Below are positions 1 to 64,000 of a stretch of 64,000 nucleotides of DNA, piece after piece (the first letter of the stretch is position 1; the number at the start of each line of letters is the position of its first letter). The translations under genes were made by a program, and so were the position numbers. Origin of the DNA: Desulfovibrionaceae bacterium (GTDB lineage: Bacteria; Desulfobacterota; Desulfovibrionia; Desulfovibrionales; Desulfovibrionaceae). The stretch lies in the NCBI GenBank assembly GCA_051650105.1, contig JBOFIJ010000006.1, positions 121,352 through 185,351 of the forward strand, given 5' to 3'. The notes under the pieces are model-generated. The model made no database searches. It had not been told where the DNA came from and worked only from the letters and a program-made list of their open reading frames with translations.

Positions 1-1
1 C

Positions 2-814
2 GGTGGAAATCCATTTTTATTATCCCTTGCGGGTGATGATGATTATGCTTTTTTATTAAGGGAAATGCTTGAAGAAAAAAATGTTGAACATCATATAGAA
101 GGAATAGAAGGGTTTCCCACTACATTAAAAACTCGTGTTATGGCATCGTCTGGGCATCAGATTGTTCGAGTAGATAGCGAACGATTCTTTGAAGTGGATT
201 CTGATTCTTTTCGTGTAATCCTTGCTGTTCTTGAAAGAGAAATGGAGGATGTGGATGTCCTTATTTTATCAGATTATGGAAAAGGTATGTTTTCTGCTGT
301 TATGATGGATGCATTAGAAGAGCTTTGGACAAAATTAGGAAGAAAGCCCAAAATTATTGTTGACCCTAAAGTTCTTAATATGGATTTATATAAAAATGTT
401 TTTATTCTTACTCCAAACTCTGTTGAAACATCCCAATACACGGGAATTTCTATTGATAGTGATGTGGAATTACAAAATGCTGCTGGATATATTTTTGATA
501 GATTATCATGCGACCATGTACTAACTACTCTTGGTAGTGAAGGAATGGCGTTATTCGATTCACAATATGTGTATAAGAGAATTGCCACTGTTGCGCAAAC
601 AGTATTTGACGTAACAGGAGCAGGAGATACTGTTTGTGCAATGCTTGGGTTAGCGCTTTCAAATGGTGTGCCTCTTCTTGAAAGTGCCATGCTTGCAAAT
701 TGTGCTGCAGGATGTGCTATAGGCTCTTTGGGAGCCACCGCTGTTTCTTTCGAGCAAGTGTATGATACTATTGATATATATTCTAAAAAATTGCAGGAAG
801 CCTTCTTGACATAG
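2..814 (+). CDS. hldA: pfkB-family sugar kinase, RfaE domain-I / D-glycero-beta-D-manno-heptose-7-phosphate kinase-like; 5' end outside window
   Basis: The frame is open from base 2, with no stop before the listed Met at 65. It carries the pfkB C-terminal signature DVTGAGDT and an RfaE-like segment HQIVRVDSE. Confidence 0.65.
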   Translation, partial: GGNPFLLSLAGDDDYAFLLREMLEEKNVEHHIEGIEGFPTTLKTRVMASSGHQIVRVDSERFFEVDSDSFRVILAVLEREMEDVDVLILSDYGKGMFSAVMMDALEELWTKLGRKPKIIVDPKVLNMDLYKNVFILTPNSVETSQYTGISIDSDVELQNAAGYIFDRLSCDHVLTTLGSEGMALFDSQYVYKRIATVAQTVFDVTGAGDTVCAMLGLALSNGVPLLESAMLANCAAGCAIGSLGATAVSFEQVYDTIDIYSKKLQEAFLT

Positions 815-904
815 CCCTGCTCGGGATATTCTATTCTTTGTTGGTATAATAGTATGTTGAAGGGGAGAATTTTCTAGAGAATATAGATAAGGCAACGCAA
901 TAGG

Positions 905-1294
905 GCTATATATTTTATTGGACTTGGGAGGAATTGACATTTTCAGAAAAAATATACTATGTCGATTTTCTTCTTTTACAAGTAATTTCGAGTTTTGGCT
1001 ATGATATTAATACATTTTCTTTATTGCTCACACAAAAAACTATAAAAATTCATGGTATTTTTATCAGGAATTTACGGTTTCTCATGAAGTATCTAAGACA
1101 TTTTTACAAGAAACTATAGAGTTTGAATAAATGTATTTAAAATCATTTTCAATAAGCAATGTGGGCAATATTCGTATTGAGATTTTTATAGGTAGTACTG
1201 TTACTCACACATTTTGTGTGACAAACGTTCAGAAAAAAATGGCACAACAGACAGCAGCATATATGAGGATAATAGATGATATTGGTGAAATATA
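905..1294 (+). pseudogene. Decayed partial copy of the N-terminal (non-catalytic) region of the YibQ-like gene at 50520..51695
   Basis: Translation gives ELTFSEKIYYVDFLLLQVISSFGYDINTFSLLLTQ, then a frameshift, then YFYQEFTVSHEVSKTFLQETIEFE*MYLKSFSISNVGNIRIEIFIGSTVTHTFCVTNV..YMRIIDDIGEI*. This is colinear with YibQ-like residues about 55-185 (ELSLSEKIRYFDLLLLQTISDFDYDINVLSLLSTQ..YFYQEFTISGTISKTFLQEIVELEQIYPKSFSINNVGNTHIKVFIDGIITHTIYIPNV..YMTIIIDDIGEN). There is one frameshift near 1055 and an in-frame TAA at 1128. Confidence 0.85.
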
Positions 1295-1382
1295 AAAGGA
1301 GTGCGTATTGTTAAAAAGTGTGAGAGTGTGATATTTTTGATGGAGATAGGATTAATTATATGTAAGTGGTGTTATACTGGAT

Positions 1383-2384
1383 CTATTCATGGTTTTTTGT
1401 CTTATATACCCATGTTGAAAATGCGTAGCCTTGATGTCCTAGACTTTTTAGATATGCAATGGCAAGAATTTTTCCTGTGAAAGAGAGTTGAAGATCTTGA
1501 TAAGGGCTTGTGTGCCAAGTATCTATAATTGTTTGTATACTTGGAAGCATTTTTATAAGTTGTGATCTAGATTCTTCTAAATCCATACGCGTTTCTTCAG
1601 AATATTTAAGAATAAATTCATATTCTGTTTCTGTAATGGAGCCTGTGGTGTTATGATGTTCTAACGATGCTATATTTAAGAAGCCAAATTGCTCGTATGC
1701 AGTATTTGTGAAGGAGCGTATGATAAACTTTTTTTGCTTTAATGACTTATATTCTGGAAATGAGCTAAGAGCGAGTGTATTAAAACCTTTATCAAAAAAG
1801 ACTGTATAATGGTGACGAAGTGTTGTAATAAATTGGTGTTTTGTTTTAGTGGTATACACTAGTCCGTATGTTCTTAATAAGGAGAAATAATGTTCTTCTG
1901 TATGTTCCAGATTGTATAGGTCTACAATAGATTTTTGTAGAAAATCAACAAATTCCTTATGAGTGAAGAATGTTCGAGATGTTTCTGTTACAATGAAAAG
2001 AAGAGCTAATATAGCAAGTTGTTCTACTGAAAGAGAAGGAAGTATTTTTAATACAGTAATATATAAATTCTCTTCATTATTTTCCTTACTTAGGAAAAGA
2101 GCATGCAAACATTCTAGTACGACACTTCTTATATAGGCATTTTCTGTAAGAGTGCAAACATATAAACCTTGTTCGAGGGCATGGTATAATTTAGGGATTT
2201 GAAGTTTATCCATATAGTGCGGAATATCGATAGATCTTTTTTGCCAAGATGAGTAAAACATTTTTTGGCATCTAGTTGATGTTTTCTTAATATTTTCTTG
2301 CACACGTTGAGGCATCGTTTCAAAGAATTCTGGAAATAGTATGTGAGAAGGATCTCCATCATAGTTTGTGAGTGACATCATCAT
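1383..2384 (-). CDS. Hypothetical protein, 333 aa, no domain recognised
   Basis: Long uninterrupted ORF in AT-rich DNA, divergent from potA. I could identify no motif. Confidence 0.6.
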   Translation of the reverse strand: MMMSLTNYDGDPSHILFPEFFETMPQRVQENIKKTSTRCQKMFYSSWQKRSIDIPHYMDKLQIPKLYHALEQGLYVCTLTENAYIRSVVLECLHALFLSKENNEENLYITVLKILPSLSVEQLAILALLFIVTETSRTFFTHKEFVDFLQKSIVDLYNLEHTEEHYFSLLRTYGLVYTTKTKHQFITTLRHHYTVFFDKGFNTLALSSFPEYKSLKQKKFIIRSFTNTAYEQFGFLNIASLEHHNTTGSITETEYEFILKYSEETRMDLEESRSQLIKMLPSIQTIIDTWHTSPYQDLQLSFTGKILAIAYLKSLGHQGYAFSTWVYKTKNHE

Positions 2385-2593
2385 GCTCCTGTAGTGGTGA
2401 CATATATTTAAGCATACTATGGAGAAAACTTCAAGTTTCAGTAGTAATAATTATATTGTATTTAACTCTTTTTTTTTCTTTAAAATGTTCTACAGTTACT
2501 TTTTATTTCTGACTTTCTTCTTGCAATATGTAAAATAATGTGTAAGAAATACATTTTACTAGTTTTTTGAAGCTTTTCTTGAGGGAGGGGTGT

Positions 2594-3712
2594 ATGAAAG
2601 AAGTATCTAATATTATAGAGATGAGTGATATAAATAAATATTATGATTCTGTACATGCTCTAGATTCAGTTTCTTTAAGCATTTTAAATGGAGAATTTTA
2701 TACATTGCTTGGTCCTTCTGGTTGTGGAAAAACCACAATATTAAGAATGTTGGCAGGTTTTGAACACCCAACGTCTGGTACTATTTCCCTTAACAGAGAA
2801 ATTATTAATGATTTACCTCCAGAGAAGCGAAAGGTAAATACTGTTTTTCAAGATTATGCGCTTTTTCCTCATATGACTGTTTGGAACAATGTTTCTTTTG
2901 GATTAAAAATGCAAAAGTTAGACAAAGATGAAATTGCGTCTAGAGTAGAGGCTATTTTATATAAAGTTGCTCTTAATAAATATGCTACAAGGTATCCTCA
3001 TCAGCTTTCTGGAGGACAAAAACAACGAGTTGCTCTTGCGAGAGCGGCAGTGAATAATCCCCTTGTACTTCTTTTAGATGAACCCTTTAGTGCTTTAGAT
3101 CTTAAACTTCGAAGACAAATGCAAAAAGAAATGAAAGAGTTTCAACGACAATTAGGAATTACATTTGTTTTTGTTACTCATGATCAAGAGGAAGCATTTT
3201 CTCTTTCTGACCGTATTGTTGTTATGAATCATGGAAGAATTGCTCAAATAGGTACCCCTCAGGAAATTTATGAAGAGCCTGCCAATATGTTTGTTGCTGG
3301 ATTTGTTGGAGATATTAATACACTGCCGGCTATTGTTGTTGAGAAAAAAGAAAAAAATGCAAAAGATGAAGGAGCATATCTTGTTTCTCTTTTTGGAGTA
3401 TTGTTTCCAATAAAAACAAAGAAAGTGCTTTATATTGGAGAAGCGATAAAGGTTATGTTACGGCCAGAAGACCTTAGGATTGATTCTATTCAGTGTATGC
3501 CAGAAGGACAACCTTTTCTTGAAGGTATTATAGAGGAAGCTATTTACAAAGGTGCTACCGTTGATTTGTATATTAAATTAGGTAATGGTGAACGGCTTTT
3601 AGCCTCTGAATTTTTTAATGAAGATGATGAAGATATTGATTATTTTAGAGGAGAACCTGTTGCAATAGCATGGGTTGATGGTTGGGAGGTAATTCTAAAA
3701 AATGAAGAATAG
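2594..3712 (+). CDS. potA: Spermidine/putrescine ABC transporter ATP-binding protein
   Basis: Walker A GPSGCGKTT, signature LSGGQKQRVALARA, Walker B LLLDEPFSALD, and a PotA-type C-terminal regulatory domain. A GGAGGGG Shine-Dalgarno lies just upstream of ATG 2594, so the ORF-track start at 2567 is probably too early. Confidence 0.9.
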   Translation: MKEVSNIIEMSDINKYYDSVHALDSVSLSILNGEFYTLLGPSGCGKTTILRMLAGFEHPTSGTISLNREIINDLPPEKRKVNTVFQDYALFPHMTVWNNVSFGLKMQKLDKDEIASRVEAILYKVALNKYATRYPHQLSGGQKQRVALARAAVNNPLVLLLDEPFSALDLKLRRQMQKEMKEFQRQLGITFVFVTHDQEEAFSLSDRIVVMNHGRIAQIGTPQEIYEEPANMFVAGFVGDINTLPAIVVEKKEKNAKDEGAYLVSLFGVLFPIKTKKVLYIGEAIKVMLRPEDLRIDSIQCMPEGQPFLEGIIEEAIYKGATVDLYIKLGNGERLLASEFFNEDDEDIDYFRGEPVAIAWVDGWEVILKNEE

Positions 3713-4586
3713 TTTCCTAAGTAGAATTCACTATTTTAAATATATTACCATAAGTATTGTCGTTACATGGCTTATTCTCTTTGCAATTATTCCTCAAATT
3801 GCTATTGTGGTTGTCGCTTTTTTAAAACGATCTCCTCAACAATTTGTTGAATTTACTTTTTCACTTGAGGCTTTTAGAAGGCTATTAGATCCTGTTTTAT
3901 TAAAAATTATCTGGGATTCCCTTTTGCTTTCTTTTATAAGCACAGCTCTGTGTCTTTTATTTGGGTATCCATTGGCTTATGGAATAGCAACAGCTAAAAA
4001 ACAATATAGGCCAATGTTACTATTACTTATTATTATTCCTTTTTGGACAAATTCTGTTATACGGACATATGCATTGATTTTATTTCTTAAAAAGGATGGT
4101 TTACTTAGTGGAGCTCTAGAGTACTTTGGAATTATTGATCAACCTATTTCTTTACTTTATGGAAATACAGCTATCTTTTTAGGTTTTCTTTATACATTAT
4201 TGCCTTTTATGGTGTTGCCCATTTATGTTGCTATTGATAAGCTTGATCAAAAACTCTGTGATGCAGCAAGAGACCTTGGTGCTTCTTCCTTTTACACATT
4301 TGTGCATATTATTATTCCTTTAACCATGCCGGGTATTCTTGCTGGATGTATGTTAGTATTTTTACCAACATTAACATATTTCTTTATACCAGAAATATTG
4401 GGTGGTGCTAAAATGGTGCTTATCGGTAACTTTATTAAGAATCAGTTCTTGCTCACTCAAGATTGGCCTCTTGGTGCGGTTGCTTGTATTATTCTTAGTC
4501 TTATTCTTTTCTTTCTTTTATTTCTTTATAAAAAAAGTGAACGATATATTGCGGCTCAGAATACGAAGAAAAGGGGCACTATATGA
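3702..4586 (+). CDS. potB: Spermidine/putrescine ABC transporter permease
   Basis: Multi-TM permease with EAA-type loop CDAARDLGAS. Its start overlaps the potA stop. Confidence 0.88.
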   Translation: MKNSFLSRIHYFKYITISIVVTWLILFAIIPQIAIVVVAFLKRSPQQFVEFTFSLEAFRRLLDPVLLKIIWDSLLLSFISTALCLLFGYPLAYGIATAKKQYRPMLLLLIIIPFWTNSVIRTYALILFLKKDGLLSGALEYFGIIDQPISLLYGNTAIFLGFLYTLLPFMVLPIYVAIDKLDQKLCDAARDLGASSFYTFVHIIIPLTMPGILAGCMLVFLPTLTYFFIPEILGGAKMVLIGNFIKNQFLLTQDWPLGAVACIILSLILFFLLFLYKKSERYIAAQNTKKRGTI

Positions 4587-5356
4587 AACGGAAGGTATTG
4601 CCTATATATGTTATTGTAGTATATATTTTTCTTTATTTGCCTATTTTTGCTGTGATTGTTTTTTCTTTTAATGATAGTAAATATAATCTTGTTTGGAAGG
4701 GATTTACATTTAAATGGTATGAATCGTTATTGCATAATTCTGCCCTTATTGATGCTACCGTTTTATCATTAACATTGGCTATTAGTAGTGCAACAATTGC
4801 TACTATTTTGGGAACATTATCGGCTCTTTGTATTCATAGGTATACATTTTGGGGTAAATCGTTATTGCATGGAACAATATACCTTCTTACTGTGTCACCA
4901 GATATTGTTATGGGTATAGCGCTTCTCGTTTTTTTTGTTACTATAGAATTACAGCTTGGTTTTGTCACGTTACTTATTGCACACATTACTTTGGGGCTTC
5001 CCTTCGTTGCAATTACTGTATTAGCAAGATTATCTTCTCTTAGCGGCCATTTAATAGAAGCAGCTAAAGATTTGGGGGCTTCTGAATGGGTTGCATTTAG
5101 GACAGTGGTGTTACCTCTTATCATGCCAGCTCTTGTTGCGGGATGGTTTCTTAGTTTTACCCTTTCAATTGATGATATTCTTATAAGCTTTTTTCTTTCT
5201 TCTCCCCAATATGAATTGCTTTCTTTGCGAATATATTCTGTAGTGAGACTTGGTATAAAGCCCGATATCAATGCTCTTTCTACTATCATGTTTGGGATAA
5301 CAGTCATTTTTATCATTACTTCACAATATTTTTTACATTCTAGGAGAAAAATATAA
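4583..5356 (+). CDS. potC: Spermidine/putrescine ABC transporter permease
   Basis: Multi-TM permease with loop IEAAKDLGASEW. It has a 4-nt overlap with potB. Confidence 0.88.
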   Translation: MKRKVLPIYVIVVYIFLYLPIFAVIVFSFNDSKYNLVWKGFTFKWYESLLHNSALIDATVLSLTLAISSATIATILGTLSALCIHRYTFWGKSLLHGTIYLLTVSPDIVMGIALLVFFVTIELQLGFVTLLIAHITLGLPFVAITVLARLSSLSGHLIEAAKDLGASEWVAFRTVVLPLIMPALVAGWFLSFTLSIDDILISFFLSSPQYELLSLRIYSVVRLGIKPDINALSTIMFGITVIFIITSQYFLHSRRKI

Positions 5357-6402
5357 TGAAAATATTAGTATCTTTTTTTATAGTATTGTCTTTTTTCTTT
5401 CCTGTTTCTGTAGGAGAAGCAAAGAAAAAAAGAGTTGTCATTATTTACAATTGGTCTGAATATATTCCAGAAAATGTTCTTAAACAGTTTGAAAAAGAAA
5501 CGGGGATACGTGTTATTTATAGCACATATGAATCTAATGAGGCTATGTTTGCTAAATTAAAGATTTTGGAAGGAAAGGGCTATGATATTATAGTGCCTTC
5601 CACATATGTTATTAGTAAACTTAAAAATAACAATTTATTGCATCCTATAGATAAAAGTAAGTTAACAAATTTTGCTAATATTAATCCTTTGTTATTGGGA
5701 CAATCTTTTGATAGGAAAAATGAATATAGTATACCCTATATGTGGGGGTCTACTCTTTTGCTTGTCAATAAATCAAAGATAGATCCCACTAAAATCACAA
5801 GTTGGAATGATTTAAAGAAAAAAGAATTTAAGGGGCACGTTTTTCTTTCTGATGATTTACGTGATACTATGGGTATTGCTCTTAGGACACTCGGTTTCTC
5901 TCCTAATACAAGGGATGCTAAGCAGATAGAGCAAGCTGCCAAATGGTTAGAGGAATTAATGCCTTCAGTTCGTGTATTTGATATTACGGCACAGAAGCAG
6001 GCTTTTGTCAGTAAGGAAGTACTAATTGGTACTGTATGGAGTGGAGATGCTTTTGTAGCTATAGAAGAAAATAGCGATCTTGTGCCTGTTTATCCTAAGG
6101 AAGGAGTTTCTCTGTGGATTGATAGTTTTGTTATTCCAAAGGGTGCAAAAAATATAGATGAGGCGCATGAATTTATTAATTTTTTATTGCGACCAGAGAT
6201 AGCTGCTCAAAGTGTTGAAGAGTATTTCTATTCTACACCAAATATCCATGCTGTACAATATTTGCCTCCTGAAATAGTAAAGAATTCCCTTATTAATCCA
6301 CCAGATAAGCTTATAGAGAAATCTGCAATTTTAGATGATGTTGGTGATGCGATTGGAATATATGAGCAATCTTGGGAAAAGATTAAAGTAAAAAATAAGT
6401 GA
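5356..6402 (+). CDS. potD: Periplasmic spermidine/putrescine-binding protein
   Basis: Signal peptide MKILVSFFIVLSFFFPVSVGEA and PotD/PotF-family length and sequence. A TAATG junction joins it to potC. Confidence 0.88.
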   Translation: MKILVSFFIVLSFFFPVSVGEAKKKRVVIIYNWSEYIPENVLKQFEKETGIRVIYSTYESNEAMFAKLKILEGKGYDIIVPSTYVISKLKNNNLLHPIDKSKLTNFANINPLLLGQSFDRKNEYSIPYMWGSTLLLVNKSKIDPTKITSWNDLKKKEFKGHVFLSDDLRDTMGIALRTLGFSPNTRDAKQIEQAAKWLEELMPSVRVFDITAQKQAFVSKEVLIGTVWSGDAFVAIEENSDLVPVYPKEGVSLWIDSFVIPKGAKNIDEAHEFINFLLRPEIAAQSVEEYFYSTPNIHAVQYLPPEIVKNSLINPPDKLIEKSAILDDVGDAIGIYEQSWEKIKVKNK

Positions 6403-6411
6403 TATTTTGTA

Positions 6412-6446
6412 AAAGGTTTCTTTGTATATGAGAAGCCTTTTTTATT
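6412..6446 (+). terminator. Rho-independent terminator after potD
   Basis: Stem aaaggtttc (6412..6420) pairs with gaagccttt (6432..6440), including one G-U pair, and is followed by a T run. Confidence 0.6.
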
Positions 6447-6453
6447 GTGTATC

Positions 6454-6609
6454 TTTCTATTCTACAATATCCATGCTGTACAATATTTGCTTCCTGAAAT
6501 AGTAAAGAATTCCCTTATTAATCTAGCAGATAAGCTTATAGAGAAATCTGCAATGTTAGATGATGTTGGTGTGATGCGATTGGAATATATGAGCAATCTT
6601 TGGAAAAGA
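6454..6609 (+). repeat. Degenerate direct duplicate of the last ~155 bp of potD (parent 6225..6382)
   Basis: Hand alignment shows about 5 substitutions, a 3-nt deletion and a 2-nt insertion that shifts the frame. The copy lies just past the potD terminator. Confidence 0.9.
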
Positions 6610-7198
6610 GTAGTAGTAATATAGTATTGATGTAACAAGGAGATTCTATGTTCATAATGTGCATATCTAATATAAAGTTATATGTTGTTGTTCTTACACA
6701 ATAACTTTACAAATGAAAAGAATGTTATGTAAAATGTTTTTTTGTGTTATTTTTTGTATTGTTTTCTTTCTTATTGGAAATAGAGAGTGTTATATTCTTT
6801 CTAAATTTGTAATGAAAAAAATATCATAGTGTTTATAATGTTCGTAAATGGAAATTTTTGTCGATATTGTTTATAAAAAAAATAGGATTGTATAAGAATA
6901 TATAGATGTTTCTATTTAGGAGAGAAAATTTTCTCTTTATTCATGAGAGTATTGATTTTTTATATGAAGTAGTACATATTCTCCACTGGTGTTTTTGGAA
7001 ATTAAGGATAATTTTATTTGATGCTCTTGGAAAATAGTGTATTTATAGTATAGTATTTCATAAATAAATTTCCATTACATAAGAATATATTATGTAGTAA
7101 AAGAATATGTATAATGTCATTATCTCGTTGAGAATATATGTTATTATTGTTCCTATCTTGTAGAAAACATTATTTTTTGTTGGGAAGGTGGATGAGAG

Positions 7199-7852
7199 AT
7201 GAGTAAAGAAGAAAAAGCCCTTTTTGTATTATGTTCTCTTAGAAGAAGGTATCCTGTAATTCCTACTCTGCTATATGCAAAGAACCCTTGGGAGCATCTT
7301 GTTGCTACTATTTTGTCTGCTCAGTGTACTGATGCACGAGTTAATATGATAACACCATATTTTTTTGAGATGTGGCCAACACCGTATGATCTATATGATG
7401 TGGAACAAGTAGAAGTTGAGAGTGTTATACGAAGTACTGGATTTTTTAGAAATAAAGCAAAACACCTAATAGGAAGTGCGAGAAGAATTATTGATTATTA
7501 TGGAGGTGAAGTTCCAAGTACGATGGAGGATTTGCTTTCTTTGCCTGGAGTTGCACGAAAAACAGCTAATGTTGTATTATGGGAACAATTTGGTATAAAT
7601 AAGGGTTTAGCAATAGATACTCATGTAAAAAGAATAATGCATCATTTAGGGCTCACAGAAAATACAAATCCAGATAAAGTTGAACAAGACCTTATTGTAC
7701 TTTTTCCTCAAGAGGACTGGGGGGATATAAATAAAATGATGGTTTGGTTTGGAAGAGAAGTATGCGATGCAAAAAAACCACGTTGTAATGGATGCTGTTT
7801 GTTTGACGTTTGTGAGTATAGCATAAACAAAAATATCGTAAGACCAGCCTAA
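7199..7852 (+). CDS. nth: Endonuclease III (HhH-GPD glycosylase/lyase with 4Fe-4S cluster)
   Basis: HhH motif LPGVARKTANVVL with the catalytic Lys, catalytic Asp in AIDTHVKRI, and Fe-S motif CDAKKPRCNGCCLFDVC. Confidence 0.9.
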   Translation: MSKEEKALFVLCSLRRRYPVIPTLLYAKNPWEHLVATILSAQCTDARVNMITPYFFEMWPTPYDLYDVEQVEVESVIRSTGFFRNKAKHLIGSARRIIDYYGGEVPSTMEDLLSLPGVARKTANVVLWEQFGINKGLAIDTHVKRIMHHLGLTENTNPDKVEQDLIVLFPQEDWGDINKMMVWFGREVCDAKKPRCNGCCLFDVCEYSINKNIVRPA

Positions 7853-7897
7853 GAACACAGTGCACTTATACAAGTCTCACGATACGTAATTTTGAAG

Positions 7898-8179
7898 CTA
7901 CTTGGATTTTACTTTTTCTTTAAGGCTCTTTGATGGAGTGAAGCGAGCAACTTTGGAAGAAGGTATCAATATTTCTTCACCAGTACGCAAATTCCTACCT
8001 TTACGGGCTGCACGTTCTACAATTTTAAAACTACCCAAATCAGGTAAAGAAACAGAATCACCTTGAGTCAACACATCTACTAAAGATGATATTACAACAG
8101 TTAATGCTGTTTCTGCCTGTGCTTTAGACGGATATCCACCTATTTTTTGAATTTTTTCAATAAGATCTGCTTTAGTCAT
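7898..8179 (-). CDS. hup: HU/IHF-family nucleoid-associated DNA-binding protein
   Basis: 93 aa with typical HU sequence MTKADLIEKI..GSFKIVERAARKGRNLRTGEEI. Confidence 0.88.
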   Translation of the reverse strand: MTKADLIEKIQKIGGYPSKAQAETALTVVISSLVDVLTQGDSVSLPDLGSFKIVERAARKGRNLRTGEEILIPSSKVARFTPSKSLKEKVKSK

Positions 8180-8214
8180 GAAAACTCCTTGCGATAAATA
8201 AAGCTGTACGATCG

Positions 8215-8237
8215 CGAATCTTAATTAAGATTTCGCT
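8215..8237. promoter_or_regulatory. Near-perfect palindrome in the hup leader/promoter region
   Basis: gcgaatcttaattaagatttcgc has arms gcgaatc and gatttcgc (one-base bulge) around ttaattaa. It lies 36-58 nt upstream of the hup start. Confidence 0.35.
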
Positions 8238-8537
8238 CCGTGGAATATTGTGCCATTCTACACTATTAGTAGAAAAAAATCTAGCCTTTCTAGAGAAAAT
8301 ATTTTTTTCTCTTTAAAATTTCTTTTCTCAGAGCCAGAAAATAGTAATTGATCTTTTTAATAGATAGTGCTTTCTGTTGCTTGAAGAATCGTCGATAACA
8401 TACACTAAAAATTTAGGATAATCAAGAGAAGATGTATAGATAATAGATGATTATTTTACAGTCAATCATGGAATATCTTTTGCTTACTAATTCTGTAAAG
8501 ATAGTTTTTAGTCCACTCTGTTGTATTAGGAAATGAT

Positions 8538-9521
8538 ATGTCAACATTAGCTCAAGATGAAATAGATAATTTATTGAAAGGATTAGATAGTGGGGATATA
8601 GATCTTGAAGATAAAGATAGTTTTTCTTCAGATAAGGAAGTAGTTCTTTTTAGTCTTGCAAATCAGGATAGAATTATCCGTGGTAGAATGCCTGTTCTTG
8701 AGATAGTGAATGACCGGTTTGCAAGGCTATGCACAAGTTATATGAGTAATATTACTCGGAAACGTGTTGAGTTTAATCCTATTTCTGTAGATATGTTGAA
8801 ATTTGGTGATTTCTTGCGTGGTCTTGCTGTTCCAACAAGTATACATCTTTTTAAAATGGAACCATTAAGAGGAAATGCTCTTGCTGTTATTGATGCTAGA
8901 TTAGTTTTTGCTTTAGTGGAAAATTTTTTTGGTGGAATTGGTAGTGTGCCAAAAATAGAAGGAAGAGAATTTACTCCCATTGAGCAGTCTATTATTACTA
9001 AGGTAGCTCGTATTTTACTTGCTAATCTTGAAGAAGCATGGAGGCCTGTTCATGAGTTATCTTTTGAATTAATTCGTTCTGAAATTAATCCACAATTTGC
9101 TGCAATTGTTCCTCCTAGTGAGGTTGTTATTGCTGTTTCCTTCGAGGTAGAATTAGATAACACTACAGGGACATTTTCTGTATGTCTGCCTTACGCAACA
9201 ATAGAACCAATACGTTCTAAATTACACGCTAGTTTTCAAACAGAACGTTTGGAGATTGATCATGGTTGGGTTGCTAGATTGAAGGAGCGCATTATGGAAA
9301 CACCTCTTGAAGCATGTGTAGAACTTGGTAAGGCACAAATTACGAGTAAGCAACTACTTAGATTGCGAGAAGGTGATATTATTATGTTGAATACAGAAGA
9401 AGAATCATTATTGCCAATATCTATTGGAGGAGTGATTAAATTTTGGGGAAAACCTGGTATATCGCGCGCTAATAAGGCCATGCATATTATTAAGGAAGAG
9501 GAAATAAGTAGTAATGTGTAG
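8538..9521 (+). CDS. fliM: Flagellar motor switch protein FliM
   Basis: N-terminal CheY-P binding-type motif LAQDEIDNLL, FliM middle domain, and a C-terminal SpoA/FliN-like domain. Confidence 0.9.
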   Translation: MSTLAQDEIDNLLKGLDSGDIDLEDKDSFSSDKEVVLFSLANQDRIIRGRMPVLEIVNDRFARLCTSYMSNITRKRVEFNPISVDMLKFGDFLRGLAVPTSIHLFKMEPLRGNALAVIDARLVFALVENFFGGIGSVPKIEGREFTPIEQSIITKVARILLANLEEAWRPVHELSFELIRSEINPQFAAIVPPSEVVIAVSFEVELDNTTGTFSVCLPYATIEPIRSKLHASFQTERLEIDHGWVARLKERIMETPLEACVELGKAQITSKQLLRLREGDIIMLNTEEESLLPISIGGVIKFWGKPGISRANKAMHIIKEEEISSNV

Positions 9522-9524
9522 TGT

Positions 9525-9546
9525 ATCTTTACTGGAGTGTAAAGAT
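9525..9546 (+). terminator. Possible weak terminator hairpin after fliM
   Basis: Perfect 8-bp stem atctttac/gtaaagat with a 6-nt loop starting 4 nt after the stop. The T tail is weak. Confidence 0.3.
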
Positions 9547-9939
9547 TGGTAATTTCTCGAAAAAAATTAGCGTTGTTCTTTTTATGGAAAGACAAGAGTC
9601 TCTATGTGATTGGTATTGTTTTTTAGAATGTGACAAGAGTTTTTAGTATAGGGGAAACACTAGAATAAGATGCATATACTCACTATAGCATTATAGGAAA
9701 AATATGAAACTATTTTCTAAAGAGTTTTTATCTCATTACGGAAACGAAAATGGTACATAGTATCTAGGAAAAGTTCTTGTTTTATATGAAATACGTGAGA
9801 TGTATGCTGGTGACGTGTGTTAGAACAGTAATGGTTAAGATTGCTCTATTGGTATCCTTAAAAAATGAATTTGATAAGAGAAGAGAACTCTGTAGAGAAG
9901 GTTTTTATTGTCTGGAGAAATGTTGCCAACACAAGTGCT

Positions 9940-10923
9940 TTATACAGTGAAAATATAGGTATCTAATGCCTCTAAGAGCTCTTTTTTTGTTGTTTCCAAA
10001 TCATTTTTATAAAAAGCACCACAGGCATTTCTGTGGCCTCCACCACCAAAATGTTGTGCAAGTGGTATAATGTTGGTATCAAAAGAACGAATGCTTATTT
10101 TTACACCAGAAACAGAACCCGTGTGTTCTTTGAGCACAATAGATATGGATAACGATTGCAGGTGCATTATAAAAGAAACAATACCTTCTAGGTCTTCAGG
10201 TGTACAAGAGTATTGTTTTAAAAGAGTTTCTGTGATAGTTATAATAGAAACTTTATTTCCTTTATATGTTTCTAAATGCATGAGAATGTGTCCCCATAAG
10301 TTCATCTTTCCAGGAGTCCATTGACATTTATATTTTCGGATGAAGTCGGCAACACGTAAACCAGAATCAACAATATTTGCGGCTAAAGAAAGTGCTCGTG
10401 CATCTGTATTTGTATTAACAAAATTCCCTGTATCTTCGGTAATAGAAAGATAGAGAGCTTCTCCCAAAATACCAGTTAAAGGAATTCCTAGAAATAGAGC
10501 AATTTCTGCTACAATACATCCTGTTGCGGCGTAGGTAGCGTCTACAATATTTCCTATGTTAGCAAAATTTTTCCCAACAAGATGGTGATCTATATTAAAC
10601 GTGTTTAGTGCAGGAATAAGGGGGAACAATTCCTTTCCAACTCTTATGCTTTCACTAACATCAAGAATAATAAGACTCTCTGGCATAAACTCTTTTTGTA
10701 GCTCTTCTAAACTGGTGTAGACAGGAGAAAAAAATGGAAGAGGGGAAAGGTATTTTGGAATACCTGTGCTTGTATATAGGGCATAGCGCTTAGAAAGCGT
10801 TTCTAAAATGCATGCCATAGCAAGCATAGAGCCCAAAGCATCTCCGTCTGGGTTCTCATGTGCTGTGATAACATAATTATCGTAAAGAGCTAATTTCTTA
10901 GCAATACTCTCTGCAGTATCCAC
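9940..10923 (-). CDS. nrnA: DHH/DHHA1 phosphoesterase, NrnA-like oligoribonuclease/pAp phosphatase
   Basis: Motifs HENPDGDALGS, NIDHH and GGGGH. GTG at 10923 overlaps the rpmB stop as TAGTG and leaves the usual ~22 residues before the first DHH motif. The ORF-track ATG at 10992 would overlap rpmB by 70 nt. Confidence 0.8.
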   Translation of the reverse strand: MDTAESIAKKLALYDNYVITAHENPDGDALGSMLAMACILETLSKRYALYTSTGIPKYLSPLPFFSPVYTSLEELQKEFMPESLIILDVSESIRVGKELFPLIPALNTFNIDHHLVGKNFANIGNIVDATYAATGCIVAEIALFLGIPLTGILGEALYLSITEDTGNFVNTNTDARALSLAANIVDSGLRVADFIRKYKCQWTPGKMNLWGHILMHLETYKGNKVSIITITETLLKQYSCTPEDLEGIVSFIMHLQSLSISIVLKEHTGSVSGVKISIRSFDTNIIPLAQHFGGGGHRNACGAFYKNDLETTKKELLEALDTYIFTV

Positions 10924-11141
10924 TATTCTGTCACAAATTTCTCTATAAGCATAGGTTTTATAATTTTGCCAGAACGTATGCAACGCGTACATACACGGAC
11001 AGTTTGTATTCTGCCATTAGGGCTTTGATGTCTTGCATATTGCAAATTAGGGAAAAATTTTCTTTTTGTTTTTATATTTGAGTGGCTAACTCTATTTCCT
11101 GTTTCTGTTTTTTTGCCACAAAGTTCGCATTCTCTAGCCAT
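10923..11141 (-). CDS. rpmB: 50S ribosomal protein L28
   Basis: [34 protein letters not shown] is L28-typical. The internal Met at 11141 fits the normal length. Confidence 0.85.
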
Positions 11142-11284
11142 ATTGTTCTCCTTCAAGGTGCTTAGATCCCTCATACATATATGCACACGAAAGTACGGCA
11201 AGATAAAAGGGTAGCCAAAGCTTGGTTAGAGTCTATCTATTCATAATAGAAAAAGCAAGTCTTTTCTTGACTTATTTTAAAACC

Positions 11285-11308
11285 AAGGATACAAGGGTGT
11301 GTATCCTT
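11285..11308 (+). promoter_or_regulatory. Perfect 9-bp stem hairpin in the yceD-rpmF leader
   Basis: aaggataca - agggtg - tgtatcctt, ending 26 nt before the yceD ATG, with no T tail. Confidence 0.3.
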
Positions 11309-11334
11309 AACTTTAACTGAGACGTGGAGACTGT

Positions 11335-11865
11335 ATGGAATCAATATGGCTTTGTATCGATGACATTCCAGAAGAGGGTTTTCATGCAAAATTTTCGGAC
11401 AAGGAACAATTTATTTGGACAAAGCCCATCAGTGAATACTCTTTAGGGATTTCACTAATTGATCCTGTTAGGGCAGAGCTCTCCATTTTTTTGCAAGATG
11501 AGGGTTGTTTAGTTCAGGGTGAAGTATTTGCCAGTATTGAACAGCCGTGTGATGTGTGTCTTATCCCTGTGAAAAAGAATATTGGGCACATATTTGACGA
11601 TTTTATTGATTTTACTGAAATATCTCCCACAGATACAACGCGTGTATGCATAGGAAAATCGGGTTCAGCAGAAATTAATATAGCGGGCATTTTATGGGAA
11701 GAGTTTCTATTTGATACTACAGGTAAAACACATTGTTCTTCTTCATGTTTTGGGCTCTGCTCTTTGTGCGGGAAAAAGAAAGTCTCTTCTCTTTGTTTGT
11801 GTGAGGATGAACAAAATAAGAAAAATAACCCTTTTGCTAATATTTTACTTGCAAATAGAAAATAA
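11335..11865 (+). CDS. yceD: YceD/DUF177 family 23S rRNA accumulation protein
   Basis: It sits in the conserved position upstream of rpmF and has the Cys pairs CDVC and CSLCGKK typical of DUF177. Confidence 0.8.
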   Translation: MESIWLCIDDIPEEGFHAKFSDKEQFIWTKPISEYSLGISLIDPVRAELSIFLQDEGCLVQGEVFASIEQPCDVCLIPVKKNIGHIFDDFIDFTEISPTDTTRVCIGKSGSAEINIAGILWEEFLFDTTGKTHCSSSCFGLCSLCGKKKVSSLCLCEDEQNKKNNPFANILLANRK

Positions 11866-11906
11866 CCGTTATATAGTTTACTGAGAGATCATCTAGAGAG
11901 GTTGTT

Positions 11907-12092
11907 ATGGCAGTTCAACAAAATAAGAAGTCACGTTCTCGTAAGGGAATGAGAAGATCACATGATAGGGTTTGTGTGCCGAATATCGTCTCTTGTACTG
12001 GGTGTGGTGCTCCAACACTTTCTCATGTGGTGTGTGCACGTTGTGGTGCGTACAGAGGCAGAAGGTATTTTGCAATTAATCCTCAAGCATAA
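11907..12092 (+). CDS. rpmF: 50S ribosomal protein L32
   Basis: MAVQQNKKSRSRKGMRRSHD plus a CxxC..CxxC zinc ribbon. Confidence 0.92.
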   Translation: MAVQQNKKSRSRKGMRRSHDRVCVPNIVSCTGCGAPTLSHVVCARCGAYRGRRYFAINPQA

Positions 12093-12164
12093 TTGATACA
12101 TAAGTAACTTTGTTGGGATAGTTGCTATCTGGAAAATAGTTCTATATTTCTTTTTTGCTGTTTT

Positions 12165-12464
12165 ATGGAGAAGTATATGAAGGAAGAAAGAAGGTCGAGA
12201 AGGGCTTCTGCTAGAAAGAGTGGTTTTTTAACTATCCTTGAGCATATATTTCCTTTTGTTACTTTGGATATTAGTAAAAGTGGTGTCTCTATAAGTGTAC
12301 GAGCTTCTATTCCTGTGGACACTCGATGTGTTCTTACTTTTGAGGATAATCAGAGTCTTCTTTTTTCTTCCTTTGTTGTGAGAACGAAGAATAATATTTG
12401 TGCCCTTGTTTTCTCTGATTTAACATCGGAACATATTGAATACCTTGAGTCTTTATCTCTATAA
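12165..12464 (+). CDS. Single-domain PilZ protein (putative c-di-GMP receptor)
   Basis: Both PilZ signature elements are present: RRSRR (RxxxR) and DISKSG (D/NxSxxG). Confidence 0.7.
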   Translation: MEKYMKEERRSRRASARKSGFLTILEHIFPFVTLDISKSGVSISVRASIPVDTRCVLTFEDNQSLLFSSFVVRTKNNICALVFSDLTSEHIEYLESLSL

Positions 12465-12484
12465 CTTTCTAAAAAGATATTCTT

Positions 12485-12769
12485 ATGAAAATTTTTATGC
12501 CCATATTGCTTCTTTCTACTGGCTTTGCTATTGGGTTTTGTTTTAAGAAATATCCTCTTAGACGTTGGTTATCTGGTCTTCTTGGGAATATTATTTATAT
12601 CTTGTTATTTTTTCTTGGCTTATCTTTAGGTAGTTCAGAAAGTTTTTATGAAAATATTATGAATCTTGGAATATATGCGCTTTTATTTAGTTTTATATGT
12701 ACTGTTGGAAGTCTTATTGGTGCCAAAATAGCGTATAAATTGTTTTTTCAGAAGAAGGATGTTCTTTAA
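12485..12769 (+). CDS. LysO/DUF340-family small membrane protein (short subunit type)
   Basis: 94 aa with three hydrophobic helices. The pattern LLFFLGLSLGSSE..LG..ALLFSF.TVGSLIG resembles DUF340. Confidence 0.5.
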   Translation: MKIFMPILLLSTGFAIGFCFKKYPLRRWLSGLLGNIIYILLFFLGLSLGSSESFYENIMNLGIYALLFSFICTVGSLIGAKIAYKLFFQKKDVL

Positions 12770-13453
12770 AGGGATGCTCGGGACAATGTATTTCTTATCC
12801 CATAGAGGAAAGAGTTGTTGTTATTATGTCTAAGACGATTTTATTTTACTCTCCTAATTGGTGGAGTGTATTTGTGTGAATTGTGAAGGCATTCTCTATA
12901 AAATAAGGTATTATATATGTTATTCTTGAAAAAGATATTATATGTCTCTTTTTCTGTGTTTTGGTGCGTTGTTGTGTATATTTCTTTTTATATAGAGTAC
13001 ATAAGGATATGTAATCTATTTTGTATTATAAGAAGATAGTTAGCAGAGTATATTACAAGAAGTGTAGTGTTACAGTGCGTATAGTACACATTTTTTAGAG
13101 GTATAGGAATGGAGCTTATAAAGGGATAGTCTGTACATAGGCATTGTGAAGAGGATATATTTTTGAAGGTATTTTTCTACGAAGTAATACAGTAATATTG
13201 TATATGCCCAATGTGTATTTTATAGAAAACGCTATAAAAATATATTGTAATTTGTATTTAGAAGAAATAAAATAAGGAAAACTGAGGTAATTATACTATA
13301 TACCTTTTTTTATTCTTTTCTTAAATAGTATCTTAGGCTCTGCTATTTTATAAGGTTTTTTCTCTATTATAAATAGATAATAATTCTTCATGTGTGCAAG
13401 AGAAGACATTCTTATTTCTTGTTTTTACTGTGCAATAATGCTATTCTTTTTTA

Positions 13454-15397
13454 ATGAGATTAACAGTACAAAACATATCTAAAAGAATTGGTGGTAAGGA
13501 TCTTTTTGTCGATTTTTCTATGGATCTTCAAGATGGAATGCGTCTTTGTATTTGTGGGGCAAATGGTGCTGGGAAATCTGTACTCATGAGAATTATGGCA
13601 ATGCAAGATGATGTCGATTCTGGAAAAGTATTGATTGATAAATATTCAAATATTGGTTACGTCGAACAAGAATTTAAAAATGAAGATATGGAGAAAGAGC
13701 TTCTTAACTATGTGATGACAGCACTCCCAGATTGGTCTTTATTTTGGCTTGAATGGGATAAGGCCGTTCAAGAAAAGAATGAATCTTTACTAAAAGAATT
13801 ATCTGAAAAACAAGCCAGAATAGAGGGTAGTTATGGCTATGATGCTGAGCATCATTGTGGGGCAATACTTTCTGGTTTGGGTTTTCCTGTTGAAGAACAT
13901 AGAAAAAAAATACGAGAATTTTCTGGTGGTTTTAGAGAAAGAGCTAAGCTTGCTAGGGTTCTTGTTTCTGGTGTGGATATCCTTCTTTTAGATGAACCTA
14001 TCAATCATTTAGATTTAGAAGCAATAGAGTGGTTAGAAAATTTTTTGTTATCTTACGAAGGAATAATTGTTTTTATTGCCCATGATAGGGTTTTTATGGA
14101 TACTATAGCTACTCATACTTTATATTTAGGCACTGGAAAACCTTTTTTTAGAAAGGCAAATTATACTCAATTAATGAATCAATTTGAGGAAAGAGAAGAA
14201 CAAAAAAGGAGAGAAGTAAAAAAACTTTCACAAGAAATAGATGATAAAATGGTTTTTGTTGAACGTTTTAAAGCAAAAGCCAGTAAAGCAAGACAGGCCA
14301 ACTCCAAGCAAAAAATGGCAAAACGTCTTGAGAAAGAATTAAGACTGCTAGAGCCTGAAAAGAAAGCGAATACTGTTTCTATTGCTTTTCCTACTCCTCA
14401 AAAAATGGATACTATTTTAGTAACAGCTGAAAATATAGAACATTATTATCCTGGAAGGAAATCGTTATGGGCTCCACTTTCTTTTTCTTTATATAAGGGA
14501 GATAAAATTGCTCTTGTTGGAAAGAATGGGAGTGGAAAATCGACACTACTCAAAAATATTATTGGAAAACTTTTACCAACAGGTGGCAGTCTTTTCTTGA
14601 GTCCAACAGTAAAAATAGGATATTTTGCTCAGCACCAAACAGATATTCTTATTCTTGAAAATACAGTTCTCACTGAAATTCGCAGACTTTCTGATCCAAA
14701 AACAACAGAAGAAGAGCTTATGGGAACGCTTGGTAGGTTTATGTTGGGACAAGAATTTTTTGAAAGAAAAGTTTCTGCTCTTAGTGGTGGAGAAAAAAAT
14801 AGACTTGTTCTTGCAACACTATTTTTATGTAGGGCAAATCTGCTTGTTTTGGATGAGCCGACGAATCATTTAGATTTGGAAACACGAGATTCTCTTATTA
14901 CAGCCCTGAAAAATTTTCAAGGTAGTATTATTATGATTGCTCATGATAGACATTTATTAGCCTCTGTTAGTTCAGGATATTGGTTATTAAGTGAATCTGG
15001 TTTACGTGTTTTTACTACGTTTTCAGAGTATGTATCGGGAAGAGAGTTTGATTTTCTACAAAGTTCTTCTGTTGTGGAGAAGAAAATAGATAGAAAAGAA
15101 CAAAAACGTATACTGGCTCAAAAACGTTCTGAAATATTTAAGGAATTACAACCTAAAAAAGATGTCTATGCAGCCAAAGAAATAGTATTAGCACAAGTAT
15201 TAGCGGCTATTGTTGTACTAGAAGAAAAAATGGCACAACCACAATTTTATGACATATCCTCAGATGTTACGCTCGCTTTAAAGGAATTGCACAATTTGCA
15301 AAAAACATCAGAATGTTATTTAGAAGAGCTTTCTGTATTAGAAGAAGAAATAACAAATTTAGAAGCATTACAAAAGGAATTATCTGCGAATAAATAA
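13454..15397 (+). CDS. ABC-F family ATPase (Uup/YheS-like) with C-terminal coiled-coil extension
   Basis: Two ABC cassettes (GANGAGKS / FSGGFRERAKLA / LLLDEP and GKNGSGKST / LSGGEKNRLVLA / LVLDEP) with no TM domain. Confidence 0.88.
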   Translation: MRLTVQNISKRIGGKDLFVDFSMDLQDGMRLCICGANGAGKSVLMRIMAMQDDVDSGKVLIDKYSNIGYVEQEFKNEDMEKELLNYVMTALPDWSLFWLEWDKAVQEKNESLLKELSEKQARIEGSYGYDAEHHCGAILSGLGFPVEEHRKKIREFSGGFRERAKLARVLVSGVDILLLDEPINHLDLEAIEWLENFLLSYEGIIVFIAHDRVFMDTIATHTLYLGTGKPFFRKANYTQLMNQFEEREEQKRREVKKLSQEIDDKMVFVERFKAKASKARQANSKQKMAKRLEKELRLLEPEKKANTVSIAFPTPQKMDTILVTAENIEHYYPGRKSLWAPLSFSLYKGDKIALVGKNGSGKSTLLKNIIGKLLPTGGSLFLSPTVKIGYFAQHQTDILILENTVLTEIRRLSDPKTTEEELMGTLGRFMLGQEFFERKVSALSGGEKNRLVLATLFLCRANLLVLDEPTNHLDLETRDSLITALKNFQGSIIMIAHDRHLLASVSSGYWLLSESGLRVFTTFSEYVSGREFDFLQSSSVVEKKIDRKEQKRILAQKRSEIFKELQPKKDVYAAKEIVLAQVLAAIVVLEEKMAQPQFYDISSDVTLALKELHNLQKTSECYLEELSVLEEEITNLEALQKELSANK

Positions 15398-15468
15398 GAA
15401 CATTATTGATACCATTGTCTCCTAATTTTGCAGAGTGTTTTTAGTGTACTTTTATGTAAAGGGATGAT

Positions 15469-16284
15469 ATGAGGAATATTCTTTATTTATTCTTATTTTT
15501 TATTTTCTTTGTAGAAAATGCTTTTGCTGGAGAGGTAGAATGGAGACAGTTGTCGACACAAATGGATATCCTCACAGTACCAACTCGCTACGATGGCAAT
15601 ATTACCATTGTGCGTTTTAATCCAAAAGCATATATGGTACGTATTCTTTCTTCTTCTATTTTACGAAAGAATGTTCTTTCTGTTAAAGAATGGGAGGAAG
15701 AGTATCATTTTATTCTTGCTATAAATACAAGTATGTATGCTCGAGATAATAAAACGAGTATCGCCCTATTAAAAACAATTCAGGGTTTTAATAATCACAA
15801 GTTGTCCACTCATTTTGGGGCTCTTTTTCTTGCTAATCCCATTGATACTAGCCTAGATTCTGTTATTTTGGTCGATACCCCAAATGTAGCTGAAAAAGAT
15901 ATTGTTCTATTGTTAGAAGAATATACTGATGCTGTGCAAAATTTTAGAATTATTGATTCCAAAAGAAATCTTGTTTGGAAATCGAAAAATAATCCATATA
16001 CTACTATTTCCGCTGTTGCAAATGATGGAGATGGAAATATTTTGTTTATTCATAGCCAGGCTCTTTTAACACCACCTTTACTTGGAAAGATACTCCTTTC
16101 TTTACCCATTAATATACGCACAACGATGTATACTGAAGGGGCAGGAGAATCTTTCTTATACATTAATTATAAGGGTGTGCATACGTTGTTGGAAGGAAGA
16201 GCGCGTAATCCATTTTCTTTTATAACAGGTTCCCCTAAAATCCCTAATATATTTGCTGTGTATCCAAGACATGAGAAAAAATAG
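15469..16284 (+). CDS. Secreted phosphodiester glycosidase-like (DUF2233) protein
   Basis: Signal peptide MRNILYLFLFFIFFVENAFA. Segments LAINTSMY, AVQNFRIIDS and AVANDGDGNILFIHS resemble DUF2233 conserved blocks. This is from memory, not searched. Confidence 0.5.
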   Translation: MRNILYLFLFFIFFVENAFAGEVEWRQLSTQMDILTVPTRYDGNITIVRFNPKAYMVRILSSSILRKNVLSVKEWEEEYHFILAINTSMYARDNKTSIALLKTIQGFNNHKLSTHFGALFLANPIDTSLDSVILVDTPNVAEKDIVLLLEEYTDAVQNFRIIDSKRNLVWKSKNNPYTTISAVANDGDGNILFIHSQALLTPPLLGKILLSLPINIRTTMYTEGAGESFLYINYKGVHTLLEGRARNPFSFITGSPKIPNIFAVYPRHEKK

Positions 16285-16360
16285 AGTTATCCATGGCATC
16301 TTGATGCATGTCTTAGAAGGAGTATTTGTGTGTTAATCATAACGGTATAAAATATATACT

Positions 16361-16432
16361 CCATTTTCTTTTATACCAGGTTCCCCTACAATCCCTACTA
16401 TATTTGCTGTGTATCTAGGGCACGAGAAAAGT
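16361..16432 (+). repeat. Degenerate direct duplicate of the 3' end of the preceding gene (parent 16210..16284)
   Basis: ccattttcttttataccaggttcccctacaatccctactatatttgctgtgtatc.. versus ccattttcttttataacaggttcccctaaaatccctaatatatttgctgtgtatc... About 8 substitutions and no indel over ~68 nt. Confidence 0.85.
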
Positions 16433-16807
16433 TGTCTTGGTTTAGAGGATTGTAAAATTGATGAACATAACGCGAAGAAAACTCTTAACGAAGATCTCTA
16501 TTGTTATTTTCTAAAGAGTATGTTTTGTTACTGTTTACTTCAGAAAAATCCAAAACAGATATTTTTTCATATATGCAATAGAATAGTGATAGAGCTCTCA
16601 TATATTGTATAGTGTTGTGAATAGTTTAGATTGTTTTCAGATTGTATTATAAAAAAATATTTGTTATTCTGATATTGATTGGTATAAATTACTATAAATT
16701 GTTTCTATATATAAAAGAATATATTTATAGGACATAGTAATAAAAAAATATAATTATTTGAGGATATCGTTATTAAAATTATTGTAGATGATGATTCTCT
16801 TCCTAAA

Positions 16808-17728
16808 GTGTGTTCAAATAAAGCAGGTGATGATTACTTGGCTTTAGACAAACATACTATACTATTGGGTGATTGTAGAGAAAAAATAAAAATAATAGAA
16901 GATGCTTCTGTCGATATAATTATTACAGATCCTCCATATTTTTTAGATGGATTAGATGGTAATTGGAACGGTTCTGATGTAGATAGGAAAAGAAATAAGG
17001 CTGGTATTGTTGGTGGTTTGCCAGTGGGTATGAAATTTAATACAAAGCAGGGAAAGAATTTTCAGAAATTCTATTATGGGGTATCACAAGAATTATATAG
17101 AGTTCTTAAACCGGGTGGTTTTTTCTTGTCTTTTAGTCAACCACGGTTATTTCATAGAATGGCTGTTGCTGTTGAAGATGCTGGTTTTGAAATTAGAGAT
17201 CAATATGTATGGAAATATGGGCAATCTCAAATGAAAGCTTTTAGTCAGAATCATTTTGTGGAAAAAATGGCAATTTCGGATGTAGAAAAGAAAAGAATAA
17301 TAGAGGAGTTAGCTGGAAGGAAGACTCCCCAATTGCGCCCACAATTTGAAAGTATCTTATTAGCACAAAAGCCAAAAGAAGGTACATTTGTACAAAATTG
17401 GTTGAAATGGGGTGTTGGCTTAGTGGATACAAAGCAAACATTAGATGGGAAAACACCTACAACAATAATGAAAATGGATAAAGCTCAAAAGGATGAATAT
17501 AACACTCATTTAACAGTGAAACCAGTGAGGCTGTTAGAGCATTTAATACAATTATTTTCACAGAATGGTCAAGTAGTGTTGGATCCTTTTTTAGGGAGTG
17601 GTTCAACAATAATAGCATCTTATAATACAGATAGAATATGTATTGGTATAGAGATACAAGAAGAATACTATAATGTTGCAAAGAAAAGAAGTACACAAAT
17701 GGGAATAGAATATCTTGTTAGGGATTAA
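16808..17728 (+). CDS. Beta-class (motif IV before motif I) DNA N6-adenine/N4-cytosine methyltransferase, most likely m6A
   Basis: Motif IV IITDPPYF lies near the N-terminus and AdoMet motif I DPFLGSGST near the C-terminus. The start is uncertain: GTG at 16808 or a TTG 11 codons in. Confidence 0.8.
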   Translation: MCSNKAGDDYLALDKHTILLGDCREKIKIIEDASVDIIITDPPYFLDGLDGNWNGSDVDRKRNKAGIVGGLPVGMKFNTKQGKNFQKFYYGVSQELYRVLKPGGFFLSFSQPRLFHRMAVAVEDAGFEIRDQYVWKYGQSQMKAFSQNHFVEKMAISDVEKKRIIEELAGRKTPQLRPQFESILLAQKPKEGTFVQNWLKWGVGLVDTKQTLDGKTPTTIMKMDKAQKDEYNTHLTVKPVRLLEHLIQLFSQNGQVVLDPFLGSGSTIIASYNTDRICIGIEIQEEYYNVAKKRSTQMGIEYLVRD

Positions 17729-18873
17729 AAGAAGTGCCAGACATTGAGAATGTTCTTTAAAGGAAGTGGGTATTACTGTGTTATGTAAGTTTATCTAGAA
17801 AATACAGTAACAATGTGCAGAAAGTAGTAATAGAACAGGGCTTTTTAGAGAATGTAGTAAAAAAATACTCTGAATGATGCTATTATTACAGATATTTTTG
17901 TAAAACAACATAGTGAAGACAGCGTTGCAAGAGGTACACAAGAAAATGTTTTGAGTGCTTGGAAATTGACTGAAGCAGAATATAAAAAAGGATGAGATTA
18001 CATTCTTCTGTAGTAAGATAGTAGTATATAGTGAAACTATTTTGAGAGCGTATAAAAGAAGAATAAGAATATAGTGTAATTCTTTATAATGAATTAAGAA
18101 AGATTTCAGAACTGTTTGTTATAGAAAGAGATGGTTTTGGTATGGGAAAAGATGCTAACGTTTTGTTAGCAGAAATTCTTGAGAGTAGGCAGAAACATGG
18201 TGTGACCATGTGTACAGAAATTGTGATTGTAGGTGCCTCTAATAATACGCACTACAAGAACTGCTTCTCTTGATATCAGTGATGATTGTGGCTATATAAT
18301 ATATTCTAATATCAAATGGTATTCCAGAAACTATCTAACTAAGTATATGTTCTCCTAATTTTAGTGTATTAGATGTATAGCATTTATTACAGAGTGAATA
18401 TTTCTTTACACAATATCTTTTGGAAAATATTGTCTATATCTTTTATAATCTACTGTGGAACATATTCTAAAAATAAGGATATAATAAAGTAATGTTCTGT
18501 GTATTTTTGAAGAAGAGAGATAGGATATCTACCATAAGCATTCTTTTTTATTATATTATGAAGTTAGATGGAATATAGTGTATTTGTTATCTTAGATATA
18601 TAATATAAATAACGAGTATCGTTTTTATAATGGGAAGATACTATTATAGTATACATAATGCCTTTATAAGGTTTGTTCTATAGGTGAGTAAGTAAGTGTA
18701 CATATTGTATGAAGCAAATAAGTAAAGCACAATAACAAAAATTTTTGAGGTATATACTTATATGTTAGTGCAGTTTTTACTTTTTATGAGTAATAAGTGG
18801 GAAGATATTGTACTTGATAATAAAAGCATTTAGTGTGTTCTATAATTATGTCTGTTTTGTCTATGTGAAGGGA

Positions 18874-21222
18874 TTAGAGCATAGTAACAGGATCCATATC
18901 AAGAGAGAGTCTGACAAAGTGAGTATTTATTGGTGAGTTCACAATATGGGCATAAAAAGAACGAATTGCATCCCAAGAATGTGCCTTTACAAGGCATTGG
19001 AAACGTCGTCTATTATACATAATTTCGAGTGGTGCAGCCGTTGGGCCAAGTAATACTACAGTATATTCTTTTTGTTTAGATTGTAGTATTTGTGTGAATT
19101 CTTTCATATCTTTTTTGTGGAGTCTATAGGATACTGGAAATGTGAATCTGATAAGAGCTAATTTTATAAATGGGGGATAATGACGTTCTTTTCGAAGTTG
19201 TAATTCTTGTTCATAAAAACCGTGGTAATTGTTATTTTGTATAAATTGCCATGCATAATGGTTGCTATCTACTGTTTGAACCAGGACAGAACCTTGTTTA
19301 CCTCCTCTACCAGATCTTCCTGCAGATTGCACTAAAAGTTGAAAGGTTTTTTCACTTGCTCTATAATCTGGAAAGTGTAAGCCCACATCGGCATCTATAA
19401 TAACTGTTAATGTTACATTATGGAAATCGTGCCCTTTTGCAAGCATTTGTGTCCCCACAAGAATATCAGCTTTTTTTTCTGAGAATTCTTGTAATATTGT
19501 ATGTATACGCTCTGGAGTTTTTCCTGTATCTTTATCTAGTCGTAATATAGATATTCCTTCTGGAAGAATTTCGAGAAGTGTTTCTTGTAGTTTTTCTGTT
19601 CCCTGTCCTAGCGGATAGTATTCTAATCCTTTACATTGAGGGCATGGCTGGGGGAAAAATTGTGAATATCCACAATAATGGCATTGAATTTTTTGAATTT
19701 TCTTGTGAAATGTCATACTTATTTCACAATGAGGGCATTGTAAGACAGTGCTACAAGAAATACAATAAATACTTGGTGCATAGCCTCTTCTATTTAACAT
19801 CATTATTACTTGTTCATTTTTAGCAATTCTTTTTTGTATTTCCTCTAGTACTTGTGGGGCTATGAAGCTGTGTTTTATATCTTTCATTTCTATAAAAGTA
19901 ATTTTTGGAAGTGCTATTCCTGTTGCTCTATTGTTAAGGCGATGTATTTTTATTTGGTGTGTTTCACTTGCATAATAGGTTTTTATATCTGGTGTTGCTG
20001 AACCTAAGAGCAATAAAGCGTTTTCTTCTTTTGCTTTATACCAGGCTACATCTTTTGCATGATACATAAAACTGTTGCTATCTTGTTTATATGAGGAATC
20101 ATGTTCTTCATCCATAATAACAATCCCTATATTTTCTATTGGAAGAAAAAGGGCAGATCGTGTTCCTATAATAATGGTGGCTTTATCAAGAGTTTGAAGG
20201 AATATATTTTCTTTATATAGGGGGTTATGGTATCCATGGTATACTATATATGGGGTTTCTAGGAAAAATTCTTCTATATCTTTGCTTATTTTATGCAATA
20301 AAGAGACTTCTGGTACTAATAAAAGAGCATGCTTCCCTTTTTTTAGTGTTTTTTGTATTAATTCGTAGTAAATTCTACTTTTACCACTACCAGTTATTCC
20401 AAAAAGAAGATGGGCTGTAAAAGTATTCGTATTGAGATCGGTAAAGAGTTCATTCACTATTATTTCTTGTTCTTTTGTGAGACTCGGCACTGCACGAACA
20501 GTATTGTTAGTATAGTGCACTATATCTTTTTTCTTTATCATCTCTATTGTATTAACGTGAATATATTCCTTATCTAACAATGTATTAAGAATTTTATTAA
20601 TCCCTTTGCCAACACGTTCTTCTAGCTCTTCTTTGCTTAAATTTTCTTCCTCCCATAATGTTTCTAAAATGGCAATTTCTTTTTTTGACTTACTTATTTT
20701 AGTAAAAGGAGGAGAAATTGTTATTTTATAGGTATTGTATGCATCTGTTTTTATGCGGATGCATTTTGCTAGGCCACAAGTATATTCTTGATAGACTTTC
20801 TCTTTTATTTTTTCGGGATATTCGATAAATTCTTCCAATGTGCATTGAGAAGCTTTCCCTTCTTTTATGTGATGTATGTATATGTGAGGAGAACGCAGTG
20901 GTGAGGGAATAGTGTGAGATAAAATTGTTCCTATTGTGAGGCCTTGTTTTTTAGATAACTGCTCAATCATCGTGAGATACTGTTTAGAAAAGAGAGGATT
21001 TTCTTGAAAGAGCCAGTGGATACTTTTAAGTACCATGGAGGAAGGATTAGGAGGAGTGAGGTGAGAAATAATTCCCATAACGGCTCTTTTTCGTGTTCCA
21101 AGAGGGACACAAACTCTAGATCCCAGGGCACACCGATCAAAGGGGATGTATGGAGGTATCGAATAGCATAAGTCGAAATAGGGATAAGATAATATTGAGA
21201 CTGTGATACAGATATTATTCAC
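18874..21222 (-). CDS. priA: Primosomal protein N' (replication restart helicase)
   Basis: Walker A GITGSGKS, DEAH-type box MDEEHD, and the Cys-rich zinc insertion CISCSTVLQCPHCEISMTFH..CHYCGY..CPQC. Confidence 0.9.
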   Translation of the reverse strand: MNNICITVSILSYPYFDLCYSIPPYIPFDRCALGSRVCVPLGTRKRAVMGIISHLTPPNPSSMVLKSIHWLFQENPLFSKQYLTMIEQLSKKQGLTIGTILSHTIPSPLRSPHIYIHHIKEGKASQCTLEEFIEYPEKIKEKVYQEYTCGLAKCIRIKTDAYNTYKITISPPFTKISKSKKEIAILETLWEEENLSKEELEERVGKGINKILNTLLDKEYIHVNTIEMIKKKDIVHYTNNTVRAVPSLTKEQEIIVNELFTDLNTNTFTAHLLFGITGSGKSRIYYELIQKTLKKGKHALLLVPEVSLLHKISKDIEEFFLETPYIVYHGYHNPLYKENIFLQTLDKATIIIGTRSALFLPIENIGIVIMDEEHDSSYKQDSNSFMYHAKDVAWYKAKEENALLLLGSATPDIKTYYASETHQIKIHRLNNRATGIALPKITFIEMKDIKHSFIAPQVLEEIQKRIAKNEQVIMMLNRRGYAPSIYCISCSTVLQCPHCEISMTFHKKIQKIQCHYCGYSQFFPQPCPQCKGLEYYPLGQGTEKLQETLLEILPEGISILRLDKDTGKTPERIHTILQEFSEKKADILVGTQMLAKGHDFHNVTLTVIIDADVGLHFPDYRASEKTFQLLVQSAGRSGRGGKQGSVLVQTVDSNHYAWQFIQNNNYHGFYEQELQLRKERHYPPFIKLALIRFTFPVSYRLHKKDMKEFTQILQSKQKEYTVVLLGPTAAPLEIMYNRRRFQCLVKAHSWDAIRSFYAHIVNSPINTHFVRLSLDMDPVTML

Positions 21223-21247
21223 ATTACTATGCTTTTATAGAAAAAGA

Positions 21248-21335
21248 TGGTACCCAGAGCCAGACTTGAACTGGCACGGCCGTAAAGGCCGAGGGATTTT
21301 AAGTCCCTTGTGTCTACCTATTCCACCACCTGGGC
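21248..21335 (-). tRNA. tRNA-Leu (anticodon UAA), CCA encoded
   Basis: Reverse complement GCCCAGGTGGTGGAATAGGTAGACACAAGGGACTTAAAATCCCTCGGCCTTTACGGCCGTGCCAGTTCAAGTCTGGCTCTGGGTACCA. It folds into a 7-bp acceptor stem (two G-U pairs), anticodon loop CTTAAAA, a long class-II variable arm and T-loop TTCAAGT. Confidence 0.9.
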
Positions 21336-21942
21336 AACCGTGAGGAGTACTTTATACTAGATAATGTATCAACGTCAAGCATTTTTTTTCATATTTATTG
21401 TACAGATATGCAGAAATAGTATGTTATATACAGAAATTTGTTTTGAATAAGAATAGTATCTTGTAAAAAAAGGGCTCATTCCTAAATAAGAGGGCTTTTT
21501 GTGGTGAAGAATAAAAATTATTTTGATATGCTGTCATTTTTCTGTTATATGATGAAGGTACTAAGGAGTAATACGTTCTTATATATGTAGATACGAATGT
21601 TTGTCTTATTTGTTGTCTTCTGTATAGTGAGTTAACATATCTCTTGTGCTTTGTGGTCTTATTGTATATTCTAAGTGGGACAGTGTTCTGTATAGGAAAT
21701 AAAAAGAGTAGCGGATGCACTTTTTTAGATTTCTTTATAGATTGTTTGTGTCATACATAGTTTTTTTGTAAGAGCAAAATTGTGCTATAAAAAGAGAGCC
21801 TTTTAGAGTTAAAGATCTTTTTATAATGAAATCAACAGTACATGGCATAGAGAAAATACAAATTTTATTACAACTACTAAAACACAAAATATATTGTGAA
21901 ATGAAGTAAAATACGAGTAGTACAAATAAGAGAGGTATACAG

Positions 21943-22725
21943 ATGAAAGTAGTAATATTGGCTGGTGGTTTGGGAACGCGGTTATCAGAAGAAACAACAC
22001 TATCTCCAAAGCCAATGCTTGAAATTGGTGGCCATCCAATACTATGGCATATTATGAAGATATATTCTTATTGGGGTTTTGATGATTTTATTATTCTTTC
22101 AGGGTATAAATCACATATTATTAAAGAATATTTCATTAATTATTATACAAGATATTCAGATATTACGGTGGATATGAGCAATAATAGTGTGGAAATTCAT
22201 AAAAATAGAAATGAATCTTGGAAAGTGACAATTATGTATACTGGCGAACATACAATGACAGGTGGAAGGCTTTTGCAAGTAAAAGATTTTATTGGAGAGA
22301 ATACTTTCATGCTTACATATGGTGATGGTTTAAGCGATGTTATTGTTCCACATTTATTAGAATTCCATAAGGAAGCTCGTAAAGTAGCTACTGTTTTGGG
22401 CATACAGTTATCTGGCAGGTTTGGAACAATTTCTATAGACGAAAACAGTATAGCTAATTCTTTTGAAGAGAAAAAAAGAGAAGAGCAATGGACTAATGGA
22501 GGTTTTTTTGTTCTAGAGCCTAGCATATTTGATTATTTAGATAATGACGATGCGTGTGTATTTGAAATAGAACCTATGGCAAGTCTTGTAGAAAAGCAAC
22601 AATTAGCAGTATTTAAACATACAGGATTTTGGCATGCAATGGATACATTAAAAGATAAAAATAATTTAACAAAAATGTGGTTTGAAGAAAAATCTCCGTG
22701 GAGTATATGGAAAAATACTATATAA
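21943..22725 (+). CDS. rfbF: Glucose-1-phosphate cytidylyltransferase
   Basis: MKVVILAGGLGTRLSEET..PKPMLEIGGHPILWHIMKIYS is characteristic of RfbF, and the ~257-260 aa length matches. Confidence 0.85.
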   Translation: MKVVILAGGLGTRLSEETTLSPKPMLEIGGHPILWHIMKIYSYWGFDDFIILSGYKSHIIKEYFINYYTRYSDITVDMSNNSVEIHKNRNESWKVTIMYTGEHTMTGGRLLQVKDFIGENTFMLTYGDGLSDVIVPHLLEFHKEARKVATVLGIQLSGRFGTISIDENSIANSFEEKKREEQWTNGGFFVLEPSIFDYLDNDDACVFEIEPMASLVEKQQLAVFKHTGFWHAMDTLKDKNNLTKMWFEEKSPWSIWKNTI

Positions 22726-23117
22726 AATGTGTTTTAATGAGAAGGAGTGCAAGAATGTGGTTATGCTTATTGATTGTGTCTGTGTGCTTGCAAAGCTGAT
22801 AAATGTTGAGGGGCCGTGAATGCCATTATGAAAAATGCTGCTATGTCATTATCTTTTAAGGAAGTGTTTGGGTATAGGTAGATATTGTTTTCTCCTTGTC
22901 TTGTAGTTTTATAGAATGAAAGAGTGAGAATTATGAGCAATAATATGTTTTGGTATACATTATCGTGTGGAGTTTTTATTTTCGTATGCACATAATAGTG
23001 TTTCTATATTTGGAAGAAATTGCTAGTGTAGTATACTTATGTGTAAAATATACTAGAAGCACATAGTATCATTGTGTTATTTTTTGGGTGCGTCTATTTT
23101 ATTAATAAGAGAGTATA

Positions 23118-23651
23118 ATGAGATATATTCAATTAAAAATTAAAGGGGCTTTTCTCCTTGAATATGAACGTATACAAGATGAGCGTGGTTCTTTTGCTCG
23201 TGAATTTTGTAAAAAGGAATTGAATTCTATGGGGATTACCTTTGATGTGTGTCAAATGAATATATCCCATAATAATAAAAGAGGAACAATTCGTGGTATG
23301 CATTATCAAATATTTCCTTATGAAGAACAGAAGATTGTTTTTTGTTCTACAGGGTCTTTATATGATGTTATAGTAGACTTGCGAAGAGATTCTGCAACAT
23401 ACCTGCAATGGATAGGGCACACATTGGATCCAAGCAATAATTCAATGCTTTTTATTCCTAAAGGATGTGCACATGGTTTTCAAACGTTAGAAGATAATAC
23501 AACGTTACACTACATAGTGGATGAATATTATATTCCAAGTGCATATGCTGGAGTGCGATATAATGATCCTTTGCTTGCTATAGATTTTCCTATACAAGAT
23601 GGTATTATTATTTCTGAAAGAGATGCCACATATAGCGATATAATAGCATGA
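23118..23651 (+). CDS. RmlC-fold NDP-4-keto-6-deoxyhexose 3,5-epimerase family protein
   Basis: Cupin blocks DERGSFAREF, RGMHYQ, YDVIVDLRRDS and GCAHGFQTL. Confidence 0.8.
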   Translation: MRYIQLKIKGAFLLEYERIQDERGSFAREFCKKELNSMGITFDVCQMNISHNNKRGTIRGMHYQIFPYEEQKIVFCSTGSLYDVIVDLRRDSATYLQWIGHTLDPSNNSMLFIPKGCAHGFQTLEDNTTLHYIVDEYYIPSAYAGVRYNDPLLAIDFPIQDGIIISERDATYSDIIA

Positions 23652-24487
23652 AAAGAGTATTGCTCACAGGATCAACGGGCTTAATAGGAAAAGAAGCAAT
23701 TCTTCCACTAAAAGAGCATGGTTTTACTGTAATTTGTCTCAATTCTTCAGAATGCAATCTTTTGAATTATGATGATGTCCGTGCATTTGTGAAAGATTCT
23801 TGTGCAACGCATCTTATGCATTTTGCATGGTTTACAGGAAGGGGGTATTTAACAAGCCCATTGAATGAAGAGTACTATGAAGCGAGCATGAACCTTTTAC
23901 AGGCTTTTGTACAATGTGGTGGTGAACGAGCTGTGTTTGCAGGGACGTGTCTTGAATATGCCAATAAGAATACTGCATTGCAAGAAGAAGATCCTCTTTC
24001 TTCCTCCTCTTTGTATGCGAAATATAAAAATATATTGCGTATTAATGCAGGAAAGTATACAAAAAGACACGACGTTTCTTTTGGATGGGGACGTATTTTT
24101 TATGCATATGGTTGTTCAGATGGCTCTGGTAGTTTGTTCTCGTATCTCGTGGAAAATTTACGAGAAAATAAGACAGTGCATATCCATAGTGGTGATTTGT
24201 TGAGAGATTATATATACACGAAAGATATAGTAAATGCTTTCATATGTATTTTGAGAAACCAAAATGATATACTTGTTAATGTTTGTACCGGAACCGCAGT
24301 ACGTATTGCTTTTTACGCCGAATGTATTGCGCAGTATATGAAAAAACCATTACTATTGCGTGTTGGCACTACCGTAACAGATGAAGCACCAATTATTATT
24401 GGAGAGAATACAAGGCTACAATCATTGGGGTATAGAACACAATATACTTTAGAAAAAGGACTACGGGAAATATTTTATGAAAGCTAA
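23648..24487 (+). CDS. Extended SDR, NDP-sugar 4-ketoreductase/epimerase-like (279 aa)
   Basis: Rossmann motif GSTGLIG and catalytic YAKYK (YxxxK). It has a 4-nt overlap with the upstream gene. Confidence 0.7.
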   Translation: MKRVLLTGSTGLIGKEAILPLKEHGFTVICLNSSECNLLNYDDVRAFVKDSCATHLMHFAWFTGRGYLTSPLNEEYYEASMNLLQAFVQCGGERAVFAGTCLEYANKNTALQEEDPLSSSSLYAKYKNILRINAGKYTKRHDVSFGWGRIFYAYGCSDGSGSLFSYLVENLRENKTVHIHSGDLLRDYIYTKDIVNAFICILRNQNDILVNVCTGTAVRIAFYAECIAQYMKKPLLLRVGTTVTDEAPIIIGENTRLQSLGYRTQYTLEKGLREIFYES

Positions 24488-25481
24488 GATAGAAACAAGA
24501 ATACATACAAAAAATCGTACCAAATTAGAAAGTGTTATACCCCTTAAGACGCCTCTTATTATTAATATAGATCCCTCAGATACATGTAATTTTCAATGTA
24601 ATTTTTGTCCAACAGGTGATAGACAGTTAATGAAAGAAACACCTGGAAGAAATTATGGAATAATGGATTTTGAATTATATAAAAAAGCCATTAATGATAT
24701 TTGTACATTCGATGAAAAAATAAAAGTATTACGTTTATATAAAGATGGGGAACCTCTTCTTAACCCAAAATTTTCGGAAATGATTGCGTATGCAAAAGAA
24801 CGTGAATGCTGTGAAAAAGTAGATACCACAACAAATGCTTCTTTGCTTACTCCAGAGCGTAGCCGTAAAATTATAGATGCTGGTCTTGATGGTATTAATA
24901 TTTCTATTGAGGGTGTCACTGCCGAGCAGTATAAAGATTTTTCTCATTATTCAATACAATATGATACATTGGTTGATAATATCCGTTTTTTTTATGAACA
25001 TAAAAAAGATTGTGAAATGCTTGTAAAGATAAATGGCGACTTATTAACAGAAGAGCAAAAACAAGAATTCTTTGATATATTTGGGAATATAACAGATAAA
25101 ATTTTTATTGAAAGCGTTATGGATTGTTGGCCTACATATGAAATTAATAAAATAGAGGTGAATAAAACTCGTGGGATATATGGACAAGAAATTAACGAAG
25201 TTCTTGTATGTCCATACGTATTTTACTCATTTGCTATTAATTCTAATGGAACAGTGAGCTTATGTTTCTTAGATTGGCACAGAAAATTGGTTATTGGAGA
25301 TATAAAGACAGAATCTGTGAAAGATATTTGGGAAAGTGAAGCATTACGAGAATACCAACGCCTTTTCTTGCGTGGAGATCGTAAATCTCATCCAATATGT
25401 AGGGATTGTGGACAGCTTAGACAGGGTCAACCAGATAATATTGATGCATTTGCAAAGTCATTGTTAGGAAAAGTATTATGA
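24477..25481 (+). CDS. Radical SAM protein with truncated SPASM/twitch-like C-terminal domain (paralog 1)
   Basis: CX3CX2C motif CNFQCNFC. The C-terminal part has CPYVFYSFAINSNGTVSLC (CX12GX4C) and CRDC. Confidence 0.8.
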   Translation: MKAKIETRIHTKNRTKLESVIPLKTPLIINIDPSDTCNFQCNFCPTGDRQLMKETPGRNYGIMDFELYKKAINDICTFDEKIKVLRLYKDGEPLLNPKFSEMIAYAKERECCEKVDTTTNASLLTPERSRKIIDAGLDGINISIEGVTAEQYKDFSHYSIQYDTLVDNIRFFYEHKKDCEMLVKINGDLLTEEQKQEFFDIFGNITDKIFIESVMDCWPTYEINKIEVNKTRGIYGQEINEVLVCPYVFYSFAINSNGTVSLCFLDWHRKLVIGDIKTESVKDIWESEALREYQRLFLRGDRKSHPICRDCGQLRQGQPDNIDAFAKSLLGKVL

Positions 25482-26503
25482 GTATACAACATAAATATAG
25501 AGTGAATAAAGAAAAGCATGAAGTGCTTGGCAATGTTGCTCCCCTAGAGGAGCCATTTGTCTTACTTATTGATCCTTCTAATTTATGTAATTTTAGGTGT
25601 AAATTTTGTCCAACAGGCGATCAAAAACTTATAAAGTCAACGGGAAGGTATAATGGTTTATTAGATTTTACGTTGTTCACAAAAATAATAGATGATTTAA
25701 AAGAATACAGTCGCCCAATTAAGACACTACGTTTGTATAAAGAAGGTGAGCCTCTGCTTAACCCCAAATTTGAAGAGATGGTGGCATATGCAAGGAAAAG
25801 TGCTTTTGTACAACGTATAGACACAACAAGTAATGGAGCATTATTAACACCTGAACGTAACAGAAAAATTGTAGAGGCTGGTCTTGATCAAATAAATATA
25901 TCTGTTAATGGTATAACAGCGGAACAAATATATTATTTTACGAAGACAAAAGTAAATTTTAGTGCATACGTGGATGCTATTAGGGATTTATATGAAAATA
26001 GGGGAAATTGTGAGATATCAATAAAAGCAATAAAAGAAAATTTAACAGAAGATGAGCAGAAAGTATTCTACGATATTTTTGGTCCTCTTTCAACAAGAAT
26101 AAGTTTAGAACATATTTCTCCTGCATGGCCTCAATTTGAGCTGCATGAGGATGTTATTAGTACATATACCGCAGGTAATTATGGGCAAGAAGTTTTAGAG
26201 CGAGAAGTGTGCCCCTATATATTTTATATAATGGTAATTAATTCAGATGGAAGAGTGAGTACATGTGTTGGGGATTGGCCAAATAAACTTATTGTTGGAG
26301 ACGTTCGAAAACAAAGTGTACGGGATATATGGAAAGGTGTTTTGTTAAATAAACATAGAATAGCACATTTAGAAGGAAAAAGGTGGGATGAACCTTTCTG
26401 TGCGGATTGTGAGGTGGTAACATATGGAACACTTGATAATTTAGATTCATACGCAGGGGAGATTCTTTCACGGATGCGTGCTAAAAATTTTATGGGAGAA
26501 TAG
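25478..26503 (+). CDS. Radical SAM protein with truncated SPASM/twitch-like C-terminal domain (paralog 2)
   Basis: CNFRCKFC, then CPYIFYIMVINSDGRVSTC and CADC. It is colinear with paralog 1 (LRLYKEGEPLLNPKF, TPERNRKIVEAGLD). An ATGA overlap joins it to paralog 1. Confidence 0.8.
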   Translation: MSIQHKYRVNKEKHEVLGNVAPLEEPFVLLIDPSNLCNFRCKFCPTGDQKLIKSTGRYNGLLDFTLFTKIIDDLKEYSRPIKTLRLYKEGEPLLNPKFEEMVAYARKSAFVQRIDTTSNGALLTPERNRKIVEAGLDQINISVNGITAEQIYYFTKTKVNFSAYVDAIRDLYENRGNCEISIKAIKENLTEDEQKVFYDIFGPLSTRISLEHISPAWPQFELHEDVISTYTAGNYGQEVLEREVCPYIFYIMVINSDGRVSTCVGDWPNKLIVGDVRKQSVRDIWKGVLLNKHRIAHLEGKRWDEPFCADCEVVTYGTLDNLDSYAGEILSRMRAKNFMGE

Positions 26504-26505
26504 GG

Positions 26506-27522
26506 GTGAAAATAGCGTTATTAGGTGGTTATGGTAATATAAGTTGGTGGTGCACAAAAGAAGCTCTTGAAAGAGGATATGATGTTTATGTAATTAACCG
26601 CCAAGAAACAATAAGAACAAGAAGAAAGGCTCCAGAAGGTGTGCATATTCTTATAGCAGATTATAGAAATATGGATGAAATGCATGCACTTCTCAAAAAG
26701 CATACGTTTGATGTTGTATGTGATTTTATATGCTATACAGAAGAACATGCAAAAAATGCAGTAGAGCTATTTAAAGGAAAAACAAAACAGTATATTTTTA
26801 TTAGTTCAGAAGCTATTTATGACAGAACAAAATGTTCTGCTCCTTTTAATGAGTCTTCTCCAAAATATGATGCAAGGACGGTGTCTGGTTATATTGCAGA
26901 TAAAATACGAGCAGAGCAAGTTTTTATAGAGGCCTATGAAAAAGAATCTTTTCCTGTCACTATTGTGCGTCCAGGGTTCACGTATGATACCATTCTTCCT
27001 AATTTTGCAATGGTCACATGTTTTACCGTATATAAAAGGTGTTTAGAGGGTTTCCCATGGATAATAATAGAAGATGGGGAAGCTATGTGGACATTCACCC
27101 ATTCAAGTGATTTTGCAAGAGCATGTGTTGCTTTATTTGGAAAGAAAAATGGTATTGGTGAAGATTATATTATTACAACAAATAGATTGTATTCTTGGAA
27201 TGAAGCATCTCGTGTTATTCTAGAGAATCTTGGTTTACAGGGACATTCTATAATTCATATTCCTTATACTGAAGAAAGGCTGTCTTCCTTATATCCATCA
27301 AAGGAACTTATTTACCACAGTGCTGTGGATAGTGTTTCTGATACCACAAAAATAAGTACTCTTTGTCCTATGTGGTCTCCACAAGTCTCTTTTGAAGAAG
27401 GGGTATCCGCAACGTTATTGTGGTTGAGTGAAGAGAATGAAAGACAACGTAGTGTGCCAAAAGTAGATGAAATATATAAAGATATTACAGCAAAGTACTA
27501 TGTTATCCATGAAGGAGAATGA
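26506..27522 (+). CDS. NAD-dependent epimerase/dehydratase-family SDR with atypical glycine motif
   Basis: N-terminal LLGGYGNIS takes the place of GxxGxxG. YIADK is a candidate YxxxK. GTG start. Confidence 0.6.
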   Translation: MKIALLGGYGNISWWCTKEALERGYDVYVINRQETIRTRRKAPEGVHILIADYRNMDEMHALLKKHTFDVVCDFICYTEEHAKNAVELFKGKTKQYIFISSEAIYDRTKCSAPFNESSPKYDARTVSGYIADKIRAEQVFIEAYEKESFPVTIVRPGFTYDTILPNFAMVTCFTVYKRCLEGFPWIIIEDGEAMWTFTHSSDFARACVALFGKKNGIGEDYIITTNRLYSWNEASRVILENLGLQGHSIIHIPYTEERLSSLYPSKELIYHSAVDSVSDTTKISTLCPMWSPQVSFEEGVSATLLWLSEENERQRSVPKVDEIYKDITAKYYVIHEGE

Positions 27523-27523
27523 T

Positions 27524-27628
27524 ATGAGAAGGTATTATCCTATTTATGATAGTTCTCATAGTAATTATATTTCTATTTTATGTGATACTATGAAAATAGT
27601 GGATAGTGTATGGGAAAGTGTAACATGA
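27524..27628 (+). pseudogene. Decayed duplicate of the 5' end of the downstream C-methyltransferase gene
   Basis: The 34 codons MRRYYPIYDSSHSNYISILCDTMKIVDSVWESVT* compare with MGRRCPICDSSNKSHISVLCDTMKILGSSFPES at 27655. Both Zn-ribbon Cys codons are now Tyr. Confidence 0.8.
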
Positions 27629-27654
27629 TAGTAAGGTAGTGAAGGAGAGTATAT

Positions 27655-28839
27655 ATGGGTAGACGGTGTCCTATTTGTGATAGTTCCAATAAAAGTCATA
27701 TTTCTGTCTTGTGTGATACTATGAAGATATTGGGTAGTTCTTTTCCAGAAAGTAGTAGTAATAATGTGGAATGTAGTGCTTGTGGTTGTGTGTATGTGGA
27801 TATGGAAGCAGTGCAGGATAATTTTACTACATACTATAGAGCTATTGCAAAATCGATTTCTTATAATACTATTTTTGGCAAAGAGAATACCAATACATAT
27901 TATGGTATGATATGGACTGCCTTAGAGAAATATGTACAGATGCATTCTTGTAAAAAAGAGGATATTGCAATTCTTGATGTGGGGTGTGGCTTTGGTGAAT
28001 TTATTGAATATTTACAAAATAGGGGTTATTGTAACGTACAGGGAGTGGAGCTTTCAGAGGAATGTGTTTCCAAAGCTAAAGAAAAAGGCTTACGTGTCAC
28101 TAAAGCAGATATTGTAAATGAGGAAGACTGCATAAAAGATCAATTTGATATCATTATATTTAGTCATGTGGGAGAACATATAGTAGATTTTAAAAAGGCT
28201 ATTGAGAACCTTAAAAAATTACTTAATAATGATGGATATCTTTATATGGAATTTCCCGATGCAAGAAAATATTGTGATGTTGATTTTGGTGCTTATTTCT
28301 TTACTACATACGAACATGTTATGCATGTAACAGACAAGACATTGCAAAATATTGCTTTAGTACATTCTTTAACATTGTTATCGTTTGATACATATCAAAA
28401 ATTAGATAAATATTATGTTATATTTGGAATATATAAGAAATCCTTTGAAGAAAAAACCAGCTCTTGTTTTTATGATACTACTGCAAAAGAGGCTTTTATG
28501 CAATACGAAGCTTTTTCGCAGGTAAAAATACCTTCTTTTGTGAAAGAATTAGAAGAATCACAAGAAGAAATTATTTTGTGGGGAATTGGTGCTTCCACTG
28601 CTATTTTACTTAGTAAAGTATTTCATTCTCATAATGTTATATATCTAATAGATTCTAATACACAAAGGCAAGGAATAGTATTTTGTATAAATAATAAGAA
28701 AGTGTCGGTAGAAGCTCCTAGTGCAATACAGAATTCTGTTGCTACCATAGTGGTGCTTCCGGAAATATATGGTACTGCTATAAAAAAAGAGCTTTATGAA
28801 GCAGGCTATAAAAATAATGTGCTATTACTTTCTATGTGA
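27655..28839 (+). CDS. NDP-hexose C-methyltransferase-like protein (Zn ribbon + class I SAM MTase + C-methyltransferase C-terminal domain; TylCIII architecture)
   Basis: N-terminal CPICDS..CSACG, SAM motif ILDVGCGFGEF, and a C-terminal Rossmann-like block ILWGIGASTAILL..LIDSNTQRQG typical of the Methyltransf_14 domain. Confidence 0.7.
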   Translation: MGRRCPICDSSNKSHISVLCDTMKILGSSFPESSSNNVECSACGCVYVDMEAVQDNFTTYYRAIAKSISYNTIFGKENTNTYYGMIWTALEKYVQMHSCKKEDIAILDVGCGFGEFIEYLQNRGYCNVQGVELSEECVSKAKEKGLRVTKADIVNEEDCIKDQFDIIIFSHVGEHIVDFKKAIENLKKLLNNDGYLYMEFPDARKYCDVDFGAYFFTTYEHVMHVTDKTLQNIALVHSLTLLSFDTYQKLDKYYVIFGIYKKSFEEKTSSCFYDTTAKEAFMQYEAFSQVKIPSFVKELEESQEEIILWGIGASTAILLSKVFHSHNVIYLIDSNTQRQGIVFCINNKKVSVEAPSAIQNSVATIVVLPEIYGTAIKKELYEAGYKNNVLLLSM

Positions 28840-29042
28840 AATATACTTTTGCTATATACTGTAAAAGAATAGGGTATTTAGAAAAAGATATAGTGGTATT
28901 TTTGTGGAGTACAAAAGAAAATAAATGCAAGAGTAGATGATAATTAACTATATGGGAAGCCATTAAAATTCTTGATCTTTATGATATTGTTTTGTACCAT
29001 AGTGCCCATATCTACATCCTTTTTATAAAGATAAACCTTATA

Positions 29043-30008
29043 ATGCAGACAAAAATATCTTCTCCATCCATTCAATCAACAAATCATACTACAGATGAAC
29101 GTGCTCTTGTTAGTATAACCATACCTACATATAATCGCGTAGACCTTCTTAAACTATGTTTAGAGAGTGCTGTATCACAAACATACGGTAATCTTGAAAT
29201 TATCGTTGCGGATAATCACTCAACAGACGGCACAGAAGAGTTATGTATGGAATATAAAAAACATGATTCTAGAATACGCTATTATAGACATGAAAAGAAT
29301 TTTGGTGGACAGTATAATATTAATTTTCTTTGTAAAAAAGCCACTGGTAACTATTTTTATTCTTTAAATGACGACGATTTTATATGCAATAATACAATTA
29401 TGAGATCTGTGTCTGTTTTGGAAAAAGATCCACAGTGCTCTGTAGTGTATGGAGCAACCAAATTATATAATATTGATGGTACTCTCAAATACTTTGAGAA
29501 GCATAACGATATTGTGGGAAATACTTTTGGGGAACGTGTGAGATCATTTTGTAAGCGTGGCCACGCATTACCTGTTACAACAGGGCTTATGAGAAAAGAA
29601 AATATTGATGCTGTAGGTGGCCAGGGAAGTTCTTTTTGTGAAGATCAACTATACATAGTAAAAATGTTTTATTTTGGCACAATGTTATTTCTTGATGATA
29701 TTTTTTTTCATAAAACTACTAAATGCAGTACTACTGTTACTTTGGACGCAATGAAAGAAGAGTATATTCTTCCAAGTGATATGCATTCAGGAAATTATAT
29801 GCATAAACTTACTTTGGAATATATGCATTCTATATTATATGATCCTTTTTATGAATTAAGACTGCAAAATGATGAAAAAATGGAATTAATATACTCTATA
29901 GTATTAGCATTTAATGATATTAATCAAAGTAGTACTAAAAAAAGTAGTACTAAAAAAAGGAGTAAATTAGCTAAAATAATGCGCATTATAAAGGGAAAAG
30001 AAATATGA
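29043..30008 (+). CDS. Family 2 glycosyltransferase
   Basis: VSITIPTYNRVDLLKLCLESAVSQTY..IIVADNHSTDGT and a DDD motif. The ATG at 29043 is preferred over the upstream TTG at 28992. Confidence 0.8.
   Translation: MQTKISSPSIQSTNHTTDERALVSITIPTYNRVDLLKLCLESAVSQTYGNLEIIVADNHSTDGTEELCMEYKKHDSRIRYYRHEKNFGGQYNINFLCKKATGNYFYSLNDDDFICNNTIMRSVSVLEKDPQCSVVYGATKLYNIDGTLKYFEKHNDIVGNTFGERVRSFCKRGHALPVTTGLMRKENIDAVGGQGSSFCEDQLYIVKMFYFGTMLFLDDIFFHKTTKCSTTVTLDAMKEEYILPSDMHSGNYMHKLTLEYMHSILYDPFYELRLQNDEKMELIYSIVLAFNDINQSSTKKSSTKKRSKLAKIMRIIKGKEI
29928..29957 (+). repeat. Perfect 15-bp tandem duplication inside the GT2 C-terminal tail
   Basis: agtagtactaaaaaa occurs twice and encodes SSTKK-SSTKK, in frame. 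Confidence 0.9.
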
Positions 30009-30011
30009 TAT

Positions 30012-31256
30012 ATGGCTGATGTATATAGAATCCTTCATATTGCACCACATTTTGGTGGTGGTATTGGAAGTACATTATCCACATGGCTGTCTTCTGATAC
30101 AAGTGCTATTCACAGTGTGGCATTGTTAGAATATGCAAATGAAAAAGCAATTGCTCTTAGTAGAGAGTATTCAATTTTCTTAATTGATAATATGCATTCC
30201 AAAATAGAAGATCTATTACAATTAATGGAAAATGCTGATATTGTGATTATACATTTTTGGAATCATCCTTTTTTATATAATTTCTTGGTGCGGTATAGAA
30301 TGCCAAAATCAAGAATAATTATATGGTCTCATATTTCTGGTATAGCATATCCCAATAGTATTCCTCAATCTATACTTACATATGGTAATAAATGTATTTT
30401 CACAACAGAAGCCAGTTTTCATTATATTGATGCTCCTAAAGGCCCACGATACGAAACTATTCTTTCTATTGCTTCTCTTGGTCGTTATAATAATACAGTG
30501 CCTAAAAAAAGGGCTTCTCCATTTACTATAGGTTATGTTGGTACTGTAAGTTATCTTAAAATGCATCCAGATTATATAAATATTCATAAAAGAACATCGG
30601 CAGATAGCATTATTATAGTTGGCGGAGATTCTGAACATGAAATAGCACAAGAAGCTGATTCTCGTTTTATTTTTACAGGAAAAGTAGATAGTGTTTTTAC
30701 TTATTTAGAAAAAATGGACGTTTTTGCTTATTTACTGCATCCCAAGCATTACGGAACGTCTGAGCATGTTTTACAGGAAGCATTATCTGCTGGAGTTGTT
30801 CCTGTTGTATTGAATAATCTCAGTGAATCCTATTTAATTCAGCATGCTATAACAGGATTTATTGCAAATACTATTGATGAATATATTGAATACATTGCTC
30901 TTTTAAAAAAGGATGTCCATCTATATAATATGTTTTCTAAAAACGCTAAGAAATATGCACAGGAATATTTCTCTATAAATACCATGATTACTGCTTGGAA
31001 AAGAGTATTTGAGAAGGTAATGGAAGAAGAAAAAAAGGAATATATCTGGAATACACAAAAACGAAGCTATACATCGCTTGAAATATTTTTGGAAAGTATA
31101 GGGAAATATGCACCTATGTTTTTGCAAGATGGAGAAGTCTGTTCTGCAAAATATTCTTTACATGAGGAGCATAAAGGTTTTCCTGGGCATTATTATAGGT
31201 TATTGGGTGGAGAAGAGCTTTATAATCTCATTCATTCAGCAACGGGTAGCAAATAG
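30012..31256 (+). CDS. GT-B fold (family 4-like) glycosyltransferase
   Basis: C-terminal EX7E-type block GTSEHVLQEALSAGVVPVV, 414 aa. Confidence 0.7.
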   Translation: MADVYRILHIAPHFGGGIGSTLSTWLSSDTSAIHSVALLEYANEKAIALSREYSIFLIDNMHSKIEDLLQLMENADIVIIHFWNHPFLYNFLVRYRMPKSRIIIWSHISGIAYPNSIPQSILTYGNKCIFTTEASFHYIDAPKGPRYETILSIASLGRYNNTVPKKRASPFTIGYVGTVSYLKMHPDYINIHKRTSADSIIIVGGDSEHEIAQEADSRFIFTGKVDSVFTYLEKMDVFAYLLHPKHYGTSEHVLQEALSAGVVPVVLNNLSESYLIQHAITGFIANTIDEYIEYIALLKKDVHLYNMFSKNAKKYAQEYFSINTMITAWKRVFEKVMEEEKKEYIWNTQKRSYTSLEIFLESIGKYAPMFLQDGEVCSAKYSLHEEHKGFPGHYYRLLGGEELYNLIHSATGSK

Positions 31257-31632
31257 TAAATACTGTTATATAGCATGAATATAAGTATAATGAGATTGCA
31301 ACATAAGAAAACAATATAGCTATATAATAGAAAAAGAAAATGTAGAAAGGATATTACAACTACGAGATATTGTTATCTTTGTAATGAGCATTTGCTAAGA
31401 AATTATGTATTCTAAAGAATAGCTGTTTTTTTGTAGAATCGAATACTAGATAATTTTCTTGTGAGCAGAAGAAGAGAATATATGAAGGTATATCCCAAAA
31501 AGTACGATTCTTATTATTGCATAAGCATAGAGCATACAGTATTGTTTGAATAGATACAATATGAAGTAGGAATACGTGTAGTAATATATTTTCTAAGAGG
31601 TACTCTATTTACAGTATAAAGATGTACAAATA

Positions 31633-32064
31633 CTAGGATTTTTTTTCAAAATCTTGGAAATCCAATTCTTCAAAAGAAATAAGATTTGGTAAGGGGTCTT
31701 TTTTATGCTGGAGTTTTAAGCGTGCATCAATGTGTTGTAGTGTATATCCTTTGTGTGTAATATAAGAAACCTGTATACAGTCTAATTTCTGCGTAAATAA
31801 TAAAAATTTACCCGTGGTACCATCATCAAGAATAGTAACAAGAGAATCACTTAATTGATCCAAAAATTTGAGTGGTAATAATATTGGTAACATACAAGAA
31901 AGAGTGAATGAATCTGTGAGTGATTCTGTCACAAAATCAAAACAGGAAACATTAAAAAAAAGTTCCTCTAAAAGTTCCAATATCTGTGATTCAACAGAAG
32001 CCATTTGTGCAAAGGTGAGATTGTCCTTATAAAAGAAAATCCCTTTTAAAGTATATGATTGCAT
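31633..32064 (-). CDS. Hypothetical acidic protein (143 aa), downstream of ssb
   Basis: ORF co-oriented with ssb, 52 nt downstream of it. No motif recognised. Confidence 0.5.
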   Translation of the reverse strand: MQSYTLKGIFFYKDNLTFAQMASVESQILELLEELFFNVSCFDFVTESLTDSFTLSCMLPILLPLKFLDQLSDSLVTILDDGTTGKFLLFTQKLDCIQVSYITHKGYTLQHIDARLKLQHKKDPLPNLISFEELDFQDFEKKS

Positions 32065-32116
32065 GTAAGAAACTCCTCATTATACGTCGCAAAGAATACG
32101 TCGATTGAAAAACATG

Positions 32117-32536
32117 CTAAAATGGAACTTCATCCATAGAACTCGATTCCGTTGGGAAGGAAGGAGAGAAGGAATCATTTTGTTCTGGAAGAGAGCCTTC
32201 CGTATCGGCATTTCTTCTTTCTAAGAATTGGAATCGTGTGCCTTTAATTTCAGTTGTATAGCGCTTTTGTCCATGTTGATCGTCCCAGGAGCGTGTTTGT
32301 AATGCTCCTTCCAGATAGATAAGGCTGCCTTTCTGAAGATATTGTGCACAAATTTCTGCTTGTTTCTGGAAAAAAATAATTGTATGCCATTCTGTCTTTT
32401 CTTGTTTATTTCCGTCTTTATCCGTATAGTTTTCTGAAGTGGCAAGAGAAAACGATGTTACAGGAATACCGCTTTGTGTGTACTTAAGTTCTGGAGTTTT
32501 ACCTAGACGACCTATTAACATTACTTTGTTCAACAT
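32117..32536 (-). CDS. ssb: Single-stranded DNA-binding protein
   Basis: OB-fold N-terminus MLNKVMLIGRLGKTPELKYT, a disordered tail and the acidic tip MDEVPF. Confidence 0.92.
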   Translation of the reverse strand: MLNKVMLIGRLGKTPELKYTQSGIPVTSFSLATSENYTDKDGNKQEKTEWHTIIFFQKQAEICAQYLQKGSLIYLEGALQTRSWDDQHGQKRYTTEIKGTRFQFLERRNADTEGSLPEQNDSFSPSFPTESSSMDEVPF

Positions 32537-32541
32537 AATTA

Positions 32542-32889
32542 TTACTCCTTATGTGCTGTATTTAGCGTCTTTTCCAATTCTAACAGCGACTCTTCCAATG
32601 AGATAGCAATTGTGGTTGCTTTAGAAGGTTCCCAATTGGATAGAGATATTTCTAACTCTTTGTGCAACGTAACTACTCTATTTATAGGTATATGTAAAGT
32701 TTTTTCTTCTTCTTTGTTAAGGTGTATTGTTAGATTAGAAAGGTCATCTATTATCCGTGGAATTGTTGGGGGAGAAGAATAAAAATTTTTATTTGGATAT
32801 AATTTATCTAGTAATTTTGGTAACATTTTCTCTATTATTGAAGGGTCTGGAGTGTATGCCATAACACGAATTTGTAATAACGTATTCAT
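32542..32889 (-). CDS. Hypothetical protein (115 aa), immediately upstream of ssb
   Basis: ORF ending 5 nt before the ssb start. No motif recognised. Confidence 0.5.
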   Translation of the reverse strand: MNTLLQIRVMAYTPDPSIIEKMLPKLLDKLYPNKNFYSSPPTIPRIIDDLSNLTIHLNKEEEKTLHIPINRVVTLHKELEISLSNWEPSKATTIAISLEESLLELEKTLNTAHKE

Positions 32890-32903
32890 AAAAGTCTTCC
32901 TTT

Positions 32904-33569
32904 TTATAAAGTATAGCGTACACCAACAAATACTTCAGCTACTTGTAAGGATGAAAGTAGCCTTATTTGGCTACCTTTTTTTTGATTTCCTAGTGATGTA
33001 TAGCGAGTTTGTACGTCTATTGCCAATGTTTTATTTATATAAAATGCTGCACCTAGGGTTGCCATCCATGCAAGATCTATATTAGATCCTTTTTTTGTAT
33101 ATAGTGAGGAGGAATGTTTAGATTCCACAATTGAAATACCTACACCGATACCAATATAGGGCACAAAAAATGTGGAAGTATTGGCATCTAAAAATACATT
33201 GAGTAGCGCAGTCTGTGCAAGGTAATTTACAGATATTGTATCTGTTTGAGAAGATGCAGAAATACCTTGTATAGGAAAACGTGTTTGCAGGCGAAAAGCA
33301 TATTCGGCTTCTCCGCGTACTGCTATATATTTCATAGAATAATAAGAACCTAAAGAGAAGCTAGCTGCGCCTGTTGATGTGAATTCGGTATATTCTTTTC
33401 CTGTTGCTGGAATAATATACGGTCCTTTAAGTTTTAGTGGCTTTGCCCATAATCCTGTGTATCCCAGTTTGAAAGAGAAATAATTTTGTATAGGGTACAA
33501 CTTTGCATGGAGTACAACAGGAGAAAATAACAGAGAAATATAGAGGAATACACTTATTACATATTTCAT
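32904..33569 (-). CDS. Small outer-membrane beta-barrel protein (OmpW/Opa-like class)
   Basis: Signal peptide MKYVISVFLYISLLFSPVVLHA, alternating amphipathic strands, and an aromatic-rich C-terminal strand VFVGVRYTL. Confidence 0.6.
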   Translation of the reverse strand: MKYVISVFLYISLLFSPVVLHAKLYPIQNYFSFKLGYTGLWAKPLKLKGPYIIPATGKEYTEFTSTGAASFSLGSYYSMKYIAVRGEAEYAFRLQTRFPIQGISASSQTDTISVNYLAQTALLNVFLDANTSTFFVPYIGIGVGISIVESKHSSSLYTKKGSNIDLAWMATLGAAFYINKTLAIDVQTRYTSLGNQKKGSQIRLLSSLQVAEVFVGVRYTL

Positions 33570-34108
33570 TTAGGAAGCTCTTTTGGGAAAAAATGGGTAG
33601 AATTTTCTAAATCTTCTTTAGAAACAAGAAGAAAAAGTCCTTCTTGAAGGGAACCTATTTTTATAGGATTACAATTTCCTTTGGAAACACCCACTCTTTT
33701 CCAATGAAACTCCATACCACAATGTCTGCATTCAAAAAACGGAGCCACATAATTATAGCCTTTATTGAATGTATAACATGTAGTACAGGCATCTAACACA
33801 GCTCTGTAAGAATCAACATCTTTTACAACAAAAAAACGTACTATATGTTTCTCTTTATTTATTATAACGGGATACGTAAAAAAAGCGGCTCTGCTTTCAT
33901 TTAAGAGAGAGAGCGGAATAGCAACTGCCGCGCTTGTGGAGATTTCTAAATGTGTATTGGGGATCCCTTCTGGAGCAATGAAATTTATATTTTCCTTTTG
34001 TCCTTGCTTTATAAAGTAAGTGTTATTTCTATTAAGAAAGATAAACACTGTAAGAAGGGTAAGTAGTATGATAATTGTGGTAATAAGTATTTTTATAAAA
34101 GAATACAT
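33566..34108 (-). CDS. DUF2318-like membrane-anchored Cys-rich protein
   Basis: One N-terminal TM helix. The soluble domain has DACTTCY..FECRHCGMEF..GNCNPIKI, matching the DUF2318 Cys pattern. A GAGG Shine-Dalgarno lies 4 nt before ATG 34108, and the ORF track extends to 34171. Confidence 0.6.
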   Translation of the reverse strand: MYSFIKILITTIIILLTLLTVFIFLNRNNTYFIKQGQKENINFIAPEGIPNTHLEISTSAAVAIPLSLLNESRAAFFTYPVIINKEKHIVRFFVVKDVDSYRAVLDACTTCYTFNKGYNYVAPFFECRHCGMEFHWKRVGVSKGNCNPIKIGSLQEGLFLLVSKEDLENSTHFFPKELPK

Positions 34109-34981
34109 AAAGCCTCTAAGTTTAATCAAAAAATCCTTAAGGAGTATACTGTATTCATATAAATTTGGCAAGCATGCTCTTTTTCTGGAGATTTTTTTCT
34201 GTTTTGTGTGCTAATGAATATATACTTGCCTCGTGATATATGGTGTGTATTGTAAAAATTATATTTATATAAAGAGTATAGTATTATTGTGATATTTGTG
34301 GCCTTTATTAGGTATCTTTTTTATTCATTGTAGTTCTATCACATAGAATAGTAATATGGTGTGTTGGAGGCACAGGAATAGAGCATAATCCTTTGTGAGA
34401 TGCTGTTTATATTGTATGTATTATTGAGATATGTATTATTGCTTTGAATTATGCTATTTGTATAAAGGTAAAGAAAGGAGAAAGACAGATATTTTTTTTG
34501 AAAAAGTTTTTATTACGCGTTATTCCTAATAATGCATAGACTATTTTTTCTATGTTGAGAAAAGATATTCTGTGGGTGAACAAAAATTAATGCATGGTAG
34601 ATTATATCTTGTTTATCATAGGGACTATACTTGAAAATTAAGAAGTACCTATAGAGACATACACGTATGATAATAGAAGAAAAAGTATTTTTGTAGAGTA
34701 TAGCATTGCTATAATGCGATATTATGTATTAATGGAGTCTTCTGTTGTTCTATATAAATTATAAAAAAAGAGGCAATGAGAGCATATGATAGTACAAGAA
34801 AATAATATGCTTTCCTAAAAGAGAATAGGTATTGAGAAGAGATAGTCTATATTAAAAAATTACTAAATGCCATTGTATCAAGAGACGATAAAAATAGTCC
34901 TTTTATTATTACTATAAGAATGTTTAATTCTTCGAACAATATTTGGGGTTACGTGTGCTGTATACTATTATGATGAGAAGA

Positions 34982-35311
34982 TCAGTGGTATTGGTAGGGA
35001 GCAAATTTATGCTTAGGATCCTCTGCAATAATTCTATACTCTATACCAAAACCATCAAAACCAATATCTGCTTGGGTGTATCCCAATGCCTTACCTAAAC
35101 CCAAACGTATTTGCTCGGCCAATAAATCCACACCACCATGACTCTTTATTTTTGATATTCTCGCTGAAACACCGTTTTCCACCTGAATAGGAATATTTAC
35201 TTCCATTAAATAAGGAATAGCGCTTTGTGTTATTATCCACTCCCATGTCCTAATAGCATCGTACTGAATTTTTCTTACCATTGCTAAAGAATGCGCTATT
35301 ATTTCATCCAT
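34982..35311 (-). pseudogene. Remnant of a biotin carboxylase (AccC / pyruvate carboxylase ATP-grasp) domain
   Basis: PYLMEVNIPIQVENGVS compares with the canonical FYFIEMNTRIQVEHPVT. VDLLAEQIRLGLGKAL..GFGIEYRIIAEDP compares with VDLVKEQIRIAAGEPL..GHAIECRINAEDP. Only ~109 of ~450 residues remain, and catalytic Arg and His positions are changed. Confidence 0.75.
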
Positions 35312-35406
35312 TACTTTTTGTAGATTGGGGGAAGCGATACCATAGGAGAATACTATTTTTTAAAAAGTATAAGGATAGGAGCATATTTTCTAAAAGAAGA
35401 CATATA

Positions 35407-36144
35407 TTATTGTACACGTTGAGTACGTACATTGTGCGGTATACGTAGAATTAAATTATCTTCTGTAACAGGGTAACTATGTTCCAATCTTGTTACTTTT
35501 GTAGTAAGACTATGTCCTTTTTTATGCTGTGCTAAAAGCCCTATAATTCTTCCCTGATTCACCATATATTCTATTTTCCATCCAGTGGAATCCTGCCATG
35601 AGATATGGTTGTTATCATAACTTATGTATAGAGATTGTATAGTAGGGCTGTTTCCAGGTGTTAAAATAAACGTAATTCCATTTTTTCCAGGAAGGGTTGT
35701 ATAGTATTTTGAATAGACACGAGAGGCATTTCCTGTAAGTATCGCGAAGAAATCTTCCAAGGTGAATGGCATTTCTAGCCCTATGGATGAAAAGAGTTTT
35801 GTATAGTCTTTTGTATCGATTATATATGCTGTTTTTTGTGGAATGACATAGACAACACTTTCTGAAAGGCCTTCATATGCTTTTATTAGAGGTGTTTTAA
35901 AAGGGGTTAAGATATCTATTCTTGAAATACCTTTTGCATTTCCCCAAGATATTGCTTGAAGTGTTGGTGATGCAAAAGAAGTTGTTTTAATTCGTATACT
36001 CTGTTCCATTCTAAAAGGAGAGAATGTAGATGGGTTGTTATTAACAAAGCGATTCCATACATTTTTTGCTGAAATAGGTGGATCATACTGTGAAGCGATT
36101 TCTCCGCTTTTTGTTGCACAGGAGGATAGAACAAGAGTGAGCAT
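35407..36144 (-). CDS. LolB/DUF4292-like outer-membrane lipoprotein
   Basis: Lipobox LVLSSC. ATG 36144 lies just after the TPR gene stop. The ORF-track start at 36273 would overlap the TPR gene by 116 nt. Adjacency to a TPR lipoprotein is typical of this family (from memory). Confidence 0.5.
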   Translation of the reverse strand: MLTLVLSSCATKSGEIASQYDPPISAKNVWNRFVNNNPSTFSPFRMEQSIRIKTTSFASPTLQAISWGNAKGISRIDILTPFKTPLIKAYEGLSESVVYVIPQKTAYIIDTKDYTKLFSSIGLEMPFTLEDFFAILTGNASRVYSKYYTTLPGKNGITFILTPGNSPTIQSLYISYDNNHISWQDSTGWKIEYMVNQGRIIGLLAQHKKGHSLTTKVTRLEHSYPVTEDNLILRIPHNVRTQRVQ

Positions 36145-36157
36145 AAGAAAAAAAACT

Positions 36158-37903
36158 TTATAAAGATTTAAATTTCTTTGTAATTTCCTTATTGTTAGGA
36201 GCCAATTCAAGGGCTTTTTTATACCCATATTTTGCATCTTGTTTACGGCCTGTTTTTTTTGCAATATCCCCATAATGTTCCCATATTTCTGATGAAGTTA
36301 TGTCCATATCTTTTGCTTGTTGTATGAGGTTCCAAGCTTTTTGATACAACTCTTCTCTATAGTACAACCACGCGAGGGAGTCTACCACATAAATATCTTG
36401 CGGGTCAAGAAAAAGTGCTTTTTCTAAAAGAATTTTAGCTCTACTTAGGTCTCCCCCATTTAATACAATAAGGTAACCTATATAATTAAGGGCATTCTTG
36501 TGATCTGGGTCTAGCGTAATAATTTTTTCCATTAATTTAAGGGCATTCTCTTTATCATTTAAGCGGTCGTATGTATTTGCTAAACTATAGAGTAAATCTA
36601 CATTATCTGGCCATCTTTTTAATACTTTAGTATAGAGTATTTTTGCTTTAGTGTATTGTTTGGTATTAATAAGTGCTTTTCCATAGAGATCTACCATTTC
36701 TATAGAATTTGGAAATTCTCTGTGTGATAATTCTGCAGTGCGCAAGGATTGTTCAAATTTCCCTTGTAAATTATATATACGTACTTTTGTATAGAGTGCT
36801 TCTGGATAAAGAGAGCTTGTTCTAGGGATGGTATCAAGATATTGTAGCGATTTTTTATAATTTTTATCTCGTTCAGAATAAAGCAATGCATAATAAAAAC
36901 TTGTTTCATCTTTTAGGCGTTCTTTCTTGCCCATAATACGTAAGATTTTTTCTGCACCGTTGTACGCACCTTCTTCCATAAATATTCGTACTGAGGACAA
37001 AAGAAAGTAGTTAGTTTGGGGACCTTGTAACACAAGTTCGTAGGCCTCTCTTTCGTTATTTAATTTTAAAGCAATTGTTAAGAGACGTAGCCACAATTCT
37101 GGTTCATCTGGGTTTTTGCGAAGTACTTCAGAATAACTTTCTTTTGCTAAAGCATAATGTTGCTGTTTTTCATATATTAACCCCATTTCAAACCATGCTT
37201 CTGCTAAATCAGGATTTAATTCTAATGTTTTTTCTAAGTAGGAAATAGCTTTTGTATCATCTGCTAAACCATTCCAAGCGAGTGCTGCATAGAAATAATC
37301 GGCAGCAGTGCTTTCTGAAGGAGTGAGAGTATTGAAAATATTCATAATTCTAGTGTAGGATTGTTCTTCGTAGTATAGGCAATATAATTTTGACCGAGCA
37401 AGAATATCTCTAGGGTTTTTTTTGTAAAATGCTTTTACTCTATTTAAAACGGTTTTTTTGTCTTTAATAAGTTCAGACCACAATAAAATAAGATCAAAGT
37501 TGCTTGGGTGTTTTTGAAATGCTTCTTCTAACGTTACAATTGTTTCTTCTTCTTTATTGGAAAGGAGGTAAAAGCTTGCTATTTCTAGATAAATTTTTTC
37601 CGATGGACGTGCGCTGCGCAAAAGAAGTGCTGCGTGTTTTGCATCAGTCATATTTTGGTGTTGAAGGGCTAGGAGAAACCTGAGATATAAGTAATTCTCA
37701 TTGGAGTCTTTTTGTAGAACCCAAGAGGAAGGTTTTTTTGATTCAAAAGGAGTTGTTTTTGTGACATCTTCATTTTGAGACTCTTGTTGTGATGGTGGCG
37801 TGATTTCTTGTTTTAAAAGAATGTTTTCCGTAGCAATACTGCAGCTTATAAGGAGCAGAAAACTACATAGTGGAATATTTTTTAGTAAAATACATAATTT
37901 CAT
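36158..37903 (-). CDS. Tetratricopeptide-repeat lipoprotein
   Basis: Lipobox LLLISC after the signal peptide, and many TPR units (for example AEAWFEMGLIYEKQQHYALAKESYSEVLRKNPD). Confidence 0.8.
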   Translation of the reverse strand: MKLCILLKNIPLCSFLLLISCSIATENILLKQEITPPSQQESQNEDVTKTTPFESKKPSSWVLQKDSNENYLYLRFLLALQHQNMTDAKHAALLLRSARPSEKIYLEIASFYLLSNKEEETIVTLEEAFQKHPSNFDLILLWSELIKDKKTVLNRVKAFYKKNPRDILARSKLYCLYYEEQSYTRIMNIFNTLTPSESTAADYFYAALAWNGLADDTKAISYLEKTLELNPDLAEAWFEMGLIYEKQQHYALAKESYSEVLRKNPDEPELWLRLLTIALKLNNEREAYELVLQGPQTNYFLLSSVRIFMEEGAYNGAEKILRIMGKKERLKDETSFYYALLYSERDKNYKKSLQYLDTIPRTSSLYPEALYTKVRIYNLQGKFEQSLRTAELSHREFPNSIEMVDLYGKALINTKQYTKAKILYTKVLKRWPDNVDLLYSLANTYDRLNDKENALKLMEKIITLDPDHKNALNYIGYLIVLNGGDLSRAKILLEKALFLDPQDIYVVDSLAWLYYREELYQKAWNLIQQAKDMDITSSEIWEHYGDIAKKTGRKQDAKYGYKKALELAPNNKEITKKFKSL

Positions 37904-37915
37904 GTGTGCTCTTTT

Positions 37916-38974
37916 TTATATCAGCCAATCTTTAGAAATTTCTTTTACCTTTTTGTTCAAGTAATGTTTGATTTTTTCTAATAAACGAGCTTCTATTTGC
38001 CGTACTCTTTCTCTCGATATCTTCAATTCGTCACCAAGTGTTTTAAGTGTCGAAGGATTATCAGAGAGAATTCTTTGTGTTAGAATAATCTGTTCTTTTA
38101 TTGAGAGAGAGGGGTACAAATCACTAATATGATGTAGAAGTGTTGTTTGTATCTCTTCTTTAGCTACCGTTTCTTCAACACAAATTTCTGCGGATATTTG
38201 TAATATGGGAGCTGAGGAATCTTCATTATATGTCAAATCTAAAGAAATGTCATTATATTCTATTCTTTGTTGCATTTCAATGATATCTTCTTCTGTTACA
38301 TCAAAATGCTGAGCTAAGAGAGACACATCTGCTTCGAATCCTAAAGAGATTAATCGTTGCCGTTCCTTATTTAGTGTGTAAAATAGTTTGCGCTGTGCCT
38401 GTGTAGTCCCTATTTTTACGAGTCTCCAATTGTTCATAAGGGTTTTTAAAATATATGCTTTGATCCAAAACGTGGCATAGTACGAAAATTTAATCCCTTT
38501 CTTTGGGTCAAATTTGTCTAATGCACGGAGTAAGCCAAGGTTGCCTTCCTGAATAATATCTTGCAAATTTTGATTCCATTTTTTTTGAAAACTCATTGCT
38601 ATCCAGACAACAAGGCGTAAATGGTGTTTTATTATCAATAAGGCCGCTGTTTTATCTTCATGGTCTTTAGCACGTGTAATAAGATCTGCTAATTGTTCTG
38701 CAGGCATTTTGGGAAATAATGATATTGTTTTGATATATGTTTGAAGTGCGTCATTTGTTGTTGTACTTGTTGTTGCACATAGAATTAATTCGAAAGAATT
38801 ATCTGAAACTATGAGGTCTTCCAAAAGTTCTTTTTCTAAGATATCCTCTGATGCTTCTTCTTGGGAATGTACACTTGTGTCATCCAATAATGAGACAACA
38901 TGATGGGAGAAATCATTTTTCTGCTCGTTGTTTTGAGTAAAGTGATTGTCTTTAGCAGTATTTTTCTTAATCAT
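37916..38974 (-). CDS. rpoH: RNA polymerase sigma-32 (heat-shock sigma factor) with ~70-aa acidic N-terminal extension
   Basis: Sigma-70 regions 2 and 4 (DIIQEGNLGLLRALDKFDP; LKISRERVRQIEARLLEKI) and an RpoH box QRKLFYTLNK. Confidence 0.8.
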   Translation of the reverse strand: MIKKNTAKDNHFTQNNEQKNDFSHHVVSLLDDTSVHSQEEASEDILEKELLEDLIVSDNSFELILCATTSTTTNDALQTYIKTISLFPKMPAEQLADLITRAKDHEDKTAALLIIKHHLRLVVWIAMSFQKKWNQNLQDIIQEGNLGLLRALDKFDPKKGIKFSYYATFWIKAYILKTLMNNWRLVKIGTTQAQRKLFYTLNKERQRLISLGFEADVSLLAQHFDVTEEDIIEMQQRIEYNDISLDLTYNEDSSAPILQISAEICVEETVAKEEIQTTLLHHISDLYPSLSIKEQIILTQRILSDNPSTLKTLGDELKISRERVRQIEARLLEKIKHYLNKKVKEISKDWLI

Positions 38975-39085
38975 GCGTGTAACTCCTCAACGTCTCATTT
39001 TCCCATTCATTTATTTCATGTATATGAGCAGCATCTTTGGTTATTGATGTATATGATGCTTTGTTTACACTGTATCGGCATAGAT

Positions 39086-39127
39086 TACAAAATCCTAAAC
39101 AGAAGATCTTCTACTTGGGATTTTGTA
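39086..39127. promoter_or_regulatory. 42-nt compound palindrome between divergent rpoH and lepB
   Basis: tacaaaatcc-taaac-agaagatcttct-acttg-ggattttgta has 10-bp outer arms plus a perfect 12-bp inner palindrome. Confidence 0.4.
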
Positions 39128-39249
39128 AATGCTACTCATAGAGTATTTTTCTTTTTTTAAATTTTTATTTTACTTCTAGCTTGCTTTACAAAGGGCTATC
39201 TATTATTATATTCGTTCGTTTGTTTTTTGATATTTAAAGAGGATCATGT

Positions 39250-39915
39250 ATGTATAGTAAAAAATCAAAATCACTTTTTCAGGAATATTTAGAAGCTTTT
39301 ATTATTGCAATTTGTATAGCTGTTTTTGTACGATTATTTATTGCTCAAGCATACAGAATTCCTTCTGGCTCTATGTTAGAAACCTTGCAGATAGGAGATT
39401 ATCTTTTTGTAAATAAGTTAGCCTATAACGTTACGCTACCTTTCACAGATAAAACTCTTTTTGAAACAGGCGATCCTCAGTTTCAAGATGTCCTTGTTTT
39501 TAAATATCCAGATGATCCATCAAAGGATTTTATTAAAAGGGTTATCGGTTTACCAGGAGATGTCTTGGAAATGCGTGAAAAGAAGTTATACAGAAATGGT
39601 GAATTGTTAGTTGAGCCATATGTGAAATATGAAGATCCAAATACAATTATTCCAATTCGTGATAATTTCGGTCCGTTTACTGTTCCAGAGAATTCTTATT
39701 TCATGCTTGGAGACAACAGAGATAGTTCTCAGGATTCACGTTTTTGGGGTTTTGTTAAAAGAAGTGCTCTGGTTGGTAAGGCGTGGAGAATTTATTTTTC
39801 TATAGTACAAAAACCCACCGATTTTTCTGGTAATGAAGTTGTGGATACCGAATATGAACAAAAAGAGCCTTATGGCACCATTCGTTGGAGCCGCATAGGC
39901 AAAAAGATAGAGTAA
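39250..39915 (+). CDS. lepB: Signal peptidase I
   Basis: Ser box IPSGSMLETL, Lys box KRVIGLPGD, and GDNRDSSQDSR. Confidence 0.9.
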   Translation: MYSKKSKSLFQEYLEAFIIAICIAVFVRLFIAQAYRIPSGSMLETLQIGDYLFVNKLAYNVTLPFTDKTLFETGDPQFQDVLVFKYPDDPSKDFIKRVIGLPGDVLEMREKKLYRNGELLVEPYVKYEDPNTIIPIRDNFGPFTVPENSYFMLGDNRDSSQDSRFWGFVKRSALVGKAWRIYFSIVQKPTDFSGNEVVDTEYEQKEPYGTIRWSRIGKKIE

Positions 39916-40010
39916 TTTTTAGATTGTATGTATTGTATATGGACGTATCTACAAGGAAATATACTGTATTTTGCAAATAGTAATTATATAACGTTAAGGA
40001 ATAGTAAAGT

Positions 40011-41690
40011 ATGTCGAATGATGCAGAAAAAGTTATATATTCTATGTCCCATGTTACAAAACGTCATGGGCAAAAAGAAGTATTAAAAGATATTTCCCTT
40101 TCTTATTTTTATGGAGCTAAGATAGGGGTGCTTGGATTAAATGGTTCTGGAAAAAGTTCATTATTAAAAATTCTTTCTGGTGTAGATACAGAATTTGATG
40201 GAACTATCTCGTGCTCTCCTCATTTTACCGTGGGCTATTTGGAACAAGAACCATTACAAAATGAGGTAAGAACTGTTAAAGAGGTTGTCCAAGAGGCTGT
40301 TCAAGATATTCTTGATTTGGTGAATGCCTTTGATGCTATTAATGCTCAATTTGCGAGCGTTTCTATGGAAGAAATGGATGCTCTTATAGAAAAACAAGCT
40401 ATAATACAAGAACAAATGGATGCTAATAATGCGTGGGATATAGATTCTCGTTTGCAAATGGCTATGGATGCTCTGCGGTGCCCTGCATCAGATACCCCCG
40501 TAAATACCATTTCTGGTGGGGAAAAGAGAAGAGTTGCTCTTTGTCGTCTTCTTTTACAAAAACCAGATATTCTTCTATTGGATGAACCCACGAACCATCT
40601 TGACGCTGAATCTGTCTCTTGGCTTGAGCGTTATCTCCAGGATTTTCCAGGAACTGTTATTGCTGTTACTCACGATAGATATTTTTTGGATAACGTGGCA
40701 GGATGGATTCTAGAACTTGATAGAGGGAGAGGGATACCGTGGAAAGGAAATTATACTTCTTGGCTTGAACAAAAGGAAAAACGCCTAGAACAGGAAGAAA
40801 AACAAGAAAGCGAAAGGCAAAAGACTATTAGGAAAGAGTTAGAATGGATTAAAATGTCACCAAAGGGAAGGCATTCCAAGGGAAAGGCTCGTATTAATGC
40901 TTATGAAGCTATGATCTCTCATGAAAGTGAAGAAAGAGCAAAGGATCTTGAAATTTATATTCCTCCTGGTCCTCGTCTAGGGAAGAAAGTATTTGAAGCG
41001 GAAAATATCTCTAAAACCATCGGGGATAAGACATTGTTTGACAATCTTAGTTTTATTATTCCACCAAATGCTATCGTTGGAATTATTGGACCAAATGGTG
41101 CTGGTAAAACAACATTATTTAAAATTTTGGCTGGAATGGACACCGTTTCTTCTGGTACTTTTTTTAAAGGAGAAACTGCGAAAGTTGCTTATGTTGATCA
41201 AAATAGGGAATCGCTTATTGCTGGGAAAACTGTCTTTGATATTATTAGTCGAGGCCAGGAAGTTGTTAAATTGGGTTCTAGAAATATTAATGCAAGAGCA
41301 TATTGTTCTCGTTTTAACTTTGCCGGGGCAGATCAGCAAAAAGATGTAGCTGTTCTTTCTGGCGGAGAAAGAAATAGGGTACATCTAGCGTGTCTTTTAC
41401 AAGAAGGAGCTAATGTTCTTTTACTGGATGAGCCAACAAATGATCTTGATATCAATACATTGCAGGCTTTAGAATCTGCAATTGATAATTTTGCTGGATG
41501 TGCACTTATAATTAGCCATGATAGATGGTTTTTAGACAGGTTAGCAACTCATATACTTTCATTTGAAGGGGATTCTTTTGTAACATTCTTTGAAGGGTCT
41601 TATTCTGAATATGAGGAGGATAAGAAAAGACGCTTAGGAAAAGACGCAGATACTCCAAGGCCGATTAAATTTAGAAAATTTGATAGATAA
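40011..41690 (+). CDS. ettA: Energy-dependent translational throttle ABC-F protein EttA
   Basis: Near-colinear with E. coli EttA as I remember it (GAKIGVLGLNGSGKSS, LSGGEKRRVALCRLLL, HDRYFLDNVAGWILELDRG, GIIGPNGAGKTTLF, ISHDRWFLDR). Confidence 0.92.
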   Translation: MSNDAEKVIYSMSHVTKRHGQKEVLKDISLSYFYGAKIGVLGLNGSGKSSLLKILSGVDTEFDGTISCSPHFTVGYLEQEPLQNEVRTVKEVVQEAVQDILDLVNAFDAINAQFASVSMEEMDALIEKQAIIQEQMDANNAWDIDSRLQMAMDALRCPASDTPVNTISGGEKRRVALCRLLLQKPDILLLDEPTNHLDAESVSWLERYLQDFPGTVIAVTHDRYFLDNVAGWILELDRGRGIPWKGNYTSWLEQKEKRLEQEEKQESERQKTIRKELEWIKMSPKGRHSKGKARINAYEAMISHESEERAKDLEIYIPPGPRLGKKVFEAENISKTIGDKTLFDNLSFIIPPNAIVGIIGPNGAGKTTLFKILAGMDTVSSGTFFKGETAKVAYVDQNRESLIAGKTVFDIISRGQEVVKLGSRNINARAYCSRFNFAGADQQKDVAVLSGGERNRVHLACLLQEGANVLLLDEPTNDLDINTLQALESAIDNFAGCALIISHDRWFLDRLATHILSFEGDSFVTFFEGSYSEYEEDKKRRLGKDADTPRPIKFRKFDR

Positions 41691-41699
41691 TATTTATTT

Positions 41700-41750
41700 G
41701 AAGAAGCTGTGCCTTGGAACGTCAGCTTCTTCTTATTATCGGTTTTTTTC
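41700..41750 (+). terminator. Rho-independent terminator after ettA
   Basis: Perfect 10-bp stem gaagaagctg / cagcttcttc with a 13-nt loop, followed by a T-rich tail ttattatcggttttttt. Confidence 0.75.
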
Positions 41751-41755
41751 TCTTT

Positions 41756-42013
41756 TTATTGAGAGTTTTGGTTCATCGCAGTAAGTTTCCATCCAAGTTC
41801 TTCTGCCATAAATTCTAGTGGACGGATATCTTTTGTTGTCTTCATAATTTCCAGAAGGGTGTCCGCGCCTAATTTTGCATTTCTGTCAAAAGGATTTATT
41901 TCCCGCATCAGTGCTGGATATGTCTTTCCTATACTTTGAGCAATATCTTTTGCGGAACGTGATTCCAAAAGCATATTCTGAACAACAACTGTAACTGTTT
42001 TATCGTATGACAT
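41756..42013 (-). CDS. Small phage 186 CII (CP76)-like regulatory protein, N-terminal domain only
   Basis: 85 aa. AKDIAQSIGKTYPALMREINPFDRNAKLGADTLLEIMKTTKD parallels the 186 CII block AERAGMNVQTLRNKLNPEQPHQFTPPELWLLTDLTED (from memory). Confidence 0.5.
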   Translation of the reverse strand: MSYDKTVTVVVQNMLLESRSAKDIAQSIGKTYPALMREINPFDRNAKLGADTLLEIMKTTKDIRPLEFMAEELGWKLTAMNQNSQ

Positions 42014-42054
42014 TATAAAGACTCCTTAAAATTATAATATAGCATTATATATGT

Positions 42055-42090
42055 TGTATATTATATGTATATTATGCATGTATATAATAT
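42055..42090. repeat. Three tandem ~11-bp AT-rich repeats in the divergent CII-like / CofD-like promoter region
   Basis: tgtatattata-tgtatattatg-catgtatataata, spaced at about one helical turn. Confidence 0.5.
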
Positions 42091-42318
42091 ATACTAACTT
42101 TATATACAATGATACATTTTGTATCGTGATATTCTGTATTATCTACTCATTAATTCTGTTCTCCTGCAATATTATTTTATAATGATGTTAGAAAGTAGTA
42201 TGGGTATATTCTTTTGTGTTATGCTACTGTTTTGTTTATTTATGTGGCGATATTTAAGCCGATTTTGTTTTTATCTTTTCTTGTGATATAGTATTTTGTA
42301 AGAGGACTTCTATACAGT

Positions 42319-43443
42319 ATGAAAAATTATTTTTCTCAAATCCTTTTTTTCTCTGGTGGAACTGCTTTATATGATACAAGCAAGGTCTTAACTTCATTAA
42401 CTCGGAATGTTGTGCATTTGTTGACTCCTTTTGATTCTGGTGGAAGTACCGCGATACTGAGAGATATTTTTGATATTCCGGCCGTTGGGGACATTCGAAA
42501 TAGAATACTCGCTCTCGTTGCAGATACCGAAGAAATGGGTGCTGTTAAAAATTTGCTTGATTATAGGGTTTCTAATTTCCCTTCTGCTGCAGATAGTGAC
42601 GAGTTTTATAACATTTTGAAGGGAGAACATTTGCTGTGGAATGGTATAGCTATAGATATTAGGAATAGATTCTTGTCGTACCTTAGTAATGTGCTTCCTT
42701 TGTTGCCAGATTCATTTACTGTGAATCGTGCTTCCATTGGCAATTGTGTAATTGTTGGAGCCGTCTTGCAATATAAAACATTTTCTTGTGCTATAAAAAG
42801 TCTTTCTATAGCGATGGGTATTCAAGAAGTTATTTTACCTGTTGTTGAAGATAGCTTGTATCTTGTGGCATTACTTGAAGATGGTTCTTTTATCCATGGA
42901 CAGCATTGTATTACACAAAGAAAAGAACATTTTCATGTTGTAAAGTTATATTTGACAGATGAAAAACCAGGTTCTTCTGTTTCCTTGCCAAAAGAAATAT
43001 CTATTTCTATTAATGAAGATGTTACAAAATATATAGAAAGTGCACAAAAAATTTGTTATTCAATAGGGAGTTTTTATACAAGTTTGCTAGCTGGCCTTAT
43101 TCCAGAAGGTATTACTCAGGCTATTATTGCTAATACAGGACCAAAAATTTATATTCCAAATATAGGAAAGGATTTTGAACAGGCTTCTATGTCTGTGGAT
43201 GCTTGTGTTAAAAAATTATTAGAAACTCTTAAAAAAAATACTTCTGCTGATCCTTTTTCTTTTATTTCCCATGTTATTCTGGACCCCAGAAAAGATTCTT
43301 ATGCAAATGGGGTAAATGAAAAATATATTCAGGATCTTGGAATACAAATTATACATAGTTATTGTTTGCGTTCAAGTAAAGAATATGATCCGAATGTGTT
43401 AGCGCAGTTATTATTGAGTGAGAGTATATATAAAGGGAAATAG
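42319..43443 (+). CDS. CofD/YvcK-superfamily protein (CofD-related, resembles the 'GAK system' CofD-like family)
   Basis: N-terminal ILFFSGGTALYDTSKVL..HLLTPFDSGGSTAILRD..AVGDIRNRILAL is typical of CofD-related proteins. Confidence 0.6.
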   Translation: MKNYFSQILFFSGGTALYDTSKVLTSLTRNVVHLLTPFDSGGSTAILRDIFDIPAVGDIRNRILALVADTEEMGAVKNLLDYRVSNFPSAADSDEFYNILKGEHLLWNGIAIDIRNRFLSYLSNVLPLLPDSFTVNRASIGNCVIVGAVLQYKTFSCAIKSLSIAMGIQEVILPVVEDSLYLVALLEDGSFIHGQHCITQRKEHFHVVKLYLTDEKPGSSVSLPKEISISINEDVTKYIESAQKICYSIGSFYTSLLAGLIPEGITQAIIANTGPKIYIPNIGKDFEQASMSVDACVKKLLETLKKNTSADPFSFISHVILDPRKDSYANGVNEKYIQDLGIQIIHSYCLRSSKEYDPNVLAQLLLSESIYKGK

Positions 43444-43758
43444 AACGCTTTGTACATTAACACTGCATTTCTTTGTTATTGTGAGAAGAATAGTGTGTGT
43501 TAGATATATAAAGACGAGTGCCTGTATTACTATAAATTGCGTTTTGTGAAAAAGTACAAAGAAGATTGTCTATAGAGTATCTATTATTGTAGGAAGGATC
43601 TGTGGGTCATCAAGGTAAGAAATAACAGTAGCAAATAGGCTCAATATCTTTTTATCTATATAGTAATAATATCGTTAGTCCATAGTCTTATTGTCTATAT
43701 ATCGTTCTATATTGTATCTATAAAGAAATTATGACAAATTGGGTGTGAAGAAATACAT

Positions 43759-46236
43759 TTATTTAAGTACAATATTCACCAATTTCTTATCAATTACTAT
43801 TGTTTTTACAATTTCTTTATCCTGTATGAATCGAATAATAGTTGTATTGTTACGTGCAAGATTTTCTAAATCTTCTTTTGTTATAGTAGCAGGTACTGTT
43901 TCGGTTGCTCTCACTTTCCCATTTACTTGAAAGACTACTTGAATCTCGTCCTGAACAAGAGCTTCTTCAGAATATGTAGGGAATGTTTGTGTACAAATGC
44001 TTGTTGTATTACCTATAATGGACCACATTTCTTCGGAGAGATGGGGTGTATAAGGTGCAAGAAGTGTTATTACCGTGGCTATTGCAGAGGAAATAATGGG
44101 GATGTCTTTTTCATGTTGTACACTATCTCTGTAATGATAAAGAGTATTAACAAGTTCCATAATAGAAGAAATAGCGGTATTAAACTGGTATTTCTCTGTA
44201 TCATCTCTATATTTTTTTATAGTAGCATGTTCTTTTTGATAAATATGCTTTGCTGCATCTGAATAAAGCATTTTTCTTGTACTACTTCCTGCTGTGCTTG
44301 GAACATACATAGTGTGATAATATTCTAATAATTTAAAAACTCGTTGAACAAAACGATAGCAACCTTCTATTCCAGAATCACTCCAATCAAAATCTCTTTC
44401 TGGAGGAGCTGCAAACAGGCAAAAAAGGCGAACTGTATCTGCACCATAGTGTAATATCATTTCCGTAGGATCTATCGTATTGCCCTTCGATTTTGACATC
44501 TTACTGCCATGTAATAAAACCATACCTTGTGTTAATAGATTTGTAAAAGGTTCTTCTAATGTCTCTATATATCCAATATCTTTTAAGGCTCTTGTGAAGA
44601 ATCTGGCATAGAGTAAATGCATTACGGCATGTTCCACTCCACCAATGTACTGATCCACAGGAAGAAAATAGGAGATATTCTCTTTATCAAAAGGGGCATT
44701 TTTATTTTTTGCATCTGCATAACGTAAAAAATACCAAGAAGATTCAAAGAATGTATCCATTGTGTCACATTCTCTTTTCGCAGATCCAGCACACTGTGGA
44801 CACACGGCATTAACAAATGAAGAGCTATCTTGTAAAGGAGAAGTTCCATCATCTTGTATTGGAAGGTTTGTTGGAAGAATAACAGGAAGATTTTCCTCTT
44901 TTTCTGGCACAATTCCACATGTATCACAGTATAATATAGGAATTGGTGTTCCCCAGTAACGTTGTCTTGATATGTTCCAATCTCGTAATTTATACTGAGT
45001 ACTTCTTTCACCAACAGAATGTTCTTCTAGATAACATGCAATATTCTCTTTGGCTTGTTTACTCTCTTGGCCAGTAAATATATGTGAATCTACTAAAAAT
45101 CCTTCTTGTGTATATGCTTTGTTTATTGTTTCTATATCTAAGTTATGCTCTTTATTTTGTATCACTATATGTATGGGAAGAGAATATTGTTTAGCAAATT
45201 CATAGTCTCTTTGATCGTGAGCTGGAACACCCATAAGTGCTCCTGTCCCATAGTGTGCAAGAACAAAGTTTGCTATATATATGGGTATTTCTTTTTGTGT
45301 TATTGGATGGAGAGCATAAAAGCCTGTAAAAATACCTCGTTTATTTTTTTCTTTTGTAGAGGAATCTTCTTTGGCACATGATGCTATAAATATTTCAAGT
45401 TCTTCTTTATTTTTTCTTTTTTTAAGAAATAGAGAAAGAATGGGGTGTTCTGGAGAAATACAAAGAAAGCTTACCCCAAAAAGGGTATCTATACGGCTTG
45501 TGAAAACATGTATGTTTTGTTGCGTATCTTTAACTGTAAAAGGAAGTGTTATCCCTTCAGACTTTCCAATCCAATTCTTTTGCATTTCTAAAACATGAGA
45601 AGGCCACCCCATTGTTATTTGCTGAAGAGCATTAAGGAGATCGTCAGCATACTCTGTAATTTTTAAAAACCATTGTGTGAGTTCTTTTTGAGTTATTTGT
45701 GAATGACATCTCCAACAGCAGTTATCAATAACTTGCTCATTTGCTAAAACAGTATGACATTCTTCACACCAATTTTGTGGCGCTTGCTTTCTATAAGCGA
45801 GACCTTTTTTGAAGAAACGTATGAAAAATTCTTGTTCCCATCTATAGTATTCTGGTAAACACGTTGTAATTTCTCTATCCCAATCATAAGAAAAACCCAG
45901 TCGTTGAAGTTGCTTTTTCATGGAAGATATATTTGCAAGAGTCCATTCCGATGCTTGAATACCGTGCTGTATGGCTGCATTTTCGGCGGGTAAACCAAAA
46001 GCATCCCAGCCTATAGGGTGTAGTACGTTGTATCCTTGCATTATTTTATAGCGGGCGATAACGTCTCCTATAGAATAATTGCGAACATGCCCCATATGGA
46101 TATTGCCTGAGGGATACGGAAACATTTCTAAAACATAATATTTCTTCTTATTCTCATCGCGGTTTGTTTGAAAACTCTTTTGGCTTGCCCATAATTTCTG
46201 CCATTTTAATTCTATAATTTCTGGGGAATATTTCAT
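43759..46236 (-). CDS. leuS: Leucyl-tRNA synthetase
   Basis: HIGH motif (HMGH) and KMSKS present, with a CP1 editing domain and zinc Cys pairs. 825 aa. Confidence 0.95.
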
Positions 46237-46606
46237 ATATATCTCTCACGGTAGTCTATACATTGCTAATTCTATTACACAGATATAAGTGCACTGTATT
46301 ATTATATCAACTCTTACTGTATTATATCAAAAGACAATTTTATATTATTTGCCATATAGGTATCATACATGCGATACATGAATATGAAATCTCTTAAAAA
46401 GATGTATTGTATTTTGTATAACAAGATTTATTTTTTTGTACATATAAGAAGTATTTATCCTTATTTATAAAAACTTTCATAAAAATCATTGTCTCGCAAT
46501 GCGGCTGTATAGTGCCATAAACTAAAATAAATAAGTAATACAAAAAGTATTTCTTTGTTAAGGGAGTATCTATTAGGAAATAGTTTTCACATTATGTTAA
46601 GGTATA

Positions 46607-47035
46607 CTATGTATCTTTACTCTTTACAATAGCATCTAAAACTCCATTAATAAAGGGGAGTGTTTGTCTATCTCCAAAACGTTTTACAAGATCTGATATT
46701 TCACTTAAAATAACCTTTTGAGGTGTTTGAGTATATATAATCTCATACGTTCCTAAACGCAATAAAGAGAGTTCTACTTTTGCAATTCTATTTATTTTCC
46801 AGTATTTTGCATGGTCGCTTATAGAAGTATCTATTGTCTTCAAATGTTCCCATACCCCTTTAATAAGAGACCATGAGAAAGATTCCTCTGTTAAAGAACC
46901 TTTGTATTCTTCCTCTAAAAAAGCGCTAAAAGCAGACAGGAGACACGCTTCTTCTTTATATTCTATATATTCTAGAGAATATAACATCTGGAATGCGAGT
47001 TCTCTTTCTTTACTACGAGACAGTTTCTTATCCAT
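46607..47035 (-). CDS. nusB: Transcription antitermination factor NusB
   Basis: RSKERELAFQMLYSLE N-terminus, in the conserved position after ribH. Confidence 0.88.
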   Translation of the reverse strand: MDKKLSRSKERELAFQMLYSLEYIEYKEEACLLSAFSAFLEEEYKGSLTEESFSWSLIKGVWEHLKTIDTSISDHAKYWKINRIAKVELSLLRLGTYEIIYTQTPQKVILSEISDLVKRFGDRQTLPFINGVLDAIVKSKDT

Positions 47036-47168
47036 GCTTTTTTCCTTGTATGGTAGACTTCATACTGTATAGTTCTTATTATATTCATATAAAAAGTGCA
47101 GTTCTATCACACTTGTGAATACAGTATGTACTCTTTTTGTCATGTAGTATGGTACCTATTGTATTTTC

Positions 47169-47630
47169 CTAAATAGAATCTAACAAAGTACACATTTCTA
47201 TTATTGAAAGAGCGGCATCCACTCCTTTGTTACCGGCCTTTGTTCCAGCTCTTTCAATAGCTTGTTCTATCGTATTTGTGGTAAGTATACCAAATGCTAT
47301 CGGAATAGAATGAGATAATGATATTGTTGATATCCCTTTAGTTACTTCAGAGCAGACATAATCAAAGTGTGGTGTGGAACCTCGAATGACCGCTCCAAGC
47401 GCTATTATTCCGCTTACAGATTTCTTAGATGCTATTTTCTGACAAAGAAGAGGTATTTCGAATGCTCCAGGTACTTTGTACAGTGTTAATGAGGATTCCG
47501 CAATACCATGTCGAATAAGGGTATCTCGTGCTCCTTCTATTAATTTATTTACAATAAAATCATTAAAACGAGATGCAACAATAGCAATTTTATGCTGTTG
47601 TGGCAAAAAATTTCCTTCAATACATTTCAT
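47169..47630 (-). CDS. ribH: 6,7-dimethyl-8-ribityllumazine synthase
   Basis: VPGAFEIP and the typical 153-aa length. Confidence 0.92.
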   Translation of the reverse strand: MKCIEGNFLPQQHKIAIVASRFNDFIVNKLIEGARDTLIRHGIAESSLTLYKVPGAFEIPLLCQKIASKKSVSGIIALGAVIRGSTPHFDYVCSEVTKGISTISLSHSIPIAFGILTTNTIEQAIERAGTKAGNKGVDAALSIIEMCTLLDSI

Positions 47631-47642
47631 ATATACCTCTTT

Positions 47643-48839
47643 TTATAAAGTGTGTCCCATTTTCTCTTTTTTTGTGAGAAGATATTTTTCATTATAGTTA
47701 TTTGGGATTGGGTGTAGTGGAATTTTTTCCACTATATTTATAGAGAGCTCTCGTAGTCGTAATTCTTTATCTGGATTATTGCTTAACAATTGTATTGTTG
47801 TAGCATTAAGATCTCGTAAAATTTGTGCAGCTGTGCTGTATTCTCGCAGGTCTGCATCAAAACCTAAATGTTCATTGGCTTCCACTGTATCTAGACCTTG
47901 GTCTTGAAGAAAATAACTTTTTATTTTGTACTCAAGTCCTATACCTCTGCCTTCTTGTCTTAAGTAAAGAAGAATACCTTTCTCTTGTTTTGCTAGATAC
48001 TGCATGGAGTGTCGTAATTGTTCACCGCAATCGCAACGCAAAGAAGAAAATGTATCCCCTGTTAAACATTCGCTATGCATTCTAACAGGAACAATGTCGC
48101 CTTCTTGTATATTTCCACGTACAAGAGCTATATTTGGTTGTTCTTGTATTTTATCTGGGTATGTTATTAATGTGAAATCACCATATTGTGTTGGCATAAA
48201 TACGGAATCTATTTTTTCGATTGCTAAATTATTTATTGCAATTCTGTAACGTTGCAATTCTTTTATAGAAACTATTGGGATAGAGTGCTTCTCTGAAAAA
48301 ATGAATAAATCTGTAAGACGAGCCATTGTTCCATCATTATTCATAATTTCACAAATGACAGCAGCATGTTTTTTTCCTGCAAGACGAGCTAAATCAACAC
48401 CTGCCTCCGTCTGTCCTGGTCTTTCTAAAACACCTCCTATCTTTGCACGCAAAGGGAATACATGCCCTGGGGATACAAGATCACGAGACGATGCATTGTC
48501 TGCTATAGCTGTTGCTATTGTTGTTGCTCTATCAAATGCTGATATTCCCGTCGAGATACCTTCGCGTGCCTCTATTGAACATGTAAAATTTGTTCCAAAA
48601 GGAGCCTCGTTATTACTTACCATGGGAGAGAGGCAAAGAGAATCTGCCATTGCTGCTGATAATGCAAGGCATATCAATCCTTTCCCGTGGCTTGCCATAA
48701 AATTAATTATTTCTGGTGTTGCATATTCTGCACAGATAACAAGGTCTCCCTCGTTTTCTCTTTTTTCATCGTCTATCACTATAATCATATTGCCTTGTTG
48801 AATATGCATTATGGCTTGTTCTGCAGTAAATAGGGACAT
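47643..48839 (-). CDS. ribBA: Bifunctional DHBP synthase / GTP cyclohydrolase II
   Basis: RENEGDLV (RibB) and the SECLTGD..CDCG zinc site (RibA). Confidence 0.92.
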   Translation of the reverse strand: MSLFTAEQAIMHIQQGNMIIVIDDEKRENEGDLVICAEYATPEIINFMASHGKGLICLALSAAMADSLCLSPMVSNNEAPFGTNFTCSIEAREGISTGISAFDRATTIATAIADNASSRDLVSPGHVFPLRAKIGGVLERPGQTEAGVDLARLAGKKHAAVICEIMNNDGTMARLTDLFIFSEKHSIPIVSIKELQRYRIAINNLAIEKIDSVFMPTQYGDFTLITYPDKIQEQPNIALVRGNIQEGDIVPVRMHSECLTGDTFSSLRCDCGEQLRHSMQYLAKQEKGILLYLRQEGRGIGLEYKIKSYFLQDQGLDTVEANEHLGFDADLREYSTAAQILRDLNATTIQLLSNNPDKELRLRELSINIVEKIPLHPIPNNYNEKYLLTKKEKMGHTL

Positions 48840-48849
48840 TGTTCTCTCC

Positions 48850-49494
48850 TTATTTTAAGAATCCATATTCTTGTAGTAAACCCTTTGTTAATGTGGGAAT
48901 ATCGCTTTTTAAAGACAACATATTGATAACATATTTCCCTAACATATCTGTTTCTATATTCACACATTGTCCTATATTCCAAGAGGCAATTGTGCTTTGT
49001 TTTTGTGTTTCTGGAATTATTGTCACAGTTAACAGAGTATCAGAATACGATGTCACAGTGAGACTAATTCCATTAATTGCTATGGACCCTTTATTAAGTA
49101 TATAGGGACTATATTCTTTAGCAATTGAAAAATGTAAGAGTAAAGACCCATCTCTATCTTCTTTATTTAATAATGTTGCCACTGTATCTATGTGGCCTGT
49201 TACAAAGTGTCCACCCATTCTATCTGTTGGCCGCAATGCTCTTTCTAAGTTAACAAGAGTTCCTAATTCTAGGGCAGTAATATTTGTGCATTCCGCAGTT
49301 GTGGGGGATACATAGCATGTATACGATGTTTTTGTGAATTTTTCCACAGTTAAACAAATTCCATCTAAAGCAATACTTTCTCCTTTGCTAAGATCGTATA
49401 TTTCATGCTGAAATTCCACGGAAATTCTCATGGAAGAATGTAGTACACTCTTTTCACGCAGTATTCCAACATTTTGTATTATACCTGTAAACAT
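48850..49494 (-). CDS. ribE: Riboflavin synthase alpha chain
   Basis: MFTGIIQNVG and the duplicated barrel (GDSIALDGICLTV-like and GSIAINGISLTV). Confidence 0.92.
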   Translation of the reverse strand: MFTGIIQNVGILREKSVLHSSMRISVEFQHEIYDLSKGESIALDGICLTVEKFTKTSYTCYVSPTTAECTNITALELGTLVNLERALRPTDRMGGHFVTGHIDTVATLLNKEDRDGSLLLHFSIAKEYSPYILNKGSIAINGISLTVTSYSDTLLTVTIIPETQKQSTIASWNIGQCVNIETDMLGKYVINMLSLKSDIPTLTKGLLQEYGFLK

Positions 49495-49503
49495 ATTATA
49501 CCT

Positions 49504-50193
49504 CTATATGCTCCAATCTATAGCATGTAATCCGTGTTGTTCTAGATATACATTGGTGTGTAGGAAATGGTTATTACCAACAAAAGCATTACCTGCCAAA
49601 GGAGAAGGGTGTTTACTTTCCAGAATAGTATGTTGTGAGGAGTCTATATATTCCTTTTTTGCTCGTGCATGGTTTCCCCACAAAAGAAAAACAAGATTCT
49701 TCTTTTCTTTCGATAAAATAGAAATAACAGCATTTGTGAACGTATTCCAACCCCAATCTTTATGAGAATTTGCCTTATTGGCTTCTACGGTTAAGGATGT
49801 ATTTAGTAAAAAAACTCCTTGTGCTGCCCAAGAACTAAGGTCTCCATGCTGTGGCATTGGAAGTAAAAGGGATCGCGTTATTTCCTTAAATATATTTTGT
49901 AGGGATGGCGGAATAGCTATTTCTTTTGGAACAGAGAAGGAAAGGCCCATAGCTTGTCCCTTATTGTGGTACGGATCCTGACCTAAAATAATAACCTTCA
50001 CAGAAGTAAAAGGGGTGAGCATAAAAGCATTGAATACCTTATTTGCTGGCGGATAAATCTGTGCTTTTCTTGAAATACTTTCTATATAGTTTTTTTTAAT
50101 AGCAAGAAAATATTCTTTAGTAAATTCTTCTTGTAGAACTTCTTTCCAACAAGAACTCATTTGTAGTTTATTTGTATCTATATGGTGAGACAT
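49504..50193 (-). CDS. ung: Uracil-DNA glycosylase (family 1)
   Basis: GQDPYH water-activating loop and HPSPL leucine loop. Confidence 0.92.
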   Translation of the reverse strand: MSHHIDTNKLQMSSCWKEVLQEEFTKEYFLAIKKNYIESISRKAQIYPPANKVFNAFMLTPFTSVKVIILGQDPYHNKGQAMGLSFSVPKEIAIPPSLQNIFKEITRSLLLPMPQHGDLSSWAAQGVFLLNTSLTVEANKANSHKDWGWNTFTNAVISILSKEKKNLVFLLWGNHARAKKEYIDSSQHTILESKHPSPLAGNAFVGNNHFLHTNVYLEQHGLHAIDWSI

Positions 50194-50519
50194 TGTTGCC
50201 TTCTGCTTCTGGAGTCGGGGTATGATACCTATTCGTTAGAAAAGAGTCAAGAGAAAGTCTTTCAATTCTTATTCTGGATTCTGATTTTCAGGAGATTATT
50301 AAGAAATTCTAAACAAAATATTTTCTCATAAAAAAGAACTATTCCTTATATTTTCGTATAGTTATTTTTCTAAAAATAATAAGAAGAATAAAAGAGTATT
50401 GCATGTGAAATACATTATGTGTAGCCCAGGAAATAATTTCTTGCATTCTTATGTGGTATTATTTTACTAGAATAAGAAGAGAGTATGGAATATGTATTAA
50501 ATAATAATATTTTTTTCAA

Positions 50520-51695
50520 TTATTGGGACTTTGTAATAAATTTTTTTAAAGAGATAATTTTTATTGTAGTATTGCGCGTTTTACTCCAGCATTGTAGTGC
50601 TGCAATAGTTGTTGGTGCTGGGTGTCCTATTGCCAAAGCTTTACCATATTTTTTAGATAATCGTTCTGTTTCTTTTAATTGTTTCAATGTGTGTTCTCGT
50701 GTTCTTTCATGGTCTAAAAAAACATGACGTTTTGCTGTAAGCACATTCATTTTTCTTGCTGTACTGTGTAATATGGATCTTGGATGAGTGACACTGTCTA
50801 CAATAATAAACTCTGGATATTCTTGTTTTATATATTGTATGAGTGAAATAACAAAATTAGTGCTTTGTGTTGCCTTTGAACCCATATGGTTATTCATACC
50901 TATAGCATGAGGTACAGCCTCTATTGCCTTTTTAATATGCCTATGTAGAATTCTTCCCTTCATAGTACTAAGAAGTGTGCCTTTACCCGAATGAATTTTA
51001 GGATAGCCATCGGGTTCCATAGGCATATGAATAATCATTTCCTGTTTGTGCTTTTTTAAGAGATTCATACTTGCTTGTGTTTTTGATGAAAATGGCCACA
51101 GTGCATATGTCATAGAAAATGGTAATTGAAGAAGTTGTTTCACAGTATCTATATTTTCACCAATATCATCTATTATTATTGTCATATACGTATCTGTCTG
51201 CTGTGCATTTTTTGGGGGGACGTTTGGGATATAAATTGTGTGAGTAATAATGCCATCTATAAAAACCTTAATATGAGTATTGCCTACATTGTTTATTGAA
51301 AATGATTTTGGATAGATTTGTTCAAGTTCTACAATTTCTTGCAAAAATGTTTTAGATATTGTACCTGAAATTGTGAATTCCTGATAAAAATACCACGAAT
51401 TTCTGTAGATTCTTCTTTGTGTGGATAATAAAGAAAGTACGTTGATATCATAGTCAAAATCTGAAATTGTTTGTAGGAGAAGAAGATCAAAATATCGTAT
51501 TTTTTCTGAAAGGCTGAGTTCTTTCACAAAGATATCATCTTGTGTAGTGTATTCAATGCTTTGTTTTGTATATGTGGGAATATTTTCTTGTGTAGATACT
51601 AGTATTGTAGCATGTACTGTAATAGGAAAAAGAAGAATGCACAACAAACACATATTGTGATAAAAAGTAAAAAGAATATGACGTCTGTTGTGCAT
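50520..51695 (-). CDS. yibQ: Divergent polysaccharide deacetylase family protein (YibQ-like) with long N-terminal domain
   Basis: C-terminal block IIIDDIG..MPMEP..MNNHMGS is typical of the YibQ family. It sits downstream of envC and ctpA, as in many proteobacteria. Confidence 0.7.
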   Translation of the reverse strand: MHNRRHILFTFYHNMCLLCILLFPITVHATILVSTQENIPTYTKQSIEYTTQDDIFVKELSLSEKIRYFDLLLLQTISDFDYDINVLSLLSTQRRIYRNSWYFYQEFTISGTISKTFLQEIVELEQIYPKSFSINNVGNTHIKVFIDGIITHTIYIPNVPPKNAQQTDTYMTIIIDDIGENIDTVKQLLQLPFSMTYALWPFSSKTQASMNLLKKHKQEMIIHMPMEPDGYPKIHSGKGTLLSTMKGRILHRHIKKAIEAVPHAIGMNNHMGSKATQSTNFVISLIQYIKQEYPEFIIVDSVTHPRSILHSTARKMNVLTAKRHVFLDHERTREHTLKQLKETERLSKKYGKALAIGHPAPTTIAALQCWSKTRNTTIKIISLKKFITKSQ

Positions 51696-51710
51696 TATAT
51701 GAAATCTAAT

Positions 51711-53045
51711 TTATGAAGATATCTGACCAAGACGAGGGAGGCTTTTTAATATTTGTACAGCAGTTCTCAATTGGTTATCTTCAATAAGAGATTGTTTTCC
51801 TTGCTCTTCAAGATCTTTTGCCTTCTGACTTTCTTCCTTTGTGGATTTCTTTTGCTTTTGATCTAATTCCAAATGTTTATCAAGATCCTTTTCTCTTCTT
51901 GGCGTATATGAAGATAAAAGAGAAAGTTGATCTTTTGTAAGGGGTATATATGGAACGATAATATCTGGTGTAATGCCCTCTGCTTGAATAGAAATATTAT
52001 TTGGAGTATAATATAATGCTACCGTCAATTTTAGACCACTTCCGTCACCAAGAGGAAGAACATGTTGTACAGACCCCTTTCCAAACGTGGGTTCTCCAAC
52101 TAGGATAGACCGTTTGTGGTCACGCAGAGCACCAGCGACAATTTCAGACGCAGATGCTGATCCAGAATTAACTAGGACAATGACTGGCATTGTAACGTCT
52201 GAAGGTTGTGATTTTGCCTGATATTTTATATTGTTGCTGGGAACTCTTCCTTTTATTGAAACAATGGTTCCTTTAGAAAGAAACATATCTGCAACATTTA
52301 CAGCTTGGTCTAGACCACCACCTGGATTATTGCGTAGATCTAATATAATTCCTTTTGCTCCAACTTTTTGTGCATCTCCTATTGCTTTTGCCATTTCTTG
52401 TGTTGTTTTATTACTAAAACGAGAGAGTCGTATCCAGTAATAATCTTCTAGAGGCATGGCTCTCACGCTTATTAAAGGGATAGTGTCTCTTTTTACGGAA
52501 AATACTTTGCGCTCATTTTGGGGCTTTCGTAGAATAGTTAATTCTACAATAGAATCTTTTGCACCGCGAATACGTTTTATTGCTTCTGAAGGGGAAAGAG
52601 TATTTACTGGAATATTATCTATACCGATAATAACATCACCTGCTTGTATGCCTGCTTTTGCTGCAGGAGCATCCAAAATTGGTGAGATAACTACTAAATT
52701 TCCGTCTTGTGCAGAAATTTCTACCCCTATTCCGAAAAATTCACCAGAGATATTTTCTTGAATTTCTTTAAATTCTTCTTTTGTTAAAAATGATGAATGA
52801 GGATCCAAATTCTCCAACATACCCTTTAAGGCACCATCTATTATTTTTGATCTTGGCTCAGATTCCACATACGTTTTTTCTACTAGGTCTAGTACGTAGC
52901 TGAAACGTTTCAGTGCTTCTATTTGGTCTGTTCTATCATTTTCTTGGTCTTTAGATGGCATTGTTTGTGTGTATGACACGGCGGAGAAAATGCTGGCAAT
53001 TGCAACAACTATGGTTAAAAAACTATAACGTATTATTTTGAACAT
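51711..53045 (-). CDS. ctpA: Carboxy-terminal processing (S41) protease with PDZ domain
   Basis: PDZ segment GIGVEI..GDVIIGID, catalytic Ser in NSGSASASEI, and Lys in TFGKGSVQ. Confidence 0.9.
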   Translation of the reverse strand: MFKIIRYSFLTIVVAIASIFSAVSYTQTMPSKDQENDRTDQIEALKRFSYVLDLVEKTYVESEPRSKIIDGALKGMLENLDPHSSFLTKEEFKEIQENISGEFFGIGVEISAQDGNLVVISPILDAPAAKAGIQAGDVIIGIDNIPVNTLSPSEAIKRIRGAKDSIVELTILRKPQNERKVFSVKRDTIPLISVRAMPLEDYYWIRLSRFSNKTTQEMAKAIGDAQKVGAKGIILDLRNNPGGGLDQAVNVADMFLSKGTIVSIKGRVPSNNIKYQAKSQPSDVTMPVIVLVNSGSASASEIVAGALRDHKRSILVGEPTFGKGSVQHVLPLGDGSGLKLTVALYYTPNNISIQAEGITPDIIVPYIPLTKDQLSLLSSYTPRREKDLDKHLELDQKQKKSTKEESQKAKDLEEQGKQSLIEDNQLRTAVQILKSLPRLGQISS

Positions 53046-53080
53046 AAGTGCCTCTTAGTATGATTAATATAAAAGTTTTA

Positions 53081-54187
53081 CTATTTTTTTATCCATTGTT
53101 TAGGATCTACAGTTTTCTCATTTTTTCGTAGCTCAAAGTATAGACCAGAACCATTTACTTCGGGATAAAATCCAACATTTCCTATTTTTGAACCTTGTTG
53201 TATATTTGAATTTACTTCTAAAGGCGAGGAAGATAAAAATGCATATAATGAATAATATGAACCGCCGTGGGCAACAATAACTACTTTTCCAAAACCTCGT
53301 AATATGTCATTATGGACAACTTTACCATCAGCTATAGCAGATACAGAAATATTATCCGCTGTAGCAAAACCAATACCTTTCACTGGGGGAGATTTAAAAG
53401 GAGCATAGTGTACCTTGATTGCCCCTTGCACAGGAGAAGGTAAGAATCCTTTTGTCTTAGCAGTAATTTTTCCAACATTTTTCTTATCTTCTAATTTATC
53501 TTGGATACCTATAATAATATTTAATATGCCCTGCAGTTCTTGTTCTGCAGTTTTTCTGTTTTTTTGAATAGCATTTAGTTTTTTGTTGTAATCAACTGAA
53601 AGAACTAAAAGAGCGTTAAGTTGTTTTTCTAAACCTTTGGACACATTTTCTTGCTCAATATAGTTATTGTTTTGTTTTTCTAAAGCGAGCGTCGTTTCTG
53701 TTTCTTCTTGTGCTAATTTCTGGTATTCTTCCTCGACAGTGTTCATGATGTATTGAACCCAGATATAATCTCGTTCTTCTTCATAAAGAGAAAAATCTTT
53801 TTGATGCGGTACTTGGAACTGTTTAATATGGAGTGGCCATAAGGCATTAAGAAGCGTCTCAATGTGTTTTTCTCGCTTTTGTTTTTGTTTTTGAAGGTAT
53901 TCTAGCTGATACATAATTTGTGTTGCTTTTTGCTGCAATTTATTAAGTACCAATTGCTGCTTGGCAATGCTATCTTCCATCTTCTTCACAGCATTTTGTG
54001 CTTTTTGAAGATCTGTCTTAACCATTTTCTCTTCTTGTGTAAGTTCCTTAATTGTTTCTTTTTGTTGTTTTACAACTGTTTTTTTCTGTTCTAATTCCTT
54101 TTCCAGAGTATTTGTTTGAGCAAAAGAATCAGTGGAATAAGCAGTGTAAAAAGCATAAAAGACTATCTTAAGAAGAAATGTACGCAT
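53081..54187 (-). CDS. envC: EnvC-like murein hydrolase activator (coiled coil + degenerate LytM/M23 domain)
   Basis: Colinear with the E. coli EnvC C-terminus (AIADGKVV..GFGKVVIVAHGG..SLYAF..LYFELR). The HxxxD and HxH metal ligands are absent, as in EnvC. Confidence 0.8.
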   Translation of the reverse strand: MRTFLLKIVFYAFYTAYSTDSFAQTNTLEKELEQKKTVVKQQKETIKELTQEEKMVKTDLQKAQNAVKKMEDSIAKQQLVLNKLQQKATQIMYQLEYLQKQKQKREKHIETLLNALWPLHIKQFQVPHQKDFSLYEEERDYIWVQYIMNTVEEEYQKLAQEETETTLALEKQNNNYIEQENVSKGLEKQLNALLVLSVDYNKKLNAIQKNRKTAEQELQGILNIIIGIQDKLEDKKNVGKITAKTKGFLPSPVQGAIKVHYAPFKSPPVKGIGFATADNISVSAIADGKVVHNDILRGFGKVVIVAHGGSYYSLYAFLSSSPLEVNSNIQQGSKIGNVGFYPEVNGSGLYFELRKNEKTVDPKQWIKK

Positions 54188-54867
54188 TAAAAATACTCCC
54201 TTTCTTCAAAAGGATACAAAACGCATTCAATGCAAATTGCCTTATTTCGTCTACACCATTTTTGGCCTATATATATTAATGAAGAATAGTACCTCTTGTA
54301 TAATATCATATCTTCCTCTAGAACGTCCATAAAAAAATCTTGTAAATCCTGATACGTACAAAATTCTTCTATTAATCCGTGTCTTTGAAGGATTCTTGCA
54401 GTATATGCACCTACTGGGAATATTGGGTGATCAAAACAAAATAACAATAGTAAATCAGCTGTTTCTTGGCCAATCCCTTTGCAAGAGAGGAGTTTATTGC
54501 GCAATGTTTGTGTATTTTCCTCTTGTAACATTTGTTCAGAAAAAGTATAAGTAGAAAAAAGAGAGAATAGTGTTATAAGTGTTTGAGATTTTTGAATAAA
54601 AAATCCAGCCGGTCTTATATAGTCTTGTAATTCCTTTTCTGTATATTCAAAGATAGTTTCTGGATTACTAAATAGAGTGCTACTGCGTAAATTTGTGATT
54701 GCTTTTTGTGCATTCTTCCATGTTGTATTTTGACAAAGAACTGCACCTATGGATCTTTCCCAACAAGAAGTGGCTTCCCACCAAGAATCGCTGGTGAGAT
54801 CTTTTATTGTGTTATACCACATAGAGAGTATGTTGTTTACATTCTTTTTGCTTGACATTATCCACAT
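54187..54867 (-). CDS. MagIII/EndoIII-related HhH-GPD superfamily protein lacking the catalytic Asp
   Basis: WWEATSCWERSIGAVLCQNT, IRPAGFFIQKSQ and KGIGQETADLLL parallel H. pylori MagIII as I remember it. The position of the catalytic Asp (VVDKYS / AIDTHV) reads PVGAYT. A TAATG overlap joins it to envC. Confidence 0.7.
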   Translation of the reverse strand: MWIMSSKKNVNNILSMWYNTIKDLTSDSWWEATSCWERSIGAVLCQNTTWKNAQKAITNLRSSTLFSNPETIFEYTEKELQDYIRPAGFFIQKSQTLITLFSLFSTYTFSEQMLQEENTQTLRNKLLSCKGIGQETADLLLLFCFDHPIFPVGAYTARILQRHGLIEEFCTYQDLQDFFMDVLEEDMILYKRYYSSLIYIGQKWCRRNKAICIECVLYPFEEREYF

Positions 54868-54929
54868 TTCTTGTAAGAACTAAGGGTATATAGTTACAGT
54901 CGTTTTTATAGATCCATATTACAATAGTG

Positions 54930-55403
54930 ATGAAAGAAATGCAAGAGCTCGTTCAAGATATAAAGTGTGTTTATCTTAGGGATGCACGTGCCCTGTATGG
55001 CGAAAATGGTTTATCGTGTGCTTCTGTGGGAGCAGCGGGTATGGATTTACGATCTTGTCTAGAAGGGGTTGTTGTTAATCCTTTCCAGCGTGTTTTGATC
55101 CCCTCTGGAATTAGTTTGGCTATCCCTTCTTGTCTTGTAGGGGCTGTTTATTCTCGTTCTGGGCTTGGTGCAAAATATGGTATTGTTGTCACACAGGGTG
55201 TGGGTCTTATTGATTCAGACTATAGGGGTGAAATTACTATACCCATCTATAATTTGTCTAGTGAAGCATATACGATTGAAAAAGGCGAAAGAATAGCACA
55301 AATTGTTTTCCATCCTTTCGTTCAAAGTACTATTGTTGTAGTGGATATGCTTTGTGAAACAGAACGAGGAGAGGGTGGTTTTGGGCATACTGGATTATTA
55401 TAA
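54930..55403 (+). CDS. dut: dUTP diphosphatase
   Basis: Motifs AAGMDLRS, RSGLGAKYGI, GLIDSDYRGEI and RGEGGFGHTG. Confidence 0.92.
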   Translation: MKEMQELVQDIKCVYLRDARALYGENGLSCASVGAAGMDLRSCLEGVVVNPFQRVLIPSGISLAIPSCLVGAVYSRSGLGAKYGIVVTQGVGLIDSDYRGEITIPIYNLSSEAYTIEKGERIAQIVFHPFVQSTIVVVDMLCETERGEGGFGHTGLL

Positions 55404-55502
55404 GAATTCTTTGGTTTTTAGTTAAGGTTTTCGTTGCTATTTCTATGTCTTTATGCAAGAATGCTGAGTAATTCTGTGCGTTTACTCTCCATGGAGGCAA
55501 TT

Positions 55503-56777
55503 ATGACTGTTTTTTCTTTTATCCATGCTGCAGATATACATTTGGACACTCCTTTTCGCAATATCTCTCAATCTCTTCCTGAGGAGTGCAAAAAAATGTT
55601 ATGCGGTGCTCCGGTGAAGGCTTTGCATAATATTGCTGATATTGCAGTGAATAAGGGTGTGGATTGTGTTATATTCGCTGGAGATATTTATAACGGAGTG
55701 GATAAAAGCATTGCTGGGCAATTAGAGCTTATTAATTTTGCAAAAATACTTGAAAAAGAGGATATTCCTTTCTTTATTGCACATGGGAATCATGATCCAT
55801 TTGTTAGTGATATACAAACGCTTTCTTATCCAGATAATACATTTGTATTTCCACCTATTCCTCATAGCAGATATTTGTACAATAAGAGCAATGAAGTTGT
55901 TGCAGTTATACATGGGATAAGCCATGAAGTGCAGCATGAAGAACGTAATTTAGCTGCTCTTTTTTCACCAGAAGAGACAAGCCTTTTTCAGATAGCTGTT
56001 TTGCATTGTACATTAGGGAATATTGATACTCGGTCAAAAATACAATATGCGCCGTGTTCCTTGGAAGGGCTTTTATCTTCAGGGATGCACTATTGGGCTC
56101 TTGGCCATGTACACACTAGGGATGTTTTGCACCAATATCCGCATGTTGTGTACCCTGGAAATACGCAGGGTTTACATTCTAATGAGAGAGGATTGCGTGG
56201 TGTGTACCACGTACACGTCGATAACGGTACGGTTACAATGGAATTTCATAACACAGCACCAGTTATTTTCAAGGATATTACATTAATTCTTGATGAAGAA
56301 GAAACTTGGAATTCGCTTTTAGAGAAGATAGAACCAGCTATGGAAGATGTGTTGCGAGCAGAATCTGTGGATAACGTTGAATTTTTTATTGTTACGTTGT
56401 CCCTGCAGGGTGCTTCATCCCTTAATTCTTTGTTAAGAGAGCAATCCTCTGAATTACAAGGAGTGTTTCAGAAAATACTTCCTACCTCATTTCCTGTGTG
56501 GATTCAGAATGTTGTGGTAGCTACTCAAGAATGTATTGATTTTGAAGAAATTATGCAGAGGCTTGATATTGTTGGTGAAACAAGCCGTATTGCAGAGGAA
56601 TTGCTAGTTAACGTTAAAGAACAAGAAAAGCTCATGGAGACAATAAAGAAAGAGCTTTTTTTTGCAAGAGGGCTAGCTAGAAATTCGTATTCTACGGATT
56701 TAATGGAGATTTCTATGAAGGATGTCATTCAGGAAGCACAAAGAGCATGTGTGTATCTCTTTGATGAGAGGAAATAG
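55503..56777 (+). CDS. Metallophosphoesterase, SbcD/YhaO-like DNA repair exonuclease
   Basis: Motifs HAADIHLD, AGDIYN, AHGNHD and LGHVH. A GGAGG Shine-Dalgarno lies 5 nt before ATG 55503, and the ORF-track start is 55434. Confidence 0.8.
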   Translation: MTVFSFIHAADIHLDTPFRNISQSLPEECKKMLCGAPVKALHNIADIAVNKGVDCVIFAGDIYNGVDKSIAGQLELINFAKILEKEDIPFFIAHGNHDPFVSDIQTLSYPDNTFVFPPIPHSRYLYNKSNEVVAVIHGISHEVQHEERNLAALFSPEETSLFQIAVLHCTLGNIDTRSKIQYAPCSLEGLLSSGMHYWALGHVHTRDVLHQYPHVVYPGNTQGLHSNERGLRGVYHVHVDNGTVTMEFHNTAPVIFKDITLILDEEETWNSLLEKIEPAMEDVLRAESVDNVEFFIVTLSLQGASSLNSLLREQSSELQGVFQKILPTSFPVWIQNVVVATQECIDFEEIMQRLDIVGETSRIAEELLVNVKEQEKLMETIKKELFFARGLARNSYSTDLMEISMKDVIQEAQRACVYLFDERK

Positions 56778-56779
56778 TT

Positions 56780-59700
56780 ATGTATATTAAAGAAGCTCGT
56801 ATAACACAGTTTGGTATTTTGGAAAGTCAGGAGATGTTGTCTCTTCCCAATTCTCTTATTGTTGTTCATGGTGTTAACGAAGCTGGTAAATCGACACTTC
56901 TCAATTTTTTCAGATGTATGGTTGCAGATATTCCGCAGAGAAAAGATAATGAGCACTATAGAACTATTCCTGGCATTGATCTTGGCTTTTCTGGGAAAAT
57001 CCGTGTTGTTCCAAGTTCTGTAGATAGTGCGTATCTTGAAATTTATAAAAAGTATGGTGCAGATTCAAGAAAAAAATCGGTAGTGACATTGAACGATTCT
57101 TTTGGGAAAAGCATAGATATGTCTTTGTGGAGACGTATGCTTGGAAGTGCTGCAGATATTGCTGTGTACAAGAATATGTTTGGGATTAGTTTGTCGGAGC
57201 TTGTTGCTGTTACCAAAGGAGATATTAAAGATGCTCTTTATGGCGCAAGTATCGCTATGAATGTGCGTTCTCCAAGAAAAGTCTTGGATCTTTTGGATAC
57301 AAAATCGAACGCATTATATAGGCCAAAGGGGCAAAATCAGGCCATTAATAAATTGCTTGTCGATCTTGCTCGTGTTGAAGAAGAGCGTTATGCATGTTTA
57401 GCGGTAATGGAGCAATATGAATCGTTACGAGTGCGTGCCAAGGCTTTATCTGAAGAAATATCTTCTTTGGATGAAGATAGAAAGTGTATTCAGGAACGTG
57501 TTACCGCGTATCAAAAGATTGAAAGTTCTTTTGAATCGTACAAATCTGCTGTTATTTTACTTGATGAAGTGAAGGATCTACCTGCATCTTCTCAGTGTAC
57601 AACTTCTTTGAAGGTAGAGTTTGAGCAATTATGCAGAGAAAAAGAGAATATTGAGGAGCAGTCTATAGGGCTTTTAAAGAAAAATAAAGGTCTTAATGAA
57701 GAGATAGTGCTGTTATCTGTTGATGAAAATATAGTAAAGAATGCGCATCAAATATATATTTTGTTAGAAAAAAAGTCGCAGTATCAATCTATGCAAGAGA
57801 ACTTACAAAAAATTAGAAAAAATACTGAAGTATTATACGAGAATATTGAAGATATTGTTATGGAATTAGGTGATGAATGGGATAATGAACGCATACAAAA
57901 AATTGACACAAGTTTTGCTGTAGATAAAGAGATAAGTAAAAGAGAGCAGTTATTACATGAACATGATGCTGGAGTAAACCATAAGACACAAAATTTGGAA
58001 GATATTCAAGGTAGGTGTAAAATTCTTGAAAGAGAATTATCTTGGAATGAGGAAGAGAACGAATGTGTAGTAGAGCTTCCTATGTTGGAAGAAAATATAG
58101 AAAAATTACAGGTAAAATATCAAGAGTATCAGTATAAAGAGAGAGAGAGAGCTTCTATTGAATCTGCTCTTGAACGAGAGGTTGCAATAATTTGCCCAGA
58201 ATGGAGTGTTGAAGAAGCTAAGAAATGTTCTCTTAGTGTTGAAGAGATAAGGGGTTTTCGTTCTCTTGCAGAAACGCATGCCCAATATGTTAAGAAATGG
58301 GATAATCTTAAAGAAAGAAGTAAGCGTTGTGAAATTAAATGTAGTAGTTACATTGAGGATCTTGAAAAAAATGCAGAATTACTCAATAAATATGAAGAAG
58401 GTAATACGACAAAGGATCTTGAAACAATATCTTCATTAGAAAATCTTATTTATGTGAGGGAGCAGATTTTCACTGCTCGTTATCTTTCTCGCAAAGTGTT
58501 ATATTGTACTTGGATTTCTCTTTTTATAATCGCTATATTTACGGGGTTATATTTTATTCATACTGGGGCCGTTATCTTTTCTTCAGTGATTGTTGGTTTT
58601 TCTTTGTTGGTTGGTCTTTTTTGTGCGTATTTTGTGTACAGCATTGAAAATTCTATTAAAAAGCATTTAGTATCTTTAGATATGCCAGAGGTGAGAAATA
58701 TTTCGCAATTGGAAAATGAGATTCTTATTTGTTCTGTTTGTCTTGGTTTAGAGGATGTTAAGAGAAGAACAGTGCAACAAAGAAAAATATTGCTTTTGGA
58801 AAATAAAGAAATAAATGATTATTATAAATTTTGTAAAAAACATGAAGCGACTCTTAAAGAATTATTGTTTAAGGAAAGGGAAGAGTATGCTATTCTTCTC
58901 GATAGTCTTAAAGACGAAGAAGCAAAGATGGACCAATTACAATATAGATGGAGATCGCATTTAGAAGCACTGCACATGCCAAGGTCTTTAGAGATATCGC
59001 CAGATGCATTTCAGAAGTTTTTTGAGAGTATGCAAAATATTACAAAGTGTATAAAGCAAAGTATTTTTGTTTATGAAGATTTAGCTCGCATACGGTTTGT
59101 GTGTAACGATGTAAAAAGAATTATAGAAGAGAGTACTTTGTATAGAAGCAGAGTTCATTTATTTACAGAAGATAATGGTGATTATGAGTATTTTTTTCAG
59201 GAAATGAAAAAATGTATAAAAAATCTTCAGGAAATTGCTAAAAATAGATGGGCTAAGGAAGAGGAATATAAAAAATTACTGTGTGAAATTGAAGTATTAG
59301 AAGAGGCTATTCCAGAGATCAAGAGAAAAGCATTGGTTGTTATAGAATGGAAGAAATGGCTTTTAGAGCAGGGCTATCCAGAGGATATTAACCCTGAAAT
59401 AGTGAGAGAATATATCAAGCAAATTCGTAAAATAAAAGAATATAATAAATCTTTGGAAAAGTTATCTAAAGAAGAACAAGAAACAAGATTTTTTCTAGAA
59501 AATTTTGAAGCAAAGTTGCAAAAGTATATTATAATGCTTCCCTATGGGCGCAGAGACAGTGTGGAATATAAGGATAGCCTTAGCCGTTTAGAGTATCTTT
59601 GTTTATATCTTAAAGAAGAAGAAGAAAAATATAGAAAAAGAGATGAATTATTGGGAAGGGAACAAGAACTTTCTAAAGAGATTGGAATTATTCAGGAACG

Positions 59701-60613
59701 TTTAGGAAGAATTGCTGAGAAAATACAAAATATTTTTCGCATAACAAAAACATCTTCAATAGAGGACGTGCGAAATGCTTTTGATATTTTTGAAAAATAT
59801 AATGAGAAGAGAGATCGTATAGAACAACTTCATCAAACAGTTAAAGGCATAGTGTATCCTCGTACGTTACAAGATGTTGAGGAATATTTTTCTTCATTCT
59901 CTTTAGAAGAATTGAGAGACCATATTCAAGAAGAGCTTAGGAAGATTGAACTTTTAGAAACACGGCGCGTCATTTTAGCCAAAGAATGTGGTATGTTAGA
60001 GAATCAGATTACACAGGCGGAGAAGGGTGGGATTAATATACACAATATGAATTATGCAATGCTTACCACAGAAATTGAAAAACACGTTAAGGAATGGATG
60101 CAGATGCGTGTTGCAAAAGAAATAATTATGAGGGCAAAACGACATCTTGAAGAACATAAACAGCCTTTTGTTATGGAGATAGCGAGTCTATTTATGAATG
60201 AAATTACGGATGGTTTTTGGAATCGTATTTTGCGTTCTACGGAGAATGATATTATTTTGTCTAATACTAAGGGTGCACGGAGTAATCCTGAATTGTTAAG
60301 TAGAGGTACTCAAGAGCAAGCGTACTGTGCTTTACGGCTTGCAGGAGCTTGTAACCATGCTACTATTACTAAAGAAAGTCTTCCTTTATTACTTGATGAT
60401 GTTACCGTTAATTTTGATTCACAGCGTGCACAAAAGATGGCAAAGTTACTGCTTTCTCTTGCGAGTGGGAGTTTGCCGAATATTCCACAGCATCAAATAT
60501 TTTTATTCACATGCCATGATAGTGTTGTGAATATGTTTAAAAATACTATTCCAGAAGCAAAATTTTTCTCTCTTAATTCTGGCGTTTTGAGTGTTTCAGA
60601 ATCTTTTGTATAA
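56780..60613 (+). CDS. YhaN/SbcC-like SMC-type AAA ATPase (1277 aa) with a central transmembrane hairpin
   Basis: N-terminal Walker A HGVNEAGKST. C-terminal signature-like LSRGTQEQAY and Walker B LPLLLDDVTVNFD. The long heptad-rich arms are interrupted at about 58497..58640 by two hydrophobic helices (VLYCTWISLFIIAIFTGLYFI-HTG-AVIFSSVIVGFSLLVGLFCAYFVY). The gene starts 3 nt after the nuclease gene. Confidence 0.8.
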   Translation: MYIKEARITQFGILESQEMLSLPNSLIVVHGVNEAGKSTLLNFFRCMVADIPQRKDNEHYRTIPGIDLGFSGKIRVVPSSVDSAYLEIYKKYGADSRKKSVVTLNDSFGKSIDMSLWRRMLGSAADIAVYKNMFGISLSELVAVTKGDIKDALYGASIAMNVRSPRKVLDLLDTKSNALYRPKGQNQAINKLLVDLARVEEERYACLAVMEQYESLRVRAKALSEEISSLDEDRKCIQERVTAYQKIESSFESYKSAVILLDEVKDLPASSQCTTSLKVEFEQLCREKENIEEQSIGLLKKNKGLNEEIVLLSVDENIVKNAHQIYILLEKKSQYQSMQENLQKIRKNTEVLYENIEDIVMELGDEWDNERIQKIDTSFAVDKEISKREQLLHEHDAGVNHKTQNLEDIQGRCKILERELSWNEEENECVVELPMLEENIEKLQVKYQEYQYKERERASIESALEREVAIICPEWSVEEAKKCSLSVEEIRGFRSLAETHAQYVKKWDNLKERSKRCEIKCSSYIEDLEKNAELLNKYEEGNTTKDLETISSLENLIYVREQIFTARYLSRKVLYCTWISLFIIAIFTGLYFIHTGAVIFSSVIVGFSLLVGLFCAYFVYSIENSIKKHLVSLDMPEVRNISQLENEILICSVCLGLEDVKRRTVQQRKILLLENKEINDYYKFCKKHEATLKELLFKEREEYAILLDSLKDEEAKMDQLQYRWRSHLEALHMPRSLEISPDAFQKFFESMQNITKCIKQSIFVYEDLARIRFVCNDVKRIIEESTLYRSRVHLFTEDNGDYEYFFQEMKKCIKNLQEIAKNRWAKEEEYKKLLCEIEVLEEAIPEIKRKALVVIEWKKWLLEQGYPEDINPEIVREYIKQIRKIKEYNKSLEKLSKEEQETRFFLENFEAKLQKYIIMLPYGRRDSVEYKDSLSRLEYLCLYLKEEEEKYRKRDELLGREQELSKEIGIIQERLGRIAEKIQNIFRITKTSSIEDVRNAFDIFEKYNEKRDRIEQLHQTVKGIVYPRTLQDVEEYFSSFSLEELRDHIQEELRKIELLETRRVILAKECGMLENQITQAEKGGINIHNMNYAMLTTEIEKHVKEWMQMRVAKEIIMRAKRHLEEHKQPFVMEIASLFMNEITDGFWNRILRSTENDIILSNTKGARSNPELLSRGTQEQAYCALRLAGACNHATITKESLPLLLDDVTVNFDSQRAQKMAKLLLSLASGSLPNIPQHQIFLFTCHDSVVNMFKNTIPEAKFFSLNSGVLSVSESFV

Positions 60614-61033
60614 CAAGTGCTATTGTATTTTTGTGGTTGTATTCTGTAGTTATTGTTTTTTGAAGGACCAGCTATACGGAGAATTTCTTATAAGAAAGAC
60701 ACTTAGGTATATTTATATAGCTATTTATTGGTGAAGATACATTGTTATTACAGTAAGATATTGTAGTATTTGTATAAAAGGATATAGTACTTGATATAAA
60801 CTCTTTTTATAAACTAGAGTTAGTAACTTGTTATTGTAATAGTGATAGGTATAGGTTATACTTTATCGTAGAATGTACAGTATATAGAAAAATGTATTAT
60901 GTATATGCACTATAGAAAATGAAGTGAAATACAGTACAAAGGTATGAGATATCTCTGTTTTTTACAGATATTCTATTGGACAATATTAGAGAAATAGTAT
61001 AAAATAACTGGCGATAGTCATTGCTGTGTATGG

Positions 61034-62059
61034 GTGAATATGAAAAAGGATATTATTATAGCGGTTGACGCTATGGGGGGTGATGTAGGCCCTTCAGTCA
61101 TTGTTGCAGGGGCAATTGAGGTTGCTAAGCAGCATGATTTTGTGAAGATTATTTTTGTTGGAGATAAAAATAGTATTCAGGAAGAATTGGAAAAAAATAT
61201 TACAGCACAAGCGCGTTTTGAAGTAGTGCATGCGGAAGAAGTAGCGCTTATGTCTGAAAAACCTGCAGAGATAGTACGCAAGAAAAAGAGTTCCTCAATC
61301 TATATAGCGTGTCAATTGGTAAAAGAGGGTAAAGCAGATGCTTTTGTGAGTGCAGGTCATTCTGGCGCTGCTGTTGCGTGCGGGATGTTTATTATAGGTC
61401 GTTTAAAGGGTGTTGATAGGCCAGCTTTGGCCGGTATAATGCCAACAGAGAAAAATCCTTTTATCTTTCTCGATCTTGGTGCTAACGTTGATTGTAGTTC
61501 CAAGAATTTACTGCAATTTGCTCTTATGGGAGACAAGTTAGCAAGGAATCTTTTGGAGTATCAAGATCCAAGAGTTGCTATTTTAAGTATTGGAGAAGAA
61601 GAAGGAAAAGGGAATATTCTTACTTTGGAATCCTATGCTTTATTGAAAAATGCAAAGGGTATTAATTTTGTTGGTAATATAGAAGGCAAAGACCTTTTTA
61701 CTGGTGAAATAGATGTTGTTGTGTGTGATGGATTTGTTGGGAATATTGCTCTTAAGTTGAGTGAGGGGTTAAGTTCTTCTATTCGTGCTATGCTAAAAAA
61801 GTATTTGAGTCAAGATATTCTCTCTCGTATCGGTGGGGTTCTTTCTCTTTTTGCTTTTAGAAGATTCAAAAAACACACAGATTATGCTGAATATGGTGGT
61901 GCTCTCCTTGTTGGTTTAAAAAAGGTTGGTATTGTTGCTCATGGAAGGTCGAACCAAAAAGCTATACAAAGTGCCACACAAATGGCGGTAACTCTTGTAG
62001 CAAAAGAGACATGTGAGCAGTTGGAAATAGCATTAGCTATGAATCAAGTAGATGAATGA
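61034..62059 (+). CDS. plsX: Phosphate acyltransferase PlsX
   Basis: IAVDAMGGD N-terminus and the VCDGFVGN block. The start is GTG 61034 or ATG 61040. Confidence 0.92.
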   Translation: MNMKKDIIIAVDAMGGDVGPSVIVAGAIEVAKQHDFVKIIFVGDKNSIQEELEKNITAQARFEVVHAEEVALMSEKPAEIVRKKKSSSIYIACQLVKEGKADAFVSAGHSGAAVACGMFIIGRLKGVDRPALAGIMPTEKNPFIFLDLGANVDCSSKNLLQFALMGDKLARNLLEYQDPRVAILSIGEEEGKGNILTLESYALLKNAKGINFVGNIEGKDLFTGEIDVVVCDGFVGNIALKLSEGLSSSIRAMLKKYLSQDILSRIGGVLSLFAFRRFKKHTDYAEYGGALLVGLKKVGIVAHGRSNQKAIQSATQMAVTLVAKETCEQLEIALAMNQVDE

Positions 62060-62121
62060 ATTTTTTCTATATTCATTTTTTTGTGATATAATGAAGACAA
62101 CACGAAATGAGAAGGTTCTTT

Positions 62122-63105
62122 ATGAGTATATGTTATGTACATGCTATAGATATTGCTCTTCCAAAGAAAATAGTAAAAAATAGCGATTTAGAATCTATTA
62201 TGGATACGACAGATGAGTGGATTTATACAAGAACAGGTATAAAGCAGCGCTATATAATTTCTGAAGGAGAAAGTAATACATCTCTTTCGATTATTGCGGC
62301 AAAAAAGGCTATTGTTCGTTCGGGCATTTCTATAGATGATATCACTCATGTAATTGGAGCCACATGTTCTCCAACACATTATTCTCCAAGTTTGGCTTCA
62401 GAAGTTGCATATGGTTTAGGTATACATAATGCTTCGGCCTTTGATTGTAATGCAATGTGTTCAGGTTTTATGTATGCTTTGGAAATTGCGAGAGGTTTTA
62501 TTGCTGCTAGCCCAAATGCAAAGGTATTACTTCTTGCTAGTGAGGTTATGTCTAGAAAATGTAATATGCAAGACAGAAACACAGCGGTTTTATTTGGAGA
62601 TGCTGCAACAGCAACAATATTATCTTCTTATTCTGAAAAAAGTATTGCTATACTTCATGATGTACTTACGAAAGCAGAAGGAAAATGGGGGTCTTGCCTG
62701 ACTATTGGTGGAGGAACAGAAGAGGAATTATCTGTAGGAAAAACTATCTCGGATGATTTTTTCTTACAAATGAACGGTAGTGAGGTATTTAAAAGCGCTG
62801 TAAGAATTATGCCGAGAGTATGTGAGGAGTTATTAGAAAAGAATGGTTATTCTATTAAGGATATTGATGTTTTTGTACCTCACCAAGCAAATAGCAGAAT
62901 AATTGAAGCTGTGGGTACTCGTTTGGGCATAGATAGAGAACATGTTTTCGTAAATGTGGAAAATTATGGAAATACATCTGCTGCGTCCATTCCGTTAGCA
63001 CTTTTTGATGCTTTGGAGCAAAAAAGAATAAAGAAAGGAGATAGAACACTTATGGTTGCCTTTGGTGGAGGGTTTACGTGGGGGGCAAGCATATTGCAAT
63101 TTTAG
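62122..63105 (+). CDS. fabH: 3-oxoacyl-ACP synthase III
   Basis: Active-site Cys in AMCSGFMYAL, then HQANSRI and GNTSAASIP. ATG 62122 follows an AGAAGG Shine-Dalgarno. Confidence 0.92.
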   Translation: MSICYVHAIDIALPKKIVKNSDLESIMDTTDEWIYTRTGIKQRYIISEGESNTSLSIIAAKKAIVRSGISIDDITHVIGATCSPTHYSPSLASEVAYGLGIHNASAFDCNAMCSGFMYALEIARGFIAASPNAKVLLLASEVMSRKCNMQDRNTAVLFGDAATATILSSYSEKSIAILHDVLTKAEGKWGSCLTIGGGTEEELSVGKTISDDFFLQMNGSEVFKSAVRIMPRVCEELLEKNGYSIKDIDVFVPHQANSRIIEAVGTRLGIDREHVFVNVENYGNTSAASIPLALFDALEQKRIKKGDRTLMVAFGGGFTWGASILQF

Positions 63106-63176
63106 TAGAATTGTGTTAGAATTTTTTGGAAGTGTATGGTGATAAATAGCTGATATGCTTGTATAAAGGAATATTT

Positions 63177-63917
63177 ATGGAAAATAAATCAGTTGCCCTT
63201 GTTACAGGGGCTTCACGAGGCATTGGTAAGGCTATTGCTGAAATACTTGCTTCTAAGGGCTTTTTAGTGTACATTACATATGTCAGTAAGGCTGATGAGG
63301 CAGAAGAGGTTGTTGCAGACATCTTGAAAAAAGGTTTTCATGCAAAGGCTTTTCAGCTCGATGTTGCTGATTCTAGTGCTGTTGTCCAGTTCTTTCAAAA
63401 TGAAATTAAAGATAAATTTCGTCTTGAAGTTCTTGTCAATAATGCTGGTATTACTAAAGACGGACTCCTATTAAGAATGAAAGATGAGGACTTTGATTCT
63501 GTTATTGATATCAATCTTAAGGGTTCGTTTGTATGCATGAGAGAAGCTTCAAAAATTATGTCCAAGCAACGCTATGGACGAATAATTAATATTGCATCTG
63601 TTGTTGGGGAAACTGGTAATGCAGGGCAGGTCAATTATGCTGCTTCTAAGGCAGGAATGATTGGTATGACTAAATCTGCTGCTAAAGAATTAGCTTCTCG
63701 TAATATTACTGTGAATGCAGTCACGCCTGGTTTTATTGAAACAGATATGACAAATGATCTTCCAGAGAATATTCGAGAATCTTATGCTAAGGCTATCCCT
63801 GTTGGAAAGTTAGGAAATGTCTTTGATATAGCATATGCTGTGGCTTTTTTAGCAAGTCCAGAATCTGGATATATTACAGGACAGGTTCTTGGTGTTAATG
63901 GTGGGATGCACTGTTAA
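63177..63917 (+). CDS. fabG: 3-oxoacyl-ACP reductase
   Basis: TGASRGIG, NNAGI, YAASKAG. ATG 63177 follows an AAGGAA Shine-Dalgarno. Confidence 0.92.
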   Translation: MENKSVALVTGASRGIGKAIAEILASKGFLVYITYVSKADEAEEVVADILKKGFHAKAFQLDVADSSAVVQFFQNEIKDKFRLEVLVNNAGITKDGLLLRMKDEDFDSVIDINLKGSFVCMREASKIMSKQRYGRIINIASVVGETGNAGQVNYAASKAGMIGMTKSAAKELASRNITVNAVTPGFIETDMTNDLPENIRESYAKAIPVGKLGNVFDIAYAVAFLASPESGYITGQVLGVNGGMHC

Positions 63918-63947
63918 ATAAAACTATATTATTTGGGAGAATATATA

Positions 63948-64000
63948 ATGTCTACACAAGATGCAATTATTAAGATTATTGTAGAGCAATTAGGTGTTGA
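63948..64000 (+). CDS. acpP: Acyl carrier protein, 5' end only (runs off the window)
   Basis: MSTQDAIIKIIVEQLGV is an ACP-typical N-terminus in the conserved position after fabG, preceded by a GGGAGA Shine-Dalgarno. Confidence 0.8.
   Translation, partial: MSTQDAIIKIIVEQLGV

Follow-up and report, generated by a model that had tools for sequence, protein, structure and literature searches.

The nine genes considered here form an intact block on the + strand at positions 21943-31256 of the window, by which we mean the whole 64-kb stretch of DNA analysed. The first, rfbF (21943..22725), encodes a glucose-1-phosphate cytidylyltransferase of 260 aa (MGL4721913.1; 356 bits on TIGR02623, cut-off 300) and is followed by a 392-bp non-coding gap (22726..23117, no strand assigned). 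Then come an RmlC-fold NDP-4-keto-6-deoxyhexose 3,5-(or 5-)epimerase of 177 aa (23118..23651; TIGR01221 163 bits, cut-off 155.75; PF00908, E 1.2e-56); SDR279, an extended SDR of 279 aa and probable C-4 ketoreductase (23648..24487; PF01370); the two radical SAM enzymes rSAM1 (24477..25481, 334 aa, MGL4721916.1) and rSAM2 (25478..26503, 341 aa); SDR338, an atypical extended SDR of 338 aa (26506..27522); MT394, a class I SAM methyltransferase of 394 aa (27655..28839); a GT2 family glycosyltransferase (28992..30008; PF00535, E 1.9e-29); and a GT4 family glycosyltransferase (30012..31256; PF00534 and PF13692). All nine ORFs span 177-414 aa. The start of the GT2 ORF is uncertain, as it opens on a TTG at 28992 and the true ATG probably lies further downstream. 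An ORF check together with Pfam and NCBIfam profiles agrees with the block and the gene families listed by the original prediction, which had also described several 4-nt overlaps; these are found at rmlC/SDR279 and rSAM1/rSAM2 and at none of the other junctions, the SDR279/rSAM1 overlap being 11 nt. The examined remainder of the window carries housekeeping genes and, as had been stated, no wzx, wzy, wzm or wzt. It also holds, at 34982-35311, a 109-aa fragment that covers no more of an ATP-grasp domain than its end, inside 1.2 kb without a long ORF.

What has become of the classical CDP-hexose enzymes? Using four RfbG and two RfbH sequences from related loci as queries, tblastn gave no match to rfbG or rfbH in the whole 64 kb, the 392-bp gap included, and no E3-like protein is encoded among the nine products of the block, so the earlier reading that rfbG, rfbH and rfbI are not recognisable here stands. 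The gap also lacks a tblastn match to rSAMx, a distinct radical SAM family discussed below, as well as any Rfam family, and judged by accession numbering it contains no annotated gene. Could either SDR be an ordinary CDP-glucose 4,6-dehydratase? Neither SDR279 nor SDR338 matches TIGR02622, the profile of that enzyme. SDR279 has a GSTGLIG motif and Y123xxxK127 and gives partial matches to GDP-fucose synthase and RmlD. SDR338, the partner of rSAM2 and a probable ketoreductase, has the motif GGYGNIS, and its invariant residues are GGxGNISW, S100, Y129 and K133; at the position of the RfbG Asp-Lys dyad it has E102 (in 11 of 18 sequences) and A103, and it has neither an Asp-Lys nor an Asp-Glu dehydratase dyad.

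The two radical SAM proteins are paralogues, 44% identical to each other, and both are BtrN-type Twitch enzymes. The SAM cluster of rSAM1 is bound by C37/C41/C44 and the auxiliary cluster by C245/C263/C308/C311; rSAM2 has the same seven cysteines, which are 100% conserved across 88 rSAM1 and 18 rSAM2 orthologues. Pfam does match Radical_SAM plus SPASM in both proteins, but the 'SPASM' domains have only four conserved cysteines and are of Twitch type rather than full SPASM. BtrN, the 2-deoxy-scyllo-inosamine dehydrogenase of the butirosin pathway (PDB 4M7T), is the top PDB sequence match for both, and C263/C308/C311 of rSAM2 align with BtrN cysteines 187/232/235. The rSAM1 model (pLDDT 90) has BtrN as its best fold match (E 1e-13, TM 0.78), followed by DesII and BlsE, both sugar-acting. 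The suggested analogy with BtrN is thus borne out by cysteine spacing and PDB sequence match for both enzymes and by fold for rSAM1. All three share CX3CX2C and one four-cysteine auxiliary cluster with the same spacing, and the substrate of BtrN is a carbohydrate-like secondary alcohol, as would be that of the window enzymes; however, identity is only ~16%, the window proteins are ~85 residues longer, and BtrN serves antibiotic biosynthesis, with a free aminocyclitol as its substrate, whereas the predicted substrate here is a CDP-sugar in a surface-glycan locus.

The rSAM1 family keeps 54-75% identity across phyla, in bacteria and archaea. It differs from rSAM2 at position 217, just past strand β6 (residues 208-212) in the rSAM1 model: 97% of rSAM1 sequences have Cys there against 0% for rSAM2, and the window's rSAM2 has Ala. 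Cys217 is specific to the rSAM1 clade and is missing in every paralogue directly adjoining SDR338. HygY is a Twitch sugar epimerase and SpeY a Twitch dehydrogenase, and the presence or absence of one cysteine decides between epimerisation and dehydrogenation in these enzymes, a difference which the rSAM1/rSAM2 pair parallels. The fold match of SpeY to rSAM1 is weak (E 1.6e-7), and HygY and SpeY, unlike the proposed roles here, work on aminoglycoside intermediates.

MT394 consists of a Zn-ribbon (C5, C8, C40, C43), a class I SAM methyltransferase domain and a C-terminal Rossmann-like domain. The C-methyl chemistry of the original prediction finds its support in the fold: the MT394 model (pLDDT 91) matches the sugar C-3-methyltransferases TcaB9, MtmC and KijD1 over ~438 columns (E 1e-21), while all other methyltransferases match the core only (~230 columns). 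The expected Pfam Methyltransf_13/14 domains are not detected by Pfam in MT394. These NDP-hexose C-3-methyltransferases, to which TylC3 also belongs, have the same arrangement of Zn-binding N-domain, class I methyltransferase and C-terminal nucleotide-sugar domain, and H171 and E220-H221 of MT394 are the putative equivalents of TcaB9 H181 and E224-H225. Identity is 12-15%, and the known enzymes belong to antibiotic biosynthesis in actinomycetes, where their substrates are dTDP-4-keto sugars, whereas MT394 has a putative CDP-sugar substrate and a linked radical SAM/SDR pair. The product of the cassette is predicted to be a modified CDP-linked deoxy sugar, probably with a methyl branch. CDP-vinelose (6-deoxy-3-C-methyl-2-O-methyl-L-talose) from Azotobacter vinelandii, a CDP-linked, C-methyl-branched 6-deoxy-L-hexose, exemplifies what the cassette could produce; to our knowledge it has no gene assignment.

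Comparison with related loci gives the block its context. Their usual order is rfbF - rfbG - (rfbH) - rmlC - SDR - rSAM1 - (rSAM2 - SDR338 - C-methyltransferase) - GT4 - GT2, and the window block is one copy, without the usual dehydratase gene, of this laterally spread cassette, whose family numbers >2,600 clusters in bacteria and archaea. We found no characterised homologue or family member in NCBIfam, the PDB or the searchable literature, in keeping with the statement that no such CDP-hexose route had been described. SDR279 follows rmlC in most related loci, in most loci with the module the direct neighbour of SDR338 is rSAM2 or one of its paralogues, MT394 matches above 170 bits are confined to loci that have SDR338 too, and 49 of 63 loci have a GT4 orthologue on the same strand no more than 6 kb downstream of rSAM1. 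In the related cassettes the core, rfbF-rfbG-rmlC-SDR, corresponds to the experimentally defined CDP-6-deoxy-L-altrose route of C. jejuni HS:41, made up of a cytidylyltransferase, a 4,6-dehydratase, a 3,5-epimerase and a C-4 reductase (PMC12369002). Compared with that route the window lacks the dehydratase and a pyranose/furanose mutase, and has two radical SAM enzymes, a second SDR and a methyltransferase in addition. With the Rfb/Asc CDP-3,6-dideoxyhexose pathway (RfbF, RfbG, RfbH/E1, RfbI/E3) it shares RfbF, and many sister cassettes share RfbG and RfbH as well, which the window itself lacks along with an E3-like product.

How, then, might such a cassette work? We consider it moderately likely that a CDP-6-deoxy-L-hexose core is built first and then modified by rSAM1 and by the rSAM2-SDR338-MT394 module before glycosyltransfer, the tailoring being added to RfbG/E1/E3 chemistry and not substituting for it. 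What the enzymes act on, where they attack and which reaction they catalyse are all inferred here. RfbF would make CDP-glucose, which a 4,6-dehydratase encoded elsewhere in the genome would convert to CDP-4-keto-6-deoxyglucose; alternatively, the dehydratase gene has been lost and the pathway would be stalled. The RmlC-type enzyme and SDR279 would then yield a CDP-6-deoxy-L-hexose, as in C. jejuni HS:41. From this, rSAM1 is predicted to abstract a ring hydrogen, most likely given back by Cys217 to produce epimerisation at an unactivated carbon, a role proposed because of the HygY precedent. The predicted activity of rSAM2, without Cys217, would be a BtrN-like oxidation of a hydroxyl to a ketone; MT394 would C-methylate beside the new ketone, SDR338 would reduce it, and a dedicated GT4, together with GT2, would attach the branched sugar to a glycan already in place. 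Since the radical SAM enzymes come after the classical chemistry in this order, they would be tailoring steps and not replacements. Some points sit uneasily with the proposal: rfbG is absent from the 64 kb examined; all three loci truly without rfbG beside rfbF have the rSAM2-SDR338 module; and the second oxidation is not obviously needed, because the 4-ketone that RfbG produces is already enough for classical C-3-methyltransferases.

The original prediction had the radical SAM and SDR pairs replacing RfbG and E1/E3, and the related loci speak against it. A bona fide rfbG is present in 36 of 42 related rfbF loci, and the cassette that shares the window's gene order and is most similar to it overall (L005/L012; rSAM2 552, MT394 350, GT4 381 bits) carries a TIGR02622 dehydratase (480 bits) in exactly the gap slot, where rfbG had been said usually to follow rfbF; so does L006, with the same order, at 3095-4162 (480 bits, between rfbF and rmlC). 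Five loci (L008, L016, L021, L026, L040) have RfbH/E1, whose L001 copy reaches 719 bits on NF011936, as well as rSAM2 and/or SDR338, and six loci have rfbG, rSAM2 and SDR338 together; in most genomes, therefore, the pair does something else. Might replacement still apply in this genome, with rSAM2 oxidising C-4 of CDP-glucose, or an AprD4-like vicinal diol dehydration, providing the 4-keto sugar that the RmlC-type epimerase and the C-methyltransferase need, so that no NAD-dependent 4,6-dehydratase would take part? The nine genes are intact without rfbG, rfbH or remnants of them in the 64 kb, the RmlC-type enzyme requires a 4-keto substrate from some source, and the nearest structural relatives, BtrN and DesII, oxidise or deaminate sugar carbons. 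The three rfbG-less loci (the window, L013 and L025) make up three of nine loci with the rSAM2-SDR338 module against none of ~31 without it, although they perhaps represent only two independent lineages. Moreover, rSAMx fills the rfbG slot exactly in four loci without rfbG (B. hyodysenteriae pBHWA1, T. primitia ZAS-10 and two Lachnospiraceae loci), which makes radical replacement of the dehydratase step plausible in principle. The pBHWA1 locus resembles the window in its rSAM1 orthologue (62% identity), rfbF, rfbC, SDR and GT4, but has six radical SAM genes, rSAMx among them, and no SDR338 or MT394 orthologue; its rfbF/rfbC/radical-SAM block has been linked to virulence, with function reported as unknown (PMC4267127). 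The window has no rSAMx orthologue, SDR338 lacks a dehydratase dyad, and pathway genes are sometimes unlinked, L023 having the tailoring module without rfbF, rfbG or rmlC within 10 kb, so that rfbG could plausibly lie elsewhere in the genome. We regard replacement in this genome as unlikely.

Quite improbable, too, is a decaying remnant in which rfbG was deleted, leaving a 392-bp scar and a block after CDP-glucose with the other genes not yet disabled. The gap does coincide exactly with the place of rfbG in the most similar cassette, export or polymerase genes are absent from the locus, and the genome shows decay close by, in the ATP-grasp fragment; but the nine ORFs are intact with coupled or overlapping junctions, every catalytic Cys and SDR motif is kept, and the gap retains nothing recognisable of rfbG, so that a deletion, if there was one, shows no sign of being recent. 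With stops expected at roughly 7% of random codons at 33% GC, ORFs not under selection should soon be interrupted. Least probable of all is that the Twitch proteins act on a finished glycan, a lipid-linked intermediate, a protein or a peptide instead of a nucleotide sugar: SPASM/Twitch enzymes are mostly peptide maturases, as are the Pfam SPASM and many weak NCBIfam matches here, the tightest linkage of rSAM1 is to a glycosyltransferase and Brachyspira has up to six paralogues per cluster, but neither a precursor-peptide gene nor a RiPP recognition element was seen in the window, the top structural matches are sugar-acting enzymes and not peptide maturases, the very high conservation of rSAM1 across bacteria and archaea suits a fixed small-molecule substrate, and the linkage to CDP-6-deoxyhexose genes is constant.

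The block at 21943-31256 on the plus strand contains nine intact open reading frames, as established by ORF calling and profile searches. The first encodes RfbF, a glucose-1-phosphate cytidylyltransferase (TIGR02623, 356 bits with a cut-off of 300). After a gap of 392 bp comes an RmlC-type protein, predicted from its profile matches (TIGR01221, 163 bits with a cut-off of 155.75; PF00908, E 1e-56) to be the 3,5-epimerase for a 4-keto-6-deoxy intermediate. The remaining products are an extended SDR of 279 residues (SDR279), two paralogous proteins with the Pfam domains Radical_SAM and SPASM (rSAM1, 334 aa, and rSAM2, 341 aa, which share 44% identity), a 338-residue SDR carrying a GGYGNIS motif (SDR338), a class I methyltransferase of 394 residues (MT394), and two glycosyltransferases, a GT2 and a GT4. 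An RmlC-type epimerase requires a 4-keto sugar. Where is the dehydratase that would provide it? In profile searches neither SDR279 nor SDR338 matched TIGR02622, the model for CDP-glucose 4,6-dehydratase (RfbG), and when RfbG and RfbH of related loci served as tblastn queries, nothing matched, remnants included, in the 392-bp gap or in the whole 64 kb. A domain search for E1/E3 detected no DegT or ferredoxin-reductase domain among the nine products. The original prediction of a nine-gene CDP-sugar block devoid of recognisable RfbG and RfbH was borne out by the profile searches and by tblastn over the 64 kb, with small corrections. Rfam finds no RNA element in the gap, its sole match being the tRNA-Leu at 21248-21335, and promoter and terminator scans scored no better than shuffled sequence. 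The flanks of the block are of housekeeping nature (priA, tRNA-Leu, ssb, a sigma factor, leuS and ABC transporters) and harbour no polysaccharide export genes. The window itself matches a Desulfovibrionaceae MAG at 100% identity.

How does this gene set relate to known CDP-sugar pathways? The classical core of the cassette is that of the Campylobacter jejuni HS:41 route to CDP-6-deoxy-L-altrose, which has been defined experimentally (PMC12369002). With the Rfb/Asc pathway for CDP-3,6-dideoxyhexoses the window shares RfbF, whereas RfbG and RfbH were not found in the 64 kb, nor an E3-like domain among the nine products.

The cassette is not restricted to this genome. The rSAM1 family comprises 2,612 clusters matching at E <= 1e-10, with identities of 65-75% among the best 120, and 202 stretches in species-representative genomes encode a relative. 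The 80 loci taken from these (L numbers below; identity 54-73%) include Gastranaerophilales, Brachyspira, Treponema, Lachnospiraceae, Chlorobiaceae, Bacteroidota and Geobacteraceae, as well as Prochlorococcus, Pelagibacterales, CPR bacteria, Methanoperedenaceae and Promethearchaeota; no homologue of rSAM1 occurs in the phage collection searched. ORFs were called in all loci and scored against the window proteins plus RfbG and RfbH. The usual gene order is rfbF - rfbG - (rfbH) - rmlC - SDR - rSAM1 - (rSAM2 - SDR338) - (MT394) - GT4 - GT2, and rfbG is present in 36 of the 42 non-redundant loci with rfbF. Six loci with rfbF were not scored with rfbG: L010 is cut by a contig edge, the archaeal rfbG of L047 is divergent and scores under the threshold used, L021 carries a different radical SAM gene at the rfbG position, and only in the window, L013 and L025 is rfbG truly absent beside rfbF. 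The cassette most like that of the window, with identical gene order, belongs to an Acidaminococcales MAG (L005/L006/L012); there, the place between rfbF and rmlC is taken precisely by a dehydratase gene that scores 480 bits on TIGR02622. RfbH is bona fide (719 bits in L001) and was found together with rSAM2 and/or SDR338 in L008, L016, L021, L026 and L040. Because rfbG is so frequent, is kept in the closest cassette, and RfbH co-occurs with the tailoring genes, in most genomes the radical SAM genes supplement the classical steps and do not replace them. The central claim of the original prediction, namely that radical chemistry takes the place of the dehydratase and E1/E3, finds no support at this locus.

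What does the missing rfbG mean for the window? Ordinary loss or relocation is the most likely answer. If relocated, rfbG sits elsewhere in the genome, and genes of this pathway are sometimes unlinked, as in L023, where the tailoring module is present and rfbF, rfbG and rmlC are absent within 10 kb. If lost, the window pathway is broken, and there is decay 4 kb from the block, in the form of an ATP-grasp fragment at 34982-35311. This 109-aa ORF on the minus strand matches only the last ~70 positions of the ATP-grasp domain CPSase_L_D2 and is surrounded by a 1.2-kb stretch (34172-35406) devoid of long ORFs. It resembles what is left of a pseudogene, and the genome thus appears to be losing genes near the block. 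A third explanation, which we regard as improbable, is that a Twitch radical SAM enzyme and its SDR partner produce the keto-sugar directly from CDP-glucose in the window, L013 and L025, bypassing the 4,6-dehydratase by a radical route that does not use NAD, and that a distinct radical SAM family (here called rSAMx) does likewise in Brachyspira hyodysenteriae and Treponema primitia. It retains some weight since the rfbG-less loci all carry rSAM2 and SDR338 (three of nine loci with the module versus none of ~31 without it) and since rSAMx fills the rfbG slot in other genomes. However, the rfbG-less loci stem from at most two lineages and the closest cassette has rfbG, so the association between module and rfbG absence had to be downgraded; in addition, the window lacks an rSAMx orthologue and shows paralogue cross-matches only. 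The window carries one copy of the cassette, and a somewhat defective-looking one.

The rSAMx proteins form a separate Radical_SAM and SPASM family of ~367 aa, scoring just 26 bits against rSAM2 of the window. On the B. hyodysenteriae plasmid pBHWA1 (L088) the gene lies at 18925-20028 on the minus strand in the order rfbF - rSAMx - rfbC - SDR, and in T. primitia ZAS-10 (L021) at 5597-6748 in the order rfbF - rSAMx - rmlC - rfbH; in L077 (2284-3384) and L058 (1-1044) it also occupies the rfbG slot. Of the four rSAMx loci, two are from Lachnospiraceae. None of the four loci L088, L021, L077 and L058 contains rfbG, and rSAMx is a candidate for a radical replacement of CDP-glucose 4,6-dehydratase.

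What kind of enzymes are rSAM1 and rSAM2? All of the 88 rSAM1 and 18 rSAM2 orthologues compared retain the three cysteines of the CX3CX2C motif (C37, C41 and C44) as well as C245, C263, C308 and C311, and no other C-terminal cysteine is conserved. The top PDB sequence match of both proteins is BtrN, via the C-terminal domain: C263, C308 and C311 of rSAM2 align, with identical spacing, to Cys 187, 232 and 235 of BtrN, and C245 is as far from them as a counterpart of Cys 169 should be. In BtrN these cysteines are the ligands of the auxiliary cluster. As four C-terminal cysteines are invariant and none further is conserved, rSAM1 and rSAM2 are Twitch-type proteins with an abridged SPASM domain and a predicted single auxiliary [4Fe-4S] cluster. 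A full SPASM domain of the anSME type, with seven cysteines and two auxiliary clusters, was rejected: the Pfam SPASM model matches, yet just those four cysteines are conserved. The AlphaFold model of rSAM1 (pLDDT 90.3) has BtrN as its best Foldseek match (4m7t, E 1.1e-13, TM 0.78 on the target), followed by DesII and BlsE; each of these enzymes has a sugar or sugar nucleoside as its substrate. The analogy to BtrN drawn for the radical SAM pair in the original prediction therefore holds at the level of the PDB sequence match, the cysteine spacing and the rSAM1 fold. No characterised member of the family was found in NCBIfam, the PDB or the full-text literature searched. As far as we know, the sugar-tailoring radical SAM enzymes characterised to date come mostly from antibiotic biosynthesis (BtrN, HygY, SpeY, DesII and AprD4).

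The two paralogues differ at position 217, which is Cys in 97% of rSAM1 sequences and in none of the 18 rSAM2 sequences, where it is Ala in 15. Nearly all other paralogues, including every one abutting SDR338, have A, I, V, L or P here. In the rSAM1 model, residue 217 closely follows strand β6 and faces the side of the barrel that holds the active site. HygY is reported to depend on a single cysteine as donor of the hydrogen in the last step of epimerisation, and to become a dehydrogenase when this residue is removed. Given this precedent and the Cys217 contrast, we infer by analogy that rSAM1 may be an epimerase and rSAM2 a dehydrogenase. Once worked out, the chemistry of this family would also test, on natural variants, the rule that one cysteine decides between the two activities.

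Which partners would act with them? SDR279 has ordinary GxxGxxG and YxxxK motifs and only partial resemblance to GDP-fucose synthase and RmlD; in most loci it comes after rmlC, a place fitting a C-4 reductase. The SDR338 family is made of ~1,350 clusters, the nearest only 50% identical to the window protein, with GGxGNISW, S100, Y129 and K133 invariant. A cryptic 4,6-dehydratase role for SDR338 was rejected, as the Asp-Lys dehydratase dyad of RfbG corresponds to E102 (itself found in just 11 of 18 sequences) and A103 in an hhalign profile alignment, and SDR338 occurs alongside rfbG in six loci. SDR338 is no ordinary 4,6-dehydratase; the simplest prediction for it is a ketoreductase.

MT394 had been proposed to be a C-methyltransferase. 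Its four-cysteine zinc ribbon (C5, C8, C40 and C43) is invariant, as are H171, E220 and H221, at positions similar to H181, E224 and H225 of the sugar methyltransferase TcaB9, a protein that sequence searches from MT394 did not detect and the fold search alone recovered. In that search the MT394 model (pLDDT 91.3) matches TcaB9, MtmC and KijD1 over ~438 columns (E ~1e-21), and all other methyltransferases match its core only (~230 columns, E 5e-12 or worse). Pfam finds neither Methyltransf_13 nor Methyltransf_14 in MT394, and one homologue, P0243, has a precomputed PF08484 match. The proposal therefore stands as regards the full-length fold and fails as regards the Pfam signatures: in its modelled three-domain architecture with an N-terminal zinc site, MT394 resembles a sugar C-3-methyltransferase. 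Matches to MT394 above 170 bits are confined to loci also carrying SDR338, which in most of the MT394-bearing loci is directly abutted by rSAM2 or a paralogue. In the three-gene module rSAM2-SDR338-MT394, a hydroxyl would be oxidised, the adjacent carbon methylated and the ketone then reduced.

Several loci depart from this layout. In L003/L004 (10047-15823) and L007 (10011-13898), FkbM-family methyltransferases and a B12-binding radical SAM protein follow rSAM1 in place of rSAM2-SDR338-MT394, an arrangement that points to a different way of methylating the same sugar. L013 has two tandem rfbF-like genes at 16020-18139 (TIGR02623, 274 and 350 bits) and then an adenylyl-sulfate kinase, which hints at a second nucleotide sugar and sulfation. 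In L025, from [Clostridium] aminophilum KH1P1, a 627-aa ORF at 6023-7906 combines a GT4-like N-terminal part with a complete RmlC domain (TIGR01221, 162 bits), apparently a fusion of glycosyltransferase and epimerase.

The interest now lies in a Twitch radical SAM system, widespread and uncharacterised, that is predicted to tailor CDP-deoxyhexoses. This large and strongly conserved family, which ranges from gut spirochaetes and Clostridia to archaea, is tied to CDP-deoxyhexose cassettes for surface glycans, often with several paralogues per locus. Working out what it does would probably uncover new rare sugars on the surfaces of bacteria and archaea. One member lies in a block of the B. hyodysenteriae plasmid that has been linked to virulence, where the radical SAM genes figure only as unexplained 'radical SAM domain proteins'; part of the pBHWA1 block is reported missing from strains of reduced virulence (PMC4267127). 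On this plasmid (L088, 10855-16105, minus strand) and related Brachyspira plasmids (H1-H10), five tandem Twitch paralogues come after the rSAM1 orthologue; the 36-kb plasmid has six rSAM genes in total and Cys217 is kept by the rSAM1 orthologue only. Back in the window, the island starts ~600 bp from tRNA-Leu(taa) (21248-21335, minus strand), at the 5'-end side of the tRNA, and a gene for a DNA N6/N4-methylase (16808-17728, plus strand) lies 3.5 kb further upstream.

Follow-up and report, generated by a model that had tools for sequence, protein, structure and literature searches.

The radical SAM genes considered here, rSAM-A and rSAM-B (A and B for the families they represent), lie in an island of nine sugar-enzyme genes at 21943-31256 of a 64-kb stretch of Desulfovibrionaceae DNA (64,000 nucleotides, hereafter the window). 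The initial annotation described every neighbouring gene as a sugar enzyme. This holds inside the island but not beyond it, where PriA is encoded upstream and SSB downstream. The features are as follows:

21943..22725, + strand: RfbF, glucose-1-phosphate cytidylyltransferase, which makes CDP-D-glucose (NCBIfam TIGR02623, 356 bits vs cutoff 300)
22726..23117, no strand: non-coding gap of 392 bp, at the position of the CDP-glucose 4,6-dehydratase (RfbG) gene in most related loci
23118..23651, + strand: RmlC-like NDP-4-keto-6-deoxyhexose 3,5-epimerase (Pfam dTDP_sugar_isom, E 1e-56; TIGR01221, 163 bits vs cutoff 156)
23648..24487, + strand: SDR1, extended short-chain dehydrogenase (Pfam Epimerase), directly 5' of rSAM-A
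24477-25481, + strand: rSAM-A, 334 aa, radical SAM enzyme with a one-cluster twitch domain
nt 24585-24608, + strand: SAM-cluster Cys 37/41/44 of rSAM-A, motif CNFQCNFC
nt 25125-25127, + strand: clade-specific Cys217 of rSAM-A
nt 25209-25409, + strand: Cys 245/263/308/311 of rSAM-A, predicted ligands of the auxiliary cluster
25478-26503, + strand: rSAM-B, 341 aa, twitch radical SAM paralog of rSAM-A that belongs to its own orthologous clade, with Ala216 in the motif PAWP
26506..27522, + strand: SDR2, extended SDR (Pfam Epimerase) with a nucleotide-sugar epimerase/dehydratase fold
27524..27628, + strand: degenerate copy of part of the methyltransferase gene, corresponding to its 5' end
27655..28839, + strand: methyltransferase (Pfam Methyltransf_23/11/25), in which a Cys-rich zinc ribbon at the N-terminus precedes a class I MTase domain and a C-terminal domain
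28992..30008, + strand: family 2 glycosyltransferase, GT2 (Pfam Glycos_transf_2, E 2e-29)
30012..31256, + strand: GT1-family glycosyltransferase (Pfam Glycos_transf_1), the most constant partner of rSAM-A

Both radical SAM reading frames were recovered on the + strand as annotated, with the rSAM-A stop and the rSAM-B start sharing ATGA at 25478-25481. The rSAM-A gene also overlaps the upstream SDR1 gene by 11 nt. SDR1, whose C-terminus resembles GDP-fucose synthase and whose PDB relatives include GDP-6-deoxy-4-hexulose reductase, is probably a C4-ketoreductase. The methyltransferase at 27655 is distantly similar to TylC3-type NDP-hexose C-methyltransferases; its MTase and C-terminal domains can be aligned with a Methyltransf_13/14 protein of locus L026 (21% identity, E 1e-7). 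The open reading frame at 27524-27628, previously read as a decayed methyltransferase fragment, is indeed a partial copy of this gene, covering its first ~95 nt: 80 of 121 alignment columns agree with the methyltransferase 5' end, and both zinc-ribbon Cys have become Tyr (RRYYPIYDSS vs RRCPICDSS). The start codon of GT2 is uncertain, with a TTG at 28992 and an in-frame ATG 17 codons further 3'.

The colinear, end-to-end likeness of the two radical SAM proteins reported earlier is borne out by BLASTP (44% identity and 68% positives over 334 residues, 2 gaps, E 1e-111), an E value that excludes chance and establishes true homology. Both proteins carry the annotated SAM-cluster motif (CNFQCNFC and CNFRCKFC; C37, C41, C44) and the C-terminal CX12GX4C...CX2C motif (C245, C263, C308, C311). 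Across the family (122 members, 80 loci), no Cys other than these seven is conserved in every protein. Clade A, clade B and 26 further paralogs all retain the C-terminal four, in the pattern CX17C...CX2C, and every family-invariant residue is present in both window proteins. Pfam Radical_SAM (PF04055, cutoff 29.5 bits) matches the pair at 56 and 63 bits, and Pfam SPASM is above its cutoff in each; the latter model covers twitch domains too, which accounts for the match despite the four-Cys pattern. The full SPASM signature, with seven Cys (CX9-15GX4C...CX2CX5CX3C...C) and two auxiliary clusters, is absent from both, as only four C-terminal Cys are conserved.

The original reading of a twitch-like domain with one auxiliary cluster fits this conservation, and it also agrees with BtrN being the top solved relative, both in the profile search (E 1e-16, covering both domains) and in Foldseek (E 3e-14, TM 0.77 normalised to BtrN). 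In a PDB search, the isolated C-terminal 137 residues match BtrN only. The AF2 model of rSAM-A (pLDDT 92.7) has six β/α units, and the structure prediction proposed for the auxiliary-cluster region yielded a hairpin (251-261) and helices (281-298), as in a twitch domain. Orthology to BtrN itself (DOIA dehydrogenase) was considered and rejected, given ~16% identity and the location in a CDP-hexose island instead of a 2-deoxystreptamine aminoglycoside cluster. On sequence and model grounds, rSAM-A and rSAM-B are predicted to be functional radical SAM enzymes, each with one auxiliary [4Fe-4S] cluster on four Cys.

A and B form two separate orthologous groups, with 82 and 14 members, respectively. 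Identity is about 60-75% inside each group and 44% between them. The duplication is ancient and not local, which contradicts the initial description of the pair as tandem paralogs where this implies a recent local duplication. Clade A forms the core and is present in all 80 loci, at 54-73% identity. The loci span Melainabacteria, spirochaetes, Firmicutes, Bacteroidota, Chlorobi, Proteobacteria, Prochlorococcus, Pelagibacterales, CPR and archaea; the counts given here refer to these 80 genome loci, which are not phylogenetically independent and of which many lie on partial contigs. A and B represent old, very widespread families without a characterised member, and their substrate and reaction type are proposed from context and analogy.

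The genomic context of A is dominated by sugar genes. Among the 80 loci, its partners are GT1 (60), RmlC (54), SDR1 (49, usually abutting A), RfbG (42), RfbF (40) and a TylC3-like C-methyltransferase (28). Five further loci, searched from B or SDR2, carry a matching gene set. Aliarcobacter cryaerophilus has the exact gene order of the window, plus RfbG and RfbH, and the Aliarcobacter locus L085 has a family 2 glycosyltransferase at the position matching GT2. In many loci, RfbH (716-720 bits vs cutoff 423) is located next to A and B. That A keeps company with CDP-glucose pathway genes and its own glycosyltransferase in very diverse genomes strongly supports the nucleotide-sugar substrate proposed in the initial annotation, and the lack of a precursor peptide or of any above-cutoff match to a RiPP model agrees with it.

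Those two negative results also weigh against the reading of A and B as RiPP or protein maturases that merely happen to lie beside sugar genes. Pfam SPASM matches, weak sub-threshold matches to several RiPP maturase models, and the presence of anSME, SuiB, SkfB and EpeE among the Foldseek matches are consistent with it. However, the NCBIfam scores fall far under the cutoffs, both for the RiPP maturases (PapB 35 vs 340, PqqE 32 vs 381, mycofactocin 35 vs 265) and for other equivalogs (anSME 29 vs 349, MoaA 61 vs 284, prokaryotic viperin 35 vs 180), so that HMM classification places neither protein in a characterised peptide-modifying family. The absence of a nearby peptide substrate, first noted for the window, likewise extends to the related loci: among 422 small ORFs lying up to 4 kb from A, a recurring family was found only in one pair of near-identical genomes, and none of the 80 loci has a conserved small ORF. 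Together with four conserved C-terminal Cys instead of the seven of SPASM, and with translational coupling to sugar enzymes across phyla, this makes a maturase function extremely improbable. A and B instead almost certainly act on a sugar, proposed from context and analogy to be a CDP-activated hexose, and the best explanation as a whole, including their assignment as one-cluster radical SAM enzymes, is held with moderate confidence. The product of the island would be an unusual CDP-linked surface sugar.

The two families differ in their company. A occurs without B in 67 of the 80 loci, whereas SDR2 accompanies B in 12 of 13 loci and occurs in 3 of the 67 others (Fisher p 9e-11). In one locus (L087), the B-SDR2 pair is found without A. 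A methyltransferase gene follows B-SDR2 in 8 of the 13 B loci. The residues S100, Y129 and K133 of SDR2 are invariant; its best PDB sequence match is Pal, and its AF2 model (pLDDT 93) has Mth375 epimerase, Pal, RfbB and GalE as top Foldseek matches. The fold thus resembles NAD-retaining epimerases/dehydratases as much as simple reductases. With A mostly without B, and B varying together with SDR2 and once occurring with it alone, the two distinct steps suggested in the initial annotation are favoured. The heteromer offered there as the alternative is not, since a core A and an optional B point to different reactions and no obligate complex. The ATGA overlap and the adjacency of A and B, in either order, in 18/18 loci holding both are what an obligate heteromer catalysing a single reaction would predict, yet each protein also retains a full set of SAM-cluster and auxiliary-cluster Cys. 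This arrangement is accordingly regarded as highly improbable.

A and B also differ at position 217. The motif is xCWP in 79 of the 82 A proteins and PAWP in all B proteins; the other three A-like proteins have Tyr and are located outside sugar clusters. The remaining paralog clades carry mostly Ile, Val or Leu, and Cys only in two singleton paralogs. In the AF2 model, residue 217 lies five residues past β6, in a conserved loop of 33 residues, and its topology would place Cys217 on the active-site face. In the twitch epimerase EpeE, the catalytic Cys223 is similarly located on a flexible loop opposite SAM (PMC13012085), and HygY is described, in a citation within PMC10991966, as being converted from an epimerase to a dehydrogenase by a single Cys mutation.

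A pathway can be proposed from these comparisons, in which substrate, step order and reaction types are all assigned by analogy. RfbF would first make CDP-glucose, which in related loci would be converted into a CDP-6-deoxy-L-hexose by RfbG, the RmlC-like epimerase and SDR1. Biochemical work on Campylobacter jejuni HS:41 has demonstrated this four-enzyme logic of RfbF, RfbG, RmlC-like epimerase and C4-reductase (PMC12369002). The radical enzymes would then alter positions out of reach of C4 keto-enol chemistry, and GT1 and GT2 would move the product onto a surface glycan. In both A and B, a 5'-deoxyadenosyl radical would abstract a C-H hydrogen of the sugar. In A, Cys217 could return a hydrogen atom to the opposite face, giving net epimerisation with no partner required. 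In B, with Ala at this position, oxidation of the radical via the auxiliary cluster may, as in BtrN, yield a keto-sugar, which SDR2 would reduce, in many loci after a TylC3-like methyltransferase step. A would thus be a self-contained radical epimerase and B a BtrN-like dehydrogenase acting in an optional second step. In many A loci, a methyltransferase directly follows A, an arrangement that a keto-generating dehydrogenase A with SDR1 as its reductase would fit too.

The window departs from this scheme in one respect. In loci including L005, L009, L026 and L085, RfbG separates RfbF from RmlC, but the 392-bp gap at 22726..23117 holds no RfbG remnant and no sizeable ORF. A tblastn search with three RfbG proteins returned nothing credible in the gap or in the whole 64-kb window, and RfbH is also absent from the window. 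A 4-keto-6-deoxy route would therefore need an RfbG gene elsewhere in the genome, or the island is perhaps not fully functional. It is also conceivable that in RfbG-less islands B with SDR2, or A, supplies the keto-sugar, through BtrN-like C4 oxidation of CDP-glucose, 5,6-dehydration and ene reduction by the Pal-like SDR2. The presence of RfbF, RmlC and SDR1 without RfbG in the window would be explained in this way, and the relationship of SDR2 to Pal in sequence and to RfbB 4,6-dehydratases in fold is compatible with it. By a rough count, RfbG is absent in ~5 of 15 RfbF-bearing B loci vs ~2 of 30 B-less ones, and four RfbG-less loci carry, between RfbF and RmlC, a member of a third twitch radical SAM family, G. 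However, most B-SDR2 loci also hold a bona fide RfbG (TIGR02622, 480 bits), family G often occurs with RfbG-like genes in metagenomic loci, and RfbG may lie outside the window. Moreover, SDR2 appears to have SSEA in place of the TDE acid/base pair of RmlB-type dehydratases. Such a supply of keto-sugar by radical chemistry is considered very unlikely. A broader proposal, in which A, B, G and the paralog families c3 and c8 would form a twitch radical SAM toolkit that re-activates unactivated CDP-hexose carbons, and in which RfbG-less islands would use a radical enzyme and the Pal-like SDR2 instead of the NAD-dependent 4,6-dehydratase, is quite unlikely as well. If true, it would amount to a radical route into 6-deoxy/keto sugars and to undescribed rare sugars in bacterial and archaeal surface glycans.

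Another alternative is that A and/or B are radical 1,2-diol dehydratases of the AprD4/BlsE type. A radical on the carbinol carbon would expel the adjacent hydroxyl, and the neighbouring SDR (SDR2 for B, SDR1 for A) would reduce the resulting deoxy-keto sugar, with net deoxygenation to a di- or trideoxyhexose. AprD4 is a recognised radical SAM diol dehydratase (PMC13598754), and the tight pairing of B with SDR2, including the locus in which they stand alone, mirrors that of AprD4 with AprD3. Foldseek also returns DesII and BlsE, the latter (TM 0.64/0.65) with the lowest rmsd among the top matches. Yet by both sequence and fold the closest relative is a dehydrogenase, BtrN; SDR2 is nearer to epimerases/dehydratases than to dedicated ketoreductases; and RfbH, the classical enzyme for 3-deoxygenation, is already encoded beside A and B in many loci. 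In addition, A remains 60-70% identical between loci in which C3 is predicted to carry OH, H (those with RfbH) or a C-methyl branch (those with a C-methyltransferase), which would argue against a chemistry that depends on a hydrogen at C3 or on a diol at C2/C3 or C3/C4. A diol dehydratase is therefore possible, although unlikely, and the division into an epimerase A and a dehydrogenase B is preferred.

Thousands of genomes encode machinery of the A/B type, and they range from those of gut Firmicutes and spirochaetes to those of Prochlorococcus, Pelagibacterales, CPR bacteria and archaea. The core genes A, GT1, SDR1 and RmlC also make up a four-gene block on a plasmid of the pig pathogen Brachyspira hyodysenteriae, and the GT1 of the island is 38% identical to the glycosyltransferase of this virulence-marker block. 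Absence of the plasmid block predicts reduced pathogenic potential, and as late as 2025 the block was described as functionally undefined (PMC4267127, PMC12131820). Solving the reactions of A and B would define new rare sugars, explain this virulence marker, and yield enzymes for the epimerisation or oxidation of nucleotide sugars at unactivated positions. With Cys in A where B naturally has Ala, the pair also provides a ready test of the choice between epimerisation and dehydrogenation in twitch enzymes.

To our knowledge, all characterised twitch-domain radical SAM sugar enzymes belong to aminoglycoside antibiotic pathways and act on free intermediates. The closest of them, BtrN (2-deoxy-scyllo-inosamine dehydrogenase of the butirosin pathway; PDB 4M7T/4M7S), likewise consists of a radical SAM core followed by a one-cluster twitch domain (CX17-18C...CX2C). 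However, it is only ~16% identical to A and B, which are ~85 residues longer, and it lacks a complete sixth β/α unit and the 33-residue loop. Its gene belongs to an aminoglycoside cluster, whereas A and B lie among CDP-hexose surface-glycan genes, and A has the extra clade-specific Cys. The BtrN substrate is a carbohydrate-like secondary alcohol (PMC13598754).

A second comparison is with HygY, NeoN and EpeE, which have a twitch-type single auxiliary cluster and a non-ligand loop Cys facing the substrate; the parallel with Cys217 of A, where B has Ala, is one of topology only. These enzymes are radical epimerases in which the catalytic Cys is the hydrogen donor. The substrates of HygY and NeoN are free aminoglycoside intermediates and that of EpeE is a peptide; EpeE ranks in the middle of the Foldseek matches (E about 2e-9). 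AprD4/AprD3 and BlsE combine a radical SAM sugar enzyme with an adjacently encoded NAD(P)H enzyme, as A and B do with an SDR, although AprD4 is comparable by gene pairing only and the substrates of these systems, unlike those predicted for A and B, are not nucleotide sugars. DesII is the well-studied radical SAM enzyme acting on a nucleotide-activated deoxysugar (TDP-4-amino-4,6-dideoxyglucose) and is among the sequence and fold matches, but these are much weaker than those to BtrN; it has ~490 residues and is not known to have a twitch auxiliary cluster.

On the pathway side, RfbF, RfbG, an RmlC-like epimerase and a C4-reductase have equal roles in the CDP-6-deoxy-L-altrose pathway of Campylobacter jejuni HS:41 and in the CDP-3,6-dideoxyhexose pathways of Yersinia/Salmonella (PMC12369002). 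Some A/B loci also carry RfbH (E1); in those RfbH-bearing loci that were looked at, no gene for an E3 reductase was noticed. These CDP-6-deoxyhexose pathways proceed without radical SAM enzymes, unlike the A/B loci, which place twitch radical SAM machinery in CDP-glucose-based cell-surface glycan islands.

The radical SAM enzymes rSAM-A and rSAM-B (hereafter A and B) are encoded within a compact sugar island at 21943-31256, bounded by PriA on one side and SSB on the other. The genes follow one another in the order given below.

RfbF: glucose-1-phosphate cytidylyltransferase, first gene of the island, above the equivalog cutoff
22726-23117: 392-bp gap between RfbF and RmlC, the usual place of RfbG (CDP-glucose 4,6-dehydratase) in most related loci
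RmlC-like 3,5-epimerase: after the gap and before SDR1, above cutoff
SDR1: extended SDR, upstream of A, with an 11-nt overlap
24477-25481, + strand: A, 334 aa, intact ORF
25478-26503, + strand: B, 341 aa, intact ORF
SDR2: extended SDR, downstream of B
27524-27628: methyltransferase fragment, partial copy of the first ~95 nt of the downstream methyltransferase gene (27655)
Zinc-ribbon methyltransferase
GT2 and GT1: glycosyltransferases

The initial annotation described A and B as two overlapping paralogous radical SAM ORFs with a four-Cys, twitch-like domain, and both points are confirmed. The stop codon of A overlaps the start codon of B in ATGA, and the two proteins align over their full length with 44% identity, 68% similarity and two single-residue gaps (E 1e-111). 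Both contain the CX3CX2C motif (Cys37/41/44) and the C-terminal CX12GX4C...CX2C motif (Cys245/263/308/311), and Pfam Radical_SAM and SPASM score above cutoff for each. Among 122 family members, taken from 80 related loci and the window, the only universally conserved Cys are the three of the SAM cluster and the four at the C-terminus. As judged from sequence, this pattern is that of a one-cluster twitch domain, not of a seven-Cys SPASM domain.

The best solved relative is BtrN, whose core and C-terminal domain are both matched by the family profile (E 1e-16), with MoaA next. The last 137 residues alone match BtrN as the sole PDB entry, and this search aligned neither EpeE nor SpeY to the loop and twitch region. 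The AlphaFold model of A (pLDDT 92.7, pTM 0.91) predicts six β/α units, followed by a 33-residue loop and by a β-hairpin and helices bearing the four Cys. Foldseek with this model ranks BtrN first (E 3e-14, TM 0.77 normalised to BtrN), followed by anSME, DesII, SuiB, BlsE, MoaA, EpeE and SpeY. Assignment of A and B to a named family was rejected, since all NCBIfam matches are sub-threshold, including tungsten-cofactor maturase (79 vs a cutoff of 380), MoaA (61 vs 284), anSME (29 vs 349) and viperin (35 vs 180). The PapB score is also far below cutoff (35 vs 340), and neither protein falls into a characterised peptide-modifying family. Public annotation is limited to "radical SAM/SPASM domain-containing protein", and no biochemical study of the A or B clades was found in the searchable full-text literature.

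At E < 1e-10, A has matches in more than 2,600 protein clusters, and hundreds of these are 65-75% identical to it. Limiting the survey to one genome per species gave 80 loci, in which the identity of A ranges from 54 to 73%. The sources include Melainabacteria, Brachyspira, Treponema, Clostridia, Negativicutes, Bacteroidota, Chlorobi, Ignavibacteria, Delta-, Epsilon-, Alpha- and Gammaproteobacteria, Planctomycetes, Prochlorococcus, Pelagibacterales, several CPR phyla, Methanoperedenaceae and Promethearchaeota.

Genes found with A in the 80 loci (best-hit classification of all ORFs; many contigs are truncated)
GT1: 60/80
RmlC (3,5-epimerase): 54/80
SDR1: 49/80
RfbG: 42/80, TIGR02622 ~480 bits where tested
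RfbF: 40/80
Window-type zinc-ribbon methyltransferase: 35/80
TylC3-like C-methyltransferase: 28/80
RfbH/E1 (3-dehydrase): 16/80

The most frequent gene order is RfbF-RfbG-RmlC-(C-MT)-SDR1-A-(MT)-GT1. In C. jejuni HS:41, biochemical work has established how RfbF, RfbG, a 3,5-epimerase and a C4-reductase contribute to CDP-6-deoxy-L-hexose synthesis (PMC12369002). The absence of a nearby peptide substrate, previously noted for the window alone, extends to the family: clustering of the 422 small ORFs located up to 4 kb from A revealed no recurrent family and no conserved precursor-peptide gene, the only repeats occurring within one near-identical genome pair. Together with the CDP-sugar neighbours of A across the 80 loci, this favours the nucleotide-sugar reading proposed in the initial annotation and supports A and B as a twitch-domain radical SAM pair dedicated to a CDP-sugar pathway rather than to a peptide.

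Aliarcobacter cryaerophilus carries RfbF-RfbG-RmlC-SDR1-RfbH-A-B-SDR2-MT-GT2-GT1, which is the exact order of the window with two extra genes. In Ruminococcus sp. HUN007 (L086, 553-1903 and 4070-13069), flagellin genes are immediately followed by an RfbF-RfbG-RfbH-GT1-SDR1-RmlC-SDR2-B-A cassette, which hints that flagellin may be glycosylated in this species. One A+B+SDR2 locus (L088, 2016-4265) encodes, next to RfbF, a 749-aa protein in which a 4,6-dehydratase-type SDR is fused to a TylC3-like C-methyltransferase (Methyltransf_13 and others). Several A/B loci contain RfbH (> 680 bits) without an obvious E3 reductase gene (L009 2970-8597; L081 4558-6015; L085, A. cryaerophilus, 6644-7984; L086 5904-7232). 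L009 additionally encodes a YerE-like ThDP enzyme, which points to branched, yersiniose-type 3,6-dideoxyhexoses. The idea that A or B stands in for E1/E3 in 3-deoxygenation was not accepted as general, since RfbH is also present in many loci with A and B.

On clustering, the family splits into an A clade of 82 proteins, a B clade of 14 and several smaller paralog clades. One of these, c3 (Ile at position 217), always adjoins the window-type zinc-ribbon methyltransferase (L034, L044, L052, L056 and L074) and forms a second recurrent radical SAM/methyltransferase pairing. B orthologs share 50-75% identity with the window B and only ~44% with A; by sequence, A and B represent separate, ancient lineages. 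B occurs in 13 of the 80 A loci, and SDR2 is present in 12 of these 13 vs 3 of the 67 others (Fisher p 9e-11, from counts that are not phylogenetically independent); two of the three loci with SDR2 and no B are contigs ending right after SDR2. Searches started from B or SDR2 added five further contexts (a 3.9-Mb genome, an abundant Lachnospiraceae, A. cryaerophilus, Ruminococcus sp. HUN007 and a JGI contig), each with one A-type and one B-type gene and all sharing SDR2, RmlC, SDR1, RfbF, RfbG and GT1. An isolated B + SDR2 pair lies on a 739-kb contig (L087, 8001-10033), and genes for A, RfbF, RmlC and glycosyltransferases are all absent within 8 kb of it. A is thus the core enzyme, and B and SDR2, often accompanied by a methyltransferase, form an add-on module. 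The suggestion that A and B might form a heteromer fares less well: with B in so few A loci and B + SDR2 occurring alone in L087, an obligate heteromer is unlikely.

The two clades are also separated at position 217. The motif is xCWP with Cys217 in 79 of the 82 A proteins and Tyr in the remaining three, always PAWP in B, and mostly Ile, Val or Leu in the other paralog clades, with Cys in two singleton paralogs. In the model of A, Cys217 is placed five residues past strand β6, in a long, highly conserved loop toward the twitch domain and on the barrel face that holds the active site in radical SAM enzymes; the remaining semi-conserved Cys (112, 179) are predicted at N-terminal strand ends. The Tyr217 proteins (DYWP; L068, L071 and L077, genes at about 10001-11008, in L077 at 511-1530) have no detected sugar genes around them. 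That of L071 neighbours agmatine deiminase, CN-hydrolase and transporters, a polyamine/transport context that offers no functional clue.

In twitch-type epimerases, a non-ligand Cys serves as the hydrogen-atom donor. In EpeE this residue, Cys223, is located in a flexible loop opposite SAM (PMC13012085), and according to the title of a study cited in PMC10991966, mutation of the HygY Cys yields a dehydrogenase. The clade-specific Cys217, considered alongside these donors, leads to the proposal that A is an epimerase and B a dehydrogenase. By this analogy, A would be a self-contained radical epimerase of a CDP-6-deoxyhexose, a property that would account for its lack of a dedicated partner, and B would be a BtrN-like dehydrogenase yielding a keto product that SDR2 may reduce. 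Where a TylC3-like methyltransferase is present, C-methylation next to the new ketone could precede this reduction. Across loci predicted to leave OH, H (RfbH loci) or a C-methyl branch at C3, A remains well conserved, which suggests that it acts away from C3. The main rival to the epimerase-dehydrogenase proposal is diol dehydration of the AprD4/BlsE type, followed by reduction.

SDR2 is modelled (pLDDT 93.4) as an extended SDR with a nucleotide-sugar epimerase/dehydratase fold (top matches Mth375, Pal, RfbB, UDP-GlcA 4-epimerase and GalE), and the fold search does not separate reductase, epimerase and dehydratase. The window methyltransferase shares 21% identity (E 1e-7) with a Methyltransf_13/14 protein from a related locus, a TylC3-type NDP-hexose C-methyltransferase, over the catalytic and C-terminal domains. 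The short ORF at 27524-27628 was correctly recognised as a decayed methyltransferase fragment: it agrees with the 5' end of that gene at 80 of 121 alignment columns, with Tyr codons in place of both zinc-ribbon Cys codons.

Three queries retrieved neither RfbG nor a pseudogene remnant from the gap or the whole 64 kb, and the window also lacks RfbH and the rSAM-G family. RfbG may be encoded in another part of the genome, the keto-sugar may instead come from the radical enzymes and SDR2, or the island may be decaying. Decay would fit the duplicated methyltransferase fragment, but none of the nine island ORFs is broken, and no family-invariant residue has been lost from A or B. Related loci hold a third four-Cys twitch family, G (367-383 aa, ~24% identical to A and B, RfbF-linked; L084 5078-6181, L014 5597-6748, L070 2284-3384, L051 49-1044, also L089-L108). 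In four genome loci without RfbG, G lies between RfbF and RmlC, exactly at the normal site of RfbG, which would fit a strict replacement. In metagenomic loci, however, G often occurs together with RfbG-like genes, which leaves replacement as no more than a candidate role. Treponema primitia, one of the four, retains RfbH.

The family also includes a virulence-associated member. Gene 13 of the Brachyspira hyodysenteriae WA1 plasmid is an A ortholog (62% identity to the window A), and pBHWA1 genes 13-16 correspond to A, GT1, SDR1 and RmlC (L084, 6202-10011). Absence of this block predicts reduced pathogenic potential in swine dysentery strains (PMC4267127), and in a 2025 survey of 251 genomes the four still count as putative virulence genes whose function is unknown (PMC12131820). 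Six more genes on the plasmid are annotated as radical SAM/SPASM, and four of these follow directly after the A ortholog. What makes the pair interesting is how widespread the family is, its link to virulence and the natural contrast of Cys in A with Ala in B. A and B appear to be a known kind of enzyme in a variant form, twitch radical SAM proteins in a CDP-sugar pathway. Their closest characterised relatives, BtrN, HygY, NeoN, SpeY, DesII, AprD4 and BlsE, all belong to antibiotic pathways, and none is orthologous to A or B.

Follow-up and report, generated by a model that had tools for sequence, protein, structure and literature searches.

A two-gene locus in the analysed window, a 64,000-nucleotide stretch of DNA from a Desulfovibrionaceae bacterium, very probably encodes a complex of the SbcF/SbcE (YhaO/YhaN) type, a bacterial paralogue of Mre11-Rad50 and SbcCD, with a predicted membrane-anchored apex. 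Though divergent, the locus is an unremarkable example of the YhaO/YhaN (SbcF/SbcE) gene pair, which has received little study. Its ATPase combines a Rad50-type split ABC head with two long, charged arms, helical where modelled, while the nuclease, as modelled, adopts the Mre11 fold with a complete set of metal ligands. Judging from the homologues compared, the hydrophobic hairpin at the apex is common to the whole clade and is thus family-typical, not peculiar to this gene. The locus may be annotated as a nuclease-ATPase pair of the SbcF/SbcE (YhaO/YhaN) type whose membrane anchor is a prediction; it is laid out as follows.

55493..55497, plus strand: GGAGG ribosome-binding site, read from the sequence, 5 nt before the nuclease ATG (55503)
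55503..56777, plus strand: nuclease gene, 424 aa, SbcF/YhaO-like, Mre11/SbcD family (open reading frame list)
56780..60613, plus strand: ATPase gene, 1277 aa, SbcE/YhaN-like, Rad50 type (open reading frame list and reading of the junction)

These coordinates agree with the preliminary description, which had given the two genes as 2 nt apart, the ATPase as 1277 aa long and dut as lying about 100 nt upstream on the same strand. Two bases separate the nuclease stop codon TAG, which ends at 56777, from the ATPase ATG, itself preceded by a purine-rich GAGAGG, and 99 nt lie between the end of dut, at 55403, and the nuclease gene. The same order recurs among relatives, with the nuclease gene directly upstream of the ATPase gene in 56 of 61 complete loci from named genomes; pairing was likewise found in all seven contigs reached via nuclease homologues (7/7). 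A 420-nt AT-rich spacer before plsX was searched for rpmF or another open reading frame and against Rfam, with no match in either case.

The nuclease retains every metal-binding motif of its family.

55503..56777, plus strand (within the nuclease gene): intact metal-binding motifs DIHLD (aa 11-15), GDIYN (60-64), GNHD (95-98), LHCT (167-170) and GHVH (201-204)

Residues D11, H13, D61, N96, H97, H168, H202 and H204 are invariant across 25 homologues. The protein matches the Pfam family Metallophos (8e-10) and, in part, the NCBIfam Mre11/sbcd models, and a sequence search of the PDB recovers Mre11 (1ii7) at 3.5e-8. An AF2 model (pLDDT 86.9, pTM 0.82) displays a calcineurin-like phosphoesterase fold bearing the five Mre11 motifs, a capping domain and C-terminal helices. 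When this model was submitted to Foldseek, the best 50 matches were all Mre11/SbcD (E about 5e-13, TM up to 0.71), with E about 1e-12 against 4m0v, 6s6v and 1ii7.

The head of the ATPase is split between the two ends of the protein, and all of its motifs can be placed, as the preliminary description had proposed for Walker A, the LSRGTQEQ signature and Walker B of a Rad50/SbcC-style head; a D-loop and an H-loop are present as well.

56870..56896, plus strand: Walker A/P-loop GVNEAGKST, aa 31-39; G31, N33, A35, G36, K37, S38 and T39 invariant in 7 relatives
60296..60319, plus strand: ABC signature-like LSRGTQEQ, aa 1173-1180; L1173, S1174, R1175, E1179 and Q1180 invariant in relatives
60386..60418, plus strand: Walker B LLLDD, aa 1203-1207, and D-loop VNFD, aa 1210-1213, located in the sequence
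60506..60517, plus strand: H-loop FTCH, aa 1243-1246, invariant in relatives

The Walker B motif of Rad50 carries a catalytic glutamate where the present ATPase has an aspartate, so that ATP may be turned over slowly or under different regulation. This DD pair is shared by 6 of 7 aligned relatives and by all 15 proteins from related genomes. At the family level, aa 1-202 match Pfam AAA_27 (PF13514, the YhaN AAA domain) at 4.2e-14 with 53.1 bits (cut-off 22), and SMC_N is matched at 1.5e-5. NCBIfam gave no match for the ATPase, and the SbcC equivalog model TIGR00618 had none anywhere in the 1.47-Mb genome at E <= 0.001, so SbcC was not detected. The single ATPase sequence found no relative in the PDB with phmmer and none in the search of genome contigs, while a profile built from seven family sequences reached the C-terminal head of Rad50 (3qku, 1.3e-6), the nearest solved relative. 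Among the homologues are Firmicutes proteins carrying the name YhaN in JGI and UniRef. These names, the AAA_27 match, the Mre11/SbcD-like sequence and fold of the nuclease and the lack of a TIGR00618 match together uphold the earlier assignment of the pair as a YhaO/YhaN-type SbcCD paralogue.

As in E. coli SbcCD and in archaeal and eukaryotic Mre11-Rad50, a nuclease with this fold and these metal ligands is encoded in a two-gene operon with an ATPase whose split ABC head (signature, D-loop, H-loop) is joined to antiparallel coiled-coil arms. Unlike SbcC and Rad50, however, the ATPase has DD instead of DE in Walker B and no TIGR00618 match, and its apex is a hydrophobic two-helix hairpin instead of a CxxC zinc hook.

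57377..58495, plus strand: N-terminal arm, about aa 200-572; 36% charged, few Pro/Gly, helical in the modelled part
58496..58558, plus strand: hydrophobic helix 1, aa 573-593, VLYCTWISLFIIAIFTGLYFI; from hydropathy, composition and insertion energy
58559..58567, plus strand: tight turn HTG, aa 594-596; AF2 places a non-helical break at aa 596-599
58568..58645, plus strand: hydrophobic helix 2, aa 597-622, AVIFSSVIVGFSLLVGLFCAYFVYSI; from hydropathy, AF2 and insertion energy
58646..59899, plus strand: C-terminal arm, about aa 623-1040; 38% charged, AF2 helices
58730..58741, plus strand: CSVC, aa 651-654, the sole CxxC of the protein, not conserved

The two strongly hydrophobic helices reported earlier at about nt 58497..58640 thus span exactly nt 58496-58645, and the long arms described with them are indeed charged and, in the modelled part, helical. 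Aspartate, glutamate, lysine and arginine make up 31% of the whole ATPase and are entirely missing from the 50 residues of aa 573-622, which are also free of proline. In 20,000 shuffles of the protein, the longest uncharged run averaged 17 residues and never exceeded 42, and none reached 50. The Kyte-Doolittle mean over 19 residues peaks at 2.46 in this region. Estimated apparent insertion energies reach two distinct minima of -0.8 and -1.07 kcal/mol at the apex and never fall below +7.6 elsewhere in the protein. An AF2 model of aa 451-750 shows a helix-turn-helix at the hairpin (pLDDT 70-87) that is continuous with the arms: helix 543-595 runs from the arm straight into the first hydrophobic helix, followed by helices 600-632, 641-655 and 662-730. 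From these sequence properties, the hairpin is predicted to insert in the membrane. A point against this is that its own flanks are only weakly basic: R/K at 570-572 and KK at 627-628 border it, yet the 15 residues to either side have a net charge of 0.

The preliminary description had stated that the protein contains no CxxC. This holds for a conserved hook at the apex but not literally, as CSVC is found at aa 651-654, 29 residues past the hairpin. The motif was considered as a displaced zinc hook and rejected, since all six aligned close relatives lack it at that position.

The hairpin recurs in 30 of 32 sequence relatives, in each of the 61 ATPases that are complete and come from named genomes, and in all type A proteins from related genomes (8/8 and 10/10), and in the relatives it lies at a relative position of 0.42-0.52 of the protein. 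With an E cut-off of 1e-30, a profile of the N-terminal head collected 1,875 cluster representatives, a count that spans the whole AAA_27-like family; among its best full-length matches, 117 of 118 representatives possess the hairpin. At the family level, a membrane-type hairpin at the position of the Rad50 hook is thus nearly universal among these best 118 full-length matches. Apex hydrophobicity is kept among relatives and apex sequence is not, a pattern that an anchor facing lipid would produce. Over the 15 residues before and after the relatives' hairpins the net charge is +1.95 and +1.23, compared with -0.33 for the background, in keeping with the positive-inside rule if the hairpin is of the in-in kind and both arms are cytoplasmic. 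This clade-wide, positionally conserved hairpin and its net-positive flanks support, as a prediction, the earlier belief that YhaN-type proteins are membrane-anchored.

A hydrophobic apex could also be buried in the cytoplasm, as a soluble dimerisation element in which two hairpins form a four-helix bundle and so a hook-like joint. Such packing would suit the Ala/Gly-rich apex helices of many relatives, and the B. subtilis protein has been described in compatible terms, with a central domain reported only as hydrophobic and insoluble and SbcE-YFP foci that lie on nucleoids, membrane localisation not being described (PMC2811018). However, a bundle of this kind would need polar outer faces, whereas the apex here offers 50 uncharged residues with two segments, each 21 residues or longer, of negative apparent insertion energy. 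The retention of hydrophobicity over sequence and the positive flanks of the relatives also speak against it, as does an inter-helix loop that can be as short as 3 or as long as about 35 residues. A soluble bundle is consequently improbable, and membrane insertion is the preferred reading of the apex.

One of the nearest known counterparts is the B. subtilis pair SbcE (YhaN) and SbcF (YhaO), assigned to AAA_27 and COG4717 (Krishnamurthy et al. 2010, PMC2811018). SbcE binds SbcF, acts in double-strand-break repair and transformation, and gathers at the poles of competent cells (PMC2811018). The likeness, drawn indirectly from the published description and the YhaN-named Firmicutes homologues, extends to gene order (an Mre11/SbcD-like nuclease gene immediately upstream of a Rad50-like ATPase gene), deviant Walker motifs, long heptad arms, a hydrophobic central domain and the lack of a conserved CxxC. 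The N-terminal heads match the same Pfam model, and AAA_27 at E <= 1e-9 also picks up a B. subtilis gene in the control set, although the score of the present ATPase is weak (53 bits). Furthermore, at 1277 aa the ATPase is longer than B. subtilis SbcE (about 106 kDa), no yhaM-like gene was found after the ATPase gene, and the host is a Gram-negative member of the Desulfovibrionaceae, whereas the SbcE family has been described as Gram-positive (PMC2811018). A conserved proline was reported in the central domain of Gram-positive SbcE (PMC2811018). The present hairpin has none; many Firmicutes relatives carry LPF or WPF at the hairpin turn, and the proline is a minor feature of one sub-lineage. 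In the literature searched, the hairpin was never described as a membrane anchor, and searches for a described membrane-anchored SMC-like protein and for COG4717/AAA_27/PF13514 returned nothing relevant.

Related Desulfovibrionales genomes also encode AAA_27 ATPases without a hairpin, here termed type B, which are 1160-1250 aa long and adjoin Mre11-like nucleases. Type B shares the gene pair, the NEAGKS Walker A, the DD Walker B and the lack of CxxC. In contrast to the hairpin type, it is devoid of any hydrophobic segment (maximum Kyte-Doolittle mean 1.0-1.35), and it matches AAA_27 with 183-250 bits as against 53-90 bits. At its apex lies a soluble stretch in which an R..RD.GW motif is conserved. 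An amphipathic in-plane helix was sought at this apex and none was found, the moments barely exceeding the protein-wide 95th percentile and mean hydrophobicity being negative. A census of 101 genomes of the same taxonomic family counted 37 with the hairpin type, 14 with the hairpin-less AAA_27 type, 50 with neither and none with both, whereas independence of the two types would predict about 5 genomes carrying both. Type B fills the same niche, and its substitution for the hairpin type genome by genome amounts to a natural swap experiment. Since half of the related genomes are without the pair and 14% have the hairpin-less type, the anchor is not indispensable for the task of the complex.

The mechanism envisaged starts from co-translation of the two genes, whose products would form an Mre11(2)-Rad50(2)-like head. 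ATP binding would close this head on DNA ends or hairpins, which the nuclease would trim. With the apex hairpin inserted into the inner membrane and both flanks cytoplasmic, the head would hang some tens of nm below on its coiled coil. The membrane anchor, possibly with pairing of two hairpins in the bilayer, would replace the zinc hook in joining the arms. The 1.47-Mb reduced genome retains this pair though neither SbcCD nor SMC was detected in it, and, SbcC being undetected, the pair is probably its sole end-processing machine of the Mre11-Rad50 type. RecN and PDDEXK_1 open reading frames of helicase-nuclease size are present in the genome, and the pair would hand breaks on to RecN, to an enzyme of the AddAB/RecBCD kind and to RecA. 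As to the DNA uptake suggested earlier, the genome contains a ComEC-like gene.

More tentatively, and less likely than not, the membrane may replace the Rad50 zinc hook throughout the clade. The hairpin would both tether the complex to the inner membrane and pair within the bilayer to join the arms, ends would be processed near the envelope, and the mutually exclusive types would represent interchangeable solutions to arm joining. The complex would then be the only long-armed DNA-end machine where SbcCD and SMC are missing, as they seem to be in this lineage.

The apparent lack of SMC invites another idea, namely that in an SMC-less lineage the main task of the anchored ATPase is to tether or arrange the chromosome at the membrane and that the nuclease role is secondary. 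Neither the SMC hinge nor the SMC_prok_B model found a match in the genome, no SMC was found in 24 relatives at E <= 1e-10 among the 18 candidates scored per genome, and the ATPase has the long arms and the predicted anchor that such a role would call for. However, the search covered only those 18 candidates per genome, MukBEF or MksBEF could supply the condensin function, and half of the equally SMC-less relatives are without the pair altogether. The nuclease partner, moreover, appears strictly conserved with its catalytic residues intact. A primary tethering role is thus extremely improbable, and end processing by an anchored nuclease complex is favoured.

The patchy distribution of the pair (51 of 101 family genomes, either type) and a gene neighbourhood that differs among relatives could also indicate an SMC-like anti-phage or anti-plasmid defence system, comparable to Lamassu or Wadjet, by which incoming DNA would be sensed or cleaved at the membrane. 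Defence systems are known to have arisen from Rad50-like proteins (PMC12663957). Against this, neither protein matches a PADLOC family (PADLOC-DB 2.0, no match below E = 0.05). The neighbours in the window (dut, an HhH-GPD protein, envC-ctpA and plsX-fabH) are housekeeping genes, with no defence or mobile genes among them. The pair occurs as a single copy per genome and is kept in a reduced genome, and the genetics of B. subtilis point to repair (PMC2811018). The defence role suggested earlier thus finds no support and is highly unlikely, which leaves the repair-type SbcF/SbcE assignment in place. Relative to the same-genus copy, the ATPase is 29% identical and the pair 29-42%, as against 52-70% for housekeeping genes, which would suit a fast-evolving defence system; yet coiled coils typically show low identity, and AroE, at 32%, lies in a similar range. 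Accelerated evolution of the pair was rejected, given that the genus is deep and AroE is equally low.

The two genes adjoin on the same strand, as the preliminary description had placed them, with a gap of 2 nt between the nuclease stop (56777) and the ATPase start (56780). The head motifs named in that description (GVNEAGKST, LSRGTQEQ and LLLDD) were each located, and VNFD and FTCH were found besides.

Nuclease-ATPase gene pair and head motifs of the ATPase (nucleotide positions in the window; motifs located in the translated ORF)
55503-56777, + strand: nuclease ORF (424 aa), ATG at 55503
5 nt before the nuclease ATG, + strand: GGAGG, seen by sequence inspection
56780-60613, + strand: ATPase ORF, 1277 aa, ATG two bases past the nuclease stop
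aa 31-39, + strand: Walker A, GVNEAGKST
aa 1173-1180, + strand: signature-like LSRGTQEQ
aa 1203-1207 (nt 60386-60400), + strand: Walker B, LLLDD
aa 1210-1213, + strand: VNFD
aa 1243-1246, + strand: FTCH

The nuclease is shown to be of an intact Mre11 type. It matches Metallophos in Pfam and pieces of the Mre11 and sbcD models in NCBIfam, and a PDB search gave P. furiosus Mre11 (E = 3.5e-8). The Mre11 metal ligands D11, H13, D61, N96, H97, H168, H202 and H204 are invariant in an alignment of 25 homologues. Its AF2 model (pLDDT 86.9, pTM 0.82) retrieved exclusively Mre11/SbcD structures among the top 50 Foldseek matches (E ~5e-13, TM-scores up to 0.71). The ATPase matches the YhaN AAA domain AAA_27 (PF13514; E = 4.2e-14) and, weakly, SMC_N in Pfam; it has no matching NCBIfam model and, as a single sequence, no relative in the PDB. 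A seven-member family profile recovered the Rad50 C-terminal lobe 3qku (E = 1.3e-6), and the head is shown to be of the Rad50 type, with long helical arms. The earlier assignment to YhaO/YhaN (SbcF/SbcE)-type pairs is thus correct, given the AAA_27 match and the Mre11-type sequence and fold of the nuclease. Whereas Rad50 and SMC proteins carry a catalytic Glu in Walker B, this ATPase and almost every AAA_27 member have Asp there (DD rather than DE in alignments of both AAA_27 types described below), a substitution that hints at ATP hydrolysis that may be slow or regulated differently.

At the apex of the arms, aa 573-622 (nt 58496-58645) form an unbroken run of 50 residues that contains no D, E, K or R, against 31% charged residues in the protein as a whole; in 20,000 shuffles of the ATPase the longest uncharged run averaged 17 and never exceeded 42. 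Hydropathy peaks here at 2.46. On the Hessa biological scale, two separate 19-residue minima reach -0.8 and -1.07 kcal/mol, and everywhere else in the protein the value stays at or above +7.6 kcal/mol. AF2 modeling of aa 451-750 (pLDDT 82) gave one helix at 543-595 and another at 600-632, separated by a break at 596-599; in this model the arms thus continue directly into both hydrophobic helices. The two consecutive hydrophobic helices proposed for the coiled-coil tip are therefore borne out by the uncharged run, the hydropathy and the helix-break-helix model. The accompanying claim that CxxC is missing fails literally, as CSVC occurs at aa 651-654, and stands to the extent that this motif is not conserved (0/6 aligned relatives).

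The hairpin was looked for in four samples of homologous ATPases, and nearly all or all members of each have it.

Central hydrophobic span in homologous ATPases
Word-indexed homologues (for the most part from Cohnella and other Firmicutes; some carry the name YhaN): 30/32
Complete partner ATPases (1269-1355 aa) adjoining close nuclease homologues: 6/6
Full-length proteins in the best 150 N-head profile matches: 117/118
Complete ATPases from named genomes: 61/61

In the word-indexed sample (n=32) the span is a pair of hydrophobic stretches, at relative position 0.44-0.50; in the best N-head profile matches it lies at 0.43-0.52, with a median of 54 aa. Searched against 1.84 billion representatives, this profile gave 6,575 matches at E <= 1e-10, a number that drops to 1,875 at E <= 1e-30. 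The named genomes come from, among others, Desulfovibrio piger ATCC 29098, Mailhella and Lawsonia MAGs, Desulfobacterales and Planctomycetales. Loci of Bilophila, Spirochaetota and Melainabacteria matched too and lie outside the 61, their ATPases being truncated or not recovered. An Mre11-like gene is adjacent upstream of the ATPase in 56 of the 61. The hairpin is a trait of the whole clade, and both its apical position and the gene pairing are shown to be conserved. No residue is conserved in the aligned hairpin columns. In 44 proteins the 15-residue flanks carry net charges of +1.95 and +1.23, versus -0.33 elsewhere. Judged from sequence and models, these features are the marks of a predicted in-in helical-hairpin membrane anchor; a soluble hook-like bundle at the apex is the less likely reading. 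In one 3.9-Mb genome (L009:7254-10378) the ATPase appears as an ORF of 722 aa followed by one of 305 aa, the first with the hairpin at relative position 0.67-0.73; a frameshift or a split gene is the probable cause.

Two forms of the AAA_27 ATPase accompany the nuclease in related genomes. Type A (1176-1476 aa in extracted proteins) bears the hairpin and scores 53-90 bits against AAA_27; type B (1160-1250 aa, 183-250 bits) has neither a hydrophobic segment nor CxxC, and its soluble apex carries a conserved R..RD.GW motif.

Examples of type B ATPases beside an Mre11-like nuclease
L028:2909-6397, + strand
L037:2250-5765, - strand
L133-L140

The score class foretold hairpin status in 18/18 additional proteins. 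In the taxonomic family, the 101 genomes divide into 37 with type A, 14 with type B and 50 with neither; none has both, where independence predicts ~5 (chance of zero ~0.006, a hand estimate that ignores phylogeny). This suggests that type A and type B serve the same function. A genome of the same family encodes a 1320-aa type A ATPase with the hairpin (G114:C1:717200-721800, L126).

YhaN was named SbcE by Krishnamurthy et al. (PMC2811018), who described a 'unique central domain' with a hydrophobic first half, insolubility on expression and absence of CxxC. They also reported that SbcE binds YhaO (SbcF), takes part in double-strand-break repair and transformation, and accumulates at the poles of competent cells. 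The domain was not termed transmembrane there, and the family was treated as Gram-positive; literature searches found no later paper calling it transmembrane. The feature is how members of this large, known and poorly studied family are normally built. In the proposed mechanism, nuclease and ATPase would form an M2R2-like complex with the ATPase apex inserted in the inner membrane and both arms cytoplasmic. The anchor, perhaps with hairpin-hairpin pairing, would replace the zinc hook, and the complex may process DNA ends or hairpins close to the membrane. The locus itself is of modest interest; the family-level question is testable.

The window (C6:121352-185351) belongs to a 1.47-Mb assembly, 96.7% complete, which named relatives assign to Desulfovibrionaceae. 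The window's genome encodes RecN, two PDDEXK_1 ORFs of helicase-nuclease size and a ComEC-like ORF. SbcC was not found in it, nor a second AAA_27 protein, the only other AAA_27 match being a weak one on RecN. The search for canonical SMC was likewise negative: the hinge PF06470 and TIGR02168 have no real match in this genome, and 24 further genomes from its family and order give none to TIGR02168 at E <= 1e-10, with 18 candidates scored in each. That the pair tethers the chromosome in an SMC-less lineage is considered less likely than the DNA-processing role. The same-genus copy (contig G001:C24) shares 29% identity in the ATPase and 42% in the nuclease. This divergence and the different location are not special to the pair, because housekeeping genes of that contig share 52-70% and synteny is broken throughout.

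Housekeeping genes flank the pair, with ctpA, an M23 peptidase, an HhH-GPD protein and dut on the 5' side, and plsX-fabH-fabG beyond a 420-nt AT-rich spacer on the 3' side. A defence system, as also proposed earlier, is a less likely role, and neither the nuclease nor the ATPase is matched by any PADLOC model. In bacteria rpmF frequently stands just before plsX; the spacer (60614-61033, ATPase stop to plsX) holds no rpmF, ORF or Rfam match. A promoter-like site lies within it at 60977-61005.
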